A DNA stretch of 64,000 nucleotides from Polyangiaceae bacterium. GTDB taxonomy: Bacteria; Myxococcota_A; Polyangia; Polyangiales; Polyangiaceae. Shown here piece after piece: positions 1-64,000 of this stretch (the stretch's first letter is position 1; every line of letters begins with the position of its first letter). The position numbers and the translations under genes are program-made. Under the pieces are notes generated by a model. It did not search any database. It saw only the letters and a list, made by a program, of their open reading frames with translations, and had not been told where the DNA came from. The DNA lies in NCBI GenBank assembly GCA_050287085.1, contig JBNKBE010000001.1:160001-224000 (forward strand), read 5' to 3'.

Positions 1-332
1 CAAGCGTGGCCAGCGCAGTAGACCAGCGATAACAGGATGATCGTTGGATACTTGCCGAGCAGACGATCGGCGAGCATCGCCCCGACGAGAGGTAGCGCAT
101 ACACGCCGGCAAAAAACGTGTGTGCTACGGCGGTGGCATGCCGATCTGCATCCACCACACCGCTCTGGCTAAGCAGATACGTGAGATAGACGTACAGGAT
201 GGCTTTCATGCCGTAGTAGCTGAAGCGCTCACAGCCTTCGTTGCCTATGATATAGGCAATCCCCGGCGGAAATCCGCTGATGCTGTGATCCGGCTCTTGC
301 CGATAACCCCGTTGCTCCGGGCTCTGACTCAT
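1..332 (-). CDS. POT/PTR family proton-dependent oligopeptide transporter (MFS), N-terminal part; runs off the window edge
   Basis: Not in the ORF track. Manual translation from ATG at 332 gives MSQSPEQRGY...IIGNEGCERFSYYGMKAILYVYL...LADRLLGKYPTII, containing the ExxERFxYYG signature of POT transporters. Confidence 0.9.
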   Translation of the reverse strand, partial: MSQSPEQRGYRQEPDHSISGFPPGIAYIIGNEGCERFSYYGMKAILYVYLTYLLSQSGVVDADRHATAVAHTFFAGVYALPLVGAMLADRLLGKYPTIILLSLVYCAGHA

Positions 333-523
333 CGTTCACACGGTAGTCAAAGCCGGCCCGACAATCCAACTCCGCGAAACCCTTTCTCCGCAAGGCCGCG
401 TCGGAGAGGTCTGTGGGCGGATAGCTGTTCCGCTCAGGGCTCGGAACGGGCCCTGCTCGCCTCGCCCCCGGGCGCCCAAGGGTGAGAAGCGGTTGAGGTC
501 CGCCAGCCTCGTGGACTAGCCTA

Positions 524-2362
524 ATGGCCCCGGCGTCGCCGCACACCAACTGGTCGGAGCCGATGCCCCCGCGAGCGGTGCCGGTTCGCTTCCCCCAACT
601 GCCCCGCCCCCCTTTGACCAACCCGCCCCCCCACGCCCCCGCCTCGTCCTTCGCAGCTGATCCCCTGATAGGGCAGCTCATCGGAGAGCGTTATCGCGTG
701 CTCGGCGTGTTGGGAGATGGCGGCATGGGCATCGTATACCGTGCCGAGCACGTGCTGATGGAAAAGCAGGTTGCGCTGAAGGTGCTGCATCCATCCCTCG
801 CGGTCGTCAGCAGCGTCATGGACCGCTTCCAGAAGGAGGCCATTGCGCTCGCCCGCATCGAGCATCCCAACGTGGTGTCCGCCACAGATTTTGGGAAGCT
901 GCCCAACGGCTCTTATTACCTGGCCCTAGAGCTGGTAGCCGGCTGCAACCTGGGCGAGGTACTGGCCCGGGAAGGAGCGCTCACCCCTGAGTGCTCCGCA
1001 CGGATCGCACTGCAGATCGCCCAGGCATTGGCGGCCGCACACGCTCACAACATCGTCCACCGCGACCTGAAGCCCCACAACATCATGGTCGTGGGTGGCT
1101 CGGCTGCCGTACGCGACGGTTCGGTCCCCTTGATCAAGGTTCTGGACTTCGGCCTCGCGAAGCTGCGCTGGAAGCTGGGCGAAGGAAGTCAACAACCCAC
1201 CCCCGGGCGAGTGTTCGGAACCCCCCATTATATGGCGCCCGAACAGGTGCAGGGAGGCGCGGTCGATGGTCGTACGGACCTCTATTCACTGGGCGTTCTG
1301 CTCTTTGAGATGCTCAGCGGACGGAGGCCTTTCGAGGCGGTGCGGCTCGGCGACGTCTTGACCATGCAGCTGCAGAATGCTCCCCCTCCGCTGCCCCCCG
1401 CTGCCCCCGCTCCCCTGCGCACGCTCACCGAACAACTGCTTGCAAAAAACATGGCGGAGCGACCGGACAGCGCGAGCGACGTGGTGGCCGCGCTCACCCG
1501 CTACCTGGCACCCGCCCCCAGCGCTCCTCCTCCGGCATGGTGGCAACGCCGGCGCTCGATCGCGGGTCTGGCCGTCCCGACCTGGGGTCTTCTGCTTCCG
1601 GTAGTCACATTTCTCATCCCCTTTCTTGTGGTCGTGCTGCGCCGTCCCGCCGCAACCCGGATCGTCGAGGTCGAGATACCAGTGCCCTCCATGGCGCAAG
1701 CGCCGCCCCTGCCGCCGCTCGACGACCTGCCGGCCCTGCTCGCTCGCGCCGAGTTCGGCGATGAGGCGGCCCTGGAGCGCCTGCTAGAAGTCCCCGCGGC
1801 GAGCCGTTCCGTCGACATGTGGCGGGCGCTGGCAAGTGGGCGCCTCAAGCAAAACCGACCGCTACAAGCCCTGATCGTAATGCGCGAAGCGCTACATCGA
1901 AAACCGGAACTTGGAGAAGACGCCCTGATCGCTCGGCAACTACGCGTTCTTGCTTCGGAGCAAGAAACAGCAGCCCAAGCGGTGGCCGTCGCCGCGGATG
2001 CGCTCGGCTCTCGGGGCGTCGATCTACTGTTCAACGTCTGGGCGGAGACCAAGAAACGAACCGAAGCGACGGCCGCTGCCGAGGGCTACCTCGAGAAGCC
2101 GGAAATTCGACAACGCGGCTCTGCGGCCGTCCGCCTTGCGCTGGCGCTACGCGACAACCACCAGTGCCCGGAATCCTTGCAGCTGGTACGACGAGCGATC
2201 GACAGTGGCGACAGTCGCTCCCTTCGCCCCTTGTGGAAGCTGCGCAAGACCGTCGGCTGTGGTGAAAACAAGGCGGGCGATTGCTATCCATGCTTGCGCG
2301 CAGATGACTCGCTGAAGGACGCCATCGAGTCGGCGAGCAAACGCGAGGGGCCGCGTTTCTGA
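524..2362 (+). CDS. Membrane-anchored Hanks-type Ser/Thr protein kinase
   Basis: GDGGMGIVY, VALKVL, HRDLKPHN, DFGLAK, GTPHYMAPE, DLYSLG motifs. Hydrophobic helix WGLLLPVVTFLIPFLVVVL, then a helical C-terminal domain with 4 Cys. Confidence 0.95.
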   Translation: MAPASPHTNWSEPMPPRAVPVRFPQLPRPPLTNPPPHAPASSFAADPLIGQLIGERYRVLGVLGDGGMGIVYRAEHVLMEKQVALKVLHPSLAVVSSVMDRFQKEAIALARIEHPNVVSATDFGKLPNGSYYLALELVAGCNLGEVLAREGALTPECSARIALQIAQALAAAHAHNIVHRDLKPHNIMVVGGSAAVRDGSVPLIKVLDFGLAKLRWKLGEGSQQPTPGRVFGTPHYMAPEQVQGGAVDGRTDLYSLGVLLFEMLSGRRPFEAVRLGDVLTMQLQNAPPPLPPAAPAPLRTLTEQLLAKNMAERPDSASDVVAALTRYLAPAPSAPPPAWWQRRRSIAGLAVPTWGLLLPVVTFLIPFLVVVLRRPAATRIVEVEIPVPSMAQAPPLPPLDDLPALLARAEFGDEAALERLLEVPAASRSVDMWRALASGRLKQNRPLQALIVMREALHRKPELGEDALIARQLRVLASEQETAAQAVAVAADALGSRGVDLLFNVWAETKKRTEATAAAEGYLEKPEIRQRGSAAVRLALALRDNHQCPESLQLVRRAIDSGDSRSLRPLWKLRKTVGCGENKAGDCYPCLRADDSLKDAIESASKREGPRF

Positions 2363-2511
2363 GCTGAACCCCCGGGCGCCCACGAGCTCGACAAGTGAAC
2401 GGAACGTGCCGCCGTCGATTTCGGTCTCGCAGCCCAATCTCACCCTTTCGGCTTCGCTCAATACAGACGCTAAGCGACGTCCGGATGCCGCGAGTGTGTT
2501 AGGTTTCGTGC

Positions 2512-3195
2512 ATGGTCCTCCGCTCCTGGACTTATGAGCGCTGGCTCGGCCGAAGTTTCACGCTCGCGACGCCCCTTCTTCTTCCCGCGCTGGCAATGCT
2601 CAGCTGCGACCGTTTCGTGTCGGAGTCCGAGCTCGGCATTGGCGGCGCTGACGTGAGCGGCGCTGGCAGCGGTGGAACTGAGGTCGGCGGTGCCAACGAG
2701 GGCTCTGCCGGCAACGGCGGCAGCGCGTCTTCCGGTGGCTCAGAAGGCGGAACCGGTCCCGTGACCAACGGCGGGGAAGGGGGCATGCCGCATCTCGGCC
2801 CCGACGATTGCGGCAGCGAGCGCCGCTATTTCGACCCGGTTCGAGAGCGATGCCTGGACTGCAAGCAGGACGACGAATGCGCGACCGGTATCTGCATCAA
2901 CTTTCTGTGCAGTAACAGCCGAATATGCACCAGTCTCGAACAGTGTGGCGACGACGAAGGCCTATTCTGCGACCAATCGCAGGGCGTCTGTGTCGCATGC
3001 TCGGTTGACCTGCACTGCAGCTGGCTAGGCGCGGACTACCGATGCCGAGCGAACACCTGTATCGCCGAATGCTCCCCGGAACTCGGCTGCGAAGTGGGCC
3101 TCTGTGCATCAGGACAGTGCGCCGACTGCGTCGAAGACACCGATTGCCCAACGGGCGCGGCATGCACCCAGCAGCGTTGCCTGATGGCGCTGTAG
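2512..3195 (+). CDS. Cys-rich secreted protein / probable lipoprotein with Gly/Ser linker
   Basis: Hydrophobic segment ending in MLSC (lipobox-like), G/S-rich spacer, then repeated C-x4-(D/E)C-x4-6-C-x4-C units. Confidence 0.75.
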   Translation: MVLRSWTYERWLGRSFTLATPLLLPALAMLSCDRFVSESELGIGGADVSGAGSGGTEVGGANEGSAGNGGSASSGGSEGGTGPVTNGGEGGMPHLGPDDCGSERRYFDPVRERCLDCKQDDECATGICINFLCSNSRICTSLEQCGDDEGLFCDQSQGVCVACSVDLHCSWLGADYRCRANTCIAECSPELGCEVGLCASGQCADCVEDTDCPTGAACTQQRCLMAL

Positions 3196-3392
3196 TCCCA
3201 ATCCGGTGAGGACTGTAGCCCCGATGTCGAACGCTGCGTAGTCAACAGCTGTTTTTCACCACTTCTCAAAACCGAGACCGTATGGAGGCTCTTGTTCGCG
3301 CCCCCGAGCATTGGTAGCGTCGGCTTAGCGGGAGTCCTGCCTGAACGTACGCGACCCTTCGCGTACCAGGACAGAAGCCACCGCGATGGACG

Positions 3393-4550
3393 ATGACCCG
3401 GCCCTCTTATTCTTCACTTGTTCGCCCTCTACCGGCCCGTCCAATAGGGCTTTCGTCGCGTCGGAATCCCAGACGCAATAGCGCGTGCTTTGTTTCGGCC
3501 CAGGTGAGCCGGGCGATCCCCCACGGCGGGCTTGCCTGTCGCTGGCTCGGAGTGCTCTTGGCGGTGCTGCTAACCAACGCCAATACGGCGGCGGCCCAAA
3601 CCCCGGCTGAGCGCACGATGGCGCGAAACCTCGCCCATGAAGGGCAACAAGCCTTGATCGACGGAGACTTCGAGACTTCCGCCGAACGCTTCCTGCGCGC
3701 GTCCAAGCTGGTCGATGCCCCCACGCTCAGACTGGGACTCGCCCGCGCTCGCGTCGGGCAAGGGCGCTTGGTCGAAGCCTATGAACTGTACCAGGCCATC
3801 AGCCGCGAAGCGCTTGGACCCAAAGCCCCCAAGGCCTTCGTCCGCGCCGTTGAATCGGCGCGCGCGGAGGGTTCCGAGCTGGAGGCTCGCCTGGCGTGGA
3901 TCACGCTGCAGGTTACGGGTTATGCCAGCGGGGAACAACCCACGGTCAAAGTCAACGACGTGCTCGTTTCAAACGCTTCGCTCGGTATCCGACGCCCGGT
4001 GGACCCGGGCACGGTAACGGTGACCGCCACCCTCGACGGCTATCAGGACGCACGCGCGACCCTCGATGTAGCGGAGGGCGAACCCAATGTCGTGCTCTCG
4101 GTCAGGCTGAAACAGAAAGCCGAAGTGACGCCAGAGCCAGCGCTCACTGTCCCGCCGCCCATTGCATCCGAGCCCGAAACGGATGCGAACCCGAATCCTT
4201 TTCCCCTGCGATGGGTGAGCTACGGTCTCTTGGGAGTGGGCGGCGCAACGCTGGTCACGGGCGGGGTCTTCGGGGCCCTGTCCGCCGGCAATTATTTGAG
4301 CCTCCGGAGCGACTGCAGGAAATCCGGCGCCAACACCCGCGCCTGTCCCGATAGCTCCAATTACCTACAACGCGACGCACGGTGGCACGATCAGGCCATC
4401 GCCGCTGCCATCTTCGCCAGCGCTGGCGCCGTGCTCGCGGGGGGCGGGCTGGTGCTCTACTACCTGTACCCCGAAGGCGAAGACAGCGAGCACAGCTGGG
4501 TGCATCCTGTCGTCGGCCCGGGTTTTGTTGGTGCTCAGGGGAGGTTCTAG
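3393..4550 (+). CDS. Secreted TPR + PEGA-like protein (myxobacterial type)
   Basis: Signal-like WLGVLLAVLLTNANTAAA. TPR-like ARNLAHEGQQAL...LGLARARVGQGRLVEAYELY. PEGA-like VKVND...VDPGTVTVTATLDGY. Two Gly-rich hydrophobic helices and a terminal VGAQGRF. True start may be GTG at 3504. Confidence 0.8.
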   Translation: MTRPSYSSLVRPLPARPIGLSSRRNPRRNSACFVSAQVSRAIPHGGLACRWLGVLLAVLLTNANTAAAQTPAERTMARNLAHEGQQALIDGDFETSAERFLRASKLVDAPTLRLGLARARVGQGRLVEAYELYQAISREALGPKAPKAFVRAVESARAEGSELEARLAWITLQVTGYASGEQPTVKVNDVLVSNASLGIRRPVDPGTVTVTATLDGYQDARATLDVAEGEPNVVLSVRLKQKAEVTPEPALTVPPPIASEPETDANPNPFPLRWVSYGLLGVGGATLVTGGVFGALSAGNYLSLRSDCRKSGANTRACPDSSNYLQRDARWHDQAIAAAIFASAGAVLAGGGLVLYYLYPEGEDSEHSWVHPVVGPGFVGAQGRF

Positions 4551-7500
4551 ATGCTCGGTCCCGTGCGAAGGCTTGTTGTGCTCACCCTTCGAGGTGTACT
4601 CCCACTCATCGCGCTTGCGCCCGCCGGTTGTGACCACTTCGTCGCTGGCGGCCCCGACGCGTCGCTCATGGACGGCGGCTCAATCGACAATTCATCCGGG
4701 GGCGGCCCGCCGATGTCGATGGAAGGCGGCGCCGGCGGCGTCTCGCCCGATGCCGCTCAGTGCGAGCCCGGCACGCCACGCTGCACCGAAAGCGTGTTGC
4801 AGGTATGCAGCGAGGACGCCGTTTTCAAAGCCAGAGAGCTGTGCGCGAGCGCCGAACTATGTGAAGAAGAAGGCTGCGCCCCGCCGATCTGTGATAGCAA
4901 GGAGCTCGCCTGCGATCAGGGTACGCTCAGCCAATGCCACGAGTCGCTCACCGACTGGGAGCCCTTGCTGCAGTGCCCCAGCGCGGACCAGTGTGACCCG
5001 TCGCGCGGGACTTGTGAAGCCTGCGTCCCTGGGACTTTCACCTGCAACCGCCGCGAACTGCTGACGTGCACGGAGGAAAGCAGCTGGCAGATCGTAGAGG
5101 TCTGCGATAGCCACGCGCTCTGCAACTATGAAGCGGGGCGGTGCGATGAGACCGCTTGCGCAGAGGGAGCCACCCGCTGCGACGGCACACGTTTCCAGCA
5201 ATGCGCTGATTCGCTCGATCGCTGGGAAACGATCGAAAGCTGCGTCAGCGCCGGCTTGTGCGTGCCTCGGCTCGGATGCCTGCCCGTGGTTTGCGAAATT
5301 GGAGAGCACATCTGCGACGGCAATCGACTGCTCGCGTGCCGCGCCGATCAAGGGGGATACGAACCGCTCGATACCTGTCAAGGCCCCGCCTACTGCAATG
5401 CCTCCGCGGGAGTGTGCACCGAAACCCCCTGCGAGCCGGGAGAGCAGCAGTGCAGCGGGAAGAGCCTGCAGCAATGCAACGATACTCGCGACGCCTGGAC
5501 CGAACTTGAGCTCTGCGCCACATCGTCCCTATGTGTCAGCGGTGGCTCCGGCGAATTCCATTGCACGGCGCCCCTTTGCGACCGTGACGAATACAGCTGC
5601 GATGGCGCCCAATTGCGTCGTTGTGCCCAAGGGCGCAATGCCTGGCTCGACGTCGAAGAATGCGAGACGGAAGCATTGTGTAGCGCCAGCGCGGACCAAG
5701 GACTCGGCGGGTGCAAACCGCCGGTCTGCGCCAAAGGACAGCACCGGTGTTCTCCTGACGGCAGCGTCCTCGAGAGCTGCAAGGACGGACGAACCGGCTA
5801 TCAGATCGAAGCCCAATGCGAGATCGGACAATGCGACGCGGCTCGCGGCGTCTGCGCTCCGTGTATCGTAGGGGAATACGCGTGCAACGGTTCTCGCCTG
5901 CAGCGCTGTGACGAGGGCGACGGTTGGGTGTTCGTCAGGCAGTGCCTGGCCGACGCGCTATGTGACGCGGAGGGGGCAGGCTGTCGTGAAGCAGAATGTG
6001 AGGTTGGGACCTTCCAATGTGACGAGCAGACACTGTCGCGCTGCAATCCGACCACGTTGCTATGGGAAACGGTCCGGACATGCGACGACGGCACCGTCTG
6101 TGACAAGCTATCGGGGCAATGTGACCTCTGCGAGCCGGGAACAAGCTTCTGCGAGGGCGACGTCCGTCAGGTGTGTAATGCTGAGGGACGGGGCTACATT
6201 GCCCAGCAGTGCGCGGCGGGCCGCTGTACGACCGACGGCTGCCTGGTCTGTGAACCCGGTAGCTTCAGTTGTTCGGGTTCGCTTCAACTGGAGCAGTGCT
6301 CCGCCGATGGCAAGGGTGTAGAACAACGCGCTGATTGCTCGGGAGTGGGAACGTGCCAGGCCTCGCAGGCGCGGTGCTGCGGCCCCAACACGCCCTTGGG
6401 CTGCAACTACGACAATCGTGGCGTGCGGTTTTGCGGGGGCGACGGCGTTAGTGCGATCGTGCAGGCCTGTAACGGCGAGCAAGGCGATACGTGCGTGAAC
6501 GGGTCCTGCGCGAGCTGCGACCCAGGCACGGGCGTAACCCAATGCAATAGTGCCGGAACCAACGTGCAGGAGTGCGTGAACGGGCAATTCCGCGATGCGC
6601 AGCGCTGCGACTTTGGCTGCATCAGTCGCCCAGCAGAGGGCCGGGGCTTCTGCGCTCCAGACTGCCGCCCCTGGAATGCCACGCGCTGCGTTGCCAACAA
6701 TGAATCGGTGCAGGTATGTGGCGATAACGGCACCTGGGCGTTCTCGGCGCCCTGCGAATTTGGCTGCCTTCCCGCCCTTGGCAACTGTGCCCCCACCTGT
6801 CGACCCGGCACCAAACGCTGCGCGCAGGGACAACCCCAAAGCTGCGACGCTACCGGACGTTGGGTAAACGCCGGACCGGCCTGTGCGGCCGAGTGCTTCG
6901 GCGGAGACTGCGTAGAATGTCTGACGGGAAGCGATTGCAGCTCGCCGTCCAAAGCGGCGTGCAGCGCAGCCCACGCCTGCGTCGCTTGCACAAAGGACGC
7001 CGACTGCGGCAATCTTCCGGGGCTCCCACGCTGCGCCGATGGCCTGTGCGTGGCCTGCACAACCGACAACGACTGCGGCCAAGGCGTATGCGACACGCAG
7101 ACCCGTGCCTGCGTAGAGTGTCTTGCGAACTCGGATTGCGCATCGCCGTCAAAACCCGTTTGCGGGGGCGACGGCCAGTGCCAGCCATGCGGCGGGGGCG
7201 GTGACTGCGACGCCCCCCGGGTCTGCGACACGCGCATCGGCAGCGGTACCCGGGGGCAATGCTTGGGTTGTCTCTCGGACGACGATTGTATCAACAGCGC
7301 GCAGCCGCGATGTGGCTCCAACGGCTCGTGCTTCGAGTGCCTTTCAAAAGCGGACTGCGGTCCCGGTGAGCTGTGCAGCGGAAGCGGTCGTTGCGTGCAA
7401 TGTGTTGCAGACGCCGACTGCAAGACAGCAACGGCGTCCGTATGCACCAACAACAACTGCGAACCTTGTACCAATAATGCGGACTGCGCTCACTTGGACG

Positions 7501-8528
7501 GTCTGGCCGTCTGTGCGCAGGGCACTTGCGTTGGCTGCTTGACCGCCGCCGACTGCAACGACGGAGACGCCTGCAACGGGATCGAAGTCTGTTCATCCGG
7601 GAATTGCATGCCGGGGACGCCACTCGAGTGCGCCGACTCGCCTTGCACCCGCGCCAGCTGCTCGGGCGGGGAGTGCCTATATGTGCCCATCACGGGGCCG
7701 TCCTGCGACGACGATACGAACATGTGCAACGGCGGCGGGACGTGTGAAAGCGGCGAGTGTACCCCCACTGCAGCACTGGATTGCCAGAGCACCGACGCCT
7801 GCCAAATCGGTAGCTGTGATCCGAGCGCCGGATGTCTGGTGGAAGACGCGCCGGACGGTACAGCCTGCGACGACGGCAATCCGTGTAACGGCAGCGACGT
7901 ATGCGCAATGGGTGTCTGCATTTCAGGCGCGGCGACGTGCAACGACGGCAATCCTTGCACCGCGGACTCCTGTGGCGCAGCCGGTTGCCTGCATACCGCC
8001 GTCGCCAACGGAACGAGCTGCGACGATGGCAACGCTTGCACCACCGGCACTCAGTGTACGGCGGGAGTCTGCTCCGGCGGCACCTCGAATTGCGATGACG
8101 GAAACCCCTGCACCACCGACGCCTGCGGCGCCATGGGCGGATGCACACACAACCCCGTCACCAACGGAACGAGCTGCGATGATGGCAACGCTTGTACCAC
8201 CGGCACTCAGTGTACAGCGGGAGTCTGCTCCGGCGGCACCCCTGCGTGTGACGATGGCAATCCTTGCACCACAGACGCTTGCGCGGCCGGCACCGGAGCT
8301 TGCACCAACACTCCGGCGGCCGATCGCTGCAATCTCGACGTAGTTCAGGAATGCACTACGGCTGGTTGGGCCACCAAAACCGATTGCGGAGCAACCGGAG
8401 AAGTCTGTTACAGCGCCGCTTGTTGCGCACCGAGCGGCCCTAACGACTGCGCGCCTGAGGACTGTGACCTAAGCGGGCTGGACGACGGTTGCGGCGGCAC
8501 CTACGACTGCCCCGCCTGCCTCAACTAG
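4551..8528 (+). CDS. Giant Cys-rich repeat surface lipoprotein (1325 aa)
   Basis: Signal ending in PAGC. Three successive repeat classes: C-x-(P/E)G-x-x-x-C-x-G-x-x-L-x-x-C...W, then C-x4-DC-x5-8-C, then CDDGN(P/A)CT. Starts directly after the stop of the previous gene. Confidence 0.85.
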   Translation: MLGPVRRLVVLTLRGVLPLIALAPAGCDHFVAGGPDASLMDGGSIDNSSGGGPPMSMEGGAGGVSPDAAQCEPGTPRCTESVLQVCSEDAVFKARELCASAELCEEEGCAPPICDSKELACDQGTLSQCHESLTDWEPLLQCPSADQCDPSRGTCEACVPGTFTCNRRELLTCTEESSWQIVEVCDSHALCNYEAGRCDETACAEGATRCDGTRFQQCADSLDRWETIESCVSAGLCVPRLGCLPVVCEIGEHICDGNRLLACRADQGGYEPLDTCQGPAYCNASAGVCTETPCEPGEQQCSGKSLQQCNDTRDAWTELELCATSSLCVSGGSGEFHCTAPLCDRDEYSCDGAQLRRCAQGRNAWLDVEECETEALCSASADQGLGGCKPPVCAKGQHRCSPDGSVLESCKDGRTGYQIEAQCEIGQCDAARGVCAPCIVGEYACNGSRLQRCDEGDGWVFVRQCLADALCDAEGAGCREAECEVGTFQCDEQTLSRCNPTTLLWETVRTCDDGTVCDKLSGQCDLCEPGTSFCEGDVRQVCNAEGRGYIAQQCAAGRCTTDGCLVCEPGSFSCSGSLQLEQCSADGKGVEQRADCSGVGTCQASQARCCGPNTPLGCNYDNRGVRFCGGDGVSAIVQACNGEQGDTCVNGSCASCDPGTGVTQCNSAGTNVQECVNGQFRDAQRCDFGCISRPAEGRGFCAPDCRPWNATRCVANNESVQVCGDNGTWAFSAPCEFGCLPALGNCAPTCRPGTKRCAQGQPQSCDATGRWVNAGPACAAECFGGDCVECLTGSDCSSPSKAACSAAHACVACTKDADCGNLPGLPRCADGLCVACTTDNDCGQGVCDTQTRACVECLANSDCASPSKPVCGGDGQCQPCGGGGDCDAPRVCDTRIGSGTRGQCLGCLSDDDCINSAQPRCGSNGSCFECLSKADCGPGELCSGSGRCVQCVADADCKTATASVCTNNNCEPCTNNADCAHLDGLAVCAQGTCVGCLTAADCNDGDACNGIEVCSSGNCMPGTPLECADSPCTRASCSGGECLYVPITGPSCDDDTNMCNGGGTCESGECTPTAALDCQSTDACQIGSCDPSAGCLVEDAPDGTACDDGNPCNGSDVCAMGVCISGAATCNDGNPCTADSCGAAGCLHTAVANGTSCDDGNACTTGTQCTAGVCSGGTSNCDDGNPCTTDACGAMGGCTHNPVTNGTSCDDGNACTTGTQCTAGVCSGGTPACDDGNPCTTDACAAGTGACTNTPAADRCNLDVVQECTTAGWATKTDCGATGEVCYSAACCAPSGPNDCAPEDCDLSGLDDGCGGTYDCPACLN
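8005..8270 (+). repeat. Intragenic tandem duplication, 156-bp (52-codon) period
   Basis: CCAACGGAACGAGCTGCGA...TGCTCCGGCGGCACC occurs at 8005 and 8161, encoding NGTSCDDGNACTTGTQCTAGVCSGGT twice with only synonymous differences in the core. Confidence 0.9.
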
Positions 8529-8561
8529 GCGGTCAGCGCCTTCACCATCGGACTCACCGTC

Positions 8562-8981
8562 ATGAAGTATCTCCACACCATGGTTCGCGTAAGCGACCTC
8601 GAAGCTTCTCTGGCATTTTACTGCGACGCCCTCGGACTGAAGGAACGCAAGCGCACGGAACACGAACAGGGTCGTTTCACGCTGGTGTTTCTGTACGCGC
8701 CCGACAGTCCTGAAGCCGAACTGGAGCTAACCTACAATTGGGATCCGGAAGCGCTCGCGGGCGGGCGCAACTTCGGACACCTAGCGTTCCAGGTCGAAGA
8801 TATCTACCGCCTGTGCGCTTCGCTCCAGACCAAAGGGATCTCCATCCTGCGTCCCCCCCGGGATGGTCACATGGCGTTCGTCCGTTCGCCGGACGGAATC
8901 AGCATCGAACTGCTGCAGCGGGGTGCTGCGCTCCCGCCGCAGGAACCCTGGCTCAGTATGCCGAACCAGGGCTCTTGGTAA
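8562..8981 (+). CDS. gloA: Lactoylglutathione lyase (glyoxalase I, VOC family)
   Basis: [47 protein letters not shown]. Confidence 0.9.
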
Positions 8982-9035
8982 GCCCGATACCTGGGCGGTA
9001 GCGCCCGGCTGACGCCAGTCACCACGCGCCAGGCT

Positions 9036-9749
9036 TCAAAGCGCGGAGGCCCATTCTATGACGGTCTGCTTGTCCTCCTGCGAGGTCCACGCTTGCATCT
9101 TTGGCATGCGACCGGCTTCGATAGACGCAAGCAAAGAGGGCGCGGAGTTCTCGATGAATGGGCGGGTCAATTGCAAACTGAACCCGCCATGATCTTGATC
9201 GTGGCAAGCCGCGCCGCCACAGTTGGAGACGAGCAGCGGATAAACTTCGTCCCAGACGTCTGGACCTCCGCCCCCAGCGCCCGCCTCGCCTCCCAGACCA
9301 GCGCCCCCTGCCGCAGCACCGCCGACGCCCTCTCCCGCGGTCCCCGAGTCGCCACCGACGGGAGCGCCCCCCTCCCCGGCCATGGATGCGACATCGCCCC
9401 CCATCCCGCCTAACGCGTTCGGTACGCCCCCAGTCGCTCCGCCGCCTTGACCACCGGCTCCAAAACCCGCAACGGCCTCCCCGCCCGTGCCCTGTCCCGC
9501 CGAGGACTGCCCGCCGCCTCCGATTGCCTGCGCACCGGCGCCCCCCCCAAGACTGGATTGACCCCCCCCGGAAACGCCACCGCCGCCGTAGTTCATCGGA
9601 TCCGGGTCGTACTCGCTCCCAGCCTCAGCGGAGCAGCCGACCGCGGCCATGCTCAAGACCAGCCCGCCCCCGGCACTGCTACGAAACGCGCGACGAGAAC
9701 GCCGCAGCACAGTCCGGACAAGCTCAGATCGAAATGACAGGAAAAGCAT
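9036..9749 (-). CDS. Lipoprotein with Gly-rich linker and C-terminal cytochrome c-like domain
   Basis: Lipobox-like AVGC, ~110 aa Gly/Ala linker, then VYPLLVSNCGGAACH...GRMP...VIEWA. Start at ATG 9749 is inferred. Confidence 0.7.
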   Translation of the reverse strand: MLFLSFRSELVRTVLRRSRRAFRSSAGGGLVLSMAAVGCSAEAGSEYDPDPMNYGGGGVSGGGQSSLGGGAGAQAIGGGGQSSAGQGTGGEAVAGFGAGGQGGGATGGVPNALGGMGGDVASMAGEGGAPVGGDSGTAGEGVGGAAAGGAGLGGEAGAGGGGPDVWDEVYPLLVSNCGGAACHDQDHGGFSLQLTRPFIENSAPSLLASIEAGRMPKMQAWTSQEDKQTVIEWASAL

Positions 9750-10224
9750 TGTGCCATGATAGCCGGTAGATGATTCAGCGGTAGACCAGCTCGCGCCCAG
9801 CGTCTTGCACTGGTTCACAACACGCGAAAATTGCAGCCGCTTTCTACTGCGCAAGCTTCGCGACCAGGGAACGACGACCGCAACGCGATCGCTCGCGCCG
9901 CGCATTGCACCCACAGCGTGCAGGCTCCATAGCCGACTGTTCCGTCCCGAAGCACTTCGCCAGCGCCTCCCCCATCGGTCTCCGGCTCCACCGACATCAC
10001 GGCACGCCGCTCACGGCTGCGCCGAACGCCATCTGGCTTTCGCGTCGGCTTCCGTTCGATCAGGAATTGCGCCCCTGCGCAGACACGAACCTCGCCGCAG
10101 GGGGCTCGCTAGAGAACAGCTGATCTCAGCGAGGAATGGACACCATCACCAACTCGAAGAAGCCTATCTGGCGTTGATTGCCCGTGCCCAAGCCGCCGAA
10201 GCCGCTACCAGTGTCGACAGCGCT

Positions 10225-11058
10225 CTAGGGATGAAACGAAGGTGGCGGGAGCTCCGGAGTCTTTCGAACGTATTCGGCTATTACGTCGCCCAGACGTTGA
10301 TCCAGCTCCTGACAGCGGCGGGTGACCTCTCCCATCGTCACGCCCCTGCACTCCTTACGGCGGGCCCGATAGGTGGCAACTACCTTCGGATCCTTTCTCA
10401 ACGCTTGCTGCATTTCGTCGCTAAGAAAGCGCCAATTCACCGCCGAGTGCCGCGGACTACGGGGTGCGCGGCGACTGACTTCGTTGACGTCCAACGTCAC
10501 ACAGGCTCCATTCCAACGCAACACGTCGTAGGTTCCGCCGGAACCCTCAACCTGAAATGACGCCTGATTGAGCCGATGATTGATCACAATCACTTCCTCA
10601 GCCAGGACCAAGTCCTCATGAACGGTCGGGCCCCAGCCGTTTACGGCGTTCAAGCCGGTCCGCATGTAGTAGCGCGACCAGGGCGTCCCCCGTCGAAACA
10701 TGTAGAGCGCTACGTCCGGGTATACGTCCTGACACAATCTTTCCGCCCACTCGAGGGGCGGCAGACACGGCGCCTCCTCTTTCGTGCATTGTTCCGGGAC
10801 GCCGAGCGTCGCAGCATCGCGAGCACGCCTGGCTCGTGTAGCTGCGTCGTCAGCGGACTCCGCCCGCTGAGCGCCAGCGCCACAGGCGCTGAGCAAGAGC
10901 ACAAGAGCCACGCTCCGCGAGGCGGCGGTGCTTCGCCGGGGCCTGTCGCGCCCCTCGCGCCCCTCGCTAGCCGAGGCCTGGCGGCTCAATGTCGCCACAC
11001 ATGTTTTTCGTCGAACCACGCATCCCAAGCGCCGCGCCCACAAACTGCGAAACAGCAT
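10225..11058 (-). CDS. Hypothetical lipoprotein
   Basis: Hydrophobic stretch VALVLLLSAC followed by a globular Cys/Trp-containing domain. Start uncertain. Confidence 0.65.
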   Translation of the reverse strand: MLFRSLWARRLGCVVRRKTCVATLSRQASASEGREGRDRPRRSTAASRSVALVLLLSACGAGAQRAESADDAATRARRARDAATLGVPEQCTKEEAPCLPPLEWAERLCQDVYPDVALYMFRRGTPWSRYYMRTGLNAVNGWGPTVHEDLVLAEEVIVINHRLNQASFQVEGSGGTYDVLRWNGACVTLDVNEVSRRAPRSPRHSAVNWRFLSDEMQQALRKDPKVVATYRARRKECRGVTMGEVTRRCQELDQRLGDVIAEYVRKTPELPPPSFHP

Positions 11059-11134
11059 CGACGCCAGGATCCATCATTGCCAAGCCGTGTCAAGTGGCCC
11101 CAGCGCGCGTAGCGGGAGCCGGACCGGTGGTTCC

Positions 11135-12472
11135 TCAATCGGAATGTTCAAATTGAATAGGCTCGAAACTGTCCTGACGCTCGGTATTCCCTGAAGCTAA
11201 CTGACCCGATTCGTTAGCCCCTGAACACGCAACGTCGTTTCCTTCAAAAATCACGCAAGTGAAGAATCGACCGGCTGCCACTGCCACCACGCTCGCCGCA
11301 ACGCGTGCCGGCTCGGTACGCGCGTTGACATCGTTCAGCCCGAGTTGACCTTCAATATTGCGTCCCCAACACCAGAGCACCTGTTCGGTATTGATCGCAC
11401 ACGAGTGAAAGGTATTCGAGCTCAGCTCGCGCCAGCTTCCCTCAATGGTTGCGATCGGTTCGATGGCACCTGCCACAGCCGTTCCAAAAGGACCTTCAGG
11501 CGAGCCGACATTGAGTCCCCAACACCAGAAACTTCCGTCCACGGTCAATCCGCACGAGTGGTTTTGGCCGGCCGCCACTCGCTCCCAGCGCTGCAACTCG
11601 CCATTGCGCGTCGGCGCACGACGCTGCTGCTCGTCACTCGTGGAGGTCTCGTGATCCGTATTGCGACCAAAACAGTACAGCGCCCCAGCCGTTGCGACAC
11701 CACAAGTATGACCATTGCCCCCCGAAAGCCAGCGCATGGGCTCGACGTCGACGGCTCTAGGTGACAGGGCGTCGCGGGCTTTCTGATCGCTCGAATAGCG
11801 ATCCCCCAACCCGAGCTGTCCTTCGAAGTTGGCTCCCCAACACCACACGCTCCCGCCCTCATCGATCGCACAGCTGTGGCTTGACCCGGCCGTGATAAAT
11901 ACCATCGGGGCTGGCAGCGAAACCGGCTCCATGGACCCATCGTCCTGACGAGTTCCACGACCTAGCTGGCCGTGCTCCCCCCGTCCGGCACAATACACTT
12001 TGCCCTCGACGGACAGGGCACAAGTGTGGTCGTCCCCAGCGGCGACCGCGCGCCACGGAACGTCCGCGCGCACCTCCGTCGCCACTTGAACGAGCTCAGC
12101 ATGCCCCAATCCAAGCTGCCCATAGGCGTTGTTCCCCCAGCAGTACAAGCGCTCCTGGAGAACGGCGCAAGCATGAGCCACCCCCGCCGTCACCCGGGGG
12201 TTCGAACCGGCCGTCGCGGGATCCGCCCAAGCCCCGGATGCGTCCGCCCCAGGAGCGCTCCGCCGCCCCGCATCGAGCGCATCCTCCGAAGCTCCCTTCT
12301 GGGGTGCACGCCGGATCGGTGTGGAGGCGCCAGGGCTTCGCTCACGGGTCAGGACCTCCACGCTGCGGCTGCACGCCGGCAATCCAGCCCCTTGGGACAG
12401 GATAGCGATGCACAGGGCAAGGACACGACCCACCGCGCGGCTCCCGAATACAGTCAACCGTTCAGCGTTCAT
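11135..12472 (-). CDS. RCC1/BLIP-II repeat (beta-propeller) lipoprotein
   Basis: About 7 repeats of (A/S)GxxH(T/S)C(A/G)...(V/L)(Y/W)CWGxNxxGQLG. LPAC lipobox-like site. ATG 12472 overlaps the upstream stop (ATGA). Confidence 0.9.
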   Translation of the reverse strand: MNAERLTVFGSRAVGRVLALCIAILSQGAGLPACSRSVEVLTRERSPGASTPIRRAPQKGASEDALDAGRRSAPGADASGAWADPATAGSNPRVTAGVAHACAVLQERLYCWGNNAYGQLGLGHAELVQVATEVRADVPWRAVAAGDDHTCALSVEGKVYCAGRGEHGQLGRGTRQDDGSMEPVSLPAPMVFITAGSSHSCAIDEGGSVWCWGANFEGQLGLGDRYSSDQKARDALSPRAVDVEPMRWLSGGNGHTCGVATAGALYCFGRNTDHETSTSDEQQRRAPTRNGELQRWERVAAGQNHSCGLTVDGSFWCWGLNVGSPEGPFGTAVAGAIEPIATIEGSWRELSSNTFHSCAINTEQVLWCWGRNIEGQLGLNDVNARTEPARVAASVVAVAAGRFFTCVIFEGNDVACSGANESGQLASGNTERQDSFEPIQFEHSD

Positions 12473-13470
12473 GGCGTCAGACTCGCCCCCAAGTATAACA
12501 GTACTCCTGCCCGCGTCAGGCCCGCGCGGACCGTCCCGTTGTCCGTGACAGCCAATTCTCGGATCGGCAGCGAGATGCCGGCGCCCGCGATGCCATGAAG
12601 ACGCTCGCTCAAGTCCCACTCAGCAGCCAAGCGAGCGTCCAGAGCGACAGTGCTGCCACCTGCGCTTTGCCCAATGACGCCTGGCTCCGCCTTGCCCCGG
12701 AAGCGCCAGTAGCCGCCTTCGATTCCTAATTGTGGGTGTAGGTCAATACCGCGCACGGCCCAGCGGAACCCGAGCGCCACCCGCGCGTGAAGTCCCTGGC
12801 CGGAGATCAGGCCATGGGAGAATTGGCGCGGTAGCGCAGCGCTTCCCCCGAGCGCCAAGACCCAGTTCAACCTTTGGCTCAGCGGATAGCGTGCGGCAAG
12901 CTCTCCCCCCAGAAGTGCACTGGCGCGCCAGTAGTACCGACCGGATAGCAGCGCCTGCAGAGCTCCAGCAGGCTGCTCCAAGGACGACGTACTGGTCGCG
13001 GGTGACCTCACGGGCGCCGAGGGAGGCTCCGCAGCGGGGGCGGCGCGCACCACGCGCGGCAGTGCGGCAAGCATCTCGTCCGCGGCGAGGGCCAGTGCCA
13101 GCGCCTGCCCATCGGGTGGCAGCAAACGAAGGTCAACACCCCGTCGGGCACGTTCATGCCCCACGGAAACCAGGACAAGCGCATGCTCGTCACCGGCAAA
13201 GGTGATTCGCACAACGCCGTGAACCCCTTCACCGTCCCCGGCGCATAGGATCAGCTCCCGCGCTGCCAACTCGCTATACAGGTCTTGGACTAGAGCTGAG
13301 CGCAACGCATTCGACGCGCCGCCGGACACTTCTAGAGCTACCCCGTCGTCGGTCGTGTCAGCACACGCCGGGAGCTCGGCCAGCCCTGATGGGACCGCCA
13401 ACGCGGAGCGTACGCTGAACACCAGGGCGAATGCGCTCGCCACGCCAGTCCTACGCCCTACGCAACCCAT
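12469..13470 (-). CDS. Secreted protein, probable C-terminal outer-membrane beta-barrel
   Basis: Signal-like ASAFALVFSVRSALA, Pro-rich linker, and a C-terminal half of alternating amphipathic strands ending GVLLYLGASLTP. Start inferred. Confidence 0.6.
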   Translation of the reverse strand: MGCVGRRTGVASAFALVFSVRSALAVPSGLAELPACADTTDDGVALEVSGGASNALRSALVQDLYSELAARELILCAGDGEGVHGVVRITFAGDEHALVLVSVGHERARRGVDLRLLPPDGQALALALAADEMLAALPRVVRAAPAAEPPSAPVRSPATSTSSLEQPAGALQALLSGRYYWRASALLGGELAARYPLSQRLNWVLALGGSAALPRQFSHGLISGQGLHARVALGFRWAVRGIDLHPQLGIEGGYWRFRGKAEPGVIGQSAGGSTVALDARLAAEWDLSERLHGIAGAGISLPIRELAVTDNGTVRAGLTRAGVLLYLGASLTP

Positions 13471-13565
13471 CACCGTGCCATGCTGTATCGGAGCGCGCGC
13501 CCACCGCAAGGATACAGGCCGCCGCCCGTCGGTCGGGCCCATCGCAACACACACCCTCAATCGCA

Positions 13566-14801
13566 CTATCGGGGCGACGAGCCGAGGCAGCCACGCGCCA
13601 CCGAGTCGGCATGCAGTCCCCGTGGGTAACGCTGCAGGTAATCCTCTCGCGCCTTTCGGCACGCATCGAGCTGCCCCAGCGCGTCGTAGACGCGAACCAG
13701 ACGGGCTCGGGCATCACCGGCGAAGCTAGCCCCACCGGCCGACCTCACTGCATGCTTCAGCGCCCGCAGGGCGCCCGGCATGTCTCCGAGACGATCCATC
13801 CGCAGTCGCCCCAACTCAAAGGCTGCCAGTCCCCCTCGCTCGTCGGCCGGATAGCGCCTCAACAGCTCAGCGTACGCGGCTGCAGCGTCCGCGCTCCGAC
13901 CAGAACGCCGCGCCTCCGTGGCGCGATCCCACAATGACTTGGCACTTCCTTCGCCGATAAGCTCGGCGGTCGATGGCTTCTTGGGCTCCTGGCTCGACGG
14001 CGCCGGCAGGGAGCGTCTAGGGATATTGGCGTCCGTTTCTGAAGGCCTCGCCGGCCCCGACGTAGCGCTAGCCCCCGAGGCGACGGACTGCCCACGTTCG
14101 ACAGTCACGGTATTGCCAGCCCCCAGCGAACGACTACGACCGGACGGGTCGCGAAGGACCACCGCACCTCGCAGAACCGCCACGATCACGCGACCTGCAA
14201 CCCCAACTTCGACCACGAAGCGGCCCTCTGTGCCCTCTACAAGCAGCTCTCCGGCGCGGACGCGCAGGGGGGCCGGCGAACCGTCCAAGGTCACGCTCAG
14301 GGTGCCCCGGCGGAGCTCGACCTGCGTCGTCGCCGCTGTTGCCTGAGAAACGGTCGCAGCGGAATGCTGCCCGAGTTCAAGTGACGCTCCGCAGTCGACA
14401 TCCAAGCTCAACGGTACATCCTCGGCCACGTAGACAACCGGCGCGGAGTCGTTCGGCGTTCCGGGACTCGCCAGCTTGCCCCCCGACGCCTGCGCCCGTG
14501 GTGATTCAGCAAGCGGAGGACGATCGGACTGCAGACCGTTTGACGAAGCGCCCACCCGCTCAGACGCTCCCGCTGCCGAGCCTCCACGGGCGAGCAATGC
14601 TTCTTCACGCGGCCCGATTCGGGTCAGAAACCCCACCAGAAGCGCTGATGACGCTAGCGCGCCCGCGGAAACCAGCAGCCACGGAGCCATCGGCCCCCGC
14701 CTTCTTCCCTCGAGTCGTTGCGCAATCGCCTCATAGCTGCGCTCCAGTCGAGCTCGCTTGAGCTCAACGGGCACGTACTCCGACAGCCGCGGCTCGGTCA
14801 T
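13566..14801 (-). CDS. FecR-like anti-sigma factor with C-terminal TPR domain
   Basis: RBS AAGGAG upstream. One TM helix, FecR-like VELRRGTL...LRVRAGELLVEGTEGRFVV...VAVLRGAV, then TPR ending YLQRYPRG. Confidence 0.8.
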   Translation of the reverse strand: MTEPRLSEYVPVELKRARLERSYEAIAQRLEGRRRGPMAPWLLVSAGALASSALLVGFLTRIGPREEALLARGGSAAGASERVGASSNGLQSDRPPLAESPRAQASGGKLASPGTPNDSAPVVYVAEDVPLSLDVDCGASLELGQHSAATVSQATAATTQVELRRGTLSVTLDGSPAPLRVRAGELLVEGTEGRFVVEVGVAGRVIVAVLRGAVVLRDPSGRSRSLGAGNTVTVERGQSVASGASATSGPARPSETDANIPRRSLPAPSSQEPKKPSTAELIGEGSAKSLWDRATEARRSGRSADAAAAYAELLRRYPADERGGLAAFELGRLRMDRLGDMPGALRALKHAVRSAGGASFAGDARARLVRVYDALGQLDACRKAREDYLQRYPRGLHADSVARGCLGSSPR

Positions 14802-14847
14802 GGCTTCTCCTTGGAGGCCGAAGCCGATGGAACCAAAAGACGTATCA

Positions 14848-15432
14848 TCATCGCTTGCGCGCTCGCTGGATCCGCGCGTCCGCCGCAGCTAGGCGGCGCT
14901 TGACGGTCGCTAGGGACAACCCCATTTGTTCCGCTATATCGGTTAGTTCCAGCCCCTCGATGCGTCGCAGAACAAGCGCCACGCGCTCCTCGGCGGGCAA
15001 CGCCTCGACCATGGAATAGACAGCGCGCAGCTCCGCCCGAACGTCCGGGGGGGCGTCGTCCGAGATCAGCTGGGCCCAATCGAGAGGCTCGGGCTGAAGC
15101 ATCCCCAGGCGCACCAGCAAACGTCGCCGACGCAGACGCTTGCTCGCGGTCCGCACTACAATCGACGCAAGCCAAGAGGCAAACGCCTGCGGGTTGTTCA
15201 GCGTTTCGAGCTTTGAGAACGCGAAAACAAAGGCATCCTGGACCAGATCGTCCACCTCGCCCCGCCCTGCCAGCACCCGGTGAGCCAGCCCGAAGGCGAG
15301 CCCGGCGTGGCGACGGTAGAGGGCTTCTTGGGCGGCGGCGTCGCCTTGCCGCGCCGAGACCACCAATTCCGCATCGCGGACCTCCGACAACGCCCCCGAT
15401 CGGGGTACCCTGGGAACAACCCGAGAACGCAT
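14848..15432 (-). CDS. ECF-type RNA polymerase sigma-70 factor
   Basis: DAELVVSARQGDAAAQEALYRRH, DDLVQDAF, FASWL, and region 4 LPAEERVALVLRRIEGLELTDIAEQMGLSLATVKRRL. Start could lie further upstream (frame open to 15735). Confidence 0.92.
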   Translation of the reverse strand: MRSRVVPRVPRSGALSEVRDAELVVSARQGDAAAQEALYRRHAGLAFGLAHRVLAGRGEVDDLVQDAFVFAFSKLETLNNPQAFASWLASIVVRTASKRLRRRRLLVRLGMLQPEPLDWAQLISDDAPPDVRAELRAVYSMVEALPAEERVALVLRRIEGLELTDIAEQMGLSLATVKRRLAAADARIQRARKR

Positions 15433-15823
15433 TTCCGTCGCCTCGGACTGCTCCGAGCAACTTCGCGCCGAAGGCGGAGCCAGCTCCAGCGCCTCTATTG
15501 GACCACTCTTCGGAGCCGTCGCCAGCGCGGCGCCCCCGGCGCTGGGAGCCTGACTGGTACGCGAAGCCCGGGCAGAATCGTCCAAGACCCCAGATGCAAG
15601 CGCATGCGAAGTCGGACCTGAGCCTGAAGCAGAGCGAACCACGAGACATCCTAGCCTACCGCCTTTGAGCCGCGCGCCAATCAGAAAGCCGCGATTTGGT
15701 CGAGCGCCTGCTACAAATGTCCCAGCATTGCTCACCTGCGGCTCAGATTTCTTCGAGGTCGATATGGCCCACGCAACTTGTTGGCCCTAGGCGACCCGAG
15801 CTATATCGTCTCCAAGGTGCGCA

Positions 15824-18214
15824 TTGAAGGCCGAGCATAGCGACGAAACCAACAGCGCCGCTGCGTCCGAGCGGAACGGATCTCCTCCTAGTACTCTCCC
15901 TCCAGCGGATTCGGACGTCCTGATCGGCACGACGCTGCACGAGACCTACGCCGTGCAGCGCGTGATTGGCGAAGGCGGCATGGGACGTGTCTACGAGGCT
16001 CGGCACACCCGGATCAAGAACAAGCGCTTTGCGCTCAAAGTGTTGCACGCAGAGTACGCCGCCAACACCGAACTCCAATTGCGCTTTCAGCGCGAAGCCG
16101 AAGCCGCCGCGGCGATTGAACACCCAGCGGTAGTGGGCACCTATGACATAGGACGAACGCCACAAGGCTCTCCCTATCTGGTGTCTGAGTTCTTGCAGGG
16201 GCGCGACCTAAACTCCTATATCGTTGAGGTCGGAGCACTGCCCGAGAGGGTTGTGCTCCGAGTCGGAATCCAGCTGTGTCGGGCCCTCGCGGCGGCCCAT
16301 GCAGAGAACGTGATTCACAGGGACATGAAGCCCCACAACGTCTTCGTCCTCGGCAGCGGAGAACTGGAAGCCGAAAGCCCCGTCGACGTGAAAGTCCTCG
16401 ACTTCGGCCTTTCGCGCTTCGTTGACCACGACAGTCAACTCACCAAGACGGGCGTCGTCCTGGGAACCCCGGGCTATATGTCGCCCGAGCAAGCACAAGG
16501 CCAGGAAACAACAAAGCGGACAGACATCTACGGTATCGGGGCGATTCTCTATGCTGCCGCAACGGGGCGCCCACCGTTCAAAGAGAAAACGCCACAACTG
16601 ACTGTGCTGGCGGTGATGCACCGAGAGCCCCAGCGTCCACGCGACGTCGAGCCTCGGGTTTCTGCAGAGCTCGAATGGGTCATTCAGCGGGCGATGGCTC
16701 GCGAGCCGCAGCAGCGTTTTGCAACGCCCGAAGAGATGGAACAGGAGCTGCTGCAGTTGCTCGGCGAGCCGACGCAAGCCCGCCGCTCGCTCCCCGAAGA
16801 CGCCGGTCCGACCGCGGCCCGCACGCGCCTGCTAATGTGGCTGCTGGCCGCCTTCGGGCTGCTGGCGGCTTGGGCGCTGACGGCTTTCAGCGCGGCCTTG
16901 CACCTGGTTCGGGCGGAGTCGCCAACAGGTCGCATTGGGGCCTCTTTCGTCGCCGCCGGCGCTTGCCTGCTGGCTCCCGTGTTCATCTGGAGACGACTGC
17001 GCGCGACGGTTTGGAACAACACCGCACACGTCGTTGACGCCCTGAAGCAGGCTCGCCCGCCAGTGGCGACAGGGCTGGCGGCGTACGGTGCCAGCGCGCT
17101 CCTCGTACGGGTTCTGGAAACCGGCATTCCATCCCTCTCGCAGCCGCTGCACGAGTGGCGGGGTTGGGGCCTCTCGCTCGCGCTCGTGGGGGCCATCTAC
17201 GCGTCGTTTGCCGCCGTCGTTGCCAGTCCCAAGCGGAGCCGCTTGCTGCCTCCGCGGCTCTTGTTTGCGCTCGCCTTCGTTCTGGGTCTCTTGGTCCTCG
17301 CTTCGAGCGTATCGAGCGCGCTGCGCGGTGTTGAATCAGCGGACGCGCTCGAAGTCCCACCGAGTGCGCCGAACGTCCCCCCGAAAGCCCCCGCGCCCAC
17401 GCGAAGTGGCGGCCACGAGCGCATCGCTGACGGCCTTATCACGGCGCGCGACGGAGGACGCGCAGATGCGGGCCCGACCGCTCTGTCCCAAGGCGTCGCA
17501 GACTCACCCATCATCGTGGACCTCGATCCGACGGACGATAGCAGCCTTGGCGGCGCCCCCAACGAACAACATGCCGATGTCGCGGAACTCAGCAGCGCTG
17601 TCGCAGAAGGGGCCGCCGCGTTGGAGTCACTGACCCGGAGTTACCCGCGGGACCCCGAAGTTCATAAAGCGCTGGTTCTGGCTTATGCGGCGCGGGCCTC
17701 GACCCTCGCAAGTTCCGTGGACGCCATCCGCCGGCTGCTTCGCATCGACATAGACTACGCCGACGATTCCGAAGTGCGTATCATTCTCACCAAGGCACTG
17801 ACGACGGATGGCGCGCCGCAGAAGGCGGCATTCTCGGTGTTGGAGAATGAGTTCGATGTGCGAGCTGGGGCACTGGTCTTTGACTTGCTGGTACGCGCGG
17901 GACGCGATCGAACCACTCTAAATCGGCTATTCCTGCGCCTCCGACGAAAAGCGAAAACCAGCAGCCCCGTCAACATTGCGTACGACTTGCGCTTCGCCCC
18001 CTCGTGCTCTGCACGAGTGAAGTACCTTCCCCAAGCGCGCGCCGTGGGAGACATTCGAGCGATCGCAGCACTGCTCCCTTTGGTCACCCCGCCTCGCGGA
18101 TGCCAAGGAAGACAATGCCGCGTCCAGTGCGAAAGCGAAGCGGAGGCGTTCGAGTCCGTGCTCGCCGCTATCCGGGCCCGCTTGGGCGGCGACAGTGGCA
18201 TGACCGAGCCTTGA
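15824..18214 (+). CDS. Multi-TM Ser/Thr protein kinase
   Basis: GEGGMGRVY, FALKVL, HRDMKPHN, DFGLSR, GTPGYMSPE. About 5 hydrophobic helices, then a helical Cys-containing C-terminal domain. Confidence 0.95.
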   Translation: MKAEHSDETNSAAASERNGSPPSTLPPADSDVLIGTTLHETYAVQRVIGEGGMGRVYEARHTRIKNKRFALKVLHAEYAANTELQLRFQREAEAAAAIEHPAVVGTYDIGRTPQGSPYLVSEFLQGRDLNSYIVEVGALPERVVLRVGIQLCRALAAAHAENVIHRDMKPHNVFVLGSGELEAESPVDVKVLDFGLSRFVDHDSQLTKTGVVLGTPGYMSPEQAQGQETTKRTDIYGIGAILYAAATGRPPFKEKTPQLTVLAVMHREPQRPRDVEPRVSAELEWVIQRAMAREPQQRFATPEEMEQELLQLLGEPTQARRSLPEDAGPTAARTRLLMWLLAAFGLLAAWALTAFSAALHLVRAESPTGRIGASFVAAGACLLAPVFIWRRLRATVWNNTAHVVDALKQARPPVATGLAAYGASALLVRVLETGIPSLSQPLHEWRGWGLSLALVGAIYASFAAVVASPKRSRLLPPRLLFALAFVLGLLVLASSVSSALRGVESADALEVPPSAPNVPPKAPAPTRSGGHERIADGLITARDGGRADAGPTALSQGVADSPIIVDLDPTDDSSLGGAPNEQHADVAELSSAVAEGAAALESLTRSYPRDPEVHKALVLAYAARASTLASSVDAIRRLLRIDIDYADDSEVRIILTKALTTDGAPQKAAFSVLENEFDVRAGALVFDLLVRAGRDRTTLNRLFLRLRRKAKTSSPVNIAYDLRFAPSCSARVKYLPQARAVGDIRAIAALLPLVTPPRGCQGRQCRVQCESEAEAFESVLAAIRARLGGDSGMTEP

Positions 18215-18236
18215 ATGGGTCCTGGCCCCCGCGGCC

Positions 18237-18629
18237 TCAGGCCTCTATCAGCGCGGCTGGACCGCCCGCTGCAATGAAGCGCGCATAGTCCCAAGGCTCG
18301 TCGCTCAGACGCGAGAGAAACTCATCGCGCAACACATACACCCAGACCGCAAAGCGGCGCTCGGGAACAACCATGATCGGTACCCGAATGCGGCGGTACT
18401 CGGTCCCTTCATAGCCGTCGAGACGCAACAACTCACGCCCTCCTATCCCCGTCACCACACGCCCCCAAACGTGCGTCCCGAACTCCGGGCGCAGTCCCGG
18501 ATAGCTTTGCCCACGTACCGTGTAACAACCAAAGTGCGACAAGCAGGCAATTCGGCTGGCATGCCGCCTGCCAACGATGTGCCGCCACACGAGGGGTGAC
18601 AACAAACTCCCATACACGAATAGGTCCAC
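18237..18629 (-). CDS. Gamma-glutamylcyclotransferase (AIG2-like) family protein
   Basis: LFVYGSL, YPGL, LDGYEGTEYRR, WVYV. Confidence 0.85.
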   Translation of the reverse strand: MDLFVYGSLLSPLVWRHIVGRRHASRIACLSHFGCYTVRGQSYPGLRPEFGTHVWGRVVTGIGGRELLRLDGYEGTEYRRIRVPIMVVPERRFAVWVYVLRDEFLSRLSDEPWDYARFIAAGGPAALIEA

Positions 18630-18799
18630 CGAAAGCCTGTATCATGGTCCAAGGCCCCAGGCCCCCCACCTAGAATTCGGCGGCTGCCCCCGCTCCGGGA
18701 ACTTGCGCCCCAAACGGCGCCTGCAAACCATCTCGGTCGCGCGCCCAGCGCGGCGCATTTGACCTGCCGGGCCGACGACAGGCAACATGGCACATCGTT

Positions 18800-20410
18800 A
18801 TGACTGATCGCGCCACCGCTTCCCGCCGGGTTTCCGTTCGCTCATGCCGGACTCGGCGGCCAGGCCGTCGCTCGGCAGCGCTGAACCTTCTGCTCGCCGC
18901 CGCCGCCACGGGCTCACTGTTGACGAGCGGTTGTGCGCAGGTGCGAGAACCCGGCGCCAGCAAGTCGGAACTGCTGGCAGAGCGCAAGGCCAAGGCCTGC
19001 GAGCCACACCAATTCCGCTGCGATGACGGAACGTGCATCACCCGCCAATGGCGTTGTGATGGTGACAACGATTGCCCGGATCGCTCGGATGAAAAGAGCT
19101 GCAGCTGTAGTCGGGACCAATTCGCCTGTGACGAAGGAGCTTGTATCTCCGCTGAAGCCGAGTGTGACGGAACCGAAGATTGCGCGCACGGGGAAGATGA
19201 AGCTGAGTGTGACTGCAAAGATGACGAGTTTTCCTGCGGCAACCACCAATGCATTCATGAGTCGGATGTCTGCGACGGCACCGAAGACTGCGCTGAGGGC
19301 GAAGACGAGAAAGGCTGCGCTTGCGCCGACGACGAGTTCGCGTGCGACGACACGTGCCTTCCCCGTAGCGTGGTATGCGACGGCGACACCAATTGCGTCG
19401 ATGGTAGCGACGAAGCGGAGTGCGATTGTGATGGCTTCCGCTGCGAGGACGCCACAAGCTGCTTACCCGCAGACAAGCGCTGCAACGGTGACGCGGACTG
19501 CGAGGATGGCTCCGACGAAGCTGGTTGTTGTGAAGACAACCAGGTTACTTGCGCCGACGGCACGTGCCTCGAATCCTGGACGCGCTGCAATGGCATGAAC
19601 GAATGTGGCAGCGGCGAGGACGAAGCCGACTGCGCCTGCGAAGCAGGCCTCTATTCCTGTGATGACGACACGTGTATCGATCCGCGACAAGCGTGCAATC
19701 ACGTGACGGTGGCGGGTTGTCCCCAGGGCGAAGACGAACTGCGCTGCCCCGCCTGCAACGACTGGCAATTCATGTGCAACAACGGCCAGTGCGTACCGCG
19801 TGCGTGGCGCTGCAATGGCAGGGTTGATTGTATCGACAGCAGCGACGAGAAAGACTGCCCAGAATGTGACGGCAAGCTGGACTGCAGCGCAGAGAGCTGC
19901 GTCTGTGTGAAAGACTGCGCCACCCGCCCCGAGATGTGCCCTGTAGGCACCTGTGAAAGTCAGGGCGAAACCAAAGATTTCATTCGCTGCAACGACCTAC
20001 TCGATTGCGACGACGGGAGCGACGAAGCCGACTGCCCCTGCGCGCCGGACGACTTCGTGTGTCCGGAAGGCGGCACCACCCCTGCTTACTGCGTGCCGGC
20101 AGCCTGGGCCTGTGACGGCTTGCGAGACTGCCCGGGGGGTACCGACGAAGCAAACTGCGAGTGCAGGGAGGGTGACTTCATGTGCCCGGCGGGAAACGGC
20201 GTAGTGGGACACTGCATCTCCGGACTCTGGGCATGCGACGCCTACCCAGACTGCGCGGACGCCAGCGACGAGGCCGATTGTCCCTGCGAGAGCGGCGCAT
20301 ACCTATGCCCAGCCACCAGCGTGACGCGAGCCTACTGCGTCCCGGGAGAGTTCGAGTGTGACAGCCTCGTCGACTGCCCCGATGGTGCCGATGAAGCGAA
20401 CTGCAAATAG
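18800..20410 (+). CDS. Lipoprotein composed of ~12 tandem LDL-receptor class A repeats
   Basis: Signal ending in LTSGC. Modules such as [35 protein letters not shown] match the six-Cys LDLa pattern with acidic DCxDxSDE ends. Confidence 0.9.
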
Positions 20411-20416
20411 CTTGCA

Positions 20417-21673
20417 CTACGCAAGGGCGGCGCGTCCAATCGCCCTCGTCGGAACGATGGCTCCGAGGCGAGCGAGCACCGCATATAGCCCAAACAACGC
20501 GCGGTGCAGCAGCAATACCTCGCGCGGCAACGGCACCAAACTGCCGTCCCGCGTCTTCAACGCCCCGCGCAGCAGCCGCATCACAGACGTCGCCTCACGG
20601 ATAAAGGAACGCTCGAAACGAAACCGCTCTTCAAACATCGGTCGAAATAGACACCGCATGAAACGTTGCATGCCGGCTTCGTAGTCCCCCCCACGAAGAG
20701 CAAAGTAGTCGCGCACGGCAGCTTCGAAGGCCGGCAGATTGGCTTCCAACGCCGCGGCCAACAATCTCCGAAGTCGCACTGCACGGGCCGGAGCCAGCTG
20801 CTGAACGCAGCCGAAATCGAGGAATACAACCTTGCTGTCCCGACAGAACAGATAGTTGCCGGGATGAGGATCAGCGTTGAACGCACCCGCCCGCAGGACG
20901 CTCGTCACGAAGAAACGAAATAACGTCTCTGCGTAGAACTGACGATGCCGTTCGCTGTGCGTCAAAGCGTCGCGAAAGCTTTCCCCGCTACTGAAGTGTG
21001 TCGTTAGCACGCGGCGGCGTGACAGCTCCGGCACCAAACGCGGCACATAGATAAACTCGTCTTCCGCGAAAGCCTCTTCGAAGGCCGTCAGATTGCGAGC
21101 TTCGCTTTCGTAGTCGAGTTCCCTCAGCAACTGCCGTGCGAGTTCCTCACTCAATTCGCGCGCGTTCAAACTGGCCGGAGCCAAGCGCGCGACCAAGAAC
21201 TCAAGCCAACGAGCGTTCGCCAAATCCGCGCGCATGGCGGCTTCTATTCCGGGGTGTTGTACTTTGACGGCCACACTGCGCCCATCGCGCAGCCGAGCGC
21301 GATGCACCTGTCCGACGCTTCCGCTCTTCACGGGCACAGAGTTCCAGCGCTCGAAAAGAGCCTCTGGAAGTGCCCCCAACTCCTCGCGTATGATCTGAGC
21401 AATAGGCTCAACGGGCGACGCCATGGCCTCGTCTTGGAGGCGCCAGAATGCGTTCTCGAATCCCGTGGCCTGTCCCCCAGGCGCAAAGCCCTCTACATAC
21501 CCCAGCCACTGCCCGGCCTTCGCGGCAGGGCCCCGCAACGCGGACAAGGCGCGGGCCGCATCTTCCAGCCGCTTGCTGCCCCCGATGCCAACGGCGGCAG
21601 CTCCAACACACGATGCAGCTTTGGCTCCTTGGGCCAAGCGACTGACGCGCGTCGTGGGGAGCGGTGCGACCAT
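20417..21673 (-). CDS. AarF/ABC1/UbiB family atypical kinase
   Basis: LRGPAAKAGQ (KxGQ), SVGQVHRA, VAVKVQHPG, ELDY, ADPHPGN, LDFG. Confidence 0.9.
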   Translation of the reverse strand: MVAPLPTTRVSRLAQGAKAASCVGAAAVGIGGSKRLEDAARALSALRGPAAKAGQWLGYVEGFAPGGQATGFENAFWRLQDEAMASPVEPIAQIIREELGALPEALFERWNSVPVKSGSVGQVHRARLRDGRSVAVKVQHPGIEAAMRADLANARWLEFLVARLAPASLNARELSEELARQLLRELDYESEARNLTAFEEAFAEDEFIYVPRLVPELSRRRVLTTHFSSGESFRDALTHSERHRQFYAETLFRFFVTSVLRAGAFNADPHPGNYLFCRDSKVVFLDFGCVQQLAPARAVRLRRLLAAALEANLPAFEAAVRDYFALRGGDYEAGMQRFMRCLFRPMFEERFRFERSFIREATSVMRLLRGALKTRDGSLVPLPREVLLLHRALFGLYAVLARLGAIVPTRAIGRAALA

Positions 21674-21948
21674 AGCCCTAGTCCTAGGCCGGCGCGGGGC
21701 CGGTTGACAATACCGTCAGCGTGCGGACGCACGGATCCGGCTGGATTGGCGTCGCTCGCCACAAGGAGTCGTTCGCTCTTGGAACTGGCCGCGTGCTGCC
21801 GGCCGGGTTTTTAGGCAACTCTTCGGCCCAACACGTCCGGCGCGGCGAAGCCGCCACAGCAGACAGGTGGGACCGCTGCCACTTCGACCTCGAGCTGAAA
21901 AGGGCCTTTGCAGGCCCTCCGAGAGCTCCGGGCGAGGGAAAACGAATG

Positions 21949-22815
21949 TCAAGGCGTGATCCGCACAGCCCAACCGACGGCGCGAATACGAGCCGCAAGA
22001 TCCTGGAACCAGTCGTCGGACAGCGCGCTCAGGCGTGGCGCCTCAGCTTGAAGCGATGGGCGCGAAAGGCCGTAGAGCAGGACCCCGCGAAGCGGAATCC
22101 CCTCGCTTTTCAGCCGCTGCAGCAACGCAAGATACGCTTGCTGCTCGGAAGCTTCGGGGGCGCTCCCGTCGATGGCAAACAGACAGGTCTGCAACCAGGT
22201 TGGATGACGAGCGGCTATTCGAGCCAGGCGAGCCTCACGTGCCGCCAAGCTCGCGCTCGACGAGTTGATCCGCTCTGTGCCCGCCCGGGTTGCGGCATCC
22301 AGCTTAAACCACACTTCGATAGGCCACCGCGCCAAGACGTCCAGGCCGCGCTCGACGGAGGGCGCATCAGTGCGCGTCCCGTTGGTGATGAGCACGATTT
22401 TGAAGTCCGCGGGAAGCGTAAACCGCGATAGAATAAGAGCTACCTCGGCCGCGACCTGTTCAAAGTTGGGACACGTCGTGGGTTCCCCATTGCCCGAAAA
22501 AGCGAGATCGTTGAGCCGTCGCATCCCCTCGGGAACGCGGCGCGTCATGAAGTCGCCGCAAATCAAGTCGTCTAGAAGCTCTGTCAGCTCCAGCCGCAAG
22601 CGATCGATATCAACCGCTGGTGCCTTCCCCCACTTGAGGTTTGGAACCTGGCAGTAGATGCAGCGAAAATTGCAGGCATTGTTCGGATTGAGGTTGACGC
22701 CGAGCGACACACCTCCGGCGCGGCGCGACAGTACCGGGTAAACATAGGTCATACCGGTCGCATCCCGATCATGGTCTGCGATGCTGAGAAGCCGGCGCGC
22801 TGTGAGTCGCGTCAT
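21949..22815 (-). CDS. Radical SAM protein
   Basis: CNFRCIYC (CxxxCxxC), FSGNGEPT, LITNGT. Confidence 0.9.
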   Translation of the reverse strand: MTRLTARRLLSIADHDRDATGMTYVYPVLSRRAGGVSLGVNLNPNNACNFRCIYCQVPNLKWGKAPAVDIDRLRLELTELLDDLICGDFMTRRVPEGMRRLNDLAFSGNGEPTTCPNFEQVAAEVALILSRFTLPADFKIVLITNGTRTDAPSVERGLDVLARWPIEVWFKLDAATRAGTERINSSSASLAAREARLARIAARHPTWLQTCLFAIDGSAPEASEQQAYLALLQRLKSEGIPLRGVLLYGLSRPSLQAEAPRLSALSDDWFQDLAARIRAVGWAVRITP

Positions 22816-22870
22816 GGGTAGCGTAATGTCCTATGCATCGGGAATGCGACCAACAGGAGAGCCGAACGAG

Positions 22871-22894
22871 CCCGCGGTCTAAAACGACCGCGGG
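22871..22894. terminator. GC-rich hairpin, possible terminator downstream of the 22923 gene
   Basis: Perfect 9-bp inverted repeat CCCGCGGTC-taaaac-GACCGCGGG. No strong U-tract. Confidence 0.5.
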
Positions 22895-22922
22895 TCAAAG
22901 GACTGCAAGCCTCCGCGGCGGT

Positions 22923-23570
22923 CTACTTGATGGCTTGCAGCAGCTTGCGCAGATCGGCGACCGCGTTGCTCTTGTTGGTGTAGGTCTTCTGGTTATCGTG
23001 GCAGCTTGAGCACTTGAAGCTTTGTCCCTTTGACTTGCCCTGCTTGACCCAATACTTCATCACCGCCTTGGCCTTGGGAACGCCCCCTTTTTCGCAGGAA
23101 GCTCTGACCTGAGAGAACTTAAAGGAGGTCGCACGACAGGGACTGGGACCGTCGTATTTCTCCGCTTTGGGCGGCGCCTTGGGCGGCGTCTTGGGTGTCG
23201 CCGTCGCCACCGGCTTGGGGGCGCTCGGTGCAGCCGGCGGCTTGACTGCCGCCTTACCAGACGCTGTTGGCGACTTGACCAGGTGTGCACTCTTAGCGCT
23301 GGCGCTAGTCGTGGGCGGCGCTGCTTTGCCGGCGTCCTGAGCGGCGACGCCTGCGTCAGCCCGTTGCTTCGTCCCTTCGAGAGTCTTCCCCCGAGCTCCG
23401 CTCGCCGCGGAGTTATCAGCCGCAGGGGTGTCGGCAATCGTCCCCTTGCTATCGGCGGCAGCAGCCGGAGCCGACTCAGTCGCCTCCTTCTTTGAGCACC
23501 CTGCGGCAGTCACAGCACCCAGCGCACAGGCGCCCGTCAACAGAAGACTGAATCGTGTTGTTCTATTCAT
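22923..23570 (-). CDS. Lipoprotein with Ala/Pro/Lys linker and single CxxCH heme-binding motif
   Basis: Signal with AAGC lipobox, low-complexity linker, C-terminal domain containing FKCSSCH. Confidence 0.75.
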   Translation of the reverse strand: MNRTTRFSLLLTGACALGAVTAAGCSKKEATESAPAAAADSKGTIADTPAADNSAASGARGKTLEGTKQRADAGVAAQDAGKAAPPTTSASAKSAHLVKSPTASGKAAVKPPAAPSAPKPVATATPKTPPKAPPKAEKYDGPSPCRATSFKFSQVRASCEKGGVPKAKAVMKYWVKQGKSKGQSFKCSSCHDNQKTYTNKSNAVADLRKLLQAIK

Positions 23571-23903
23571 GGCTATTCGATCTCTTCATCGTCGCACTGC
23601 AGGCCTCTTCGCGAAAACAAACGCGGTCCGCCGGGCGTCCGCGGCGCGCCCGCTCGTTTGCGGGTGAGCCCGGGGGGTTGGACATGTAGCTTCGTTTGCT
23701 CCGAGTGCCTCGGGAGAGGACATCAACTCAATGTCCAGGGTCCCGTCCACGTAGGGCTAGCAAATGCAGCCCAGCAAAACCAAGCACGAAAAGAAAGCCG
23801 ACCCGAAGCGGCCCCATAGCGGCGTTCAAACAAACACGTTCCGATCTGACAGCAACGACTCAGAAACGCTCAAAAGGCCCCTCTTCCGGCCGCTCACGAA
23901 GTT

Positions 23904-24248
23904 GTGGATGTGTTGGTGATCTCGGTTTTCGCGTCACTTTCGGTCCTATTTGGCGCTGCCTACTGGGTCGAACGCCAAGTGCGCGCCAGCATTGATCGCT
24001 CGGAAGCCGCCAGGAAGGAGCCGGTGCACATCTCCGCTCCCCCTCCCGCGGCTGTGCCCCCCAAGACGCGAGAGCGCATCGAGGAAGTCACCCACAAGCT
24101 CGATGAACTCCATCACCGCCGCTCAGCCTTCCAACGGGCGATGAGCTCGGGCCTGGCTCAGGTCTCTAGGCCTCGCGCCGCGCCCGGCGGCGGGACAAGC
24201 CCCGCAGCTCCAAAGCCAACGAAGGGATCCCCTGATCCCCCCCTATAA
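23904..24248 (+). CDS. Small hypothetical protein with N-terminal membrane anchor
   Basis: Hydrophobic N-terminus VLVISVFASLSVLFGAAYW and a short helical segment. GTG start. Confidence 0.5.
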   Translation: MDVLVISVFASLSVLFGAAYWVERQVRASIDRSEAARKEPVHISAPPPAAVPPKTRERIEEVTHKLDELHHRRSAFQRAMSSGLAQVSRPRAAPGGGTSPAAPKPTKGSPDPPL

Positions 24249-24374
24249 CGGCCGGAGCGTCCGATACTTTAGGGCCCTGCGCTGGAAAGTCGGCCCCGTC
24301 CGCCAATTTGTCTAGTGGGCCGTTTCGGTTCCGCCTTCGAGCACACCTGCCGACCCGGCGACGTCCTTCGCGCC

Positions 24375-25559
24375 TCAGCGCAGGGCGGCTAGCGCGTCAT
24401 CCAAGACCGTCAAGACGTGGGTGACCTCGTCCGCCGCGTTGGCCAGGTGGGGAGCAAAGCGCAGGAACCCGTCCGGTGTTCCGACCGTCACCCCATTGCT
24501 CCGCAATCGGCCCGCGAGCTCCGACAGATCGATGCCCTCGGGGGGCACTACCGACAGTATCCCCGAGCGGTGGGAGGGCTCGGCAGCCCGCGCGGAGCCG
24601 AAACCGCGCTCGATGAGCGCTGGCTCCAGCGCGTCGTGGTACGCCTGAATCCCCGCATAGACACGCTCGATCCCGACGCCGAGGAGCAGCGGAATGCTCG
24701 CGCCGAGAGCCGCGTGCCCCAGGGTATTGCCAGTCCCTTCCTCAAAGACCTGGGTCTCCTGACGGAAAGGCCGATCGTAGCTCAGATGTCCGCGCCCCCG
24801 GAATAGAAAGTCCAGCGCGTGCTCGTGACTCAACCAACCTGCGGTGAGCGGTCGAAGTTGCTTCACACAGGCCTTTCGGGCGTACAACACCCCGGCTCCT
24901 TCAACCCCAAGCAACCATTTGTGCCCCCCCGAACTCAAGTAGTCGACCCCCATCGCGCGCACGTCCAGGGGGACTGCGCCCAGGCCCTGTATTGCGTCAA
25001 CGAATAGCTCGGCTCCGAAGCGATGACATAAGCGGCTCATGGCTGCCAACGGAACACAGAACCCCGTTTGAAACTGCACAAAGCTCACAGCGACCAGGCG
25101 GACGCCGTCTTTGAGAACCCGCTCCAGGGCTGCGAGACCTCCGTCGGCATGATGGGAAGGGGGAGGCAGCCACACAAGTTCGAGCTCGAACTGACGGGCC
25201 GCAATTTGCCATGGCGTAACGTTCGCCGGAAACTCCCCTTGAAACAGCACGACCCGTTCACCGCGCCGCCAGGGAATGCCCAGAGCAATGTCCGTCACCC
25301 CCCGCGTGGTGTTGGTCCCCAGAGCGATCTCTTCGGACTCCGCCCCGAGCAAGCGAGCGAAATCAGCTCGCAACGTCTCGCGACGAGCAGCCCAGTCGCC
25401 AAACGCCCCTGCGCCCCGTGTTGCGTAATCCTGGAGGCAGGTGGCCACAGCCGTCTGAACCGGAGCACACGGCGGGGAAATCGCTGCGTGATTGAGATAC
25501 GCGACGCCCCGGAGGTTGGGAAACAGTTCAGCTCTGGTGAACGCAAGCTCCGCCTTCAT
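24375..25559 (-). CDS. PLP-dependent aminotransferase class V (cysteine desulfurase-like fold)
   Basis: YLNHAAISP, FVDAIQGLG, SGGHKWLLG (PLP lysine), FEEGT. Confidence 0.9.
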   Translation of the reverse strand: MKAELAFTRAELFPNLRGVAYLNHAAISPPCAPVQTAVATCLQDYATRGAGAFGDWAARRETLRADFARLLGAESEEIALGTNTTRGVTDIALGIPWRRGERVVLFQGEFPANVTPWQIAARQFELELVWLPPPSHHADGGLAALERVLKDGVRLVAVSFVQFQTGFCVPLAAMSRLCHRFGAELFVDAIQGLGAVPLDVRAMGVDYLSSGGHKWLLGVEGAGVLYARKACVKQLRPLTAGWLSHEHALDFLFRGRGHLSYDRPFRQETQVFEEGTGNTLGHAALGASIPLLLGVGIERVYAGIQAYHDALEPALIERGFGSARAAEPSHRSGILSVVPPEGIDLSELAGRLRSNGVTVGTPDGFLRFAPHLANAADEVTHVLTVLDDALAALR

Positions 25560-25760
25560 GCATGCACGCTAGCACATCTTTTCGCATTGCAATTGGCTCA
25601 GCGATTGGCTTGACTGATCGACGGCCTGTGCGGCTCGCGACTGCGGCAGCGGGTCCCGCTCCGTCGCCTGCGGAACACGCGACCCTTTGGAAAGCGCGAC
25701 CCAACCGGCTCATGATGTTTGTGATGACTGTCGCCGCGTGACAGCTCCGCCTCCCCGATC

Positions 25761-26774
25761 ATGCGACTGCTCATCGAAACCCACCACCCGGCGCATATTC
25801 ACTTCTTCAAACACGCCGTGCGTCATTTTAGAGCGCAGGGAGCTGAGGTGCTGCTCCTAGGCCGGGATCGCGATGTGATGCAACGTCTACTTGCCAGCTA
25901 CGATGACCTCCCGAGTCGCATCATCACACAAGCGGGCAAGAACAACACGTTTCCTTTGCAGGAGATGGTGCAACGACAATGGCAGGTGGCTCGGACGATT
26001 CGTGAATTCGAACCGGACGCCGTGCTCAGTCTGATGGGCAGCTACTCGCAGAGCGCACGCATGCTCGGAGTGCCCAACATCGTCTTCACGGACAGCGAGT
26101 TCCAGCACTTCAATCACCGCATCGCGCATCCTTTTGCGACCCGCATCTACACTCCGGAGTGTTTCTACAAGCCGCTGGGCCCAAAACAGCGGACCTATCG
26201 TGGGTATCATGAGCTCGCGTTTCTCCATCCAAAGCGCTTTCGGCCAGACCGGGGTGTGCTCGACCTGCTGGGCGTCGAAGCGGGCCGGTATGTCATCGTC
26301 CGCGTCTCAGCTTGGGACACGCTGCACGACGTAGGAGAGTCCGGCTTCGGCGCCCAATTGGACGAGACCCTCGAAGCGCTGTCCCAGCGCTTCCGGGTGT
26401 TCATTGTGCCGGAACAGGGAAAACTCGCCGCCCGCTGGCGCCCTATGCAGCTAGAACTCCCCCCACATCGCTTCCACGACGCGTTGGCCTTTGCCGCTTT
26501 CGTCGTATCCGAAGGGGCATCGACCGCAGCCGAAGCCGCTTGCCTGGGCGTCCACGCACTCTACCTCAACAGCACCACACGCGGCTACCTCAACGACATG
26601 GCACGCCGCTACGGTCTCGTATCAATCCACCAGCACTCGGACGACGCGCAGCGTCAACTGCGCCGCTGGCTCACTTGCCCCCCAACGGACGGGCAGAAGC
26701 GTGCGCAAGAACTGATCGCAGACCATATCGACGTCACGGATTTCGTAATTCACGAGATCGAGAACCTGGTATGA
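25761..26774 (+). CDS. DUF354-like putative glycosyltransferase (GT-B fold)
   Basis: HPAHIHFFK, FTDSE, YRGYHELAFLHPKRFRPD, SEGASTAAEAACLG. Confidence 0.75.
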   Translation: MRLLIETHHPAHIHFFKHAVRHFRAQGAEVLLLGRDRDVMQRLLASYDDLPSRIITQAGKNNTFPLQEMVQRQWQVARTIREFEPDAVLSLMGSYSQSARMLGVPNIVFTDSEFQHFNHRIAHPFATRIYTPECFYKPLGPKQRTYRGYHELAFLHPKRFRPDRGVLDLLGVEAGRYVIVRVSAWDTLHDVGESGFGAQLDETLEALSQRFRVFIVPEQGKLAARWRPMQLELPPHRFHDALAFAAFVVSEGASTAAEAACLGVHALYLNSTTRGYLNDMARRYGLVSIHQHSDDAQRQLRRWLTCPPTDGQKRAQELIADHIDVTDFVIHEIENLV

Positions 26775-26805
26775 GGGCTCACTGACGAGCCTCGAAGGAA
26801 GACCT

Positions 26806-29190
26806 ATGCGATTTGGACGCTTCGACGATGAAGCCAGAGAATACGTAATCGAACGCCCCGACACACCCCGCTCCTGGACCAATTACCTTGGCTCCACGGA
26901 ATACGGCGCGATCATCACCAACAACGCTGGTGGCTTTAGCTTTTACAAGTCATCGGCCCAGGGTCGCTTCACCCGCCTGGTGCTCAACAATGTGCCGATG
27001 GACCAACCAGGTCGCTATCTCTATCTGCGCGACGCCGAAAGCGGGGACTACTGGTCCGCGAGCTGGCAGCCGGTGGGCAAAGCGCTCGAGGAATACGAAA
27101 GTGAGTGTCGACACGGCACCGCGTATACGGTGATCACCAGCCGCTACTCCGAGGTAAGAACTCAAACTACCTATTTCGTGCCGCTGGGTGAGAACTTCGA
27201 GCTCTGGCATCTCACCGTCAAGAACGAAAGCCAACGTCCGCGGAAACTGCGACTCTTCTCGTACGTGGAGTTTTCCGGCGAGTGGAATATCCAGCAAGAC
27301 CTGCTCAACCTGCAGTTCACCCAGTACACGGTAAAAGCAGCCAACGTCGACGGGATTCTGCAGATCGGCGTACTCGATAACGTTCCGCCCGATCCGAACA
27401 ACTTCCAGAATAGGGACCAAGGGCGCCACTCCTTCATGGCGCTCGTGGGAGCTGAAGTCACAGGCTTCGACACCGCGCGCGACACTTTTATCGGCCCGTA
27501 TCGAGGCTATGGCAACCCGACCGTCGTAGAGCGGGGAGAGTGCACTGGCAGCCTGGCACATGGTGACAACGCCTGTGGGTGTGTACAAGCGGATCTATCG
27601 CTATCGCCCGGCGAGGAACGCTCGCTCTGGGTGGTCATGGGGGTTGGCACAGCGGCGAACGAGGGTCGCCGCGCAGTAGCCACGTTCCAAAGCGAAGAGG
27701 CCGTACAGGCCGCTCTAGAATCGCTGAAGGAGCATTGGCATTCCAGACTCGGTCGACTGACGGTGGATACACCTGACGCCGAGTTCAACAGCATGGTCAA
27801 CGTCTGGAACGCCTACAACTGCCTCATCACGTATGCGTGGAGCCGCGCAGCAAGCCTGGTATATGCTGGCGCCCGCGATGGCCTCGGCTACCGGGACACC
27901 GTTCAAGATATCCTCGGGGTGCTTCCGGCCATGGCGGAAGAGGCGGGTACGCGTCTTGAGCTTATGATCACTGGCCAATGCGAGAGCGGAGGTGCATTGC
28001 CGGTCGTCAAACCCTTTGCGCACACGCCGGGTCGCGAAATTGCTCCTGATTCATACCGCTCGGACGACTGCTTGTGGTTGTTCAACACCGTGCCGGCATA
28101 TGTCAAAGAGACAGGTGACATTGCCTTCTACAACAAGGTCCTGCCTTACGCCGATCGTGGCGAGGCAACCGTATTGGGTCACTTGCGGCGTGCACTCGAA
28201 TTCAACCTAGCGCGCTGCGGCCGTCACGGATTGCCTTGTGGCCTGGACGCCGACTGGAACGATTGTTTCCACCTCGGAGAGCTCGGCGAGAGCGTATTTG
28301 TAACCTTCCAGGTCCGCTATGGCCTGAAGGTCTACCAGGAAATCGCAAGCTACCTCGACCGTCCGGAAGAAGTTAGCTGGGCCGGCGAGCGTCTCCGACA
28401 TATTGACCAGCTCATCGAAGAGCACACTTGGGACGGACAATGGTTCGTGCGAGCCTACAAAGACGACGGCGCGGTCTACGGCTCGAGCAAGAACGCCGAG
28501 GGACGCATCTTCCTCAACACGCAGAGTTGGGCGGTGCTGGCAGATGTCGGCTCAAAGACGCAGCGCGAGCTTGCCATGTCCTCAGTAGATGAACACCTAG
28601 CCACCCCCTATGGCGCAGCGATCCTCGACCCCCCCTACCGTACAGAGGATTGCCGCGTGATTCGAGCCATGGTGCTCAACGAAGGCCAGAAGGAAAACGC
28701 CGGCATCTTCTGTCATCCTCAGGGATGGGCGGTGATCGCCAATACTCTACTTGGGCACAACGATCGCGCCTATCGCTACTACCGAGCCTACATGCCCGCG
28801 GCGTACAACGAGCACGCCGAAGTTCGACAAATCGAGCCGTATGTCCACTGCCAGTCGACCCACTCAAAGTACAGCGGTCAATTCGGTGCCAGCCGCCTTC
28901 CCTGGCTCAGCGGCACCGCGTCCTGGAGCTACTTCGCCGCAACGCAGTACATTCTGGGAATTCAGCCCGACTACGACGGCTTGCGCCTAGACCCCTGCCT
29001 GCCCAGCGACTGGAAGACCGTCACTTGTCACCGCCATTTCCGCGGCAAGAACTTCGACATTGCGATCAAGAACGGCAAACAAGGCAAGGGCGTCCGTCGC
29101 TTAGTCGTCAACGGGGAGCTCACTGCGGGCGCGCTCATTCCGGCGACTGCGTTCCGGACGCACAACGTGGTCGAAGTCGAACTCTATTGA
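26806..29190 (+). CDS. GH94 glycoside phosphorylase (chitobiose/cellobiose phosphorylase-like)
   Basis: FDDEAREYVI...WTNYLG, GYRDTVQD, SDDCLWL, ADWND (catalytic Asp), KENAGIFCH, WLSGTASW. Substrate cannot be fixed by eye. Confidence 0.92.
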   Translation: MRFGRFDDEAREYVIERPDTPRSWTNYLGSTEYGAIITNNAGGFSFYKSSAQGRFTRLVLNNVPMDQPGRYLYLRDAESGDYWSASWQPVGKALEEYESECRHGTAYTVITSRYSEVRTQTTYFVPLGENFELWHLTVKNESQRPRKLRLFSYVEFSGEWNIQQDLLNLQFTQYTVKAANVDGILQIGVLDNVPPDPNNFQNRDQGRHSFMALVGAEVTGFDTARDTFIGPYRGYGNPTVVERGECTGSLAHGDNACGCVQADLSLSPGEERSLWVVMGVGTAANEGRRAVATFQSEEAVQAALESLKEHWHSRLGRLTVDTPDAEFNSMVNVWNAYNCLITYAWSRAASLVYAGARDGLGYRDTVQDILGVLPAMAEEAGTRLELMITGQCESGGALPVVKPFAHTPGREIAPDSYRSDDCLWLFNTVPAYVKETGDIAFYNKVLPYADRGEATVLGHLRRALEFNLARCGRHGLPCGLDADWNDCFHLGELGESVFVTFQVRYGLKVYQEIASYLDRPEEVSWAGERLRHIDQLIEEHTWDGQWFVRAYKDDGAVYGSSKNAEGRIFLNTQSWAVLADVGSKTQRELAMSSVDEHLATPYGAAILDPPYRTEDCRVIRAMVLNEGQKENAGIFCHPQGWAVIANTLLGHNDRAYRYYRAYMPAAYNEHAEVRQIEPYVHCQSTHSKYSGQFGASRLPWLSGTASWSYFAATQYILGIQPDYDGLRLDPCLPSDWKTVTCHRHFRGKNFDIAIKNGKQGKGVRRLVVNGELTAGALIPATAFRTHNVVEVELY

Positions 29191-29240
29191 GCTCGGCCCG
29201 CGGAGGCGCTGCGCTCAGCGTCTCCGCGGGAACTTAACGC

Positions 29241-30773
29241 TCATTCGCTAGCTCCTCGGGTCCAGCGCAGCTCCGGCTTGCGCGCAGCCCGGGCCTCGTC
29301 CAGACGGCGTACTCGTGTCTTATGCGGAGCGCTCTTGACGAGCTCGGGCTGGGCATAGGCCTCCGCTTTGATCGCGGCAAGCGCATCCACGAACGAATCC
29401 AGGGTCGCTTTCGTCTCGGTTTCGGTCGGTTCGATCATCAAAGCGCCCCGCACAACCAGGGGGAAATACACCGTGGGAGGATGGTATCCGTAGTCGATGA
29501 GTCGCTTGGCGATGTCCAACGTGCGAACGCCCGTGTCTCGCTCCAAGCTGCGGTCGGTGAACACGGCTTCGTGGAGGTGAGGCACATCGAAACCAAGATC
29601 CAGATGTTCTTTCAAACGTGCCGCGAGGTAGTTGGCATTCAAGACCGCCAGATCGGCGACCCGGCGCAGGCCGTCCGCCCCTAGTTCCCGGATGTAGGTG
29701 TAGGCGCGGACCATCATCCCGAAATTCCCAAAAAATGAATGAACGCGGCCAACGCTCTCGGGTCTATCCGCGTCCAGATAGTACCCACCTTCACCTCGGG
29801 CAATCACGGGACCTGGCTGAAAGGGGGCTAGGGCAGCCTTGAACGCCACGGGTCCAGAACCGGGGCCACCCCCGCCGTGAGGTGTCGTGAAGGTCTTATG
29901 CAGGTTGTACTGCATAACATCCACGCCAACGTCGCCCGGTCGAGCTCGCCCCAAGATGGCGTTCATGTTGGCGCCGTCACCATAGACTAGGCCCCCGCGC
30001 TCATGCACCATCGCCGCAATCTGGGGCATTGCCGTCTCGTACAGACCGAGAGTATTGGGGTTGGTTAGCATTAACCCCGCAACGTCGTCACCCGCGGCCT
30101 CCAGCACGCGCGCCAGCACCTCAGGGTCCACCTTTCCCCCATGGGTTTCAAAGGCCACGGTGGTAAACCCATTCACTGCACAGCTAGCCGGGTTTGTGCC
30201 GTGAGCGCTATCCGGAATGAAGACCTTCTTCGGTGTGCGACCTCTTGCCTGATGATACGCCCTGATCATCATCAGGCCAGTGAGCTCACCCTGTGCACCC
30301 GCTGCCGGCTGAAGAGACACCGCGTCCATACCCGCAACCTCAGCCAGCAGCTCTTGCAGCTCGAACATGAGCTGCAGTGCCCCTTGTACGGTGGCGCTGG
30401 GCGAATACGGATGAAGCTCGGCAAAGCCCGGGAGCGCGGCCGCCCATTCGTTGACCTTGGGGTTGTACTTCATCGTACAAGAACCAAGCGGGAAGAACTG
30501 CGTATCGATCGAGAAGTTCCACTGGCTCAAACGTACGAAGTGGCGCACCACCTCGGGTTCGCTGACCTCCGGAAGGTCCGGTGAAGTGCTCCGAGCCAGT
30601 GCCCCGAGCTGCTTGGCCACGTCGACCGCAGGCACGTCGAGCTCGGGCAACGAAGCCCCGCTACGGCCCGCCACACTGCGCTCGAAGAGAATGGGTTCGA
30701 CGAACTGAAATCCGCTTCTTCCCTGATCGCAAGCAGCAAACACTACGGAATCTGATCCGGACACGTCGCTCAT
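29241..30773 (-). CDS. gcvPB: Glycine dehydrogenase (decarboxylating) subunit 2
   Basis: PLGSCTMKYNPK, QPAAGAQGE, SAHGTNPAS, TNPNTLG, NLHKTFTTPHGGGGPG, IEPTETE. Confidence 0.95.
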   Translation of the reverse strand: MSDVSGSDSVVFAACDQGRSGFQFVEPILFERSVAGRSGASLPELDVPAVDVAKQLGALARSTSPDLPEVSEPEVVRHFVRLSQWNFSIDTQFFPLGSCTMKYNPKVNEWAAALPGFAELHPYSPSATVQGALQLMFELQELLAEVAGMDAVSLQPAAGAQGELTGLMMIRAYHQARGRTPKKVFIPDSAHGTNPASCAVNGFTTVAFETHGGKVDPEVLARVLEAAGDDVAGLMLTNPNTLGLYETAMPQIAAMVHERGGLVYGDGANMNAILGRARPGDVGVDVMQYNLHKTFTTPHGGGGPGSGPVAFKAALAPFQPGPVIARGEGGYYLDADRPESVGRVHSFFGNFGMMVRAYTYIRELGADGLRRVADLAVLNANYLAARLKEHLDLGFDVPHLHEAVFTDRSLERDTGVRTLDIAKRLIDYGYHPPTVYFPLVVRGALMIEPTETETKATLDSFVDALAAIKAEAYAQPELVKSAPHKTRVRRLDEARAARKPELRWTRGASE

Positions 30774-30900
30774 GGGGGCGGTATACACGATCGTCATGCA
30801 AATCGCCCGCCGAGCGAATTGAACCGGACGCGCGATTCAACGGCGAGGCGGACGCATCAGACACCTCCCCCACGGGGGCCACACGGGCCCGTCCCCGACG

Positions 30901-31566
30901 CTACTCGTCCGAGCTCTGGGCGCCGTCACCGTCGCCCGCGGCATTCTCATCGGCGGCTTCGCCGCTACTCGGCTTGGCACCAGCGGCTGCGTCGCTCGGC
31001 CCCGAGTCCCAGTCCCCACCCTTGACGCTGGTCTGCGTCTCGTCCGGCATTACAGCGTTGAAATCGGGGTCCACATTGCGCTGCTTGACGCAATTCCACG
31101 GGTTGCCGCCCTCATCGTCTCCGAGGCCCCACTCCCCGTGCAGCTCGTGGTCTTGACCATTGCCAGGATCTACGTAGCGAAAGAAGCCCTGCCCTTCGGT
31201 CGTCGCGTTCGGCCCGAACATCCCGATCTTGTGCTCTTTCCACTGAAAACGCAGCACATCTCCATCGGCTTTGCCGTGCAGTTCACCCCACTTGTCGCCC
31301 GCACTGGTTCGCCACTTGCCCGTGACGTTCTCGCCGGTGGCCAGAATGTGGAGGAAGCCGTAGGTCTGATCGTAATAGACCCCCCGCCAACTGCCGTCGG
31401 CTGGCATCGGACCGGGCTTGAGGTCCGCTTTGACAACAGCCGGCGCCTGGGGGCCGCAAGCTGTCGCTGCCACTCCGCTCAGGGAGAGGCCCAGGCCCAA
31501 AAATAGCACTTGCAGGAGCCGCCTCGGTGCGCGGTCAACCGTCCGCATATTGGTGTCCAACTTCAT
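30901..31566 (-). CDS. Hypothetical lipoprotein
   Basis: Hydrophobic signal ending in ATAC, Trp/Gly-rich beta-type domain, acidic tail. Confidence 0.7.
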   Translation of the reverse strand: MKLDTNMRTVDRAPRRLLQVLFLGLGLSLSGVAATACGPQAPAVVKADLKPGPMPADGSWRGVYYDQTYGFLHILATGENVTGKWRTSAGDKWGELHGKADGDVLRFQWKEHKIGMFGPNATTEGQGFFRYVDPGNGQDHELHGEWGLGDDEGGNPWNCVKQRNVDPDFNAVMPDETQTSVKGGDWDSGPSDAAAGAKPSSGEAADENAAGDGDGAQSSDE

Positions 31567-31655
31567 GGCGCCGCAGAGTACCACTTGTCCCACATCAAAG
31601 AACCTTCATCGCGTGCGGGCCGGACGGCTGGAGAGCCTCCCCGACCGCCCAGAGC

Positions 31656-32558
31656 TCACGCACCCTTCAATCGCCGTCCCAACATGCGACCGCATTCGAA
31701 AGCTTCATCTACGTTGGAGGGCCACCCGATGCGCATTTCCTCGTAGCGCAGTCGTGATCCGTCGGGTTCCGCTAGCATCCCTCGCAACCACAGCTCGTCG
31801 CCGTCTCGTAGCGCATAGGCCCCGACGGGAACCTGGCAGCTGCCGTCGACCGCCAGCATCACCCCCCGCTCTGCGCTCACGACTGTCTCCGTTTCTCGAT
31901 CTTGGACCAGAGCCAAAGACTGACGAATGGTCGCGTCATCCGCCCGCACCTCGATGGCCAACGCGCCCTGCCCCACAGCGGGCAGACACTCTTCGGCGCT
32001 AAACGCGTGGGTGTAGAGCTTAGCAACGCCCAACCGATTCATGCCCGCACACGCAAGCACAACGGCGTCGACCTCACCCTGCTCACACTTCCGAATCCGA
32101 GTATCGATATTCCCACGGATCGGAACATAATCCAGATCCGGTCGGAGCCGACGTAGCTGCACTATACGCCGCAGAGACGATGTTCCCACCTTGGCCCCCT
32201 GCGGAAGCTCCTCAAAACGGCACCCGCTGCGCGTCTTGACCACATCGCGTGCGTCCTCCCGTTTGGGAATGCAGGCCAAGGCAAGTCCGTCCGCAAGCTC
32301 AGCGGGTACGTCTTTGAGCGAATGGACGGCGCAATCCGCCTGCCCTCCCAGAATCGCTTCTTCAATCTCCTTGATGAAGAGCCCTTTGCCGCCAATCTCC
32401 ATCAACGACCGGTCCACGATGCGGTCTCCGGTAGTCACGACATGAAGCTCCTCGGTCTGCACACCCGTTGCGGCCTCGAAAGACCGCATCCAGGCCCGAG
32501 CCTGAGCGAGCGCCAGCGCACTCTTGCGCGTCGCCACAATTACCTTGCTGTCTACCAT
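31656..32558 (-). CDS. hemC: Hydroxymethylbilane synthase
   Basis: ATRKSALALAQ, GGKGLFIKE, AVHSLKD, GTSSLRR, RGNIDTR, GSCQVP. Confidence 0.97.
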   Translation of the reverse strand: MVDSKVIVATRKSALALAQARAWMRSFEAATGVQTEELHVVTTGDRIVDRSLMEIGGKGLFIKEIEEAILGGQADCAVHSLKDVPAELADGLALACIPKREDARDVVKTRSGCRFEELPQGAKVGTSSLRRIVQLRRLRPDLDYVPIRGNIDTRIRKCEQGEVDAVVLACAGMNRLGVAKLYTHAFSAEECLPAVGQGALAIEVRADDATIRQSLALVQDRETETVVSAERGVMLAVDGSCQVPVGAYALRDGDELWLRGMLAEPDGSRLRYEEMRIGWPSNVDEAFECGRMLGRRLKGA

Positions 32559-33937
32559 TAGCTCACTTTCTGCTGTGAAGGGGGCGCCCCCGCTTCAGGC
32601 TCGGTACTACCACCCGTGACCGCGCCGCGTCGTGCAGCCGGACTCGCCGTATCCGCAATGCCCGCGTCCGGTGCTAAGTCGAAGAGACTCCTGAGCAGCG
32701 CCACCTGCTGATCTAGCTCCGCCTGCGCTTCGTCGTCGACAGCCAATGAGCGAAGGTGGCGAAGCGCGGGATGTAGCAGCTTGTTCATTCCCGCTTCCAA
32801 CATCCGCTCCAACGCTTCGCGGTCGTCGGCGCTTAGATGCTTCAGCTTGCCTCGAAGACTGCGCTCCAGCTCCACCTTGAAGACACCAGCAAACTGACTT
32901 CTCAACGCGACGATCGTGGGAGTGGCCTGCTCCGCGCTCAGCGCTCGCTCGTATGCACGGGTTTCTGACAGGATGAGTTCTTCCGCAACAGCGGCCTCAC
33001 GCTGTCTTGAACTCAGCGTCTCGGCTACAATCTGGGACAGGTCATCCACGTTGTAGAGAAATACGGAGTCAAGGTCACCAATCTCGGGGTCGATGTCCCG
33101 AGGCACCGCGAGGTCGATGAAGAAGAGGTTCCGGCCTTTGCGACGACGGCGTGCCGCGGCCACCATATCGCGGGTGATGACGTAGCCGGGAGCGCTAGTA
33201 GTAGAGACGACAACGTCGACCTCGGCCAGCGTCTCGCCTAACTCATCCAGCGAACGCGGCTGTCCCCCGAGCTCGAGCACCAACTCCTTGACGCGCTCCT
33301 GGTTGCGTCCAACGACGACCAACTCAGCCCCAGCACCCGCCAGCAACTTGGCGGCAGATTCGCCCATGGCGCCCGACCCCACGAGTGCGGCTCGGTGTCC
33401 ACGCAAGTCGCCGAAGATCTGACGTGCCAGCTCCACAGCCACACTTGGCACGCTGACCTGCCCAGCCCCCACCGTCGTTTCGCTACGCACCCGTTTGGCC
33501 GCGCGCACCGCATGCCCCATGACACGCCTGAGACGTCCTCCGATCGTCCCAGCCGCCTGAGCAAAGTCGAAGGCCTCTTTGACCTGTCCCAGAATCTGAG
33601 GTTCACCCAACACTAGCGAATCCAGCGAAGCGGCCACTCGAAATAGATGCAGCACCGCCGCCTCGCCCTCGCGGCGGTACAAATGCCCGGCGATGCCCGG
33701 CACACGCGCCGCCAGGACACGCTCGACCGCGTGTGCAACGTCACCCGTACTTTCATGCGCCTTGCCGGAAGCGATGATTTCGACGCGATTGCAGGTGGAG
33801 ACAATCATCGCCTCACCGACCTCGTCGGCGCAGACCAATTGACCGAGCACCTCAGTCAGCGACTCTCCGTTGAGAGCAGCCTGCTCCCGAACCTCGATCG
33901 GCGCCGTCTTGTGGGAAAGCCCGACAACGACAATCAT
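32558..33937 (-). CDS. hemA: Glutamyl-tRNA reductase
   Basis: GLSHKTAP, STCNRVE, LDSLVLGEPQILGQVK, DLAVPRD. ATGA overlap with the upstream gene and TAATG overlap with hemC. Confidence 0.97.
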   Translation of the reverse strand: MIVVVGLSHKTAPIEVREQAALNGESLTEVLGQLVCADEVGEAMIVSTCNRVEIIASGKAHESTGDVAHAVERVLAARVPGIAGHLYRREGEAAVLHLFRVAASLDSLVLGEPQILGQVKEAFDFAQAAGTIGGRLRRVMGHAVRAAKRVRSETTVGAGQVSVPSVAVELARQIFGDLRGHRAALVGSGAMGESAAKLLAGAGAELVVVGRNQERVKELVLELGGQPRSLDELGETLAEVDVVVSTTSAPGYVITRDMVAAARRRRKGRNLFFIDLAVPRDIDPEIGDLDSVFLYNVDDLSQIVAETLSSRQREAAVAEELILSETRAYERALSAEQATPTIVALRSQFAGVFKVELERSLRGKLKHLSADDREALERMLEAGMNKLLHPALRHLRSLAVDDEAQAELDQQVALLRSLFDLAPDAGIADTASPAARRGAVTGGSTEPEAGAPPSQQKVS

Positions 33938-34755
33938 ACGGCGCCAACCCCTACGGCGCGCGCAACGTATACGAGAACGACCAGCAGCACACACGACAGC
34001 CCCAACAGAGTCCCCATTGCGGCTCTACGTCCACGCCAGCCGGCAAGCGCGCGCAAGACCAACACCGCAGCCACCACGGCCCAAGCCAGATAGGCCAACC
34101 CGGCTCGCAGCTGCGCGCTAGCCGACATCTCGGCAACACGCGACATGAACACCATCCCCGTTACCACCCCGAAGGTGAGAAGCGGAAAGCCGGTGAGCAG
34201 CAAGCGATGCTCAGTCGTGTCGAGCAAGTCGAGGGCGGGAAAACGCCCCAGGTGCAGAGCCCGCCGCTTGTGCTTGAGCCGCCGCTCCTGAACCAAATAG
34301 AAGAGCCCCGCCGCACCGGCGAGCAAGAACAAGCCAAGACCCAGCACGTTGGCTGAGATATGCGCCATCAATAGGACCCGTGAGAGTCCGAGCTGAACGG
34401 GCGCGGTGCCAACAAAGTGAGCCCCGACCAAGAAGGTCAATGCCAACGGCGCCACGGCAACGCCCAGGGCTGCGACCCCCAGCTTCCGTCCCAAGGCCCA
34501 ATACGCCATCGCCAAGACCCAAGCGGAAAAACTCAGCGCGAAAGGCAAGGACGCGATGGGACAGGTTCCGGTGACAAAACTGGTGAGCACCAGATGCACC
34601 GAATGCAGAGCGCTGCCCGCTGCGAGTGCACGAGTGGCCCAGGTCGTCGCCGTTGCGGCGCCTGCTGGGCGCGCCAAGTCTACAAAGTAGAGCGTCGAGG
34701 CAACCGAGTAGGCCACCACCCCGAGCAAGAATGCTACGTTGGCGAAAGGCTCCAT
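33934..34755 (-). CDS. ccsA: Cytochrome c assembly family membrane protein (CcsA/HemX-like)
   Basis: About 8 TM helices, YLVQERRLK, GFPLLTFG, GWRGRRAA. Classic position upstream of hemA. Confidence 0.8.
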   Translation of the reverse strand: MEPFANVAFLLGVVAYSVASTLYFVDLARPAGAATATTWATRALAAGSALHSVHLVLTSFVTGTCPIASLPFALSFSAWVLAMAYWALGRKLGVAALGVAVAPLALTFLVGAHFVGTAPVQLGLSRVLLMAHISANVLGLGLFLLAGAAGLFYLVQERRLKHKRRALHLGRFPALDLLDTTEHRLLLTGFPLLTFGVVTGMVFMSRVAEMSASAQLRAGLAYLAWAVVAAVLVLRALAGWRGRRAAMGTLLGLSCVLLVVLVYVARAVGVGAV

Positions 34756-34831
34756 GACTATCGAGCAGCGTGCTCGGAGAGCCGCGGAGCCGCAAGTCCT
34801 AAGCGCTGGATGACAGGACTTCGAGGTGGCG

Positions 34832-36211
34832 TCAGAACCCGCTCCGCGCGACCGCTCGGTCACCCGGCACGATCTCGTGGCGCGACTCCACGATCAACGC
34901 CAAAGAACTGAACGCTCTAGTCGAGATCACGCGAAGTTCGGCCACTATCTCCTCGGGAAATTCCTGCTCGTCACCGTGCAAGGGGGCTTTCTCCACCTGA
35001 AGGCGCTCCGGAACGTCCATCTTCAGCCGATAGGCCGCGTCCCGCGCCCCACCGGGAAGCGTGCGACGCCAAGCGTCTCCGCGCCGGATGACGAACAGAC
35101 GATTGCCTTCGCGCAGGCCATCCTTGCGGCCTCGGTCGATGAACACCACCTGTTGCCCTCCAAGAACCTGGTTGGGATAAATGCTCGTGAGCAGTCGGGC
35201 GGCAATATTCTTTGTCGCCGGCACCGGGGCGACGAAGCGAAAGTCGCGCTCGACGTGTCCCACTTTGGAGCCTCGCTCGATGACATCCAGGCTCTCGACG
35301 ATCTCCCCTCGAACGACACGCGTTCTCGGATTGAAGTAGTCGACCCTGAGGGACCCGAGAATACGCACGATATCGCCGGGCGGTCGCCTCGCGCCGCGCG
35401 GCGTCGGGGGCTCTCGACTGGAACGGAAGATCGTGATGACCTCGCCCGCCTTGACCGACTGCCCGGGTCTGAGCACGGCGTAAACGCCGTCCCCTTCGGC
35501 CATGATCTGTACCGGCTTCAGCGCGCCGACCAGCTCCCCAAGAACGCCCTTGTCTGGGTCATCGATGTAGGCGTGGTGACGGAGAAAGATCGTCTCGGGA
35601 TCCATGCTGGCGCGCAGCGGTCCCGACTGACCCGCACCCAGCGTGCGGGTCTCGGTGGCCTTTGCCGAGCCCGTGGACACTGCTGTTAATCGGATCTCGT
35701 CGCCCGGGTAAATCCAATGAGGATTCTGGATCTGCGGGTTGAGACTCCACAGTTTTGGCCACTCCCAGGGCTGCCCATAGAGACGCTGCGAGACGCGCGA
35801 CAGCGTATCGCCCGGACGGACCACGTAAACGCCGGTATTGCTGGTGGCGCGCTCGACCGACATGCCCACCGCATTCGGATCCCCGCGCACTACATCGCTC
35901 GCGCCGGAAGCGCCATGGTCGTTGAGATCAAAGCCGTCTCCCTGATGGATGTCACTCAGGGCGCGTGAGCTGGAGCCGAGATGCCCTTCCAGGTCGGTGC
36001 CCGGCGCGGGAAATCCGAACGGGGTGCTGGTCGTGGTTGTCGCTTGCCCCTGCGGGATCGCGCCAGCGGGCAGCGTGATCGAAACCCGCTGCCCCCCACT
36101 CCCCGGGCCCGCCCCGTCCCCGGTGCTAGACGCACCGGATGTATCGTCCTGCGCGTAAGCCGGGGCGACACCCCAAACGCACACCGCCAAAGCGAACCAA
36201 TACGTCTTCAT
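34832..36211 (-). CDS. LysM peptidoglycan-binding domain protein
   Basis: Signal peptide. YVVRPGDTLSRVS...WPKLWSLNPQIQNPHWIYPGD. C-terminal VFIDRGRKDG. Confidence 0.9.
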   Translation of the reverse strand: MKTYWFALAVCVWGVAPAYAQDDTSGASSTGDGAGPGSGGQRVSITLPAGAIPQGQATTTTSTPFGFPAPGTDLEGHLGSSSRALSDIHQGDGFDLNDHGASGASDVVRGDPNAVGMSVERATSNTGVYVVRPGDTLSRVSQRLYGQPWEWPKLWSLNPQIQNPHWIYPGDEIRLTAVSTGSAKATETRTLGAGQSGPLRASMDPETIFLRHHAYIDDPDKGVLGELVGALKPVQIMAEGDGVYAVLRPGQSVKAGEVITIFRSSREPPTPRGARRPPGDIVRILGSLRVDYFNPRTRVVRGEIVESLDVIERGSKVGHVERDFRFVAPVPATKNIAARLLTSIYPNQVLGGQQVVFIDRGRKDGLREGNRLFVIRRGDAWRRTLPGGARDAAYRLKMDVPERLQVEKAPLHGDEQEFPEEIVAELRVISTRAFSSLALIVESRHEIVPGDRAVARSGF

Positions 36212-36627
36212 CGCGCGACCTCCGTCGAGGCTCCCGGCGGGTCGGTGGCGAGCTCAGCTCCCGTCCCAACGATGCGGATGGGGGCCTCGTCGTCCGCAGA
36301 GTCTGGAGCGAAGGCTTGGGTGGCCCGGGCTTCTGGGGCCTCCGGCGCCCCGGAGTCCGACGGAGTTAGAGTGATCACCTGAAGGTCCGGGGGGGCCTCG
36401 GGCTGAGTCGCCGGCCCCGAGGCTGAACGCGCGCGCTCCCGACGGGCGTCGGGGGTCGACTCGCGGGCCTCAAGCGCCGCCAGGCGAGCCTCAAAGCGCT
36501 CTCCCTCCGACTGCAAGATCAGAATCTTGTCTTGAAGGACCTCGATCTGTTGCTGGTAGGCAGCGCTTTGGGACGCACATCCTTGCGAGACCCAGAGCGC
36601 GAGCAAGCCGCACACCCGTCGTACCAT
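36208..36627 (-). CDS. Small coiled-coil lipoprotein
   Basis: Signal ending in SQGC, heptad-like QIEVLQDKILILQSEGERFEARLAALE. ATGA overlap with the LysM gene. Confidence 0.65.
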   Translation of the reverse strand: MVRRVCGLLALWVSQGCASQSAAYQQQIEVLQDKILILQSEGERFEARLAALEARESTPDARRERARSASGPATQPEAPPDLQVITLTPSDSGAPEAPEARATQAFAPDSADDEAPIRIVGTGAELATDPPGASTEVAR

Positions 36628-36766
36628 GACCCAAAGCTTATGGGCCGCCCTGGGAACGGACCAGTTTATGTGAACATTTGGAGGTGAGCCACCCTCGGCA
36701 CCGCGCAAACATCGCGGCGAGCGCCCGGGCTGGACGTGGGGGCTAGGCGGTACTAACCTGCGGCTC

Positions 36767-37606
36767 GTGGGCAGAAACCGAAATCGTCGCCGTCGGATCC
36801 GAGAGCTCGATCTCAAGAAGACGCTCTTTGTGCTGCCCAACTTCGTAACGCTCTCCAGCGTTTTCTGCGGGTTCAACGCCATGCGGGTCGTTGCCACCGA
36901 CAACCCGACGACGGACGACTTCTACCGTGCGGCGATCCTGCTCACGTTCGCGATGCTCTTCGACCTGCTCGACGGGCGAATCGCCCGTCTGACGCGGACT
37001 CAGAGCGCCTTCGGGCTCCAACTCGACTCGCTTGCCGACGTCATTAGTTTTGGAGTCGCCCCCTCCCTGTTGATGTACAAGTGGATGTTATTCCGCTTGC
37101 CTGCGGGCAGCTTCATCGCCTTCGCTTTCACCGCCTGCGGTGCGATCCGCTTGGCGCGCTTCAACGTGCTCACGACGGGCGCCACGGGGGCGCCCATCAA
37201 GCCGGGGAAGTACACGATGGGACTGCCGATCCCGCCCGCAGCCGGAATCTTGATCGCCGTCTTGCTCGCGGACCACGCAGTGGGCGGGGCTCTAGGACAC
37301 GAAAAGTACGCAGTCGGTGTCGCGGCCGTAACCGTCGCGCTGAGCCTGTTTATGGTCTCCAACCTGAAGTTCCGTTCCTTCAAGGATCTGAAGTTCAACA
37401 TGGGCACCGCGATCCTCGTGTTGTTTGCGGTGGGCTCGAGCGCGCTCGTCTGGCGTTACTCCAAACCTCAGTTCGTATTGTTGTGGTTATTGTCTTTCTA
37501 CATCCTGATCGGTCTGTTCGAAACCGTGCGCTCCATCGCGCTCCGACGCGTCGACCATGCCGGAGCGCCGCACTCCTCCCGCGAGTCCGAAACACCGGTC
37601 AGCTGA
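36767..37606 (+). CDS. pssA: CDP-diacylglycerol--serine O-phosphatidyltransferase
   Basis: LPNFVT, DLLDGRIAR...FGLQLDSLADVISFGVAP, RLARFN, GLPIP. Confidence 0.93.
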   Translation: MGRNRNRRRRIRELDLKKTLFVLPNFVTLSSVFCGFNAMRVVATDNPTTDDFYRAAILLTFAMLFDLLDGRIARLTRTQSAFGLQLDSLADVISFGVAPSLLMYKWMLFRLPAGSFIAFAFTACGAIRLARFNVLTTGATGAPIKPGKYTMGLPIPPAAGILIAVLLADHAVGGALGHEKYAVGVAAVTVALSLFMVSNLKFRSFKDLKFNMGTAILVLFAVGSSALVWRYSKPQFVLLWLLSFYILIGLFETVRSIALRRVDHAGAPHSSRESETPVS

Positions 37607-38418
37607 TGGCGCCAAGCTCCGTGGGCGCGCGTGGCCCTGCAATCAATCGCGGCCGCGATCTCGGCCGGGTGTTCCGGGGGCGTCTGAACGGCGCTGGCCG
37701 CTGGGTGAGCGGGTGGCTCTTGGCGGTGGCGCTCGCGAGCTGCCAGTCTGACGACCCCACCCCCACACCCAGCGTCGATGCGCCCCTGGCCGCCCCCAGC
37801 GTCGAGCTCACAGACGAAACTCCCGGTACCCTACTCACTTGGTTGGACAGCGACGGAGAATTCCACGTCGTCGAGTCTGTATCTGAGGTGCCCGCCGAGG
37901 GACGGAGCCAAGTCCGGGTGGTCATCCCAGAGCAGCATGTGGGAACAGGCGAGAGCGTATTGGTCGCCGATCTCACAAATAAGGACGAGACGGGGCACTA
38001 TGCGCTGCGCACCATTTCGCGCAGCGCATGGAACGAGCTGGGCGCAGAGCGACGCAAGGTTCGCCTCGAGGCGAGTCTCGCTCCCTCGGCGTCGCCGACG
38101 GCGGCACTCGATGCCCCCACCGACCCGGGACTGACGGCCAAGGTCAAGGCGACCATCTACGGCGCGTCGTGGTGCAAGCCGTGCCACGATGCAGAAGCTT
38201 TGCTCAAGAAACTGGGCGTCAGCGTCGTGAAGAAGGACATCGAAGAGAGCCGAGCGGCTCAGGCGGAGATGCAGACGAAACTGCAAAAGGCGGGGCGCGG
38301 CGGTGCCTCGATCCCTGTCATCGACGTAGCTGGGGAGCTCTTTGTCGGCTTCAACGCCAACGTGTTGAAGCAAGCGGTGCGACGCGCCGCCAACAAGCTC
38401 TCCGCTCACTCGCCCTAG
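37606..38418 (+). CDS. Lipoprotein with C-terminal glutaredoxin-like domain
   Basis: TGATG overlap with pssA, LASC lipobox-like site, IYGASWCKPC, SIPVIDV...VGF. Confidence 0.8.
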   Translation: MAPSSVGARGPAINRGRDLGRVFRGRLNGAGRWVSGWLLAVALASCQSDDPTPTPSVDAPLAAPSVELTDETPGTLLTWLDSDGEFHVVESVSEVPAEGRSQVRVVIPEQHVGTGESVLVADLTNKDETGHYALRTISRSAWNELGAERRKVRLEASLAPSASPTAALDAPTDPGLTAKVKATIYGASWCKPCHDAEALLKKLGVSVVKKDIEESRAAQAEMQTKLQKAGRGGASIPVIDVAGELFVGFNANVLKQAVRRAANKLSAHSP

Positions 38419-38420
38419 GG

Positions 38421-38503
38421 GAGCGCTGCGCTGCCCCAGAGCGCTGCGCTGCCCCAGAGCGCTGCGCTGCCCCAGAGCGCTGCGCTGCCCCAGAGCGCTG
38501 CGC
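38421..38503. repeat. Perfect 18-bp tandem repeat, ~4.6 copies
   Basis: GAGCGCTGCGCTGCCCCA at 38421, 38439, 38457 and 38475, plus a partial copy at 38493. Confidence 0.97.
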
Positions 38504-38514
38504 GTCGGTTCCGT

Positions 38515-38721
38515 CTAGTCTGCGAGTTCATCCGACTCAGGAATACTGAAGCGCACGCCGCTCCTAGGCCCGGCGTCTTGGCCTCCCGACGCCGTGGCTT
38601 CGCCCTCTGCTTCACTCTGAACGATAGTGTGCTGAGACGCGGAAGCCCGGGCCGCGTCCCGCCGCTGTCGCAGACGCCAAAGAAACAATTGTCGCTCAAC
38701 CAACTGAGAAACTGCGGACAT
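38515..38721 (-). CDS. Small hypothetical protein (68 aa)
   Basis: Good RBS GGAGGT shortly before ATG 38721. Protein begins MSAVSQLVERQLFLWRLRQRR. Confidence 0.55.
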   Translation of the reverse strand: MSAVSQLVERQLFLWRLRQRRDAARASASQHTIVQSEAEGEATASGGQDAGPRSGVRFSIPESDELAD

Positions 38722-39216
38722 CAACACCTCCGTGTAGAGCACGGCCGAGAGCAAGCCACTGAAATAGAGAACACCGATAGGCAACTCGCCGAGGTCCTCC
38801 CGATTTCAGCCGCTCTCAGGCAGAAATGGTCGAGAAGACGACACACTGAATCGCAGCGCCAACACGATGCGTTGATGCCGCGCCGAAACCATAGTGCAGA
38901 GGACCACCACACTGTTTAGTCGCAGCCGACAGCCGCAACCTCGTTAGGGAGTCACAATGTACCCGTGCCCGGCAGGTCCGCCAGGGACTTTAAGCCCGCT
39001 CCCAAAGAAAGCGCCCATAGCCCTTCGGTGGATAGAATATTCCACGGCCCAGGGGCTCGTCTGCGTCGGACTAGGCGTTAGAGAACAAAAGTTGTAACGC
39101 CGCAACACGGGAAGAGACGGAAGGCTCGCGAGGCGCTGCGAAAGCTCTACTTGGGACACAGTCTGGGGCGCACTGGCCATACGATGCCAACACCTCGACC
39201 CAGCGAATCCTTCAGC

Positions 39217-39744
39217 TCAGCGCTCGACCGGAAACTTCGCCAGCTTGTACTGCAGCGTTCGACGATGGATGCCAAGGACTCTTGCTGCTTTTGAGATGTT
39301 GCCACCGCATTGCACGATGACTCGCTCAATGTGTTCACGCTCCAGTCGTGCCAAGCTGGGTGTCTCGAAGGCGAGCTTCGTTTCATCGGGCGCGCCGCCT
39401 CCCTCGAGAGCGTCCAGAATCTGGTCTGCGTGACACGGCTTGACCAAGTAGTGGACCGCGCCGAGGCGCATCGCCTCGACGGCCGTTGCGATACTGCCAT
39501 AGCCGGTGAGTACGACAACGCGAGGTGCCGTGGCGGTGGCGCACAAGGAGCGGACCAATTGCAAGCCGTCCGCGCCCGGCATTCGCAGATCGGTCACCAC
39601 GCCCCACGGCGCACTCTCGCTTGCCAACAGAAGAGCGGTGCTAGCGTCCTCAGCTCCATAGGCTTCAAATCCGCGGTCAACAAACGCCCGCACCAATCGG
39701 CTTCTGAAGCGCTCGTCATCGTCGACGACCAGCAATCGCTTCAT
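39217..39744 (-). CDS. regA: RegA/PrrA-type response regulator
   Basis: LLVVDDD, DLRM, LTGYGSIATAVEA, EHIERV...GNISKAARVLGIHRRTLQYKL. ATGA overlap with the kinase gene. Confidence 0.9.
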   Translation of the reverse strand: MKRLLVVDDDERFRSRLVRAFVDRGFEAYGAEDASTALLLASESAPWGVVTDLRMPGADGLQLVRSLCATATAPRVVVLTGYGSIATAVEAMRLGAVHYLVKPCHADQILDALEGGGAPDETKLAFETPSLARLEREHIERVIVQCGGNISKAARVLGIHRRTLQYKLAKFPVER

Positions 39745-41180
39745 GACGACTCCTCCTCCGACGTGCGCGCGAACGACAGCCCCCCCGAGGCCTGGATAGA
39801 CAGTGGACTCGACGAAGCGCAAGGCAACACCAACTTTGCCGTCAAGCCCCGCCCCGGGGTGCTCTCCAACTCCAGCCGTCCTCCGGCGCTGACAGCAAAT
39901 GAGTGTACGAGGAAAAGTCCGAGACCCATGCCGTCTCCGGGCGCTTTGGACGTAAAGAACGGCTCCCTAGCTCGTTTCATCGCTGTCGCTGACATCCCGG
40001 GACCGTCGTCTGCCACAGAAAGCATCACCACGTCCCGCGCCTGGAGAACGGAAAGCTGCACCCGACAGTCATCGCCGCCCGCCTGTTCGGCGTTGTTTAT
40101 GAGACGGGTCAAGGCTGTGCGCAACTGTTCACTTACCACCAGCACCCAAGCCGGCGCCTCGGGAGTTTGTAGGGTAATACTTGCGCGCCTCGCTGGCGCC
40201 CAATGAGCCACGAGCGAACTAGCCAGCGCACCCGCGTCAACAAGAACGGCAGCGCCGAGCTGCGCCTCAAATTCCGGTCCCATCCCGTCCAGGATCGCTT
40301 GACAACGCACCACCTGCTCTCGAATTAGCTCGAAGTCTTCGCGTGCGCTCGCTCGACCGGAGCTCTGACACTCGAGTTCGTGCAGCGCGAGCAAGATCGT
40401 CGAGAGCGGTGTGCGAAGCTCATGGGCCGCCCCTGCAGACAGCGTAACGAGGCTGGCCATATGCGCTGTGCGCAAGGTCTGTTCCCGAAGCGCGGCAATC
40501 TGCTCCCGCTGCTGCTGCAAGTGATGCGATATTTGATGCGTGAAGTACGCAACAGCGAAAGCCACCACCAGGAAGGCCACCCACATGCCACTGAGATGGG
40601 CGGAAAACGACTGGTGCCCCAGCGCGTGCCCAGCGTGATGGGCCGCCTGCGTACCTTCACTTCGCACCCCATATAGCAGAGCAAAGCCGCCCGCGCTGGC
40701 GGCGGTAACCCATGTCGTGCCCCTCGCTGGAAGCACCAAGGCGGACAGCACAATCTGTGCAATGTAGACAATACTGAAAGGATTCTCTATGCCACCCGCC
40801 GCCAGCAGCACCCCCGTCAAGAGCGCCGTGTCCAAGAGCAGCACCGCAAAGGCGAGCTGCTCTGCGGTCTCGAAAGTGCGCTTGGCGGAGGCTCGACCTT
40901 CTGTAGGCACGGGCGCCCCGGTCGCGACGAGTCGGCGTCGACTCCGCTCCAACCAGACGTTCGACAATGCCATCGCCAGCAGCAACGCCCCACTCGTGAG
41001 ATGGTCCACCGCAAGGCTCTGAGTCCGCTGCACGAACCAAAGCGCTCCTACTAACACGAAGAGCGCAAGCCAACGAAAGCGCACCAGCCAGGGGAGCGAA
41101 GCGGCCCCGGCCATGTCGGAGGCCAACAAGGACGTCTCCGTGTCAGGGTTCGGCGAAGGGATCGCGGAATCGAGGGTCAT
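39741..41180 (-). CDS. regB: RegB/PrrB-type sensor histidine kinase
   Basis: About 6 TM helices, GGIENPF, AAHELRTPL, VRCQAIL, DDGPG, EPFFTSK, GMGLGL. Confidence 0.9.
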   Translation of the reverse strand: MTLDSAIPSPNPDTETSLLASDMAGAASLPWLVRFRWLALFVLVGALWFVQRTQSLAVDHLTSGALLLAMALSNVWLERSRRRLVATGAPVPTEGRASAKRTFETAEQLAFAVLLLDTALLTGVLLAAGGIENPFSIVYIAQIVLSALVLPARGTTWVTAASAGGFALLYGVRSEGTQAAHHAGHALGHQSFSAHLSGMWVAFLVVAFAVAYFTHQISHHLQQQREQIAALREQTLRTAHMASLVTLSAGAAHELRTPLSTILLALHELECQSSGRASAREDFELIREQVVRCQAILDGMGPEFEAQLGAAVLVDAGALASSLVAHWAPARRASITLQTPEAPAWVLVVSEQLRTALTRLINNAEQAGGDDCRVQLSVLQARDVVMLSVADDGPGMSATAMKRAREPFFTSKAPGDGMGLGLFLVHSFAVSAGGRLELESTPGRGLTAKLVLPCASSSPLSIQASGGLSFARTSEEESS

Positions 41181-41478
41181 AGATAAACTGTCGGTCGGTC
41201 AAAGAGTACACTACCGCCCCCCGGTCAAGCTCAGCGCCCCCAGGAACAACGCTCGACAATCCCGGAACGACCAAGCTCGACAGGCACGCGCCCACCAAAA
41301 CACTATACAACTCATCGAATAAGCTCTCACCGACCCATTTGGGCAGCCGCGTAGACATGAACGCGCAAGACACCGCACCGGACGGCGGGGCCACCTAGCA
41401 GCCAACAGGCCCCGGTGTTATCAGGAACACGACAACGGCCCAATCGGGTGTTTTTTCGCACCTACGGTGCCCTTGGCC

Positions 41479-42741
41479 TCAACGTCGCTTGCGTATCAGC
41501 CGGTAGATATACGTTCTGTCTACTCCCGCGAGGCGCGCCGCGGTCGCAACCTTATTCCCGGCTCGCTCCAACAAGCGGCCCAAATAGAGCTCTTCACCAG
41601 CCTCATTCCAACGTTCGCGAAATTCGCGGAGAGGCAGGGTTGCAAGCGTTTCGTTCAGCAATGCGGGGCCCTCGAGCCGCTCGGGCAGAGAGGCCGACTG
41701 GGTCGAGTAGTGTTCACACGCGCGCTCCACGACGTGTTTGAGCTCACGTACGTTGCCCATCCACGGACGACCTGTAAGCTGATCGAGCGTGAGTCCATCA
41801 GGCCAAGGCCGGTCCGCAAGAAAGTGTTGAACCAATACCGGGATGTCCTCTGGACGTTGTCGCAACGCCGGAATGTAGACGGGCTGAGCTGCGATCTGGA
41901 AGTACAGATCCTCTCGAAACGCACTGACGTTGACCAGCGATATAAGATCCCGCTGGCTAGAAACGATCAGACGAAAATCGACCGGACGGGTCTCAGACTC
42001 CCCCAATCGCAAGACCCGTCTTGAGAGTAGGACGTGAAGCAACCGAGGCTGAATACTGAGCGGCAGTTCGCCAATTTCCTTCAGAAAAACCGTGCCCCCT
42101 GCGGCCGCCTCAAAACAACCGGGCTGTCCAGATTTTTGGCAGGCGCTGGTCGCGCCAAACAAGGCGATCTCGAGGTCACGCCCCAACATGGCAGCGCAAT
42201 CGACGGCCACGAAGTGGTGGGCTGCCCGACGCGAGGAAGCGTGAATCGCACGCGCCGCAAGCTCCTTACCGGTGCCGCTTTCGCCCTGAAGTAGCACGGA
42301 AACGTCCCGGTACGCGCAATACTCCAACTCGCTGAACGTCCGCCGAATCGACTCGCTAACGCCCACCAGACGATCGTATTGACCCAGCTCCCGGGGCGCA
42401 GCCGCCTCCTCACTTCGGTACACGATACGCGCCCGCGCGTTGCCGAAGTGCAACGTCGCGCCGTCCGGAACGCGAGCCTCTCGAATGTGGACGCCGTTTA
42501 TCGTCGTGCCGTTGCGACTGCCGAGATCTCTCACCCAAACGCCGTCGTCATGCAAGCGGAGCTCCGCGTGCAGACGGGAAACCGTGCCATGCAGCACCGG
42601 CAGCTCATTTTCCGGGGCCGAACCCAGGCGCTGAACGCCGCGCAGCACCAGAGCGTCGGGGGGCTCACGGTCGAGCAAAATCAAGGTAGCCCCCACCGTG
42701 GCTCTGCGACGCGACGGCAGCGACTCGGTTTGCTCGGTCAT
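41479..42741 (-). CDS. FHA domain / sigma54-interaction AAA+ / Fis-HTH regulator with degenerate motifs
   Basis: FHA VSRLHA...DLGSRNGT, Walker A GESGTGKE, FREDLYF, WMGNVREL, HTH AARLAGVDRTYIYRL. GAFTGA absent. Confidence 0.88.
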   Translation of the reverse strand: MTEQTESLPSRRRATVGATLILLDREPPDALVLRGVQRLGSAPENELPVLHGTVSRLHAELRLHDDGVWVRDLGSRNGTTINGVHIREARVPDGATLHFGNARARIVYRSEEAAAPRELGQYDRLVGVSESIRRTFSELEYCAYRDVSVLLQGESGTGKELAARAIHASSRRAAHHFVAVDCAAMLGRDLEIALFGATSACQKSGQPGCFEAAAGGTVFLKEIGELPLSIQPRLLHVLLSRRVLRLGESETRPVDFRLIVSSQRDLISLVNVSAFREDLYFQIAAQPVYIPALRQRPEDIPVLVQHFLADRPWPDGLTLDQLTGRPWMGNVRELKHVVERACEHYSTQSASLPERLEGPALLNETLATLPLREFRERWNEAGEELYLGRLLERAGNKVATAARLAGVDRTYIYRLIRKRR

Positions 42742-43028
42742 GGCGGTCAGCATGCCGCTTTGATGCCGACCAGGCAAACCAGAGCGAGCCGGAGTGCACG
42801 ACCAAAAACGCGTCCCGAACGGGTACGCGGCCAGGCTCGATAGCGAGATGGGCTCAGCCCGGATCTTCTGTTCCAGGTCGAAGCGGCGAATGTAGCATTG
42901 CGGCAAGAAGTCGGCCCATCAGTAAACGCGACGGACGTCGGACGGCCTGATGACAAATACGGGAAGAGTCACCCCGGCCCGCGAGTTGGCCTCGACGTAG
43001 ACGCCCGGAACAGTAGACTGCGAAGACG

Positions 43029-46000
43029 ATGGCTCGGGCGGGTGAAACAACAGCGCCACCACAAGGGGGCGTGGCGCTTCCCGAGGTAGATGAGGTCACG
43101 ACGGCGGTCGGCGTAGCGCCGGACGCCCCGTCGCGCGCTCGAGATGCCGACAAGCCACTGCGCCTCCGAGTAGGAAGCCTGATCGCGGAACGCTACGACG
43201 TGCGCGGCGTATTGGGCGAAGGCGGTATGGGGCTCGTCTACAAGTGCCAGGACCGCAACACCGGAGAATTGGTAGCGGTCAAACGAGTCATGCCGACAGC
43301 CGGCAAGGGCACAGCAGACTACATCACGTGGTTCTACAAGGAAGCCCGCGCACTCGCATCGCTGGACCACCTCAACATCGTACACGCCCGCGACTTCGGT
43401 GTGTTGTCAGACGGGTCGCCCTTTCTCACGATGGAGCTCGTAGGAGGGCTCTCGCTCCACGACTACAGCAACGCTCGACTCAGCTTTCCCATCATCTGGT
43501 CCATTGTCGACCAGGTGTTGGGCGCCTTGGCTCACGCCCACTCGCGTCGCGTCATTCACGGCGATCTGAAACCCTCCAACATCATAGTGGAAGCAGGCAG
43601 TGCCGGCCCTCCTCGGATTCACATTCTGGATTTCGGTCTGGCGTGGCTCAAGGAAGATCCCCACGATGAGCGGCTTGACGGGGAAAAGGCGATGGAGTTT
43701 GAACCCCATGCCGGTGCTGGTACCCCGGGCTACATGGCGCCCGAGCAGATCATGCACGAGATGCACCACATCACGGGTGCCACGGACCTCTATTCACTCG
43801 CCTGTATTCTCTATCGCTTGTTGTCCGGCGTAGCGCCTTTCTCTGGAACCCCCAAAGAACTGCTCAAGCTGCACGCCTACGAGACGCCCCCGCCTTTGAG
43901 GCTAGCCACGAAGGCGCCAGAAGGTGTCGCCGAATTCGTGATGCGCTGCCTGCACAAGCGACCTTGGGGGCGATTCGAATTCGCCGCCGAAGCGCGCCGC
44001 GCGTGGGCGGTATTTGCGCCCAGCCCCAGCACCGACATTCGCCTGTGGCGCTTTCCGCGCATCGCCAGCCATCCTGCCACTGAGCCCAGCGCCGAAAACG
44101 CAACCCATCCCCCCGACGACCCCACCGTCAGCGAACGGCCTCCTGAACGCAATCGAGGGTTGCTTGGAATTCGACCAAGTCCCATGGTCGGCCGCGAAGA
44201 AATCCGGCGACAACTCAGTGCGACCTGTGCCCAGGTAGCCCGAGGAGAAGGGCCTCGGCATCGATTGATCATGCTGCTCGGCCCCGCGGGTATCGGCAAG
44301 AGCCGCGTCGCCGAATGGCTGACGGAAAACGTACATGAACGCGGCGAACTAGTGCCGCTGACAGCGCGCTATCGCAAGGTGCGCAGCCACTCCAACGGCA
44401 TGCTCGGAGCCGTCACCCAATACCTGAACTTCGAACGCGCCGACCGCGCCACCATCGAGCGGTCTCTGATGGCCCGCTGGAACGTCAAGAGCAGCGATCA
44501 GGCGGGTCGTACTTGGGTCGCGGGTGCGGCCGAATGGCTCCGGCCCAACGCGCCAGGGAGCGAAGCAATCGGGCCAAGTGGAGTGCGTTTCACCCTCGAT
44601 ACACTCGAAATCCGACGCGAGGTCGTGCGCTACACGCTACGACGCCTGGCGGGCGGGCGCCCGATTCTGATGCTCTTGGACGACGTCCACAATGCGTCCC
44701 AGCACACGATCGAGGGACTCATCCAGATGCATCGAAGCGACGCGGATCAACCCCTTGTCCTCGTCGCGACGGTTCGTTCGGAAGACGTACAACTTGGCAC
44801 GACGATCGCCGAACGCCTGCGAGCCTTGCGCGAAGCATTCGATGGCGAGGTGATCGAAGTGCCGCCGATGGACAAGGACACGACCACAGCACTGATTCAG
44901 GCGTCGCTTCCCCTGGATCAAGCCGCTGTATTGGAAGCGGCACGACGCAGCCGCGGCTACCCGCTTTTTGCGCTCCAGCAGCTGCACGCCTGGGCCCATT
45001 CCGGCAGCGTGGAGTACGCCGATGGCACCTTTCACGTGCCAAAAGAGCTGCTCGCACTTCGCCCCAAGACAACCTCTGAACTTTGGGACACGCGCCTGAG
45101 CGCCATTCCGCCCACCTATCGCGATGCCGCATTTGCAGTCGCGACGCTGGGCTTAGATGTTCGGCGGCCCGTACTCAGGGCGGTCCTCGTCGAGCTCGGA
45201 TTGCCTGTAGAAGAGAGCATCCAAGCCCTCCAGCGAGCTGAAGTAATCCTGCCACGTGGCTCGGGGCGCTACAACTGGCCGCACGCACTGCTGCAAGAGC
45301 ACCTCTTTCGTAGTCTGAGCAAGCGCGAAGACTCGCGCCGTTTGTTTCACGCCGCCGCCGTTGCTCTGGAGAGTCACCCGCTCAGTCATACCCGACGCGT
45401 AGTGCGGCAGAGGGCCGTAAACCTGCTCTACGCGGGCGAAGCAGGCGCCGCGGCACGAGCCTTTTTCGCATTCCTGGAGCAATCCTGGAACGGGGCGCGC
45501 CAGCCGCTTGCTACGCTGGCGGATCTTGACTTGTTCAAGGGCCAGCTAGATGGAGCTGAACACGCCATAGCCTTGCGTTGGCGCGCCGAGACGCTGCGCC
45601 ACGTGGGTCGAACCGAAGAAGCCAAGGTTCATGCGGAAAAGGCGCTCGCCCTGCTCCGAAAGAACGACGAACCCGAGGAGCTGGCGCATTGCCAGCGCCT
45701 GCTGGGACAGCTGCTTGGGGAGCTCGGACGCTCCCAGGAAGGCCTCGATCTCGTAACCGAAGCACTCCAGAGCCTGAGTGTACGAGGCAAACCGCTGGCT
45801 CAAGCACAGTGTGAACTCGCGATCGGACGCATACTGATGATCAGCGGGCGCCACGGCGCAGCGCGGCAGTTCGCTGAAGCGGGTGAGGCTCACTTCTCCC
45901 AGCTTGACGAGCCACTCGGCCGCGGCCAGTGCCTGCTGCTACTGTCCAACGTCGACCACACGCAGGGAGCCACGGAGCGCGCACGCCGCTACACCACGGA

Positions 46001-46634
46001 AGCTCGCACTGAGTTCGAACGCTGCGGCTACCGCCTTGGGCAAGCACAGACCACCGCATCACTCGCTCATCTAGAGCACCGCCTGTCCAATTTCTACAGC
46101 GCCCAAATGGGGGCACAGGAAGCGCTGGCTATCTTCGAGTCTCTGCACACGGTGCGAGGCCAAGCCGCCTGTGAACGGCTGCTCGCCATGCTTGGACTGG
46201 ACACGGATGACCTCGACGCGGGCTATGTTCACGCAGACCGCGCAGAACGCCTCTACGCGCAGCTGCAATATCCTTGGGGCATCGTCGAGTCGCGATTGTT
46301 GCGGGCCCAGCTCGCGCTTGCCGCCCGAGACTTTGCGGGAGCCAAGACTGCCCTGATGCAGGCGCGTGACGTCCCCGTATCCGAGCCCGAACCTCGGCAG
46401 CACTATCTGCTAACGCGGGCGTGGTTTCAGCTCCTTAGCGGTGAGAACCGCGCCGCGTATGAGGCGCTGAAGGCCGCCCCCACGGTCTACGATCTCACGT
46501 GGCAAGTCGGCGACCACACCCCCCACCTATTAGCTCGCCTCAGTCGTCTAGATTGGGGTGAACTCCGCGCCCTCGATGACATCGAAGAGTGGCGAGGACT
46601 AATTCACGATCACTCGCGTCGCGACCAAACATGA
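43029..46634 (+). CDS. Ser/Thr kinase fused to AAA-type ATPase and TPR repeats
   Basis: GEGGMG, HGDLKPSN, DFG, GTPGYMAPE, Walker A GPAGIGKS, LLDDVH, C-terminal TPR-like helices. Confidence 0.93.
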   Translation: MARAGETTAPPQGGVALPEVDEVTTAVGVAPDAPSRARDADKPLRLRVGSLIAERYDVRGVLGEGGMGLVYKCQDRNTGELVAVKRVMPTAGKGTADYITWFYKEARALASLDHLNIVHARDFGVLSDGSPFLTMELVGGLSLHDYSNARLSFPIIWSIVDQVLGALAHAHSRRVIHGDLKPSNIIVEAGSAGPPRIHILDFGLAWLKEDPHDERLDGEKAMEFEPHAGAGTPGYMAPEQIMHEMHHITGATDLYSLACILYRLLSGVAPFSGTPKELLKLHAYETPPPLRLATKAPEGVAEFVMRCLHKRPWGRFEFAAEARRAWAVFAPSPSTDIRLWRFPRIASHPATEPSAENATHPPDDPTVSERPPERNRGLLGIRPSPMVGREEIRRQLSATCAQVARGEGPRHRLIMLLGPAGIGKSRVAEWLTENVHERGELVPLTARYRKVRSHSNGMLGAVTQYLNFERADRATIERSLMARWNVKSSDQAGRTWVAGAAEWLRPNAPGSEAIGPSGVRFTLDTLEIRREVVRYTLRRLAGGRPILMLLDDVHNASQHTIEGLIQMHRSDADQPLVLVATVRSEDVQLGTTIAERLRALREAFDGEVIEVPPMDKDTTTALIQASLPLDQAAVLEAARRSRGYPLFALQQLHAWAHSGSVEYADGTFHVPKELLALRPKTTSELWDTRLSAIPPTYRDAAFAVATLGLDVRRPVLRAVLVELGLPVEESIQALQRAEVILPRGSGRYNWPHALLQEHLFRSLSKREDSRRLFHAAAVALESHPLSHTRRVVRQRAVNLLYAGEAGAAARAFFAFLEQSWNGARQPLATLADLDLFKGQLDGAEHAIALRWRAETLRHVGRTEEAKVHAEKALALLRKNDEPEELAHCQRLLGQLLGELGRSQEGLDLVTEALQSLSVRGKPLAQAQCELAIGRILMISGRHGAARQFAEAGEAHFSQLDEPLGRGQCLLLLSNVDHTQGATERARRYTTEARTEFERCGYRLGQAQTTASLAHLEHRLSNFYSAQMGAQEALAIFESLHTVRGQAACERLLAMLGLDTDDLDAGYVHADRAERLYAQLQYPWGIVESRLLRAQLALAARDFAGAKTALMQARDVPVSEPEPRQHYLLTRAWFQLLSGENRAAYEALKAAPTVYDLTWQVGDHTPHLLARLSRLDWGELRALDDIEEWRGLIHDHSRRDQT

Positions 46635-46712
46635 ACTCGCGCCACGCCAGCCTGAGCTGCGCCCTACCAACCGACGCGCGCCGCTCACCTTCCCCATGTT
46701 GATGAGAGCCCC

Positions 46713-47990
46713 ATGAACGACAAGTCGCAGACCGCCATAACGCGCGCCGAACAACTCATGCCCGGCGGCGTGAACAGTCCAGTGCGAGCCTTTCGCGCCG
46801 TTGGAGGACATCCTCCGTTCATTGCACGCGCCCAAGGGGCAAGAATATACGACATCGACGGCCACGAGTACGTCGATTTCGTCGGTAGCTGGGGACCAGC
46901 CATTGTTGGGCACGCCAACCCTGCGGTGGTGAAGGCGGTTCAGGAGGCGGCGGCGCGCGGCCTGTCTTTCGGCGCCCCCACGGAGTTGGAAGTTACGTTT
47001 GCAGAGCGCCTGGCGCAGCTGTACCCGAGCATCGAAATGCTGCGCTGCGTCTCGAGCGGCACCGAGGCAACCATGAGCGCGCTCAGGGTCGCCCGTGGAG
47101 CAACCGGACGAGACTGCATCGTCAAGTTCAGCGGCGGATACCACGGGCACTCGGATGGCCTCTTGGTCAAGGCGGGCAGCGGAGCGGCCACCTTCGGCGC
47201 GCCCGACTCCGCAGGGGTACCGCGGGGTATGGCCGAGACAACCTTGGTCGCGGAATACAACGACTTGCCAGCGATGCAGCAGCTATTCGCGCAGCGCGGC
47301 GACGAAATCGCGGCGGTGATCGTTGAACCTGTCGCAGGTAATATGGGGTGCGTTCCGCCGAAGCCCGAGTTCCTGCCCGGCCTCATCGAGGTGTGCGAGC
47401 GACACGGTGCACTGTGCATCTTCGACGAAGTCATGACAGGGTGCCGTCTCGCCGCTGGAGGTGCACAGCAGCGCTTCGGGCTGCGACCACACCTGACGTG
47501 CCTCGGGAAGGTCGTGGGCGGCGGCATGCCGCTCGCGGTCTACGGCGGAAAGCGCGAAGTCATGCAACAGATTTCTCCGGTTGGCCCGGTGTATCAGGCC
47601 GGCACGCTATCGGGCAACCCGCTCGCCGTGAGCGCGGGCATGGCAACGTTAGAGCAACTGACCCCCGCCCTCTACGAACACTTGGAACGGTTGGGAGAGC
47701 AATTGGAAAGCGGACTGCGCAAACTGAGCACCCAATACGACTTCCCGCTTTGTGTGCAGCGCGTGGGTTCCATGATCACGCTCTTCTTCCACCCAGGCCC
47801 CGTGAACAACTGGCCCGATGCAAGCCAGGCGGACACCCAGCGCTTCGGTCGCTTCCATGCGGCGCTACTAGCTGAAGGGGTGTATTGGCCCCCAGCGCAG
47901 TTTGAAGCCGCCTTCATTTCGGGGGCCCACAGCGAAGACGACATGGACGTGACGCTGCAGGCGATGGCGAATGCCCTCGCGCGATGCTGA
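46713..47990 (+). CDS. hemL: Glutamate-1-semialdehyde 2,1-aminomutase
   Basis: PGGVNSPVRAF, SSGTEATMSA, FDEVMTG, GKVVGGGMP, YQAGTLSGNP. Confidence 0.97.
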   Translation: MNDKSQTAITRAEQLMPGGVNSPVRAFRAVGGHPPFIARAQGARIYDIDGHEYVDFVGSWGPAIVGHANPAVVKAVQEAAARGLSFGAPTELEVTFAERLAQLYPSIEMLRCVSSGTEATMSALRVARGATGRDCIVKFSGGYHGHSDGLLVKAGSGAATFGAPDSAGVPRGMAETTLVAEYNDLPAMQQLFAQRGDEIAAVIVEPVAGNMGCVPPKPEFLPGLIEVCERHGALCIFDEVMTGCRLAAGGAQQRFGLRPHLTCLGKVVGGGMPLAVYGGKREVMQQISPVGPVYQAGTLSGNPLAVSAGMATLEQLTPALYEHLERLGEQLESGLRKLSTQYDFPLCVQRVGSMITLFFHPGPVNNWPDASQADTQRFGRFHAALLAEGVYWPPAQFEAAFISGAHSEDDMDVTLQAMANALARC

Positions 47991-48129
47991 GCCCTTGCCG
48001 CCGCCTTGGCGCCCCACTGCCAGCCATCCTCGCATAAGGCACCAAGGCGCCGGCCCAATCCAGCGACAGGAGTTGGGACCAAGGCGGAAGCTGTCGTCCC
48101 TCCCTCCCCAACACCGCTGGCGATAGCCC

Positions 48130-49536
48130 CTAGCTTGCGTAGCGCCGGCGAAGCATCTCGACGATGGCGCGGAGCGCAAAGACCTCTCCGCCTGCGGGGC
48201 GTCCGGGTTGACTCTCTAGATTGTACGCCATCGTATCGATGTGCAGCCAAGGGGTTCGAGGCGAAACGAACTCTTGAAGGAAGAGCGCAGCGGTGATCGC
48301 CCCGCCATAGCCATCACCCCCAATGTTGGACAGGTCCGCAACCTTGCTGTCGAGCATGCGACGGTAGGGGCGATGCAGAGGGAGTCGCCACAACGGATCG
48401 CTGACGGCTTCTCCAGCCGCCAGCAACGCCTCGGCAAATTCGTCATCCGATGCAAAAAGCGCTGGCAGTGACGCGCCGAGCGCCACTCGGGCTGCCCCCG
48501 TCAGTGTAGCGATATCGATCAAGAGCGCTGGCGTCTCGGCGTCCGCTTCGACCAGGGCGTCACTCAGGACCAGGCGTCCCTCCGCATCCGTGTCGCCGAC
48601 CTCAATCGTCAATCCCTTGCGACTGGTCAAGACGTCCAGGGGTCGAATCGCATTGCCTGATACGCTGTTTTCCACAGCTGGGATCAGCAATCGCAGTCGG
48701 ACCGGAAGGCGAAGCTCCATCACTGCTTGGGCCGTAGCCAGGGCGGTAGCAGCCCCCCCCATGTCCTTCTTCATGAGCTTCATAGAGCGGCCCGGCTTGA
48801 GATCTAACCCACCTGTGTCGAAGCACACGCCTTTGCCGACGAGTGTCACCTTGGGATGCCTCGGATCCCCCCAACACGCATCCACCAGACGAGGCTCATG
48901 CTGCGACGCTCTTCCCACCGCGAAAATGACGGGGAAGTTCTGTTCGAGCAAGTCTCTTCCGACGATCTCGCGGCAGCGCCCGCCCTGAGCCTCAAACACC
49001 CTCTGCGCTTCAGCAGCAAGCGCAGGCGGACTCATGTCTTCGGCCGGGGTCGTGATCAGGTCCCGACCGAGCGCGATTGCCTTGGCGAGGACACGCTGCG
49101 TCGCCAAGTCCGCATTGGGTGGTGCAACCAGCACGGAGAATCGCTGGTTGCGCTTCTTGTATCGGGTGAATTGGTAGGTGCCGAGCAGCCAACCCAGCAC
49201 CAGCGCATCCGCTTGATCGTCGGCGAGTGCGCCCGCGACTTCGTAGCGACCGCTAGGCAGCGCCTTCGGCAGCTGTGCGGCACCCCAGGGGGAATCGAGC
49301 TCAACGCCCGCGAACACTTCGTTGAGTGCTCCGCCCTTGCCAGCGACCAGCGCGACCTGACCCGGTTTGGCTTCGAAGCCGATGGCGAGCAGCCAGGTTT
49401 GGGTCGCCTTCGGTAGCGACTTAATGGCCTGCTTGTATGCAGCCTTGGTGACCAAGTGCAGTTTGATGGCCTGCGTGCCGCTTGCGTTTGACGCCCGCGT
49501 TCGCTGGCTTGATGCTCCAACGACGTATTTCAACAC
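48130..49536 (-). CDS. Leucyl aminopeptidase (M17 family)
   Basis: VGKGVCFDTGGLDLK, MKKDMGG, DTDAEGRL, ATLTGA. RBS AAGGAG upstream. Confidence 0.95.
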   Translation of the reverse strand: MLKYVVGASSQRTRASNASGTQAIKLHLVTKAAYKQAIKSLPKATQTWLLAIGFEAKPGQVALVAGKGGALNEVFAGVELDSPWGAAQLPKALPSGRYEVAGALADDQADALVLGWLLGTYQFTRYKKRNQRFSVLVAPPNADLATQRVLAKAIALGRDLITTPAEDMSPPALAAEAQRVFEAQGGRCREIVGRDLLEQNFPVIFAVGRASQHEPRLVDACWGDPRHPKVTLVGKGVCFDTGGLDLKPGRSMKLMKKDMGGAATALATAQAVMELRLPVRLRLLIPAVENSVSGNAIRPLDVLTSRKGLTIEVGDTDAEGRLVLSDALVEADAETPALLIDIATLTGAARVALGASLPALFASDDEFAEALLAAGEAVSDPLWRLPLHRPYRRMLDSKVADLSNIGGDGYGGAITAALFLQEFVSPRTPWLHIDTMAYNLESQPGRPAGGEVFALRAIVEMLRRRYAS

Positions 49537-49728
49537 CTAATACTCTCCTTGCCCGGCAGACTACTCGAGTCTTCGCAGCTTGGCGTGCAAAACCGTGCCC
49601 CGTACCGCTTCAGGATGGGAGCCTCCGGGGCGCTATAGCACAGTCGACAGCGCGGCAACGAGCCACACGGCAACTGAGACCTGCGAAGCTTGCATGACGC
49701 CTTCCAGATATCTGCGATAAGCGGAGCA

Positions 49729-50937
49729 CTACTGGAGCATCGTAGGAGGCAATACGGACGAAAAAGAGGCCGAGCCCTTGGGAATCTCATGCGGCGCGGG
49801 GGAAACCGGTGTCGCGTCCGGTTCGGCGGCGGGAGGAGGCGGAGGATATGCGGGCTCTGAGGGCAACGGCGCCGGTGAAGGCGGCCCAGCGGGCGGGGGT
49901 CCCACCGGGACGGCCGGCGGCAGTGGTGTGGCATCGGAGTCTGACCGGGGCAACACCTGCTCCGTCGGCTGCGTTTCGACGTCCAGTGTGTGGCCTGGTG
50001 CGGGAGGAAGAGATTGTTCCAGCCAACGCCGATGCGCCGGACACGTGCGAAACCGCGCTTCGATCGCGTCGCAGCTCTCATTGGAGAGACGCTGATCCGG
50101 AGGCAGCACCGCAGGCACAACATGGTCCCAATGAAACGAGACGCCCGAGGTGAGCTGAAAGACAGGAGCTCCGCCGAAGGCAGAGCCGAGCGAGGAAAAC
50201 TCGGCCCCCAGTTGGAAGTCGAAGCGACGCTGCACCTCCAGACGCGCCAGCAATCCTGTCCTCAAGCTCACATTGATGGAGAAGCGGGTGTCCACCGCAT
50301 CGTCCAAAGCCTGCCGGAAGCTATCCTGAAGCCCAGCGTTGCCGATGGGGTCGTTCAGATCGGCCGCCGTCAGCTGGCGAGTGGGGCGAATCTCAACGCC
50401 CTCGGTCGAAATATAGGTGTCGAGATCGGCGCTTGGAGCGACCTCAAACCAAGGGGTGAGCGAAAGCCAAGACCACGGGGAGTACGAGAACCCCGTACCA
50501 ACGGCAAGCGGTGCCGTCAGAAAGTTGCGCGGCCCGCTGACCATCGCCGCTGGGGTCGCGCCCAGGTATAGAATAACCGCTCCCACCGGCAAGCCGTTGT
50601 CGTAGCGTCGAGTCACCGGGAGCGAGAACAGTCCAACACCGGTCGCCCCTGCGCCGTGGGCCAGGGGCGCCTCCGGGATATCGCGAAATTGAAAATAGTG
50701 AGCGCCGAACTGAGCGCTGAAGTTACCGCTCGTCGACGTGAAGTTCGCGTTGTAACTGAACACGCGGGAGGTCACTTCCGACAGATCGTGCCGGTAGGCC
50801 AATACCACCGTTGAGGAACGTGTATCGAACGTCGAAACGGCCGGACCGTGTGTGCCAGGCAAGCCATAGGCCGTCCCAGCCCCCAGCCAGAGCAAGAGCA
50901 CAACCAGCAGGCCTGATACTCGCGGAGTGCGCGCCAT
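49729..50937 (-). CDS. Secreted protein, probable outer-membrane beta-strand domain with Pro-rich tail
   Basis: Signal peptide LLVVLLLWLGAGTAYG, amphipathic aromatic-rich strands, C-terminal PPPA-rich region. Confidence 0.6.
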   Translation of the reverse strand: MARTPRVSGLLVVLLLWLGAGTAYGLPGTHGPAVSTFDTRSSTVVLAYRHDLSEVTSRVFSYNANFTSTSGNFSAQFGAHYFQFRDIPEAPLAHGAGATGVGLFSLPVTRRYDNGLPVGAVILYLGATPAAMVSGPRNFLTAPLAVGTGFSYSPWSWLSLTPWFEVAPSADLDTYISTEGVEIRPTRQLTAADLNDPIGNAGLQDSFRQALDDAVDTRFSINVSLRTGLLARLEVQRRFDFQLGAEFSSLGSAFGGAPVFQLTSGVSFHWDHVVPAVLPPDQRLSNESCDAIEARFRTCPAHRRWLEQSLPPAPGHTLDVETQPTEQVLPRSDSDATPLPPAVPVGPPPAGPPSPAPLPSEPAYPPPPPAAEPDATPVSPAPHEIPKGSASFSSVLPPTMLQ

Positions 50938-51110
50938 GTCGGCCCAAACGGCCGCGCGCCGCAAAAACTGAAGGCATCTTCCGTCGTGCGGCAGGTCCAC
51001 GCTTTCGGCCGGCACGCGCAAGAGCTCATCCCACTCTGGGGCATGCCGCCCCCGCCCGGTGCGCGAGCAGCGCTTGACACGGACCGTCTCATCCAGTTTA
51101 CGACTGACCC

Positions 51111-51293
51111 ATGCGCATCAAGTGCCCGGCCTGTGGCAATGAGCTCGATGACGTGCCCGCGGACTATCCTCCCCGCCCGTTCTGCTGCATGCGTTGCAAG
51201 CTGGCCGACCTCTCCAATTGGCTTGGCGAACGCTACCGAATATCAACGCCGCTCGAAGACCACGATGGCGAGGAAGCGCACAAGTTCAACTAG
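51111..51293 (+). CDS. yacG: DNA gyrase inhibitor YacG
   Basis: CPAC...RPFCCMRCKLADLSNWLGERYRI. Confidence 0.9.
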   Translation: MRIKCPACGNELDDVPADYPPRPFCCMRCKLADLSNWLGERYRISTPLEDHDGEEAHKFN

Positions 51294-51398
51294 CCCCTCG
51301 AGCGCGCCCCCCGTCCCATCTGCACGCGACGGAACGCAAGAATGCCCACCGACCGGAAGTGCGATCTGCGATGGCTCGCGCCGGCTGAAAGTTAGACC

Positions 51399-52250
51399 AT
51401 GAGCTCACAACACGACCGCGTTCTGCGCGCAATGACCGACGACTCTTCTTTCCGCGTGGTAGCCCTCAGCAGTCACCACGTGGTGCGCGGTGTGCTCGCC
51501 ATGCAGTCGGCAAAAGGACGAGCGGCCCATCTGCTTGCGGACTTGTCTACCGGCATGGTGCTGCTTCGAGAAACGATGTCACCGAACCATCGAGTGCAGG
51601 GCATCTTGAAGCGAGCCAGCCCCAAGGGGTACCTCTTGGCCGACAGTCACCCGAATGGTCAGACGCGGGGGTTGCTCAGCCTGGGCAGTGAACCCACCAC
51701 CTTCGAACTCGACGGAGCCCTGTTGCAGGTGGTGCGCAGTCTGCAAACAGGACAGGTGCATCAGGGGGTGGTGGCCGTTTCGGGGGACGCCACCGTAGCC
51801 GAAGCTCTGATGACCTACATGCAGGAATCCGAGCAGATCGTGACCATGATTGGCGTCAATAGCGTCGTAACGAAGGGAAGCATCCGCGCGGGCGGCTATC
51901 TGGTGCAGCTACTTCCAGGTGCCGAGCGGGGAGCGCTGGCCGTGATGACGGAGCGTCTCGAGGACTTTCGCTCGATCGAAGGACTGATCGCGCGGGACGA
52001 CTTCAGCCCGGATCTACTGCTCGAAGAACTTCTCTACGGCATGCCCTACACCCGGCTGGACGACAGTGAGGTCAGAGCCGGCTGTTGGTGTTCGCGCAGC
52101 AGTATGCTCAGCGCCCTAGCCACCGTTAGCAAAGATGACATTCAGAGCATGATCGACGAGGGGAAAGTGCTGGAAATCAACTGCGACTATTGCACGCGAG
52201 AGTACCACGTCAGCCCCGCTGAGCTGCAAGGCCTGACCCACAGCCACTGA
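51399..52250 (+). CDS. hslO: Hsp33 redox-regulated chaperone
   Basis: YMQESEQ, AGGYLVQLLPG, zinc motif CWCS...CDYC. Confidence 0.9.
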   Translation: MSSQHDRVLRAMTDDSSFRVVALSSHHVVRGVLAMQSAKGRAAHLLADLSTGMVLLRETMSPNHRVQGILKRASPKGYLLADSHPNGQTRGLLSLGSEPTTFELDGALLQVVRSLQTGQVHQGVVAVSGDATVAEALMTYMQESEQIVTMIGVNSVVTKGSIRAGGYLVQLLPGAERGALAVMTERLEDFRSIEGLIARDDFSPDLLLEELLYGMPYTRLDDSEVRAGCWCSRSSMLSALATVSKDDIQSMIDEGKVLEINCDYCTREYHVSPAELQGLTHSH

Positions 52251-52370
52251 CGGCGGCACACGGCTCGCGCGCTGGCGTTGGCAGCGTGAAAGGCGCGCCC
52301 CGACGTCAGTTGCCTGTCTGGGGCGCGTACTGGCTCTGCTGTCGCCGCCCCCCCCGGAGACCCGACGCAA

Positions 52371-54134
52371 TCACTCGGCCGCGGAAGAGCGGCGCAACTT
52401 CACTAGCCGCTGCTCCTGCAGCGTCCGCGCTTCGTCCGAGCTAGTGCGGGTGCTATGACAGGCTTGCCCTTGTCCGCTCTGATCGCTCATCGCCTGGCGC
52501 GTCTTGCTCGCCAAACGATGGATTTCTTCGCTCGACAACACGCCCCGTTGCTCCAGGATGCGTCGCTGCTCTTCCGTCAGCGCCGGTGACTTCATGACGC
52601 GTTCGCGGACGAAGCCTTCCTCTTTGCCTGAGTTGAACTCGACGATTTCCTTAGAGATACGGACGGAACACCAGTCGTGTCCACACATCGCGCAGAAGTC
52701 GGTGTCTACGTCTAGATCTTCGTCGTGGAAGGCGCGCGCCGTATCCGGATCGAAGGACAACTCGAAGTGCTTCTCCCAGTTGAGGGCCGCGCGAGCGCGG
52801 GTGAGATTGTCGTCCCAGTCACGCGAACCAGGAATACCGAGGGCCACGTCGGCCGCGTGCGCCGCTATGCGGTACGCCACGCAGCCTTGCTTCACGTCCT
52901 CGCGCTTCGGCAAGCCTAGATGCTCCTTAGGGGTCACATAACACAACATGGCAGCCCCATGATAAGCCGCAGCCGTCGCTCCGATGGAACTAGTGATGTG
53001 ATCGTAGCCGGGGAATACATCCGTAACCAAAGGTCCCAGCACGTAGAACGGCGCGCCGTGACATATGCGCCGCTGGAGCTTCATGTTGAACTCGATCTGG
53101 TCGAAGGGAACGTGGCCGGGGCCCTCCACCATCACCTGACACCCTTGCCTCCAAGCGATCTCCGTCAGACGCCCGAGCGCACTCAGTTCCCCTAGCTGGG
53201 CGCCGTCGCTGGCGTCCGCAAGTCCGCCGGGACGGAGTCCGTCACCCAGCGAGAACGTCACGTCAAACTCACGCATCACCTCGCAGATGCGCTCGAAGTG
53301 CGTATACATTGGGTTTTCGGCATTGTGCGTCAGCATCCACTTCGCCAACAAGGAGCCACCACGACTCACGATCCCGATCAAACGCTTCTGGATCAGCGGC
53401 AAGTGCTCGCGCAGCACGCCGGCATGAATGGTGAAATAGTCGACCCCCTGTTCCGCCTGATGACGAAGAGACTCTAGAATGACTTCCAGGGTGAGCTCTT
53501 CTATCTTCCGCCCAATGATCATCGAGTAGATTGGAACAGTACCGATGGGCACCGTCGAATGCTCTATGATGGCCTGACGGCACGCATCCAAATCGCCCCC
53601 GGTCGAAAGGTCCATCACGGTATCGGCGTGCCAACGCTCGGCCCATTTGAGCTTCTCGATCTCCTCCTGCGTGCCGGAGCTAACCGGAGAAGCCCCCATA
53701 TTGGCGTTGACCTTCGTCCGGCTCGCCCGCCCGATGGCCATCGGATCGAGCTTGTGGAGTAGGTGCCGCTTGTTCGCCGGAATCACCATGCGGCCAGCGG
53801 CCACTTCGTCTCGAACTTGCTCCGGACTCAGGTGGCCCTCGCGCTCCGCAACGCGTCGCATCTCCGGCGTGATAGCCCCGAGGCGTGCGTGTTCCAGTTG
53901 CGTCACCGGAACGAAGCCTTCCGGCGCACGCCACGAGCCGTTTTCCAAACGCCAATCAGGCGGCATGAAGTCCCAAGCGGTCTTGGTGCTGGGAGCGGGC
54001 ATGCCTGGGGTATCCGGAGACGAGTAGCTAAGGGGCCCCCCGACATCCGACCCACGAGCAAACGAGCCCGGATTGGTGCCCGCGGCCGTCGATGAGGGGT
54101 TTTGGGCACCGTGTAGAGGTAGCGATATCGTCAT
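52371..54134 (-). CDS. thiC: Phosphomethylpyrimidine synthase
   Basis: [56 protein letters not shown]. Start may instead be the ATG at 54002. Confidence 0.96.
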
Positions 54135-54366
54135 GGCTGGAAATGTTGGAGGGTAGTCTGAAACGGCGGTGGTTGGCAGCGCAGGATATCGTCGTGGAGC
54201 GCGGGCTGGGCCCCACGACCGGGGAGACAAGCGCTCGCTGCGTATCCGCGTCGAGTCGCGGAATCAGAACGGAAACAGGTGTGTTCCCAGGCTAGCCAGT
54301 CGGAGGGTTCTGGTGCATACCCCCCCGAACGACGACACCCATTCCGTCGCACAGCAAAGGATCCGC

Positions 54367-55314
54367 GTGTTACCCACCTTCGATTGGAACATTAGCCCCA
54401 CCATCTTCAAGTATCCGGAGTGGCTCTCCTTTTTGCCGGGAGACGGACTGCGCTACTACAGCCTGTTGTACGTGCTCGTATTCTTGGGCGGGTTTCATTT
54501 GCTCAGCTGGCAGATCAAACGAGCCGGGGGCACAGAAGAGGAGGCCAGCGACTTCGTCCTATACGGCGTAATTGCGGTGCTCGGTGGCTCGCGGCTCGGC
54601 CACGTCTTCTTCTATGACTTCGACAAGTTCAAGGAAGATCCGCTGTGGCTATTCCGCATCTGGGAAGGTGGATTGGCAAGCCACGGCGGCATGCTCGGCC
54701 TGATTGCGGGCATGTGGGTCTTCACCAAGATCAAAAGACAGTCATTCTTCGAAGGCGCCGATCGCTTTGCATTCTCAGCCGCCCTCGGCTCCACGCTGAT
54801 CCGGATCGGCAACTTCTTCAATTCAGAGATCGTGGGTCGCAAGACGGACCAGACTTGGGGCGTCCGCTTCGTCCGCGTCGACGGCCCACACGGCGACCTG
54901 CGCCACCCGAGCCAACTCTATGAAGTCGCACTCGGGATCCTGGTCTTCGCGAGCCTGTACGTGGCCGACAGGGCTTGGGGCAAAGAGAAGCGCCCTCGCG
55001 GAGCGTTGATCTCGCTGTTTTTTGCCCTCTACTTCACCGGGCGGTTCTTCGTCGAATACGTCAAAGACTACCAGACGCTTACGAGTGACAACCCGCTCAC
55101 GATGGGTCAGATCCTGAGCATTGTGCCCGCCGCTGCCGGATACCTAGGACTCTACCTGGCGTTCAAGCGGCGTATCCCTGCCCAATGGAACGTGTACGCG
55201 CCCCCCACTGACGCAGAACTCGAGCAGGCCGATAGCGATGAGGATGATGGCGCTATCGACGAAGACGCCGACGTCGTCGCAGAAGCGCTCGAAACCTCGC
55301 GCAAGAAGGGTTGA
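54367..55314 (+). CDS. lgt: Prolipoprotein diacylglyceryl transferase
   Basis: RLGHV, IWEGGLASHGG, RIGNFFNSE, RHPSQLYE, RFFVE, MGQILS. GTG start after AAAGGA is inferred. Confidence 0.95.
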   Translation: MLPTFDWNISPTIFKYPEWLSFLPGDGLRYYSLLYVLVFLGGFHLLSWQIKRAGGTEEEASDFVLYGVIAVLGGSRLGHVFFYDFDKFKEDPLWLFRIWEGGLASHGGMLGLIAGMWVFTKIKRQSFFEGADRFAFSAALGSTLIRIGNFFNSEIVGRKTDQTWGVRFVRVDGPHGDLRHPSQLYEVALGILVFASLYVADRAWGKEKRPRGALISLFFALYFTGRFFVEYVKDYQTLTSDNPLTMGQILSIVPAAAGYLGLYLAFKRRIPAQWNVYAPPTDAELEQADSDEDDGAIDEDADVVAEALETSRKKG

Positions 55315-55468
55315 GCATTTGAGGACTGCACCTCCGCGGTCCCAACAAACCCTGCGCACCACACGGCGGAGCTTCCGCGGCGGCCAACCGGGGCTACTGC
55401 GGACGCAAGCGCTGAGGCCGATGCCGATTGGGGTTGGAACTTGCGGCTCGGACCGTTAGATCGCGATC

Positions 55469-57121
<1,653 letters not shown>

Positions 57122-57280
57122 AAGCCCCCTGTCGACCGGGACCCCGCACGTCGCTCCCACGCGTGGCTCCCACACTTCGCTCCCACATTTCACGCCCGCA
57201 CGCCGCAGCATCGGGGCGACCTCGCCCCTAGGGGTCGACACGATGCTGCAGCGCCCTTAGGATGGGTTCTTGGTCAAATC

Positions 57281-57805
57281 ATGGTTACCTCGGCACTCGA
57301 TAGCTTGATCGTCGACAAGCTGGAACGCCTGCGGGAACGTCTCCACCGCTTGGGTGAGCGCCCCTCCATGCGTTTTCCCAGCGCCTCCCCCGATCTTATT
57401 GAGGTCATGACGGTGCTCGAGCGCTACGGCGCAATGTGCGAAGCCATGTATCTCATGATGGCGGCGGACGGAAAGGTTCTCAACGTGGAGCGCGAGGTCC
57501 TGCGCGGAGCGCTGGAAATCGTGGCAGACGGAACCGTACGAACCGCGCATATGGAAGCCATGTTGGACGCCGCGGCGCGGAAGGTCGCGACGGAGGGCGT
57601 CGACGCACGCCTCGAGGCGGTAGTCCACGCCCTGTCCGCTGACACCATCAAAGCGGAACTGACCCTCGTGTTGTGCGCCGCGATCGCCGTTGCCGATCGC
57701 AAGCTCCCGGATTCGGAACGCGCGTTGTATCATCGCTTGGCGAGTGGTCTCGAAATCGACGCTGAGCGCGCCAACCAGCTTCTTCAAGAACTGGCCCAAG
57801 GCTAG
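57281..57805 (+). CDS. TerB-like (tellurite resistance family) protein
   Basis: MAADGKV...ER and IAVADRKLPDSER...LASGLEI, the paired ADG-x4-E pattern of TerB folds. Confidence 0.75.
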   Translation: MVTSALDSLIVDKLERLRERLHRLGERPSMRFPSASPDLIEVMTVLERYGAMCEAMYLMMAADGKVLNVEREVLRGALEIVADGTVRTAHMEAMLDAAARKVATEGVDARLEAVVHALSADTIKAELTLVLCAAIAVADRKLPDSERALYHRLASGLEIDAERANQLLQELAQG

Positions 57806-58000
57806 AGCCTGACCCGAACGCGGCTGCGCCTTGCGCGGTGACCCAGCCATCACCGCGGCTGCGGCTAAGCCCACCTTGGCGGCAGCGCCCGACCCTTGCG
57901 CGGAGCCGTTCAGTGCAGCTTGACGACGCGACTCCGGCGCTCGGGCCCGCAGATGGAACACCCTCCGAGCGCGTCCCCGTTCAGGATCGAGTCAGTGCTT

Positions 58001-58017
58001 TGCACCAAAGCGGTCAT
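58001..58017. promoter_or_regulatory. Putative NtrC-type enhancer site
   Basis: TGCACCAAAGCGGTCAT resembles TGCACC-N5-GGTGCA and lies ~70 bp upstream of the -24 element. Confidence 0.6.
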
Positions 58018-58086
58018 TTCCTGAACCGGGTGTTTCGCCCGTTCGAATGTTTCTGAACGTCATCAAACACGACTCAGGCTCCAAAG

Positions 58087-58102
58087 CGGAAACAGGATTG
58101 CA
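58087..58102 (+). promoter_or_regulatory. Putative sigma54 (-24/-12) promoter of the nitrate operon
   Basis: CGGAAACAGGATTGCA: GG (58088-89), N10, GC (58100-01), with TTGCA at the -12 position. Confidence 0.7.
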
Positions 58103-58421
58103 GCATTTATTCCGCCCAAGAGCGTTCGTTTGTTGACTCTTGGAGCTGGTCTTGGCCCCGCACCTCGAATCCAGAAACCGTCTCGAAACAGCAACCGACG
58201 CGAAACGCCCGCGTCCGCTCCGCTTGTTTCTAGATCACGTCTCCTCGGTAGCAATGTCGCTTCGTGGTCAGTCCGCGACGCTTCGCAGGCGATGTTTCCC
58301 GTCTGCGTCAGCTTCAGTTCATCTTCGCCACCTGCCGCAACGCTCTTGCGACGGCAGTCTCACTCTTTAGGATGGGTCGTGTTCACCCCCTGCCGCAGGG
58401 CTCAACGTAAGCACGAAACCC

Positions 58422-59870
58422 ATGAAGACAAAACGCCCCAAGCAAACTCCTGTTCTCCCGCAAATCTCCCGTCGCCAAGCTAGCGGCTATCTCATGGCAT
58501 CGGTCGCTGCCGCAGCCGGCTGTTCCAAGAAGGAAGCGCCAAAGCCGGCCGCTCCAAGTGGATCCGCTTCCACGGCCGCGGCCACCGAAGAGCTGCTCAA
58601 AGGCCTCGATCTCGAAAAGGATCAGCTGAAGCTCGGCTTCATCAAGCTGACGGATTGTGCCCCCCTCATCATCGCGAAGGAGAAAGGGTACTTCTCCGAC
58701 GAAGGCTTAACGGTCGAGCTTGAAGCTCAGGCTAACTGGAAGGTCCTTCTCGACCGAGTGATTGGTGGGGAACTCGACGGCGCGCATATGCTCGCCGGTC
58801 AACCTATCGGCGCAACCATCGGTTTTGGAACGAAAGCCCACGTCGTTACCGCCTTCAGCATGGACCTCAACGGCAACGGCATTACCGTGTCGAACGAGAT
58901 CTGGAAGGAGATGCAGAAGAACGATCCAAAACTGGCATCTCCGACTCCACCTCACCCCATTACGGCCGAAAGCCTCGTTCCTATCGTCAAGGCGCGAAAG
59001 GCCAAAGGTGAGATCCTGAAAATGGGCATGGTATTCCCGGTCTCAACTCACAACTATGAGCTCCGCTATTGGCTGGCCGCGGCGGGCATTCACCCGGGGT
59101 TCTACACCGCAACAGATGCTCGTGGTGTTGATCAAGCGGACGTTGAGCTCAGTGTCACGCCTCCCCCCCAGATGCCGGCCACTCTCGAGGCGGGTACCAT
59201 TCAAGGCTACTGCGTAGGCGAGCCATGGAATCAGCAGGCAGTAGTCCGAAAGATCGGCGTGCCGGTCACCACCAACTACGACATATGGAAGAACAACCCT
59301 GAGAAGGTATTCGGCGTATCCAAGGAATGGGCCGACAAGAATAAGAAGACCCACGTAGCCGTCGTCAAAGCGCTAATCCGCGCTGGGAAGTGGTTGGACG
59401 CATCGTTGGAGAACCGCAAGGAAGCGGCCAAGATACTATCCCAGAAAGAATACGTCGGTGCGGATGAACAGGTCATAGCAAACAGCATGACCGGCACGTT
59501 CTTGTTCCAGTCCACGGACAAGCGCTCGATGCCGGACTTCAACGTATTCTATCGCTACTACGCCACCTACCCGTTCTATAGCGACGCCATTTGGTTCCTC
59601 ACTCAAATGCGTCGGTGGGGCCAGATCGCCGAGAGCAAACCGGACTCTTGGTATCACGAGCAAGCCAAGAAGGTCTATCAACCCGCGATCTACCTGGAGG
59701 CCGCGCAGGCACTGCTCGAAGAGGGCAAGATCGATAAGTCCGAGGTCCCTTGGGATACGGATGGATACAAGGCGCCCACGTCTGACTTCATCGACGGTGT
59801 CGAATACGACGGCAAGAAGCCACTCGACTACGTCAAGAAGTTCCAGATCGGCATGAAGGACGCCGGCTGA
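58422..59870 (+). CDS. nrtA: CmpA/NrtA family nitrate ABC transporter substrate-binding lipoprotein
   Basis: [45 protein letters not shown] plus AAGC signal (possibly Tat lipoprotein). Confidence 0.92.
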
Positions 59871-59886
59871 GGTCAGATTCTGCGTT

Positions 59887-59917
59887 GGGGGGCGCGCGGT
59901 GTGGTGCCGCGCCCCCC
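59887..59917 (+). other. Intercistronic stem-loop after nrtA
   Basis: GGGGGGCGCG...CGCGCCCCCC 10-bp stem without U-tract. May stabilise the binding-protein mRNA (inference). Confidence 0.55.
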
Positions 59918-59960
59918 GGCGCACCATTCGCACCACTCACTTGTAATAAGGAAATTCGGA

Positions 59961-61073
59961 ATGGCTGTTAAAGAAAGAATTATCCAAGGATTAGACATCG
60001 CGGGGCTATCTGTACTCGAGCCCCTCGTTCGTCTGATTTCTGGCGAGGACCCCCGCGAGCAAATGCGCAAGCTTGCGCGTTTTGTCGGCATTCCCATGCT
60101 CGCGTTCGGATGCTTCCTCGGGTCCTGGTCCGTCGTCGCGCGCAACATAGAAACCAAGTACGGGACTCTGCCCACGCCCGTAGAGGTGTTCCACGAAGCC
60201 AAGAATCTTGCCGCTGATCACTACGCCACTCGCGCCGAAGAGGACGCTTTCAACGTATCCCGCGCTGAAACTGTAGCCAGCCTTCAGACCGTCCGCACGC
60301 AATTGGCCTCCGCACTCGCCGCGGCACAAGGTACCAGGGCCGAATCGCTAAGCGCCAAGCTCTCCAAGATAGACGCACGTATCGAACAGACGAAGCAGCG
60401 TCGCTTCTCCGCTAGCCCCACGTACTTCGACCAGATCATCACCAGCCTGAAGACTGTCTTTGCCGGCTTTGTCGTAGCCTCATTGATTGCGATTCCGATC
60501 GGCATTCTGTGTGGACTAAGCCCCACATTTCAGGCGGCGGTCGCCCCGCTCATACAGATCTTCAAACCTGTTTCTCCACTTGCCTGGCTTCCGATCGTCA
60601 TGATCGTAGTGGGCGCTCTGTACACTACGAAGCCGAGCGAAGCCTGGTTCGAGAAGTCGTTCATCAGCTCTGCTCTAACCGTAGCGTTGTGCTCGCTATG
60701 GCCAACGCTGACCAACACGGCTCTCGGAGTCGCGTCCATCGAGAAGGATCATCTGAACGTCGCTGCCGTACTTCAGCTCGACTTCTGGACACGTATCCGC
60801 AAGATCGTACTGCCTTCGTCATTGCCACTAATGTTCGCTGGCCTAAGAATTTCCCTTGGCGTAGGGTGGATGGTGTTGATCGCCGCTGAAATGCTCGCAC
60901 AGAACCCGGGGCTCGGTAAGTTCGTCTGGGACATGTTTCAGAACGGCAGCAGCCAAACCCTGGCGCAGATCATGGTGGCCGTCTTCACCATCGGCTTCAT
61001 TGGCTTCCTGCTAGACCGCGTAATGGTCACACTGCAACGCTCGGTTAGCTACGACTCACAGGTTGCAGCGTAG
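59961..61073 (+). CDS. nrtB: Nitrate ABC transporter permease
   Basis: [46 protein letters not shown]. Confidence 0.92.
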
Positions 61074-61084
61074 AAAGGCCCCTG

Positions 61085-61957
61085 ATGTCATTCCTAAGCC
61101 TCAATCGAGTAAACAAGGGCTTCGGGGTTGGAAACAGCCGCACTGAGGTGTTGCGTGGTATCAACCTCGACATCGAAGAAGGTGAGTTCATCGCTATCAT
61201 CGGGTTTTCAGGTAGCGGTAAGTCAACCCTGATCAACCTGATAGCGGGGCTCACCACGCCGGACTCCGGGACCATCAAGCTCGCAGGAGAGACAATTAAA
61301 GGAGCCGGCCCAGACCGGGGAGTGGTGTTTCAGAACTACTCGCTTCTGCCGTGGCTCAGCGTCTATGAAAACGTCGCCTTGGCCGTCGACCGTGTCTTCC
61401 CGGCGTGGTCCGCTGACAAGCGACGTGAACACTGCCTCAAGTACATCGACATGGTTAGCCTGACGCCCGCATTGGGAAAGAAGCCCCGCGAGCTTTCGGG
61501 CGGTATGCGGCAGCGGGTCTCGGTTGCCCGTGCCCTCGCCATGAATCCCAAGATGCTACTCTTGGATGAGCCACTGGGAGCATTGGACGCCCTGACGCGA
61601 GCTGTTCTCCAATCCGAAATCGAACGCATTTGGGAAGCCGACAAGAAGACAGTAATCCTGATTACCAACGACGTAGACGAAGCACTGTTGCTTGCCGACC
61701 GCGTGATCCCGCTGAAGCCAGGTCCCAACGCAACCCTCGGCCCAAGTTTCAAGGTCGATCTGGATCGCCCTCGGGACCGTACGAAACTCAACTCGAATGC
61801 CCAGTTCAGGAAGCTACGCAACGAACTCGTTACGTATCTTACTCGCTGCCGCAGCGAAGCGCGCGCAGCAGAACGGCAAAACGCCAGCTCTGACGATGGA
61901 GACGAGGAATTTGTTCCCCGCGCAGAGCCACTAGATTTACTTCCCGCTCGCAGCTGA
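61085..61957 (+). CDS. nrtC: Nitrate ABC transporter ATP-binding protein
   Basis: [35 protein letters not shown]. Confidence 0.88.
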
Positions 61958-61965
61958 GGTTCAGG

Positions 61966-62778
61966 ATGGCAGGCTACGTAGAACTATACAAAGTAGGTAA
62001 GACCTATGAGACCCCCAAGGGTCCCGCGGTCATCGTCGAGGACTTCAATCTCAACATCGCGGAAGGCGAGTTCATCGCTCTTCTCGGCCATTCAGGCTGC
62101 GGAAAATCCACAGTCTTGACGATGATGGCTGGCCTAAACTCAATCACAACCGGCGGCATCGTCGTCGCCAAGCGTGAGATCAACGGCCCAGGTCCCGACC
62201 GAGGTGTGGTATTTCAATCCCCATGCCTCATGCCCTGGCTCACAGCTGGGGAGAACGTTGCGCTCGGGGTCGATCGCGTCTTTCGACACGAGTCAAGAGA
62301 AACGCGTCAGAAGATGGTGCGCTACTATCTGAAGCTAGTTGGCCTCGGAGAAGCGGTCGATAAGCGTGCTTCCGACCTTAGCACGGGCATGCAGCAACGC
62401 GTAGGCATAGCACGAGCGTTTGCGCTGTCGCCCAAGATGCTATTGCTCGACGAGCCCTTCGGGATGCTGGACTCACTGACCCGCATGGAATTGCAGGAGG
62501 TACTGCTCAACATCCTGGAGCGCAACCGCAAGACGGCCCTGATGGTGACACACGACGTGGACGAAGCCTTGTTCTGCGCCGATAGGGTCGTCATGATGAC
62601 GAATGGACCGGCCGCACAAGTCGGCAAAGTCATCGAGGTTCCTTTTGAACGTCCGCGCGAGCGAGAGGCCGTGATGTCGCACCCTGACTACTACCGGCTG
62701 CGCGAAGAGATGATCGGCTTCCTCGAGGAGCAGGAGAAGCTCAAGCATCAGGCCAAATCGAGCGACAAGGCGGCGTAG
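61966..62778 (+). CDS. nrtD: Nitrate ABC transporter ATP-binding protein
   Basis: [39 protein letters not shown]. Confidence 0.88.
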
Positions 62779-63114
62779 CAGAGAGCGCACCCTGCGCAGG
62801 CTGGAGCGCGGAGGCGCTGCCCCTGGATGAAGCGCCAAGCCGGGTCTCCCCGGACTCAGAAGGACGCGAGTCGATACCGACCGCGTCCTTCCTGTATTTG
62901 GACAGCGCCCTAAGAACGCCCGGGACCTAGGGGAATGACGCCGGCGGCGGCACAGCGCTGTTCGAGCACACCCCAGGTCGCATCGAAGCCTGGCCGTTCC
63001 AGGGAAACGAAAACGCCTGACCACGCAGGCACGGGAGTGTTTCTGTCTCTTTTAATCTGAGGACGGGCTCAGTTCCCATTTGCAGCATTCCAGATACCTC
63101 TTTAGGTTGAGTGC

Positions 63115-64000
63115 GTGCTTGGACGTTCGAGAACGCGAAAGACGGAGCTTCTGGTTCGGGCTGAACCTAAGCCTCTTCGCCTGCTCAAGAAGGCAGAGCG
63201 AAAGCGTCGTTTGGTGATGATCGGAAACGGCATGGTGGGTCAGCACTTCTGCCGGCGCGCAGTCGAACGCGGCATGACCGACGCCTTCGAGTTCACGGTT
63301 CTTGGTGAGGAAAGCCGCTCGGCATACGACCGCGTGCACCTCACAGAGCTATTGCTTGAGAAGCAAACGACCGCCGGTCTCACGTTGGCGCCGCGCGAGT
63401 GGTACGAGGAACAGCGCGTTCTGCTGAAGACCGGAGACCCTGCCGTAGCGATCGACCGTGAAGCTAGAACCGTGCTCACTCGAAGTGGAGCACGTTATCC
63501 GTACGACTGTCTAGTCTTCGCGACAGGGTCGCGAGCAAATCGCCCACGCTTTGAGGGCTCCGACTTGGAGTCTGTCGTCACGTATCGCGACGTCGACAAC
63601 GCACTGCGCATACGCGCGCTCGCTCTGGACGCCATCTCGTCGGGACGGCCCATTGCGGTCCTGGGCGGAGGACTCCTGGGAGTCGAGATCGCGGAAGCAC
63701 TTCAAACGCTCGGCGTCGAATGCGTCGTGGTCGAAAGCTCATCGTATCTGCTTCCGAGGCAACTCACGCGAGCGGCCTCGCGCAGGGTGGCAGCCAAGTT
63801 GCGCGAGGCCGGACTCCGCCTTGAGCTCAATGCCCGAGTCAAGGCAGCTCGTCCGCTGGTGGCCGACGGCCATGAACTGCTTCGCTTGCATCTCGACAAC
63901 GACAAGGAGTTTCTCGTACGCGGCGTGGTAGTTGCAGCTGGTGTTAGGCCGCGAGACGAGCTCGCAAGGCAGAGCGAGCTTCGCTGCGACGACTACGGAG
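63115..64000 (+). CDS. nirB: NAD(P)H-dependent nitrite reductase large subunit-like FAD oxidoreductase, N-terminal part; runs off the window
   Basis: Not in the ORF track. Manual translation gives RRLVMIGNGMVG, AYDRVHL, YDCLVFATGS, VLGGGLLGVE, LLPRQL, AAGVRPRDELA. GTG at 63115 is the first start after the in-frame stop at 63103. Confidence 0.8.
   Translation, partial: MLGRSRTRKTELLVRAEPKPLRLLKKAERKRRLVMIGNGMVGQHFCRRAVERGMTDAFEFTVLGEESRSAYDRVHLTELLLEKQTTAGLTLAPREWYEEQRVLLKTGDPAVAIDREARTVLTRSGARYPYDCLVFATGSRANRPRFEGSDLESVVTYRDVDNALRIRALALDAISSGRPIAVLGGGLLGVEIAEALQTLGVECVVVESSSYLLPRQLTRAASRRVAAKLREAGLRLELNARVKAARPLVADGHELLRLHLDNDKEFLVRGVVVAAGVRPRDELARQSELRCDDYG

Follow-up and report, generated by a model that had tools for sequence, protein, structure and literature searches.

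A long array of LDL-receptor class A modules in a probable lipoprotein of a Polyangiaceae bacterium

The LDL-receptor class A module (LDLa, PF00057) is presented in teaching as a receptor module of animals, or at least of eukaryotes, in which the disulfides pair as C1-C3, C2-C5 and C4-C6. The best sequence and fold matches of the bacterial protein described here (P0001) are the ligand-binding LDLa arrays of animal LDLR, VLDLR, LRP8 and megalin (LRP2), with which it shares the six-Cys spacing, the Asp-Glu end, the predicted fold and the tandem arrangement. It differs from this family in exhibiting a lipobox instead of a transmembrane helix, in having no YWTD propeller, EGF module or cytoplasmic tail, in its shorter linkers, and in that the third acid of the ligand pocket is mostly missing. 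In the small receptors CD320, LDLRAD3 and Tva, which carry one to three LDLa modules, these modules are the sole folded part, as they are in P0001, which in contrast has 12 modules and a probable bacterial lipid anchor. Module 10 of P0001 aligns end to end with the Tva chains 1jrf and 1k7b (40 on 40 residues), although the match is weak (E 0.004). The alignment is in line with Tva having the same long hairpin as module 10, and the likeness is most likely convergent.

Closer to the source organism, some proteins of the same phylum already bear database labels. For example, Enhygromyxa salina WP_052554162.1 (KIG14185.1) is named 'Low-density lipoprotein receptor domain class A' in UniRef, and MDH5673666.1 of Myxococcales is named 'LDL receptor domain-containing protein' by NCBI. 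Both exhibit, like P0001, a lipobox-like Cys signal and a C-terminal LDLa array. However, an unnamed Cys-helical domain is followed in them by about three four-Cys modules, whereas P0001 has 11 six-Cys modules and almost no stalk. Myxococcus xanthus TraA (TIGR04201) is likewise an exported protein with a disulfide-rich tandem array (PMC3325183), but its repeat differs from LDLa, its head is a PA14 domain, and its anchor, at the C-terminus, is of the MYXO-CTERM type. The nearest paper found on bacterial modules of the LDL-receptor family, PMC3909097, reports class B repeats (PF00058) in Poribacteria, and these are propeller repeats, whereas the modules of P0001 belong to class A. No study of bacterial class A modules was found in the literature covered, which lay mostly outside subscription journals, and a genome paper or a table may mention them. 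P0001 is a long, animal-like member of a widespread, database-labelled and apparently unstudied Myxococcota family.

Module architecture and predicted fold

The window, i.e. the whole stretch of 64,000 nucleotides that was analysed, contains the features listed in Table 1.

Table 1. Features of the P0001 locus, in window positions.
Feature	Position	Strand	Basis or remark
Divergent gamma-glutamyl cyclotransferase (GGACT) gene	18237-18629	-	ORF and Pfam
LDLa-array protein gene (P0001)	18800-20410	+	ORF, 536 aa; Pfam match
Probable lipoprotein signal	18800-18934	+	Pattern match; Cys45 at 18932-18934
21-residue linker (residues 46-66), short predicted helix	18935-18997	+	Model and sequence parse
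LDLa module 1, Trp plus three acids	18998-19102	+	The sole module whose animal-type pocket is complete
LDLa modules 2-7, six Cys each	19106-19747	+	Ligand position lacks an aromatic; modules spaced by 0-1 residue; degenerate form in module 7
LDLa module 8, Trp kept	19754-19858	+	Asn replaces first calcium Asp
Atypical 10-Cys segment (module 9)	19859-20035	+	LDLa C-terminal half at its end
LDLa modules 10-12	20039-20404	+	Aromatic and both calcium Asp present; hairpin loop of 9 residues; most distant from anchor
Convergent ABC1/UbiB kinase gene	20417-21673	-	Pfam; neighbour

The protein comprises 78 Cys, 123 Asp+Glu and 42 Lys+Arg. PF00057 matches it with 294.3 bits against a cut-off of 24.1 (E 1.5e-89), and ten stretches pass on their own, the two that fail alone being module 7, with its degenerate loop, and the atypical segment. 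No other family was found in Pfam, and there was no NCBIfam match. The six-Cys LDLa spacing is observed in 11/12 units. The remaining unit, ninth in order, spans residues 354-412 (59 residues), its 10 Cys follow another pattern, and its last third corresponds to the C-terminal half of an LDLa module. For its first 43 residues, no relative was present among the fetched sequences, and the leads from the Atlas scored under 0.9. The first-pass annotation of the window had likewise counted 11 regular modules and one atypical module. It had also described the whole protein after the lipobox as modules; the array does fill the rest of the chain, but a linker comes first.

An Asp-Glu pair terminates 12/12 units and is invariant in alignment A1, in agreement with the module ends originally described. 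In contrast, the W-x-C-D-G motif given in the same description is literal only in modules 1 and 10, Trp being present in four modules and Phe in one. Both calcium-cage Asp of the loop are present in 6/12 units, with Asn, Glu or Gly variants in the rest, versus 455/627 animal modules. The insertion reported for the last three modules corresponds to a C2-C3 loop of 9 residues, versus 3-5 residues in the other eight, and a loop of this length is found in 3/629 animal and 0/136 other bacterial six-Cys modules. The linkers of P0001 measure 0-2 residues at 9/9 junctions, versus an animal median of 4. The presence of true LDLa modules is confirmed; P0001 belongs to the LDLa module family and lies outside the LDL-receptor family.

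The AlphaFold model, which was built from an input alignment of 46 rows of bacterial and animal LDLa arrays and leans on the animal rows, exhibits a mean pLDDT of 77 and a pTM of 0.38, the latter as expected for beads on a string. The regular modules reach a pLDDT of 71-94, and confidence is low only at residues 1-54 and 357-377, with values under 50 in the second stretch. The best Foldseek matches of the model are megalin, LDLR and VLDLR, and the predicted module 11 fits onto modules of VLDLR and CD320 (1.2 Å across 38 residues, Z 6.0). When modules 10-12 were folded from a single sequence, confidence was low (pLDDT 46). The modules of P0001 are predicted to adopt the LDLa fold.

Export and genomic context

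The N-terminus of P0001 exhibits an Arg-rich n-region with a net charge of +8 (residues 1-26), a hydrophobic h-region and a lipobox ending at Cys45. An Arg-rich N-terminus followed by a lipobox had been proposed from the outset, and the pattern is indeed present, but position -3 is occupied by Thr rather than Leu, which departs from the consensus L-[AST]-[GA]-C (PMC3222651). The signal peptide is unusually long, with a long n-region: the median position of the lipobox Cys is 22 among 51 lipobox LDLa genes. P0001 probably carries a lipid anchor. Hydrophobicity is confined to one stretch that starts at residues 26-31, the top hydrophobic windows all fall within the signal, and the chain stops one residue past the last Cys, so both a transmembrane helix and a cytoplasmic endocytosis tail are missing, as the first-pass annotation had stated for a signalling tail. 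In M. xanthus, a Lys at +2 is the sorting signal for the inner membrane and an Ala at +7 that for the matrix (PMC3222651). By analogy, the Ala at +2 and the Pro at +7 of P0001 would default to the outer membrane, under a rule that comes from another class and is silent on the face of the membrane.

Regarding the export and disulfide genes, the genome comprises two Lgt genes, VKOR, DsbD and nine DsbA-like matches. This enlarged disulfide-forming set fits the many Cys-rich exported proteins of the genome, which has 36 ORFs of at least 300 aa with at least 7% Cys, 21 of them with a lipobox pattern. One Lgt gene lies inside the window, at about 54448-55152. A VKOR-DsbA fusion is observed at G000:C5:286742-287680, and two ORFs exhibit three DsbA-like domains each (G000:C9:93781-95523 and G000:C33:35512-37248). 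Another Cys-rich protein of the window (4551-8528, +) comprises 1325 aa and 185 Cys, with a signal-like N-terminus and Dictyostelium-type repeats near its C-terminus (PF00526, E 2.5e-15). Tat export of P0001 was considered and rejected, as no twin-arginine fits the usual consensus, and we infer that Sec suits such a disulfide-rich protein better.

Flanked by the divergent GGACT gene and the convergent kinase gene, the P0001 gene forms its own transcription unit. The gap between its stop and the kinase ORF is six bases, exactly as first reported. None of 10 neighbours is common to P0001 and any other LDLa locus (0/97 loci). Two ABC1 homologues with 37-40% identity are present in the genus, in 2/17 genomes, and no LDLa pattern was seen in the 4-kb loci of either; the kinase is a neighbour without sign of a conserved link to P0001. 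Scans of the locus gave no sigma-70 site and one terminator-like site, versus 3.5 expected, and the sequencing runs listed as containing the P0001 sequence comprise no RNA run. Comparison with phage and plasmid collections gave no match. A six-codon ORF in another frame (window 18787-18807, +) runs across the LDLa start codon and may be either chance or a coupling element. Farther upstream, an ECF sigma factor, a TPR-bearing anti-sigma-like protein, a hypothetical protein and an RCC1-repeat protein are clustered at window 11135-15735 (-), and a Ser/Thr kinase at 15824-18214 adjoins this cluster.

Distribution of LDLa genes in the Myxococcota

Genomes were scanned with PF00057 at E 0.001 unless stated. 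Matches were observed in 13/17 other genomes of the genus, in 70/251 genomes of the order, a count that includes the host genome and one unpublished genome (G136), and in 47/301 Myxococcota genomes, representing 39/202 genera. Two other orders, picked for holding strong hits, gave 8/11 and 18/26 genomes at E 1e-6, and the control genomes gave 0/14. The single match among 301 Actinomycetota lies on a 2,021-base contig (L106) and encodes a protein with 58% identity to the Nannocystaceae type; this gene is probably mis-binned. A reading of P0001 as a rare one-off is not supported, the family being spread through the Myxococcota. Characterised orthologues, which by the first-pass annotation would remove the novelty, were not found: the relatives are many, but none was found to be characterised.

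The genes that were read come from the best-scoring places rather than from a random sample and comprise 93 non-redundant ORFs, of which 20 were end-cut and dropped, leaving 73 complete genes. A lipobox with an upstream Met is present in 51/73, versus a mean of 11.7 and a maximum of 21 in 200 control draws from the ORFs of the host genome. The array is C-terminal in 61/73, the protein ending within 45 residues of the last module. Eight or more modules are found in 13 of these genes, and all-six-Cys arrays other than P0001 in 6, four of which are kin. At the module level, as parsed at an earlier stage, the four-Cys form, which lacks the C3 cysteine, accounts for 261/412 modules, C3 being present in 151/412. 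The commonest bacterial form exhibits a Cys-rich domain of about 70 residues, probably helical, before 2-4 four-Cys LDLa modules (L016, L018, L054, L056, L060 and others); no Pfam family was found for this domain in the two proteins scanned (P0293 and P0303). Arrays longer than that of P0001 exist: two from its genus comprise about 21 and 18 modules of the four-Cys form (L031:4146-6848 and L032:250-2742), and two from elsewhere comprise 18 and 15 of the six-Cys form (L207 and L112).

Bacterial LDLa modules are also joined to many unrelated domains, including trypsin, ZU5, FGE-sulfatase and cadherin-like domains. The host genome itself has a second LDLa gene, encoding a trypsin-family protease (G000:C9:49422-51545, -; locus L029:3423-5546) with the His/Asp/Ser motifs. 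The protease further comprises four LDLa modules of the four-Cys form, a pair of DUF7151 repeats and a tail that resembles MYXO-CTERM. Protease plus LDLa is a pairing of animal modular serine proteases, and its order is reversed in the Polyangiaceae protein.

With regard to P0001 itself, the exact sequence is absent from the database looked up, and the best 120 of 1,686 matches in a protein search show 26-43% identity. Three unnamed matches are lipobox proteins with 14-16 modules. A search for related loci gave 23 pattern matches, none of which was confirmed as an orthologue, and residues 279-536, compared with 1.84 billion representative proteins, gave best identities of 36-50% and thus no orthologue above 50%. 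An ESM Atlas cluster comprises 91 bacterial members, most commonly Myxococcota (score 0.78, to be taken as a lead). The absence of a P0001 orthologue from these searches, together with the lack of shared neighbours, points to LDLa genes being built lineage by lineage from a common module.

Putative ligand pocket, candidate functions and origin

The VLDLR pocket encloses a lysine of the ligand between an aromatic residue and the calcium acids; another basic residue is taken by a third acid, and the avidity of several repeats makes the binding tight. The pocket of its LA1 repeat comprises W50, D53, D55 and D57, and mutation of the third acid, D55, abolished ligand use (PMC11297306). We scored the same positions in 11 modules of P0001, module 7 being left out for its longer loop. 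The aromatic with both calcium Asp (D-x-x-x-D) is present in 332/627 animal modules, a set chosen by likeness to P0001 and rich in LRP8 and VLDLR, in 114/227 bacterial six-Cys modules, in 100/263 four-Cys modules and in 4/11 modules of P0001 (1, 10, 11 and 12). This combination is as frequent in bacterial six-Cys as in animal modules, as expected if the pocket is retained. The full pocket, with the third acid, is found in 250/627, 19/227, 46/263 and 1/11, respectively. Bacterial modules thus appear to keep the calcium cage and the first-lysine site and mostly to swap the third acid, often for a hydrophobic residue, and the binding of animal ligands is not to be assumed. The pocket aromatic may be kept for folding.

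Three of the four pocket-type modules of P0001 are the last three and lie past a run of six modules that lack the aromatic and are spaced by 0-1 residue, which suggests a stalk with a binding tip. Distal placement was followed in other arrays. A discovery set, which was post hoc and represents about 5 independent lineages, gave 9 positive arrays, 0 negative and 2 ties among 11 informative ones. A test fixed beforehand was then applied to fresh arrays, of which three lineages qualified; these gave 1 positive and 2 negative (p 0.42), and distal placement was not confirmed as a rule of the family. With relaxed criteria, 7 arrays yielded p 0.02, but two of the rows are near kin and the result does not confirm the rule. 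Distal pocket placement remains a description of P0001 and of some subfamilies.

With neither a catalytic nor a transmembrane nor a signalling part, P0001 is most likely a capture or adhesion protein, and the capture of cationic partners, or adhesion, as proposed in the first-pass annotation, is plausible. The explanation that we tentatively favour, as possible though a little short of probable, is that P0001 is a calcium-stabilised, acidic, non-signalling string of the envelope whose aromatic/aspartate pockets, in modules 1 and 10-12, capture basic residues. The protein would be exported by Sec, processed by signal peptidase II and anchored as a lipoprotein, probably in the outer membrane. 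After export, up to 38 disulfides would be closed by the Dsb system. One Ca2+ would occupy the acid cage of every module, and the resulting string would be strongly acidic and closely packed. Modules 1, 10-12 and perhaps 8 would grip exposed Lys or Arg side chains of the partner by avidity, modules 2-7 would serve mainly as spacer, and the 9-residue hairpins of modules 10-12 could confer a specificity of their own. Several observations speak against capture: the third acid is mostly missing, 5/16 bacterial arrays of 6 or more modules have no pocket-type module at all, and the distal rule failed in the fresh set. The long signal, the non-canonical lipobox and the incomplete calcium Asp in half of the modules also weigh against a lipoprotein that captures ligands.

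Another account, possible but rather doubtful, is that P0001 is a structural or calcium-holding protein of the envelope or matrix without a specific ligand, LDLa being a further Cys-rich building block of the myxobacterial surface. The Cys repeats of TraA have been proposed as a rigid stalk (PMC3325183), and a comparable role for P0001 would be in line with the number of Cys-rich ORFs in the genome, the attachment of bacterial LDLa modules to many unrelated domains, the very short linkers, and the invariance of the Asp-Glu end while the ligand face varies. However, P0001 has no head domain to present, the array being the whole mature protein, and modules 10-12 keep the aromatic and the aspartates and carry a rare loop.

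The net charge of P0001, about -89 across 491 residues, raises the unlikely case of a non-specific sink or decoy, released or surface-displayed, for cationic molecules such as antimicrobial peptides, lytic enzymes or phage proteins. The patchy presence in the genus and the lack of close orthologues and of shared neighbours are in line with fast turnover of the gene, which would fit such a role but suits adhesins equally well. Charge alone would not need 12 folded modules, and no defence genes were seen in a Pfam scan of the neighbourhood.

On the scale of the family, it is likewise improbable that P0001 belongs to an old Myxococcota family of surface receptors, directed at kin, prey or matrix with an animal-like calcium-cage grip on lysine, that is the source or the sister of the eukaryotic module and no late borrowing. 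The breadth of LDLa in the Myxococcota argues for long residence, and a bacterial source fits the spread over dozens of families, the coexistence of six- and four-Cys forms and the trypsin-plus-LDLa protease. The module tree (239 rows, 35 columns), with 5/236 inner branches well supported and the modules of P0001 scattered, neither shows nor excludes a bacterial source. In best-match scores, bacterial modules exceed the size-matched animal best for 6/11 modules of P0001 and animal modules for 5, the animal set being biased.

The first-pass annotation had also proposed capture of lipoprotein particles. A functional LDLR analogue for the uptake of such particles, or of sterol carriers, with a link to the sterol metabolism of myxobacteria, is highly unlikely: P0001 has no propeller or EGF release unit, transmembrane part or endocytic tail, no transporter adjoins the gene in the Pfam scan, and the host genome has no oxidosqualene cyclase match at E 1e-30. 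Cyclase-like genes, taken as those over 360 bits on TIGR03463, are present in 9/47 LDLa-positive versus 23/254 LDLa-negative genomes (Fisher p 0.066, a test that counts kin as independent), and 38/47 LDLa-positive genomes have none; the sterol link is unsupported.

A recent transfer from animals, a contamination or an assembly chimera is scarcely credible and largely refuted: 97 of the best 120 of 1,686 full-length matches are named as animal proteins, and for modules 1 and 8 the animal modules outscore the bacterial ones, but the identities are low, the three unnamed lipobox matches look bacterial, the family is phylum-wide, there are no introns, and the gene lies on a 491-kb contig of a 6.2-Mb genome (160 contigs, 96.8% complete, 0.85% contaminated). 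As the first-pass annotation had argued from GC-rich codon use, the gene has a native composition, with a GC3 of 0.70 (37th percentile) and a codon fit at the 67th percentile among the 2,609 long ORFs of the genome. In addition, a single re-assembled Logan contig (30.3 kb) extends over window 13000-26000 without any difference and at an even depth of 13.9; it possibly derives from the source run and so indicates a consistent assembly rather than a second sample. P0001 is a native gene of a Polyangia (Myxococcota) bacterium.

As one of many members of its family, P0001 is of modest importance on its own. The family as a whole provides bacterial, probably lipid-anchored LDLa arrays throughout a phylum, some of them longer than those of LDLR and VLDLR, with which the origin of the module and the range of its ligands become testable, and Enhygromyxa salina is a cultured carrier. 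The natural four-Cys forms show which LDLa disulfide is dispensable, and in the bacterial modules one residue of the ligand face appears to change with the calcium cage preserved.
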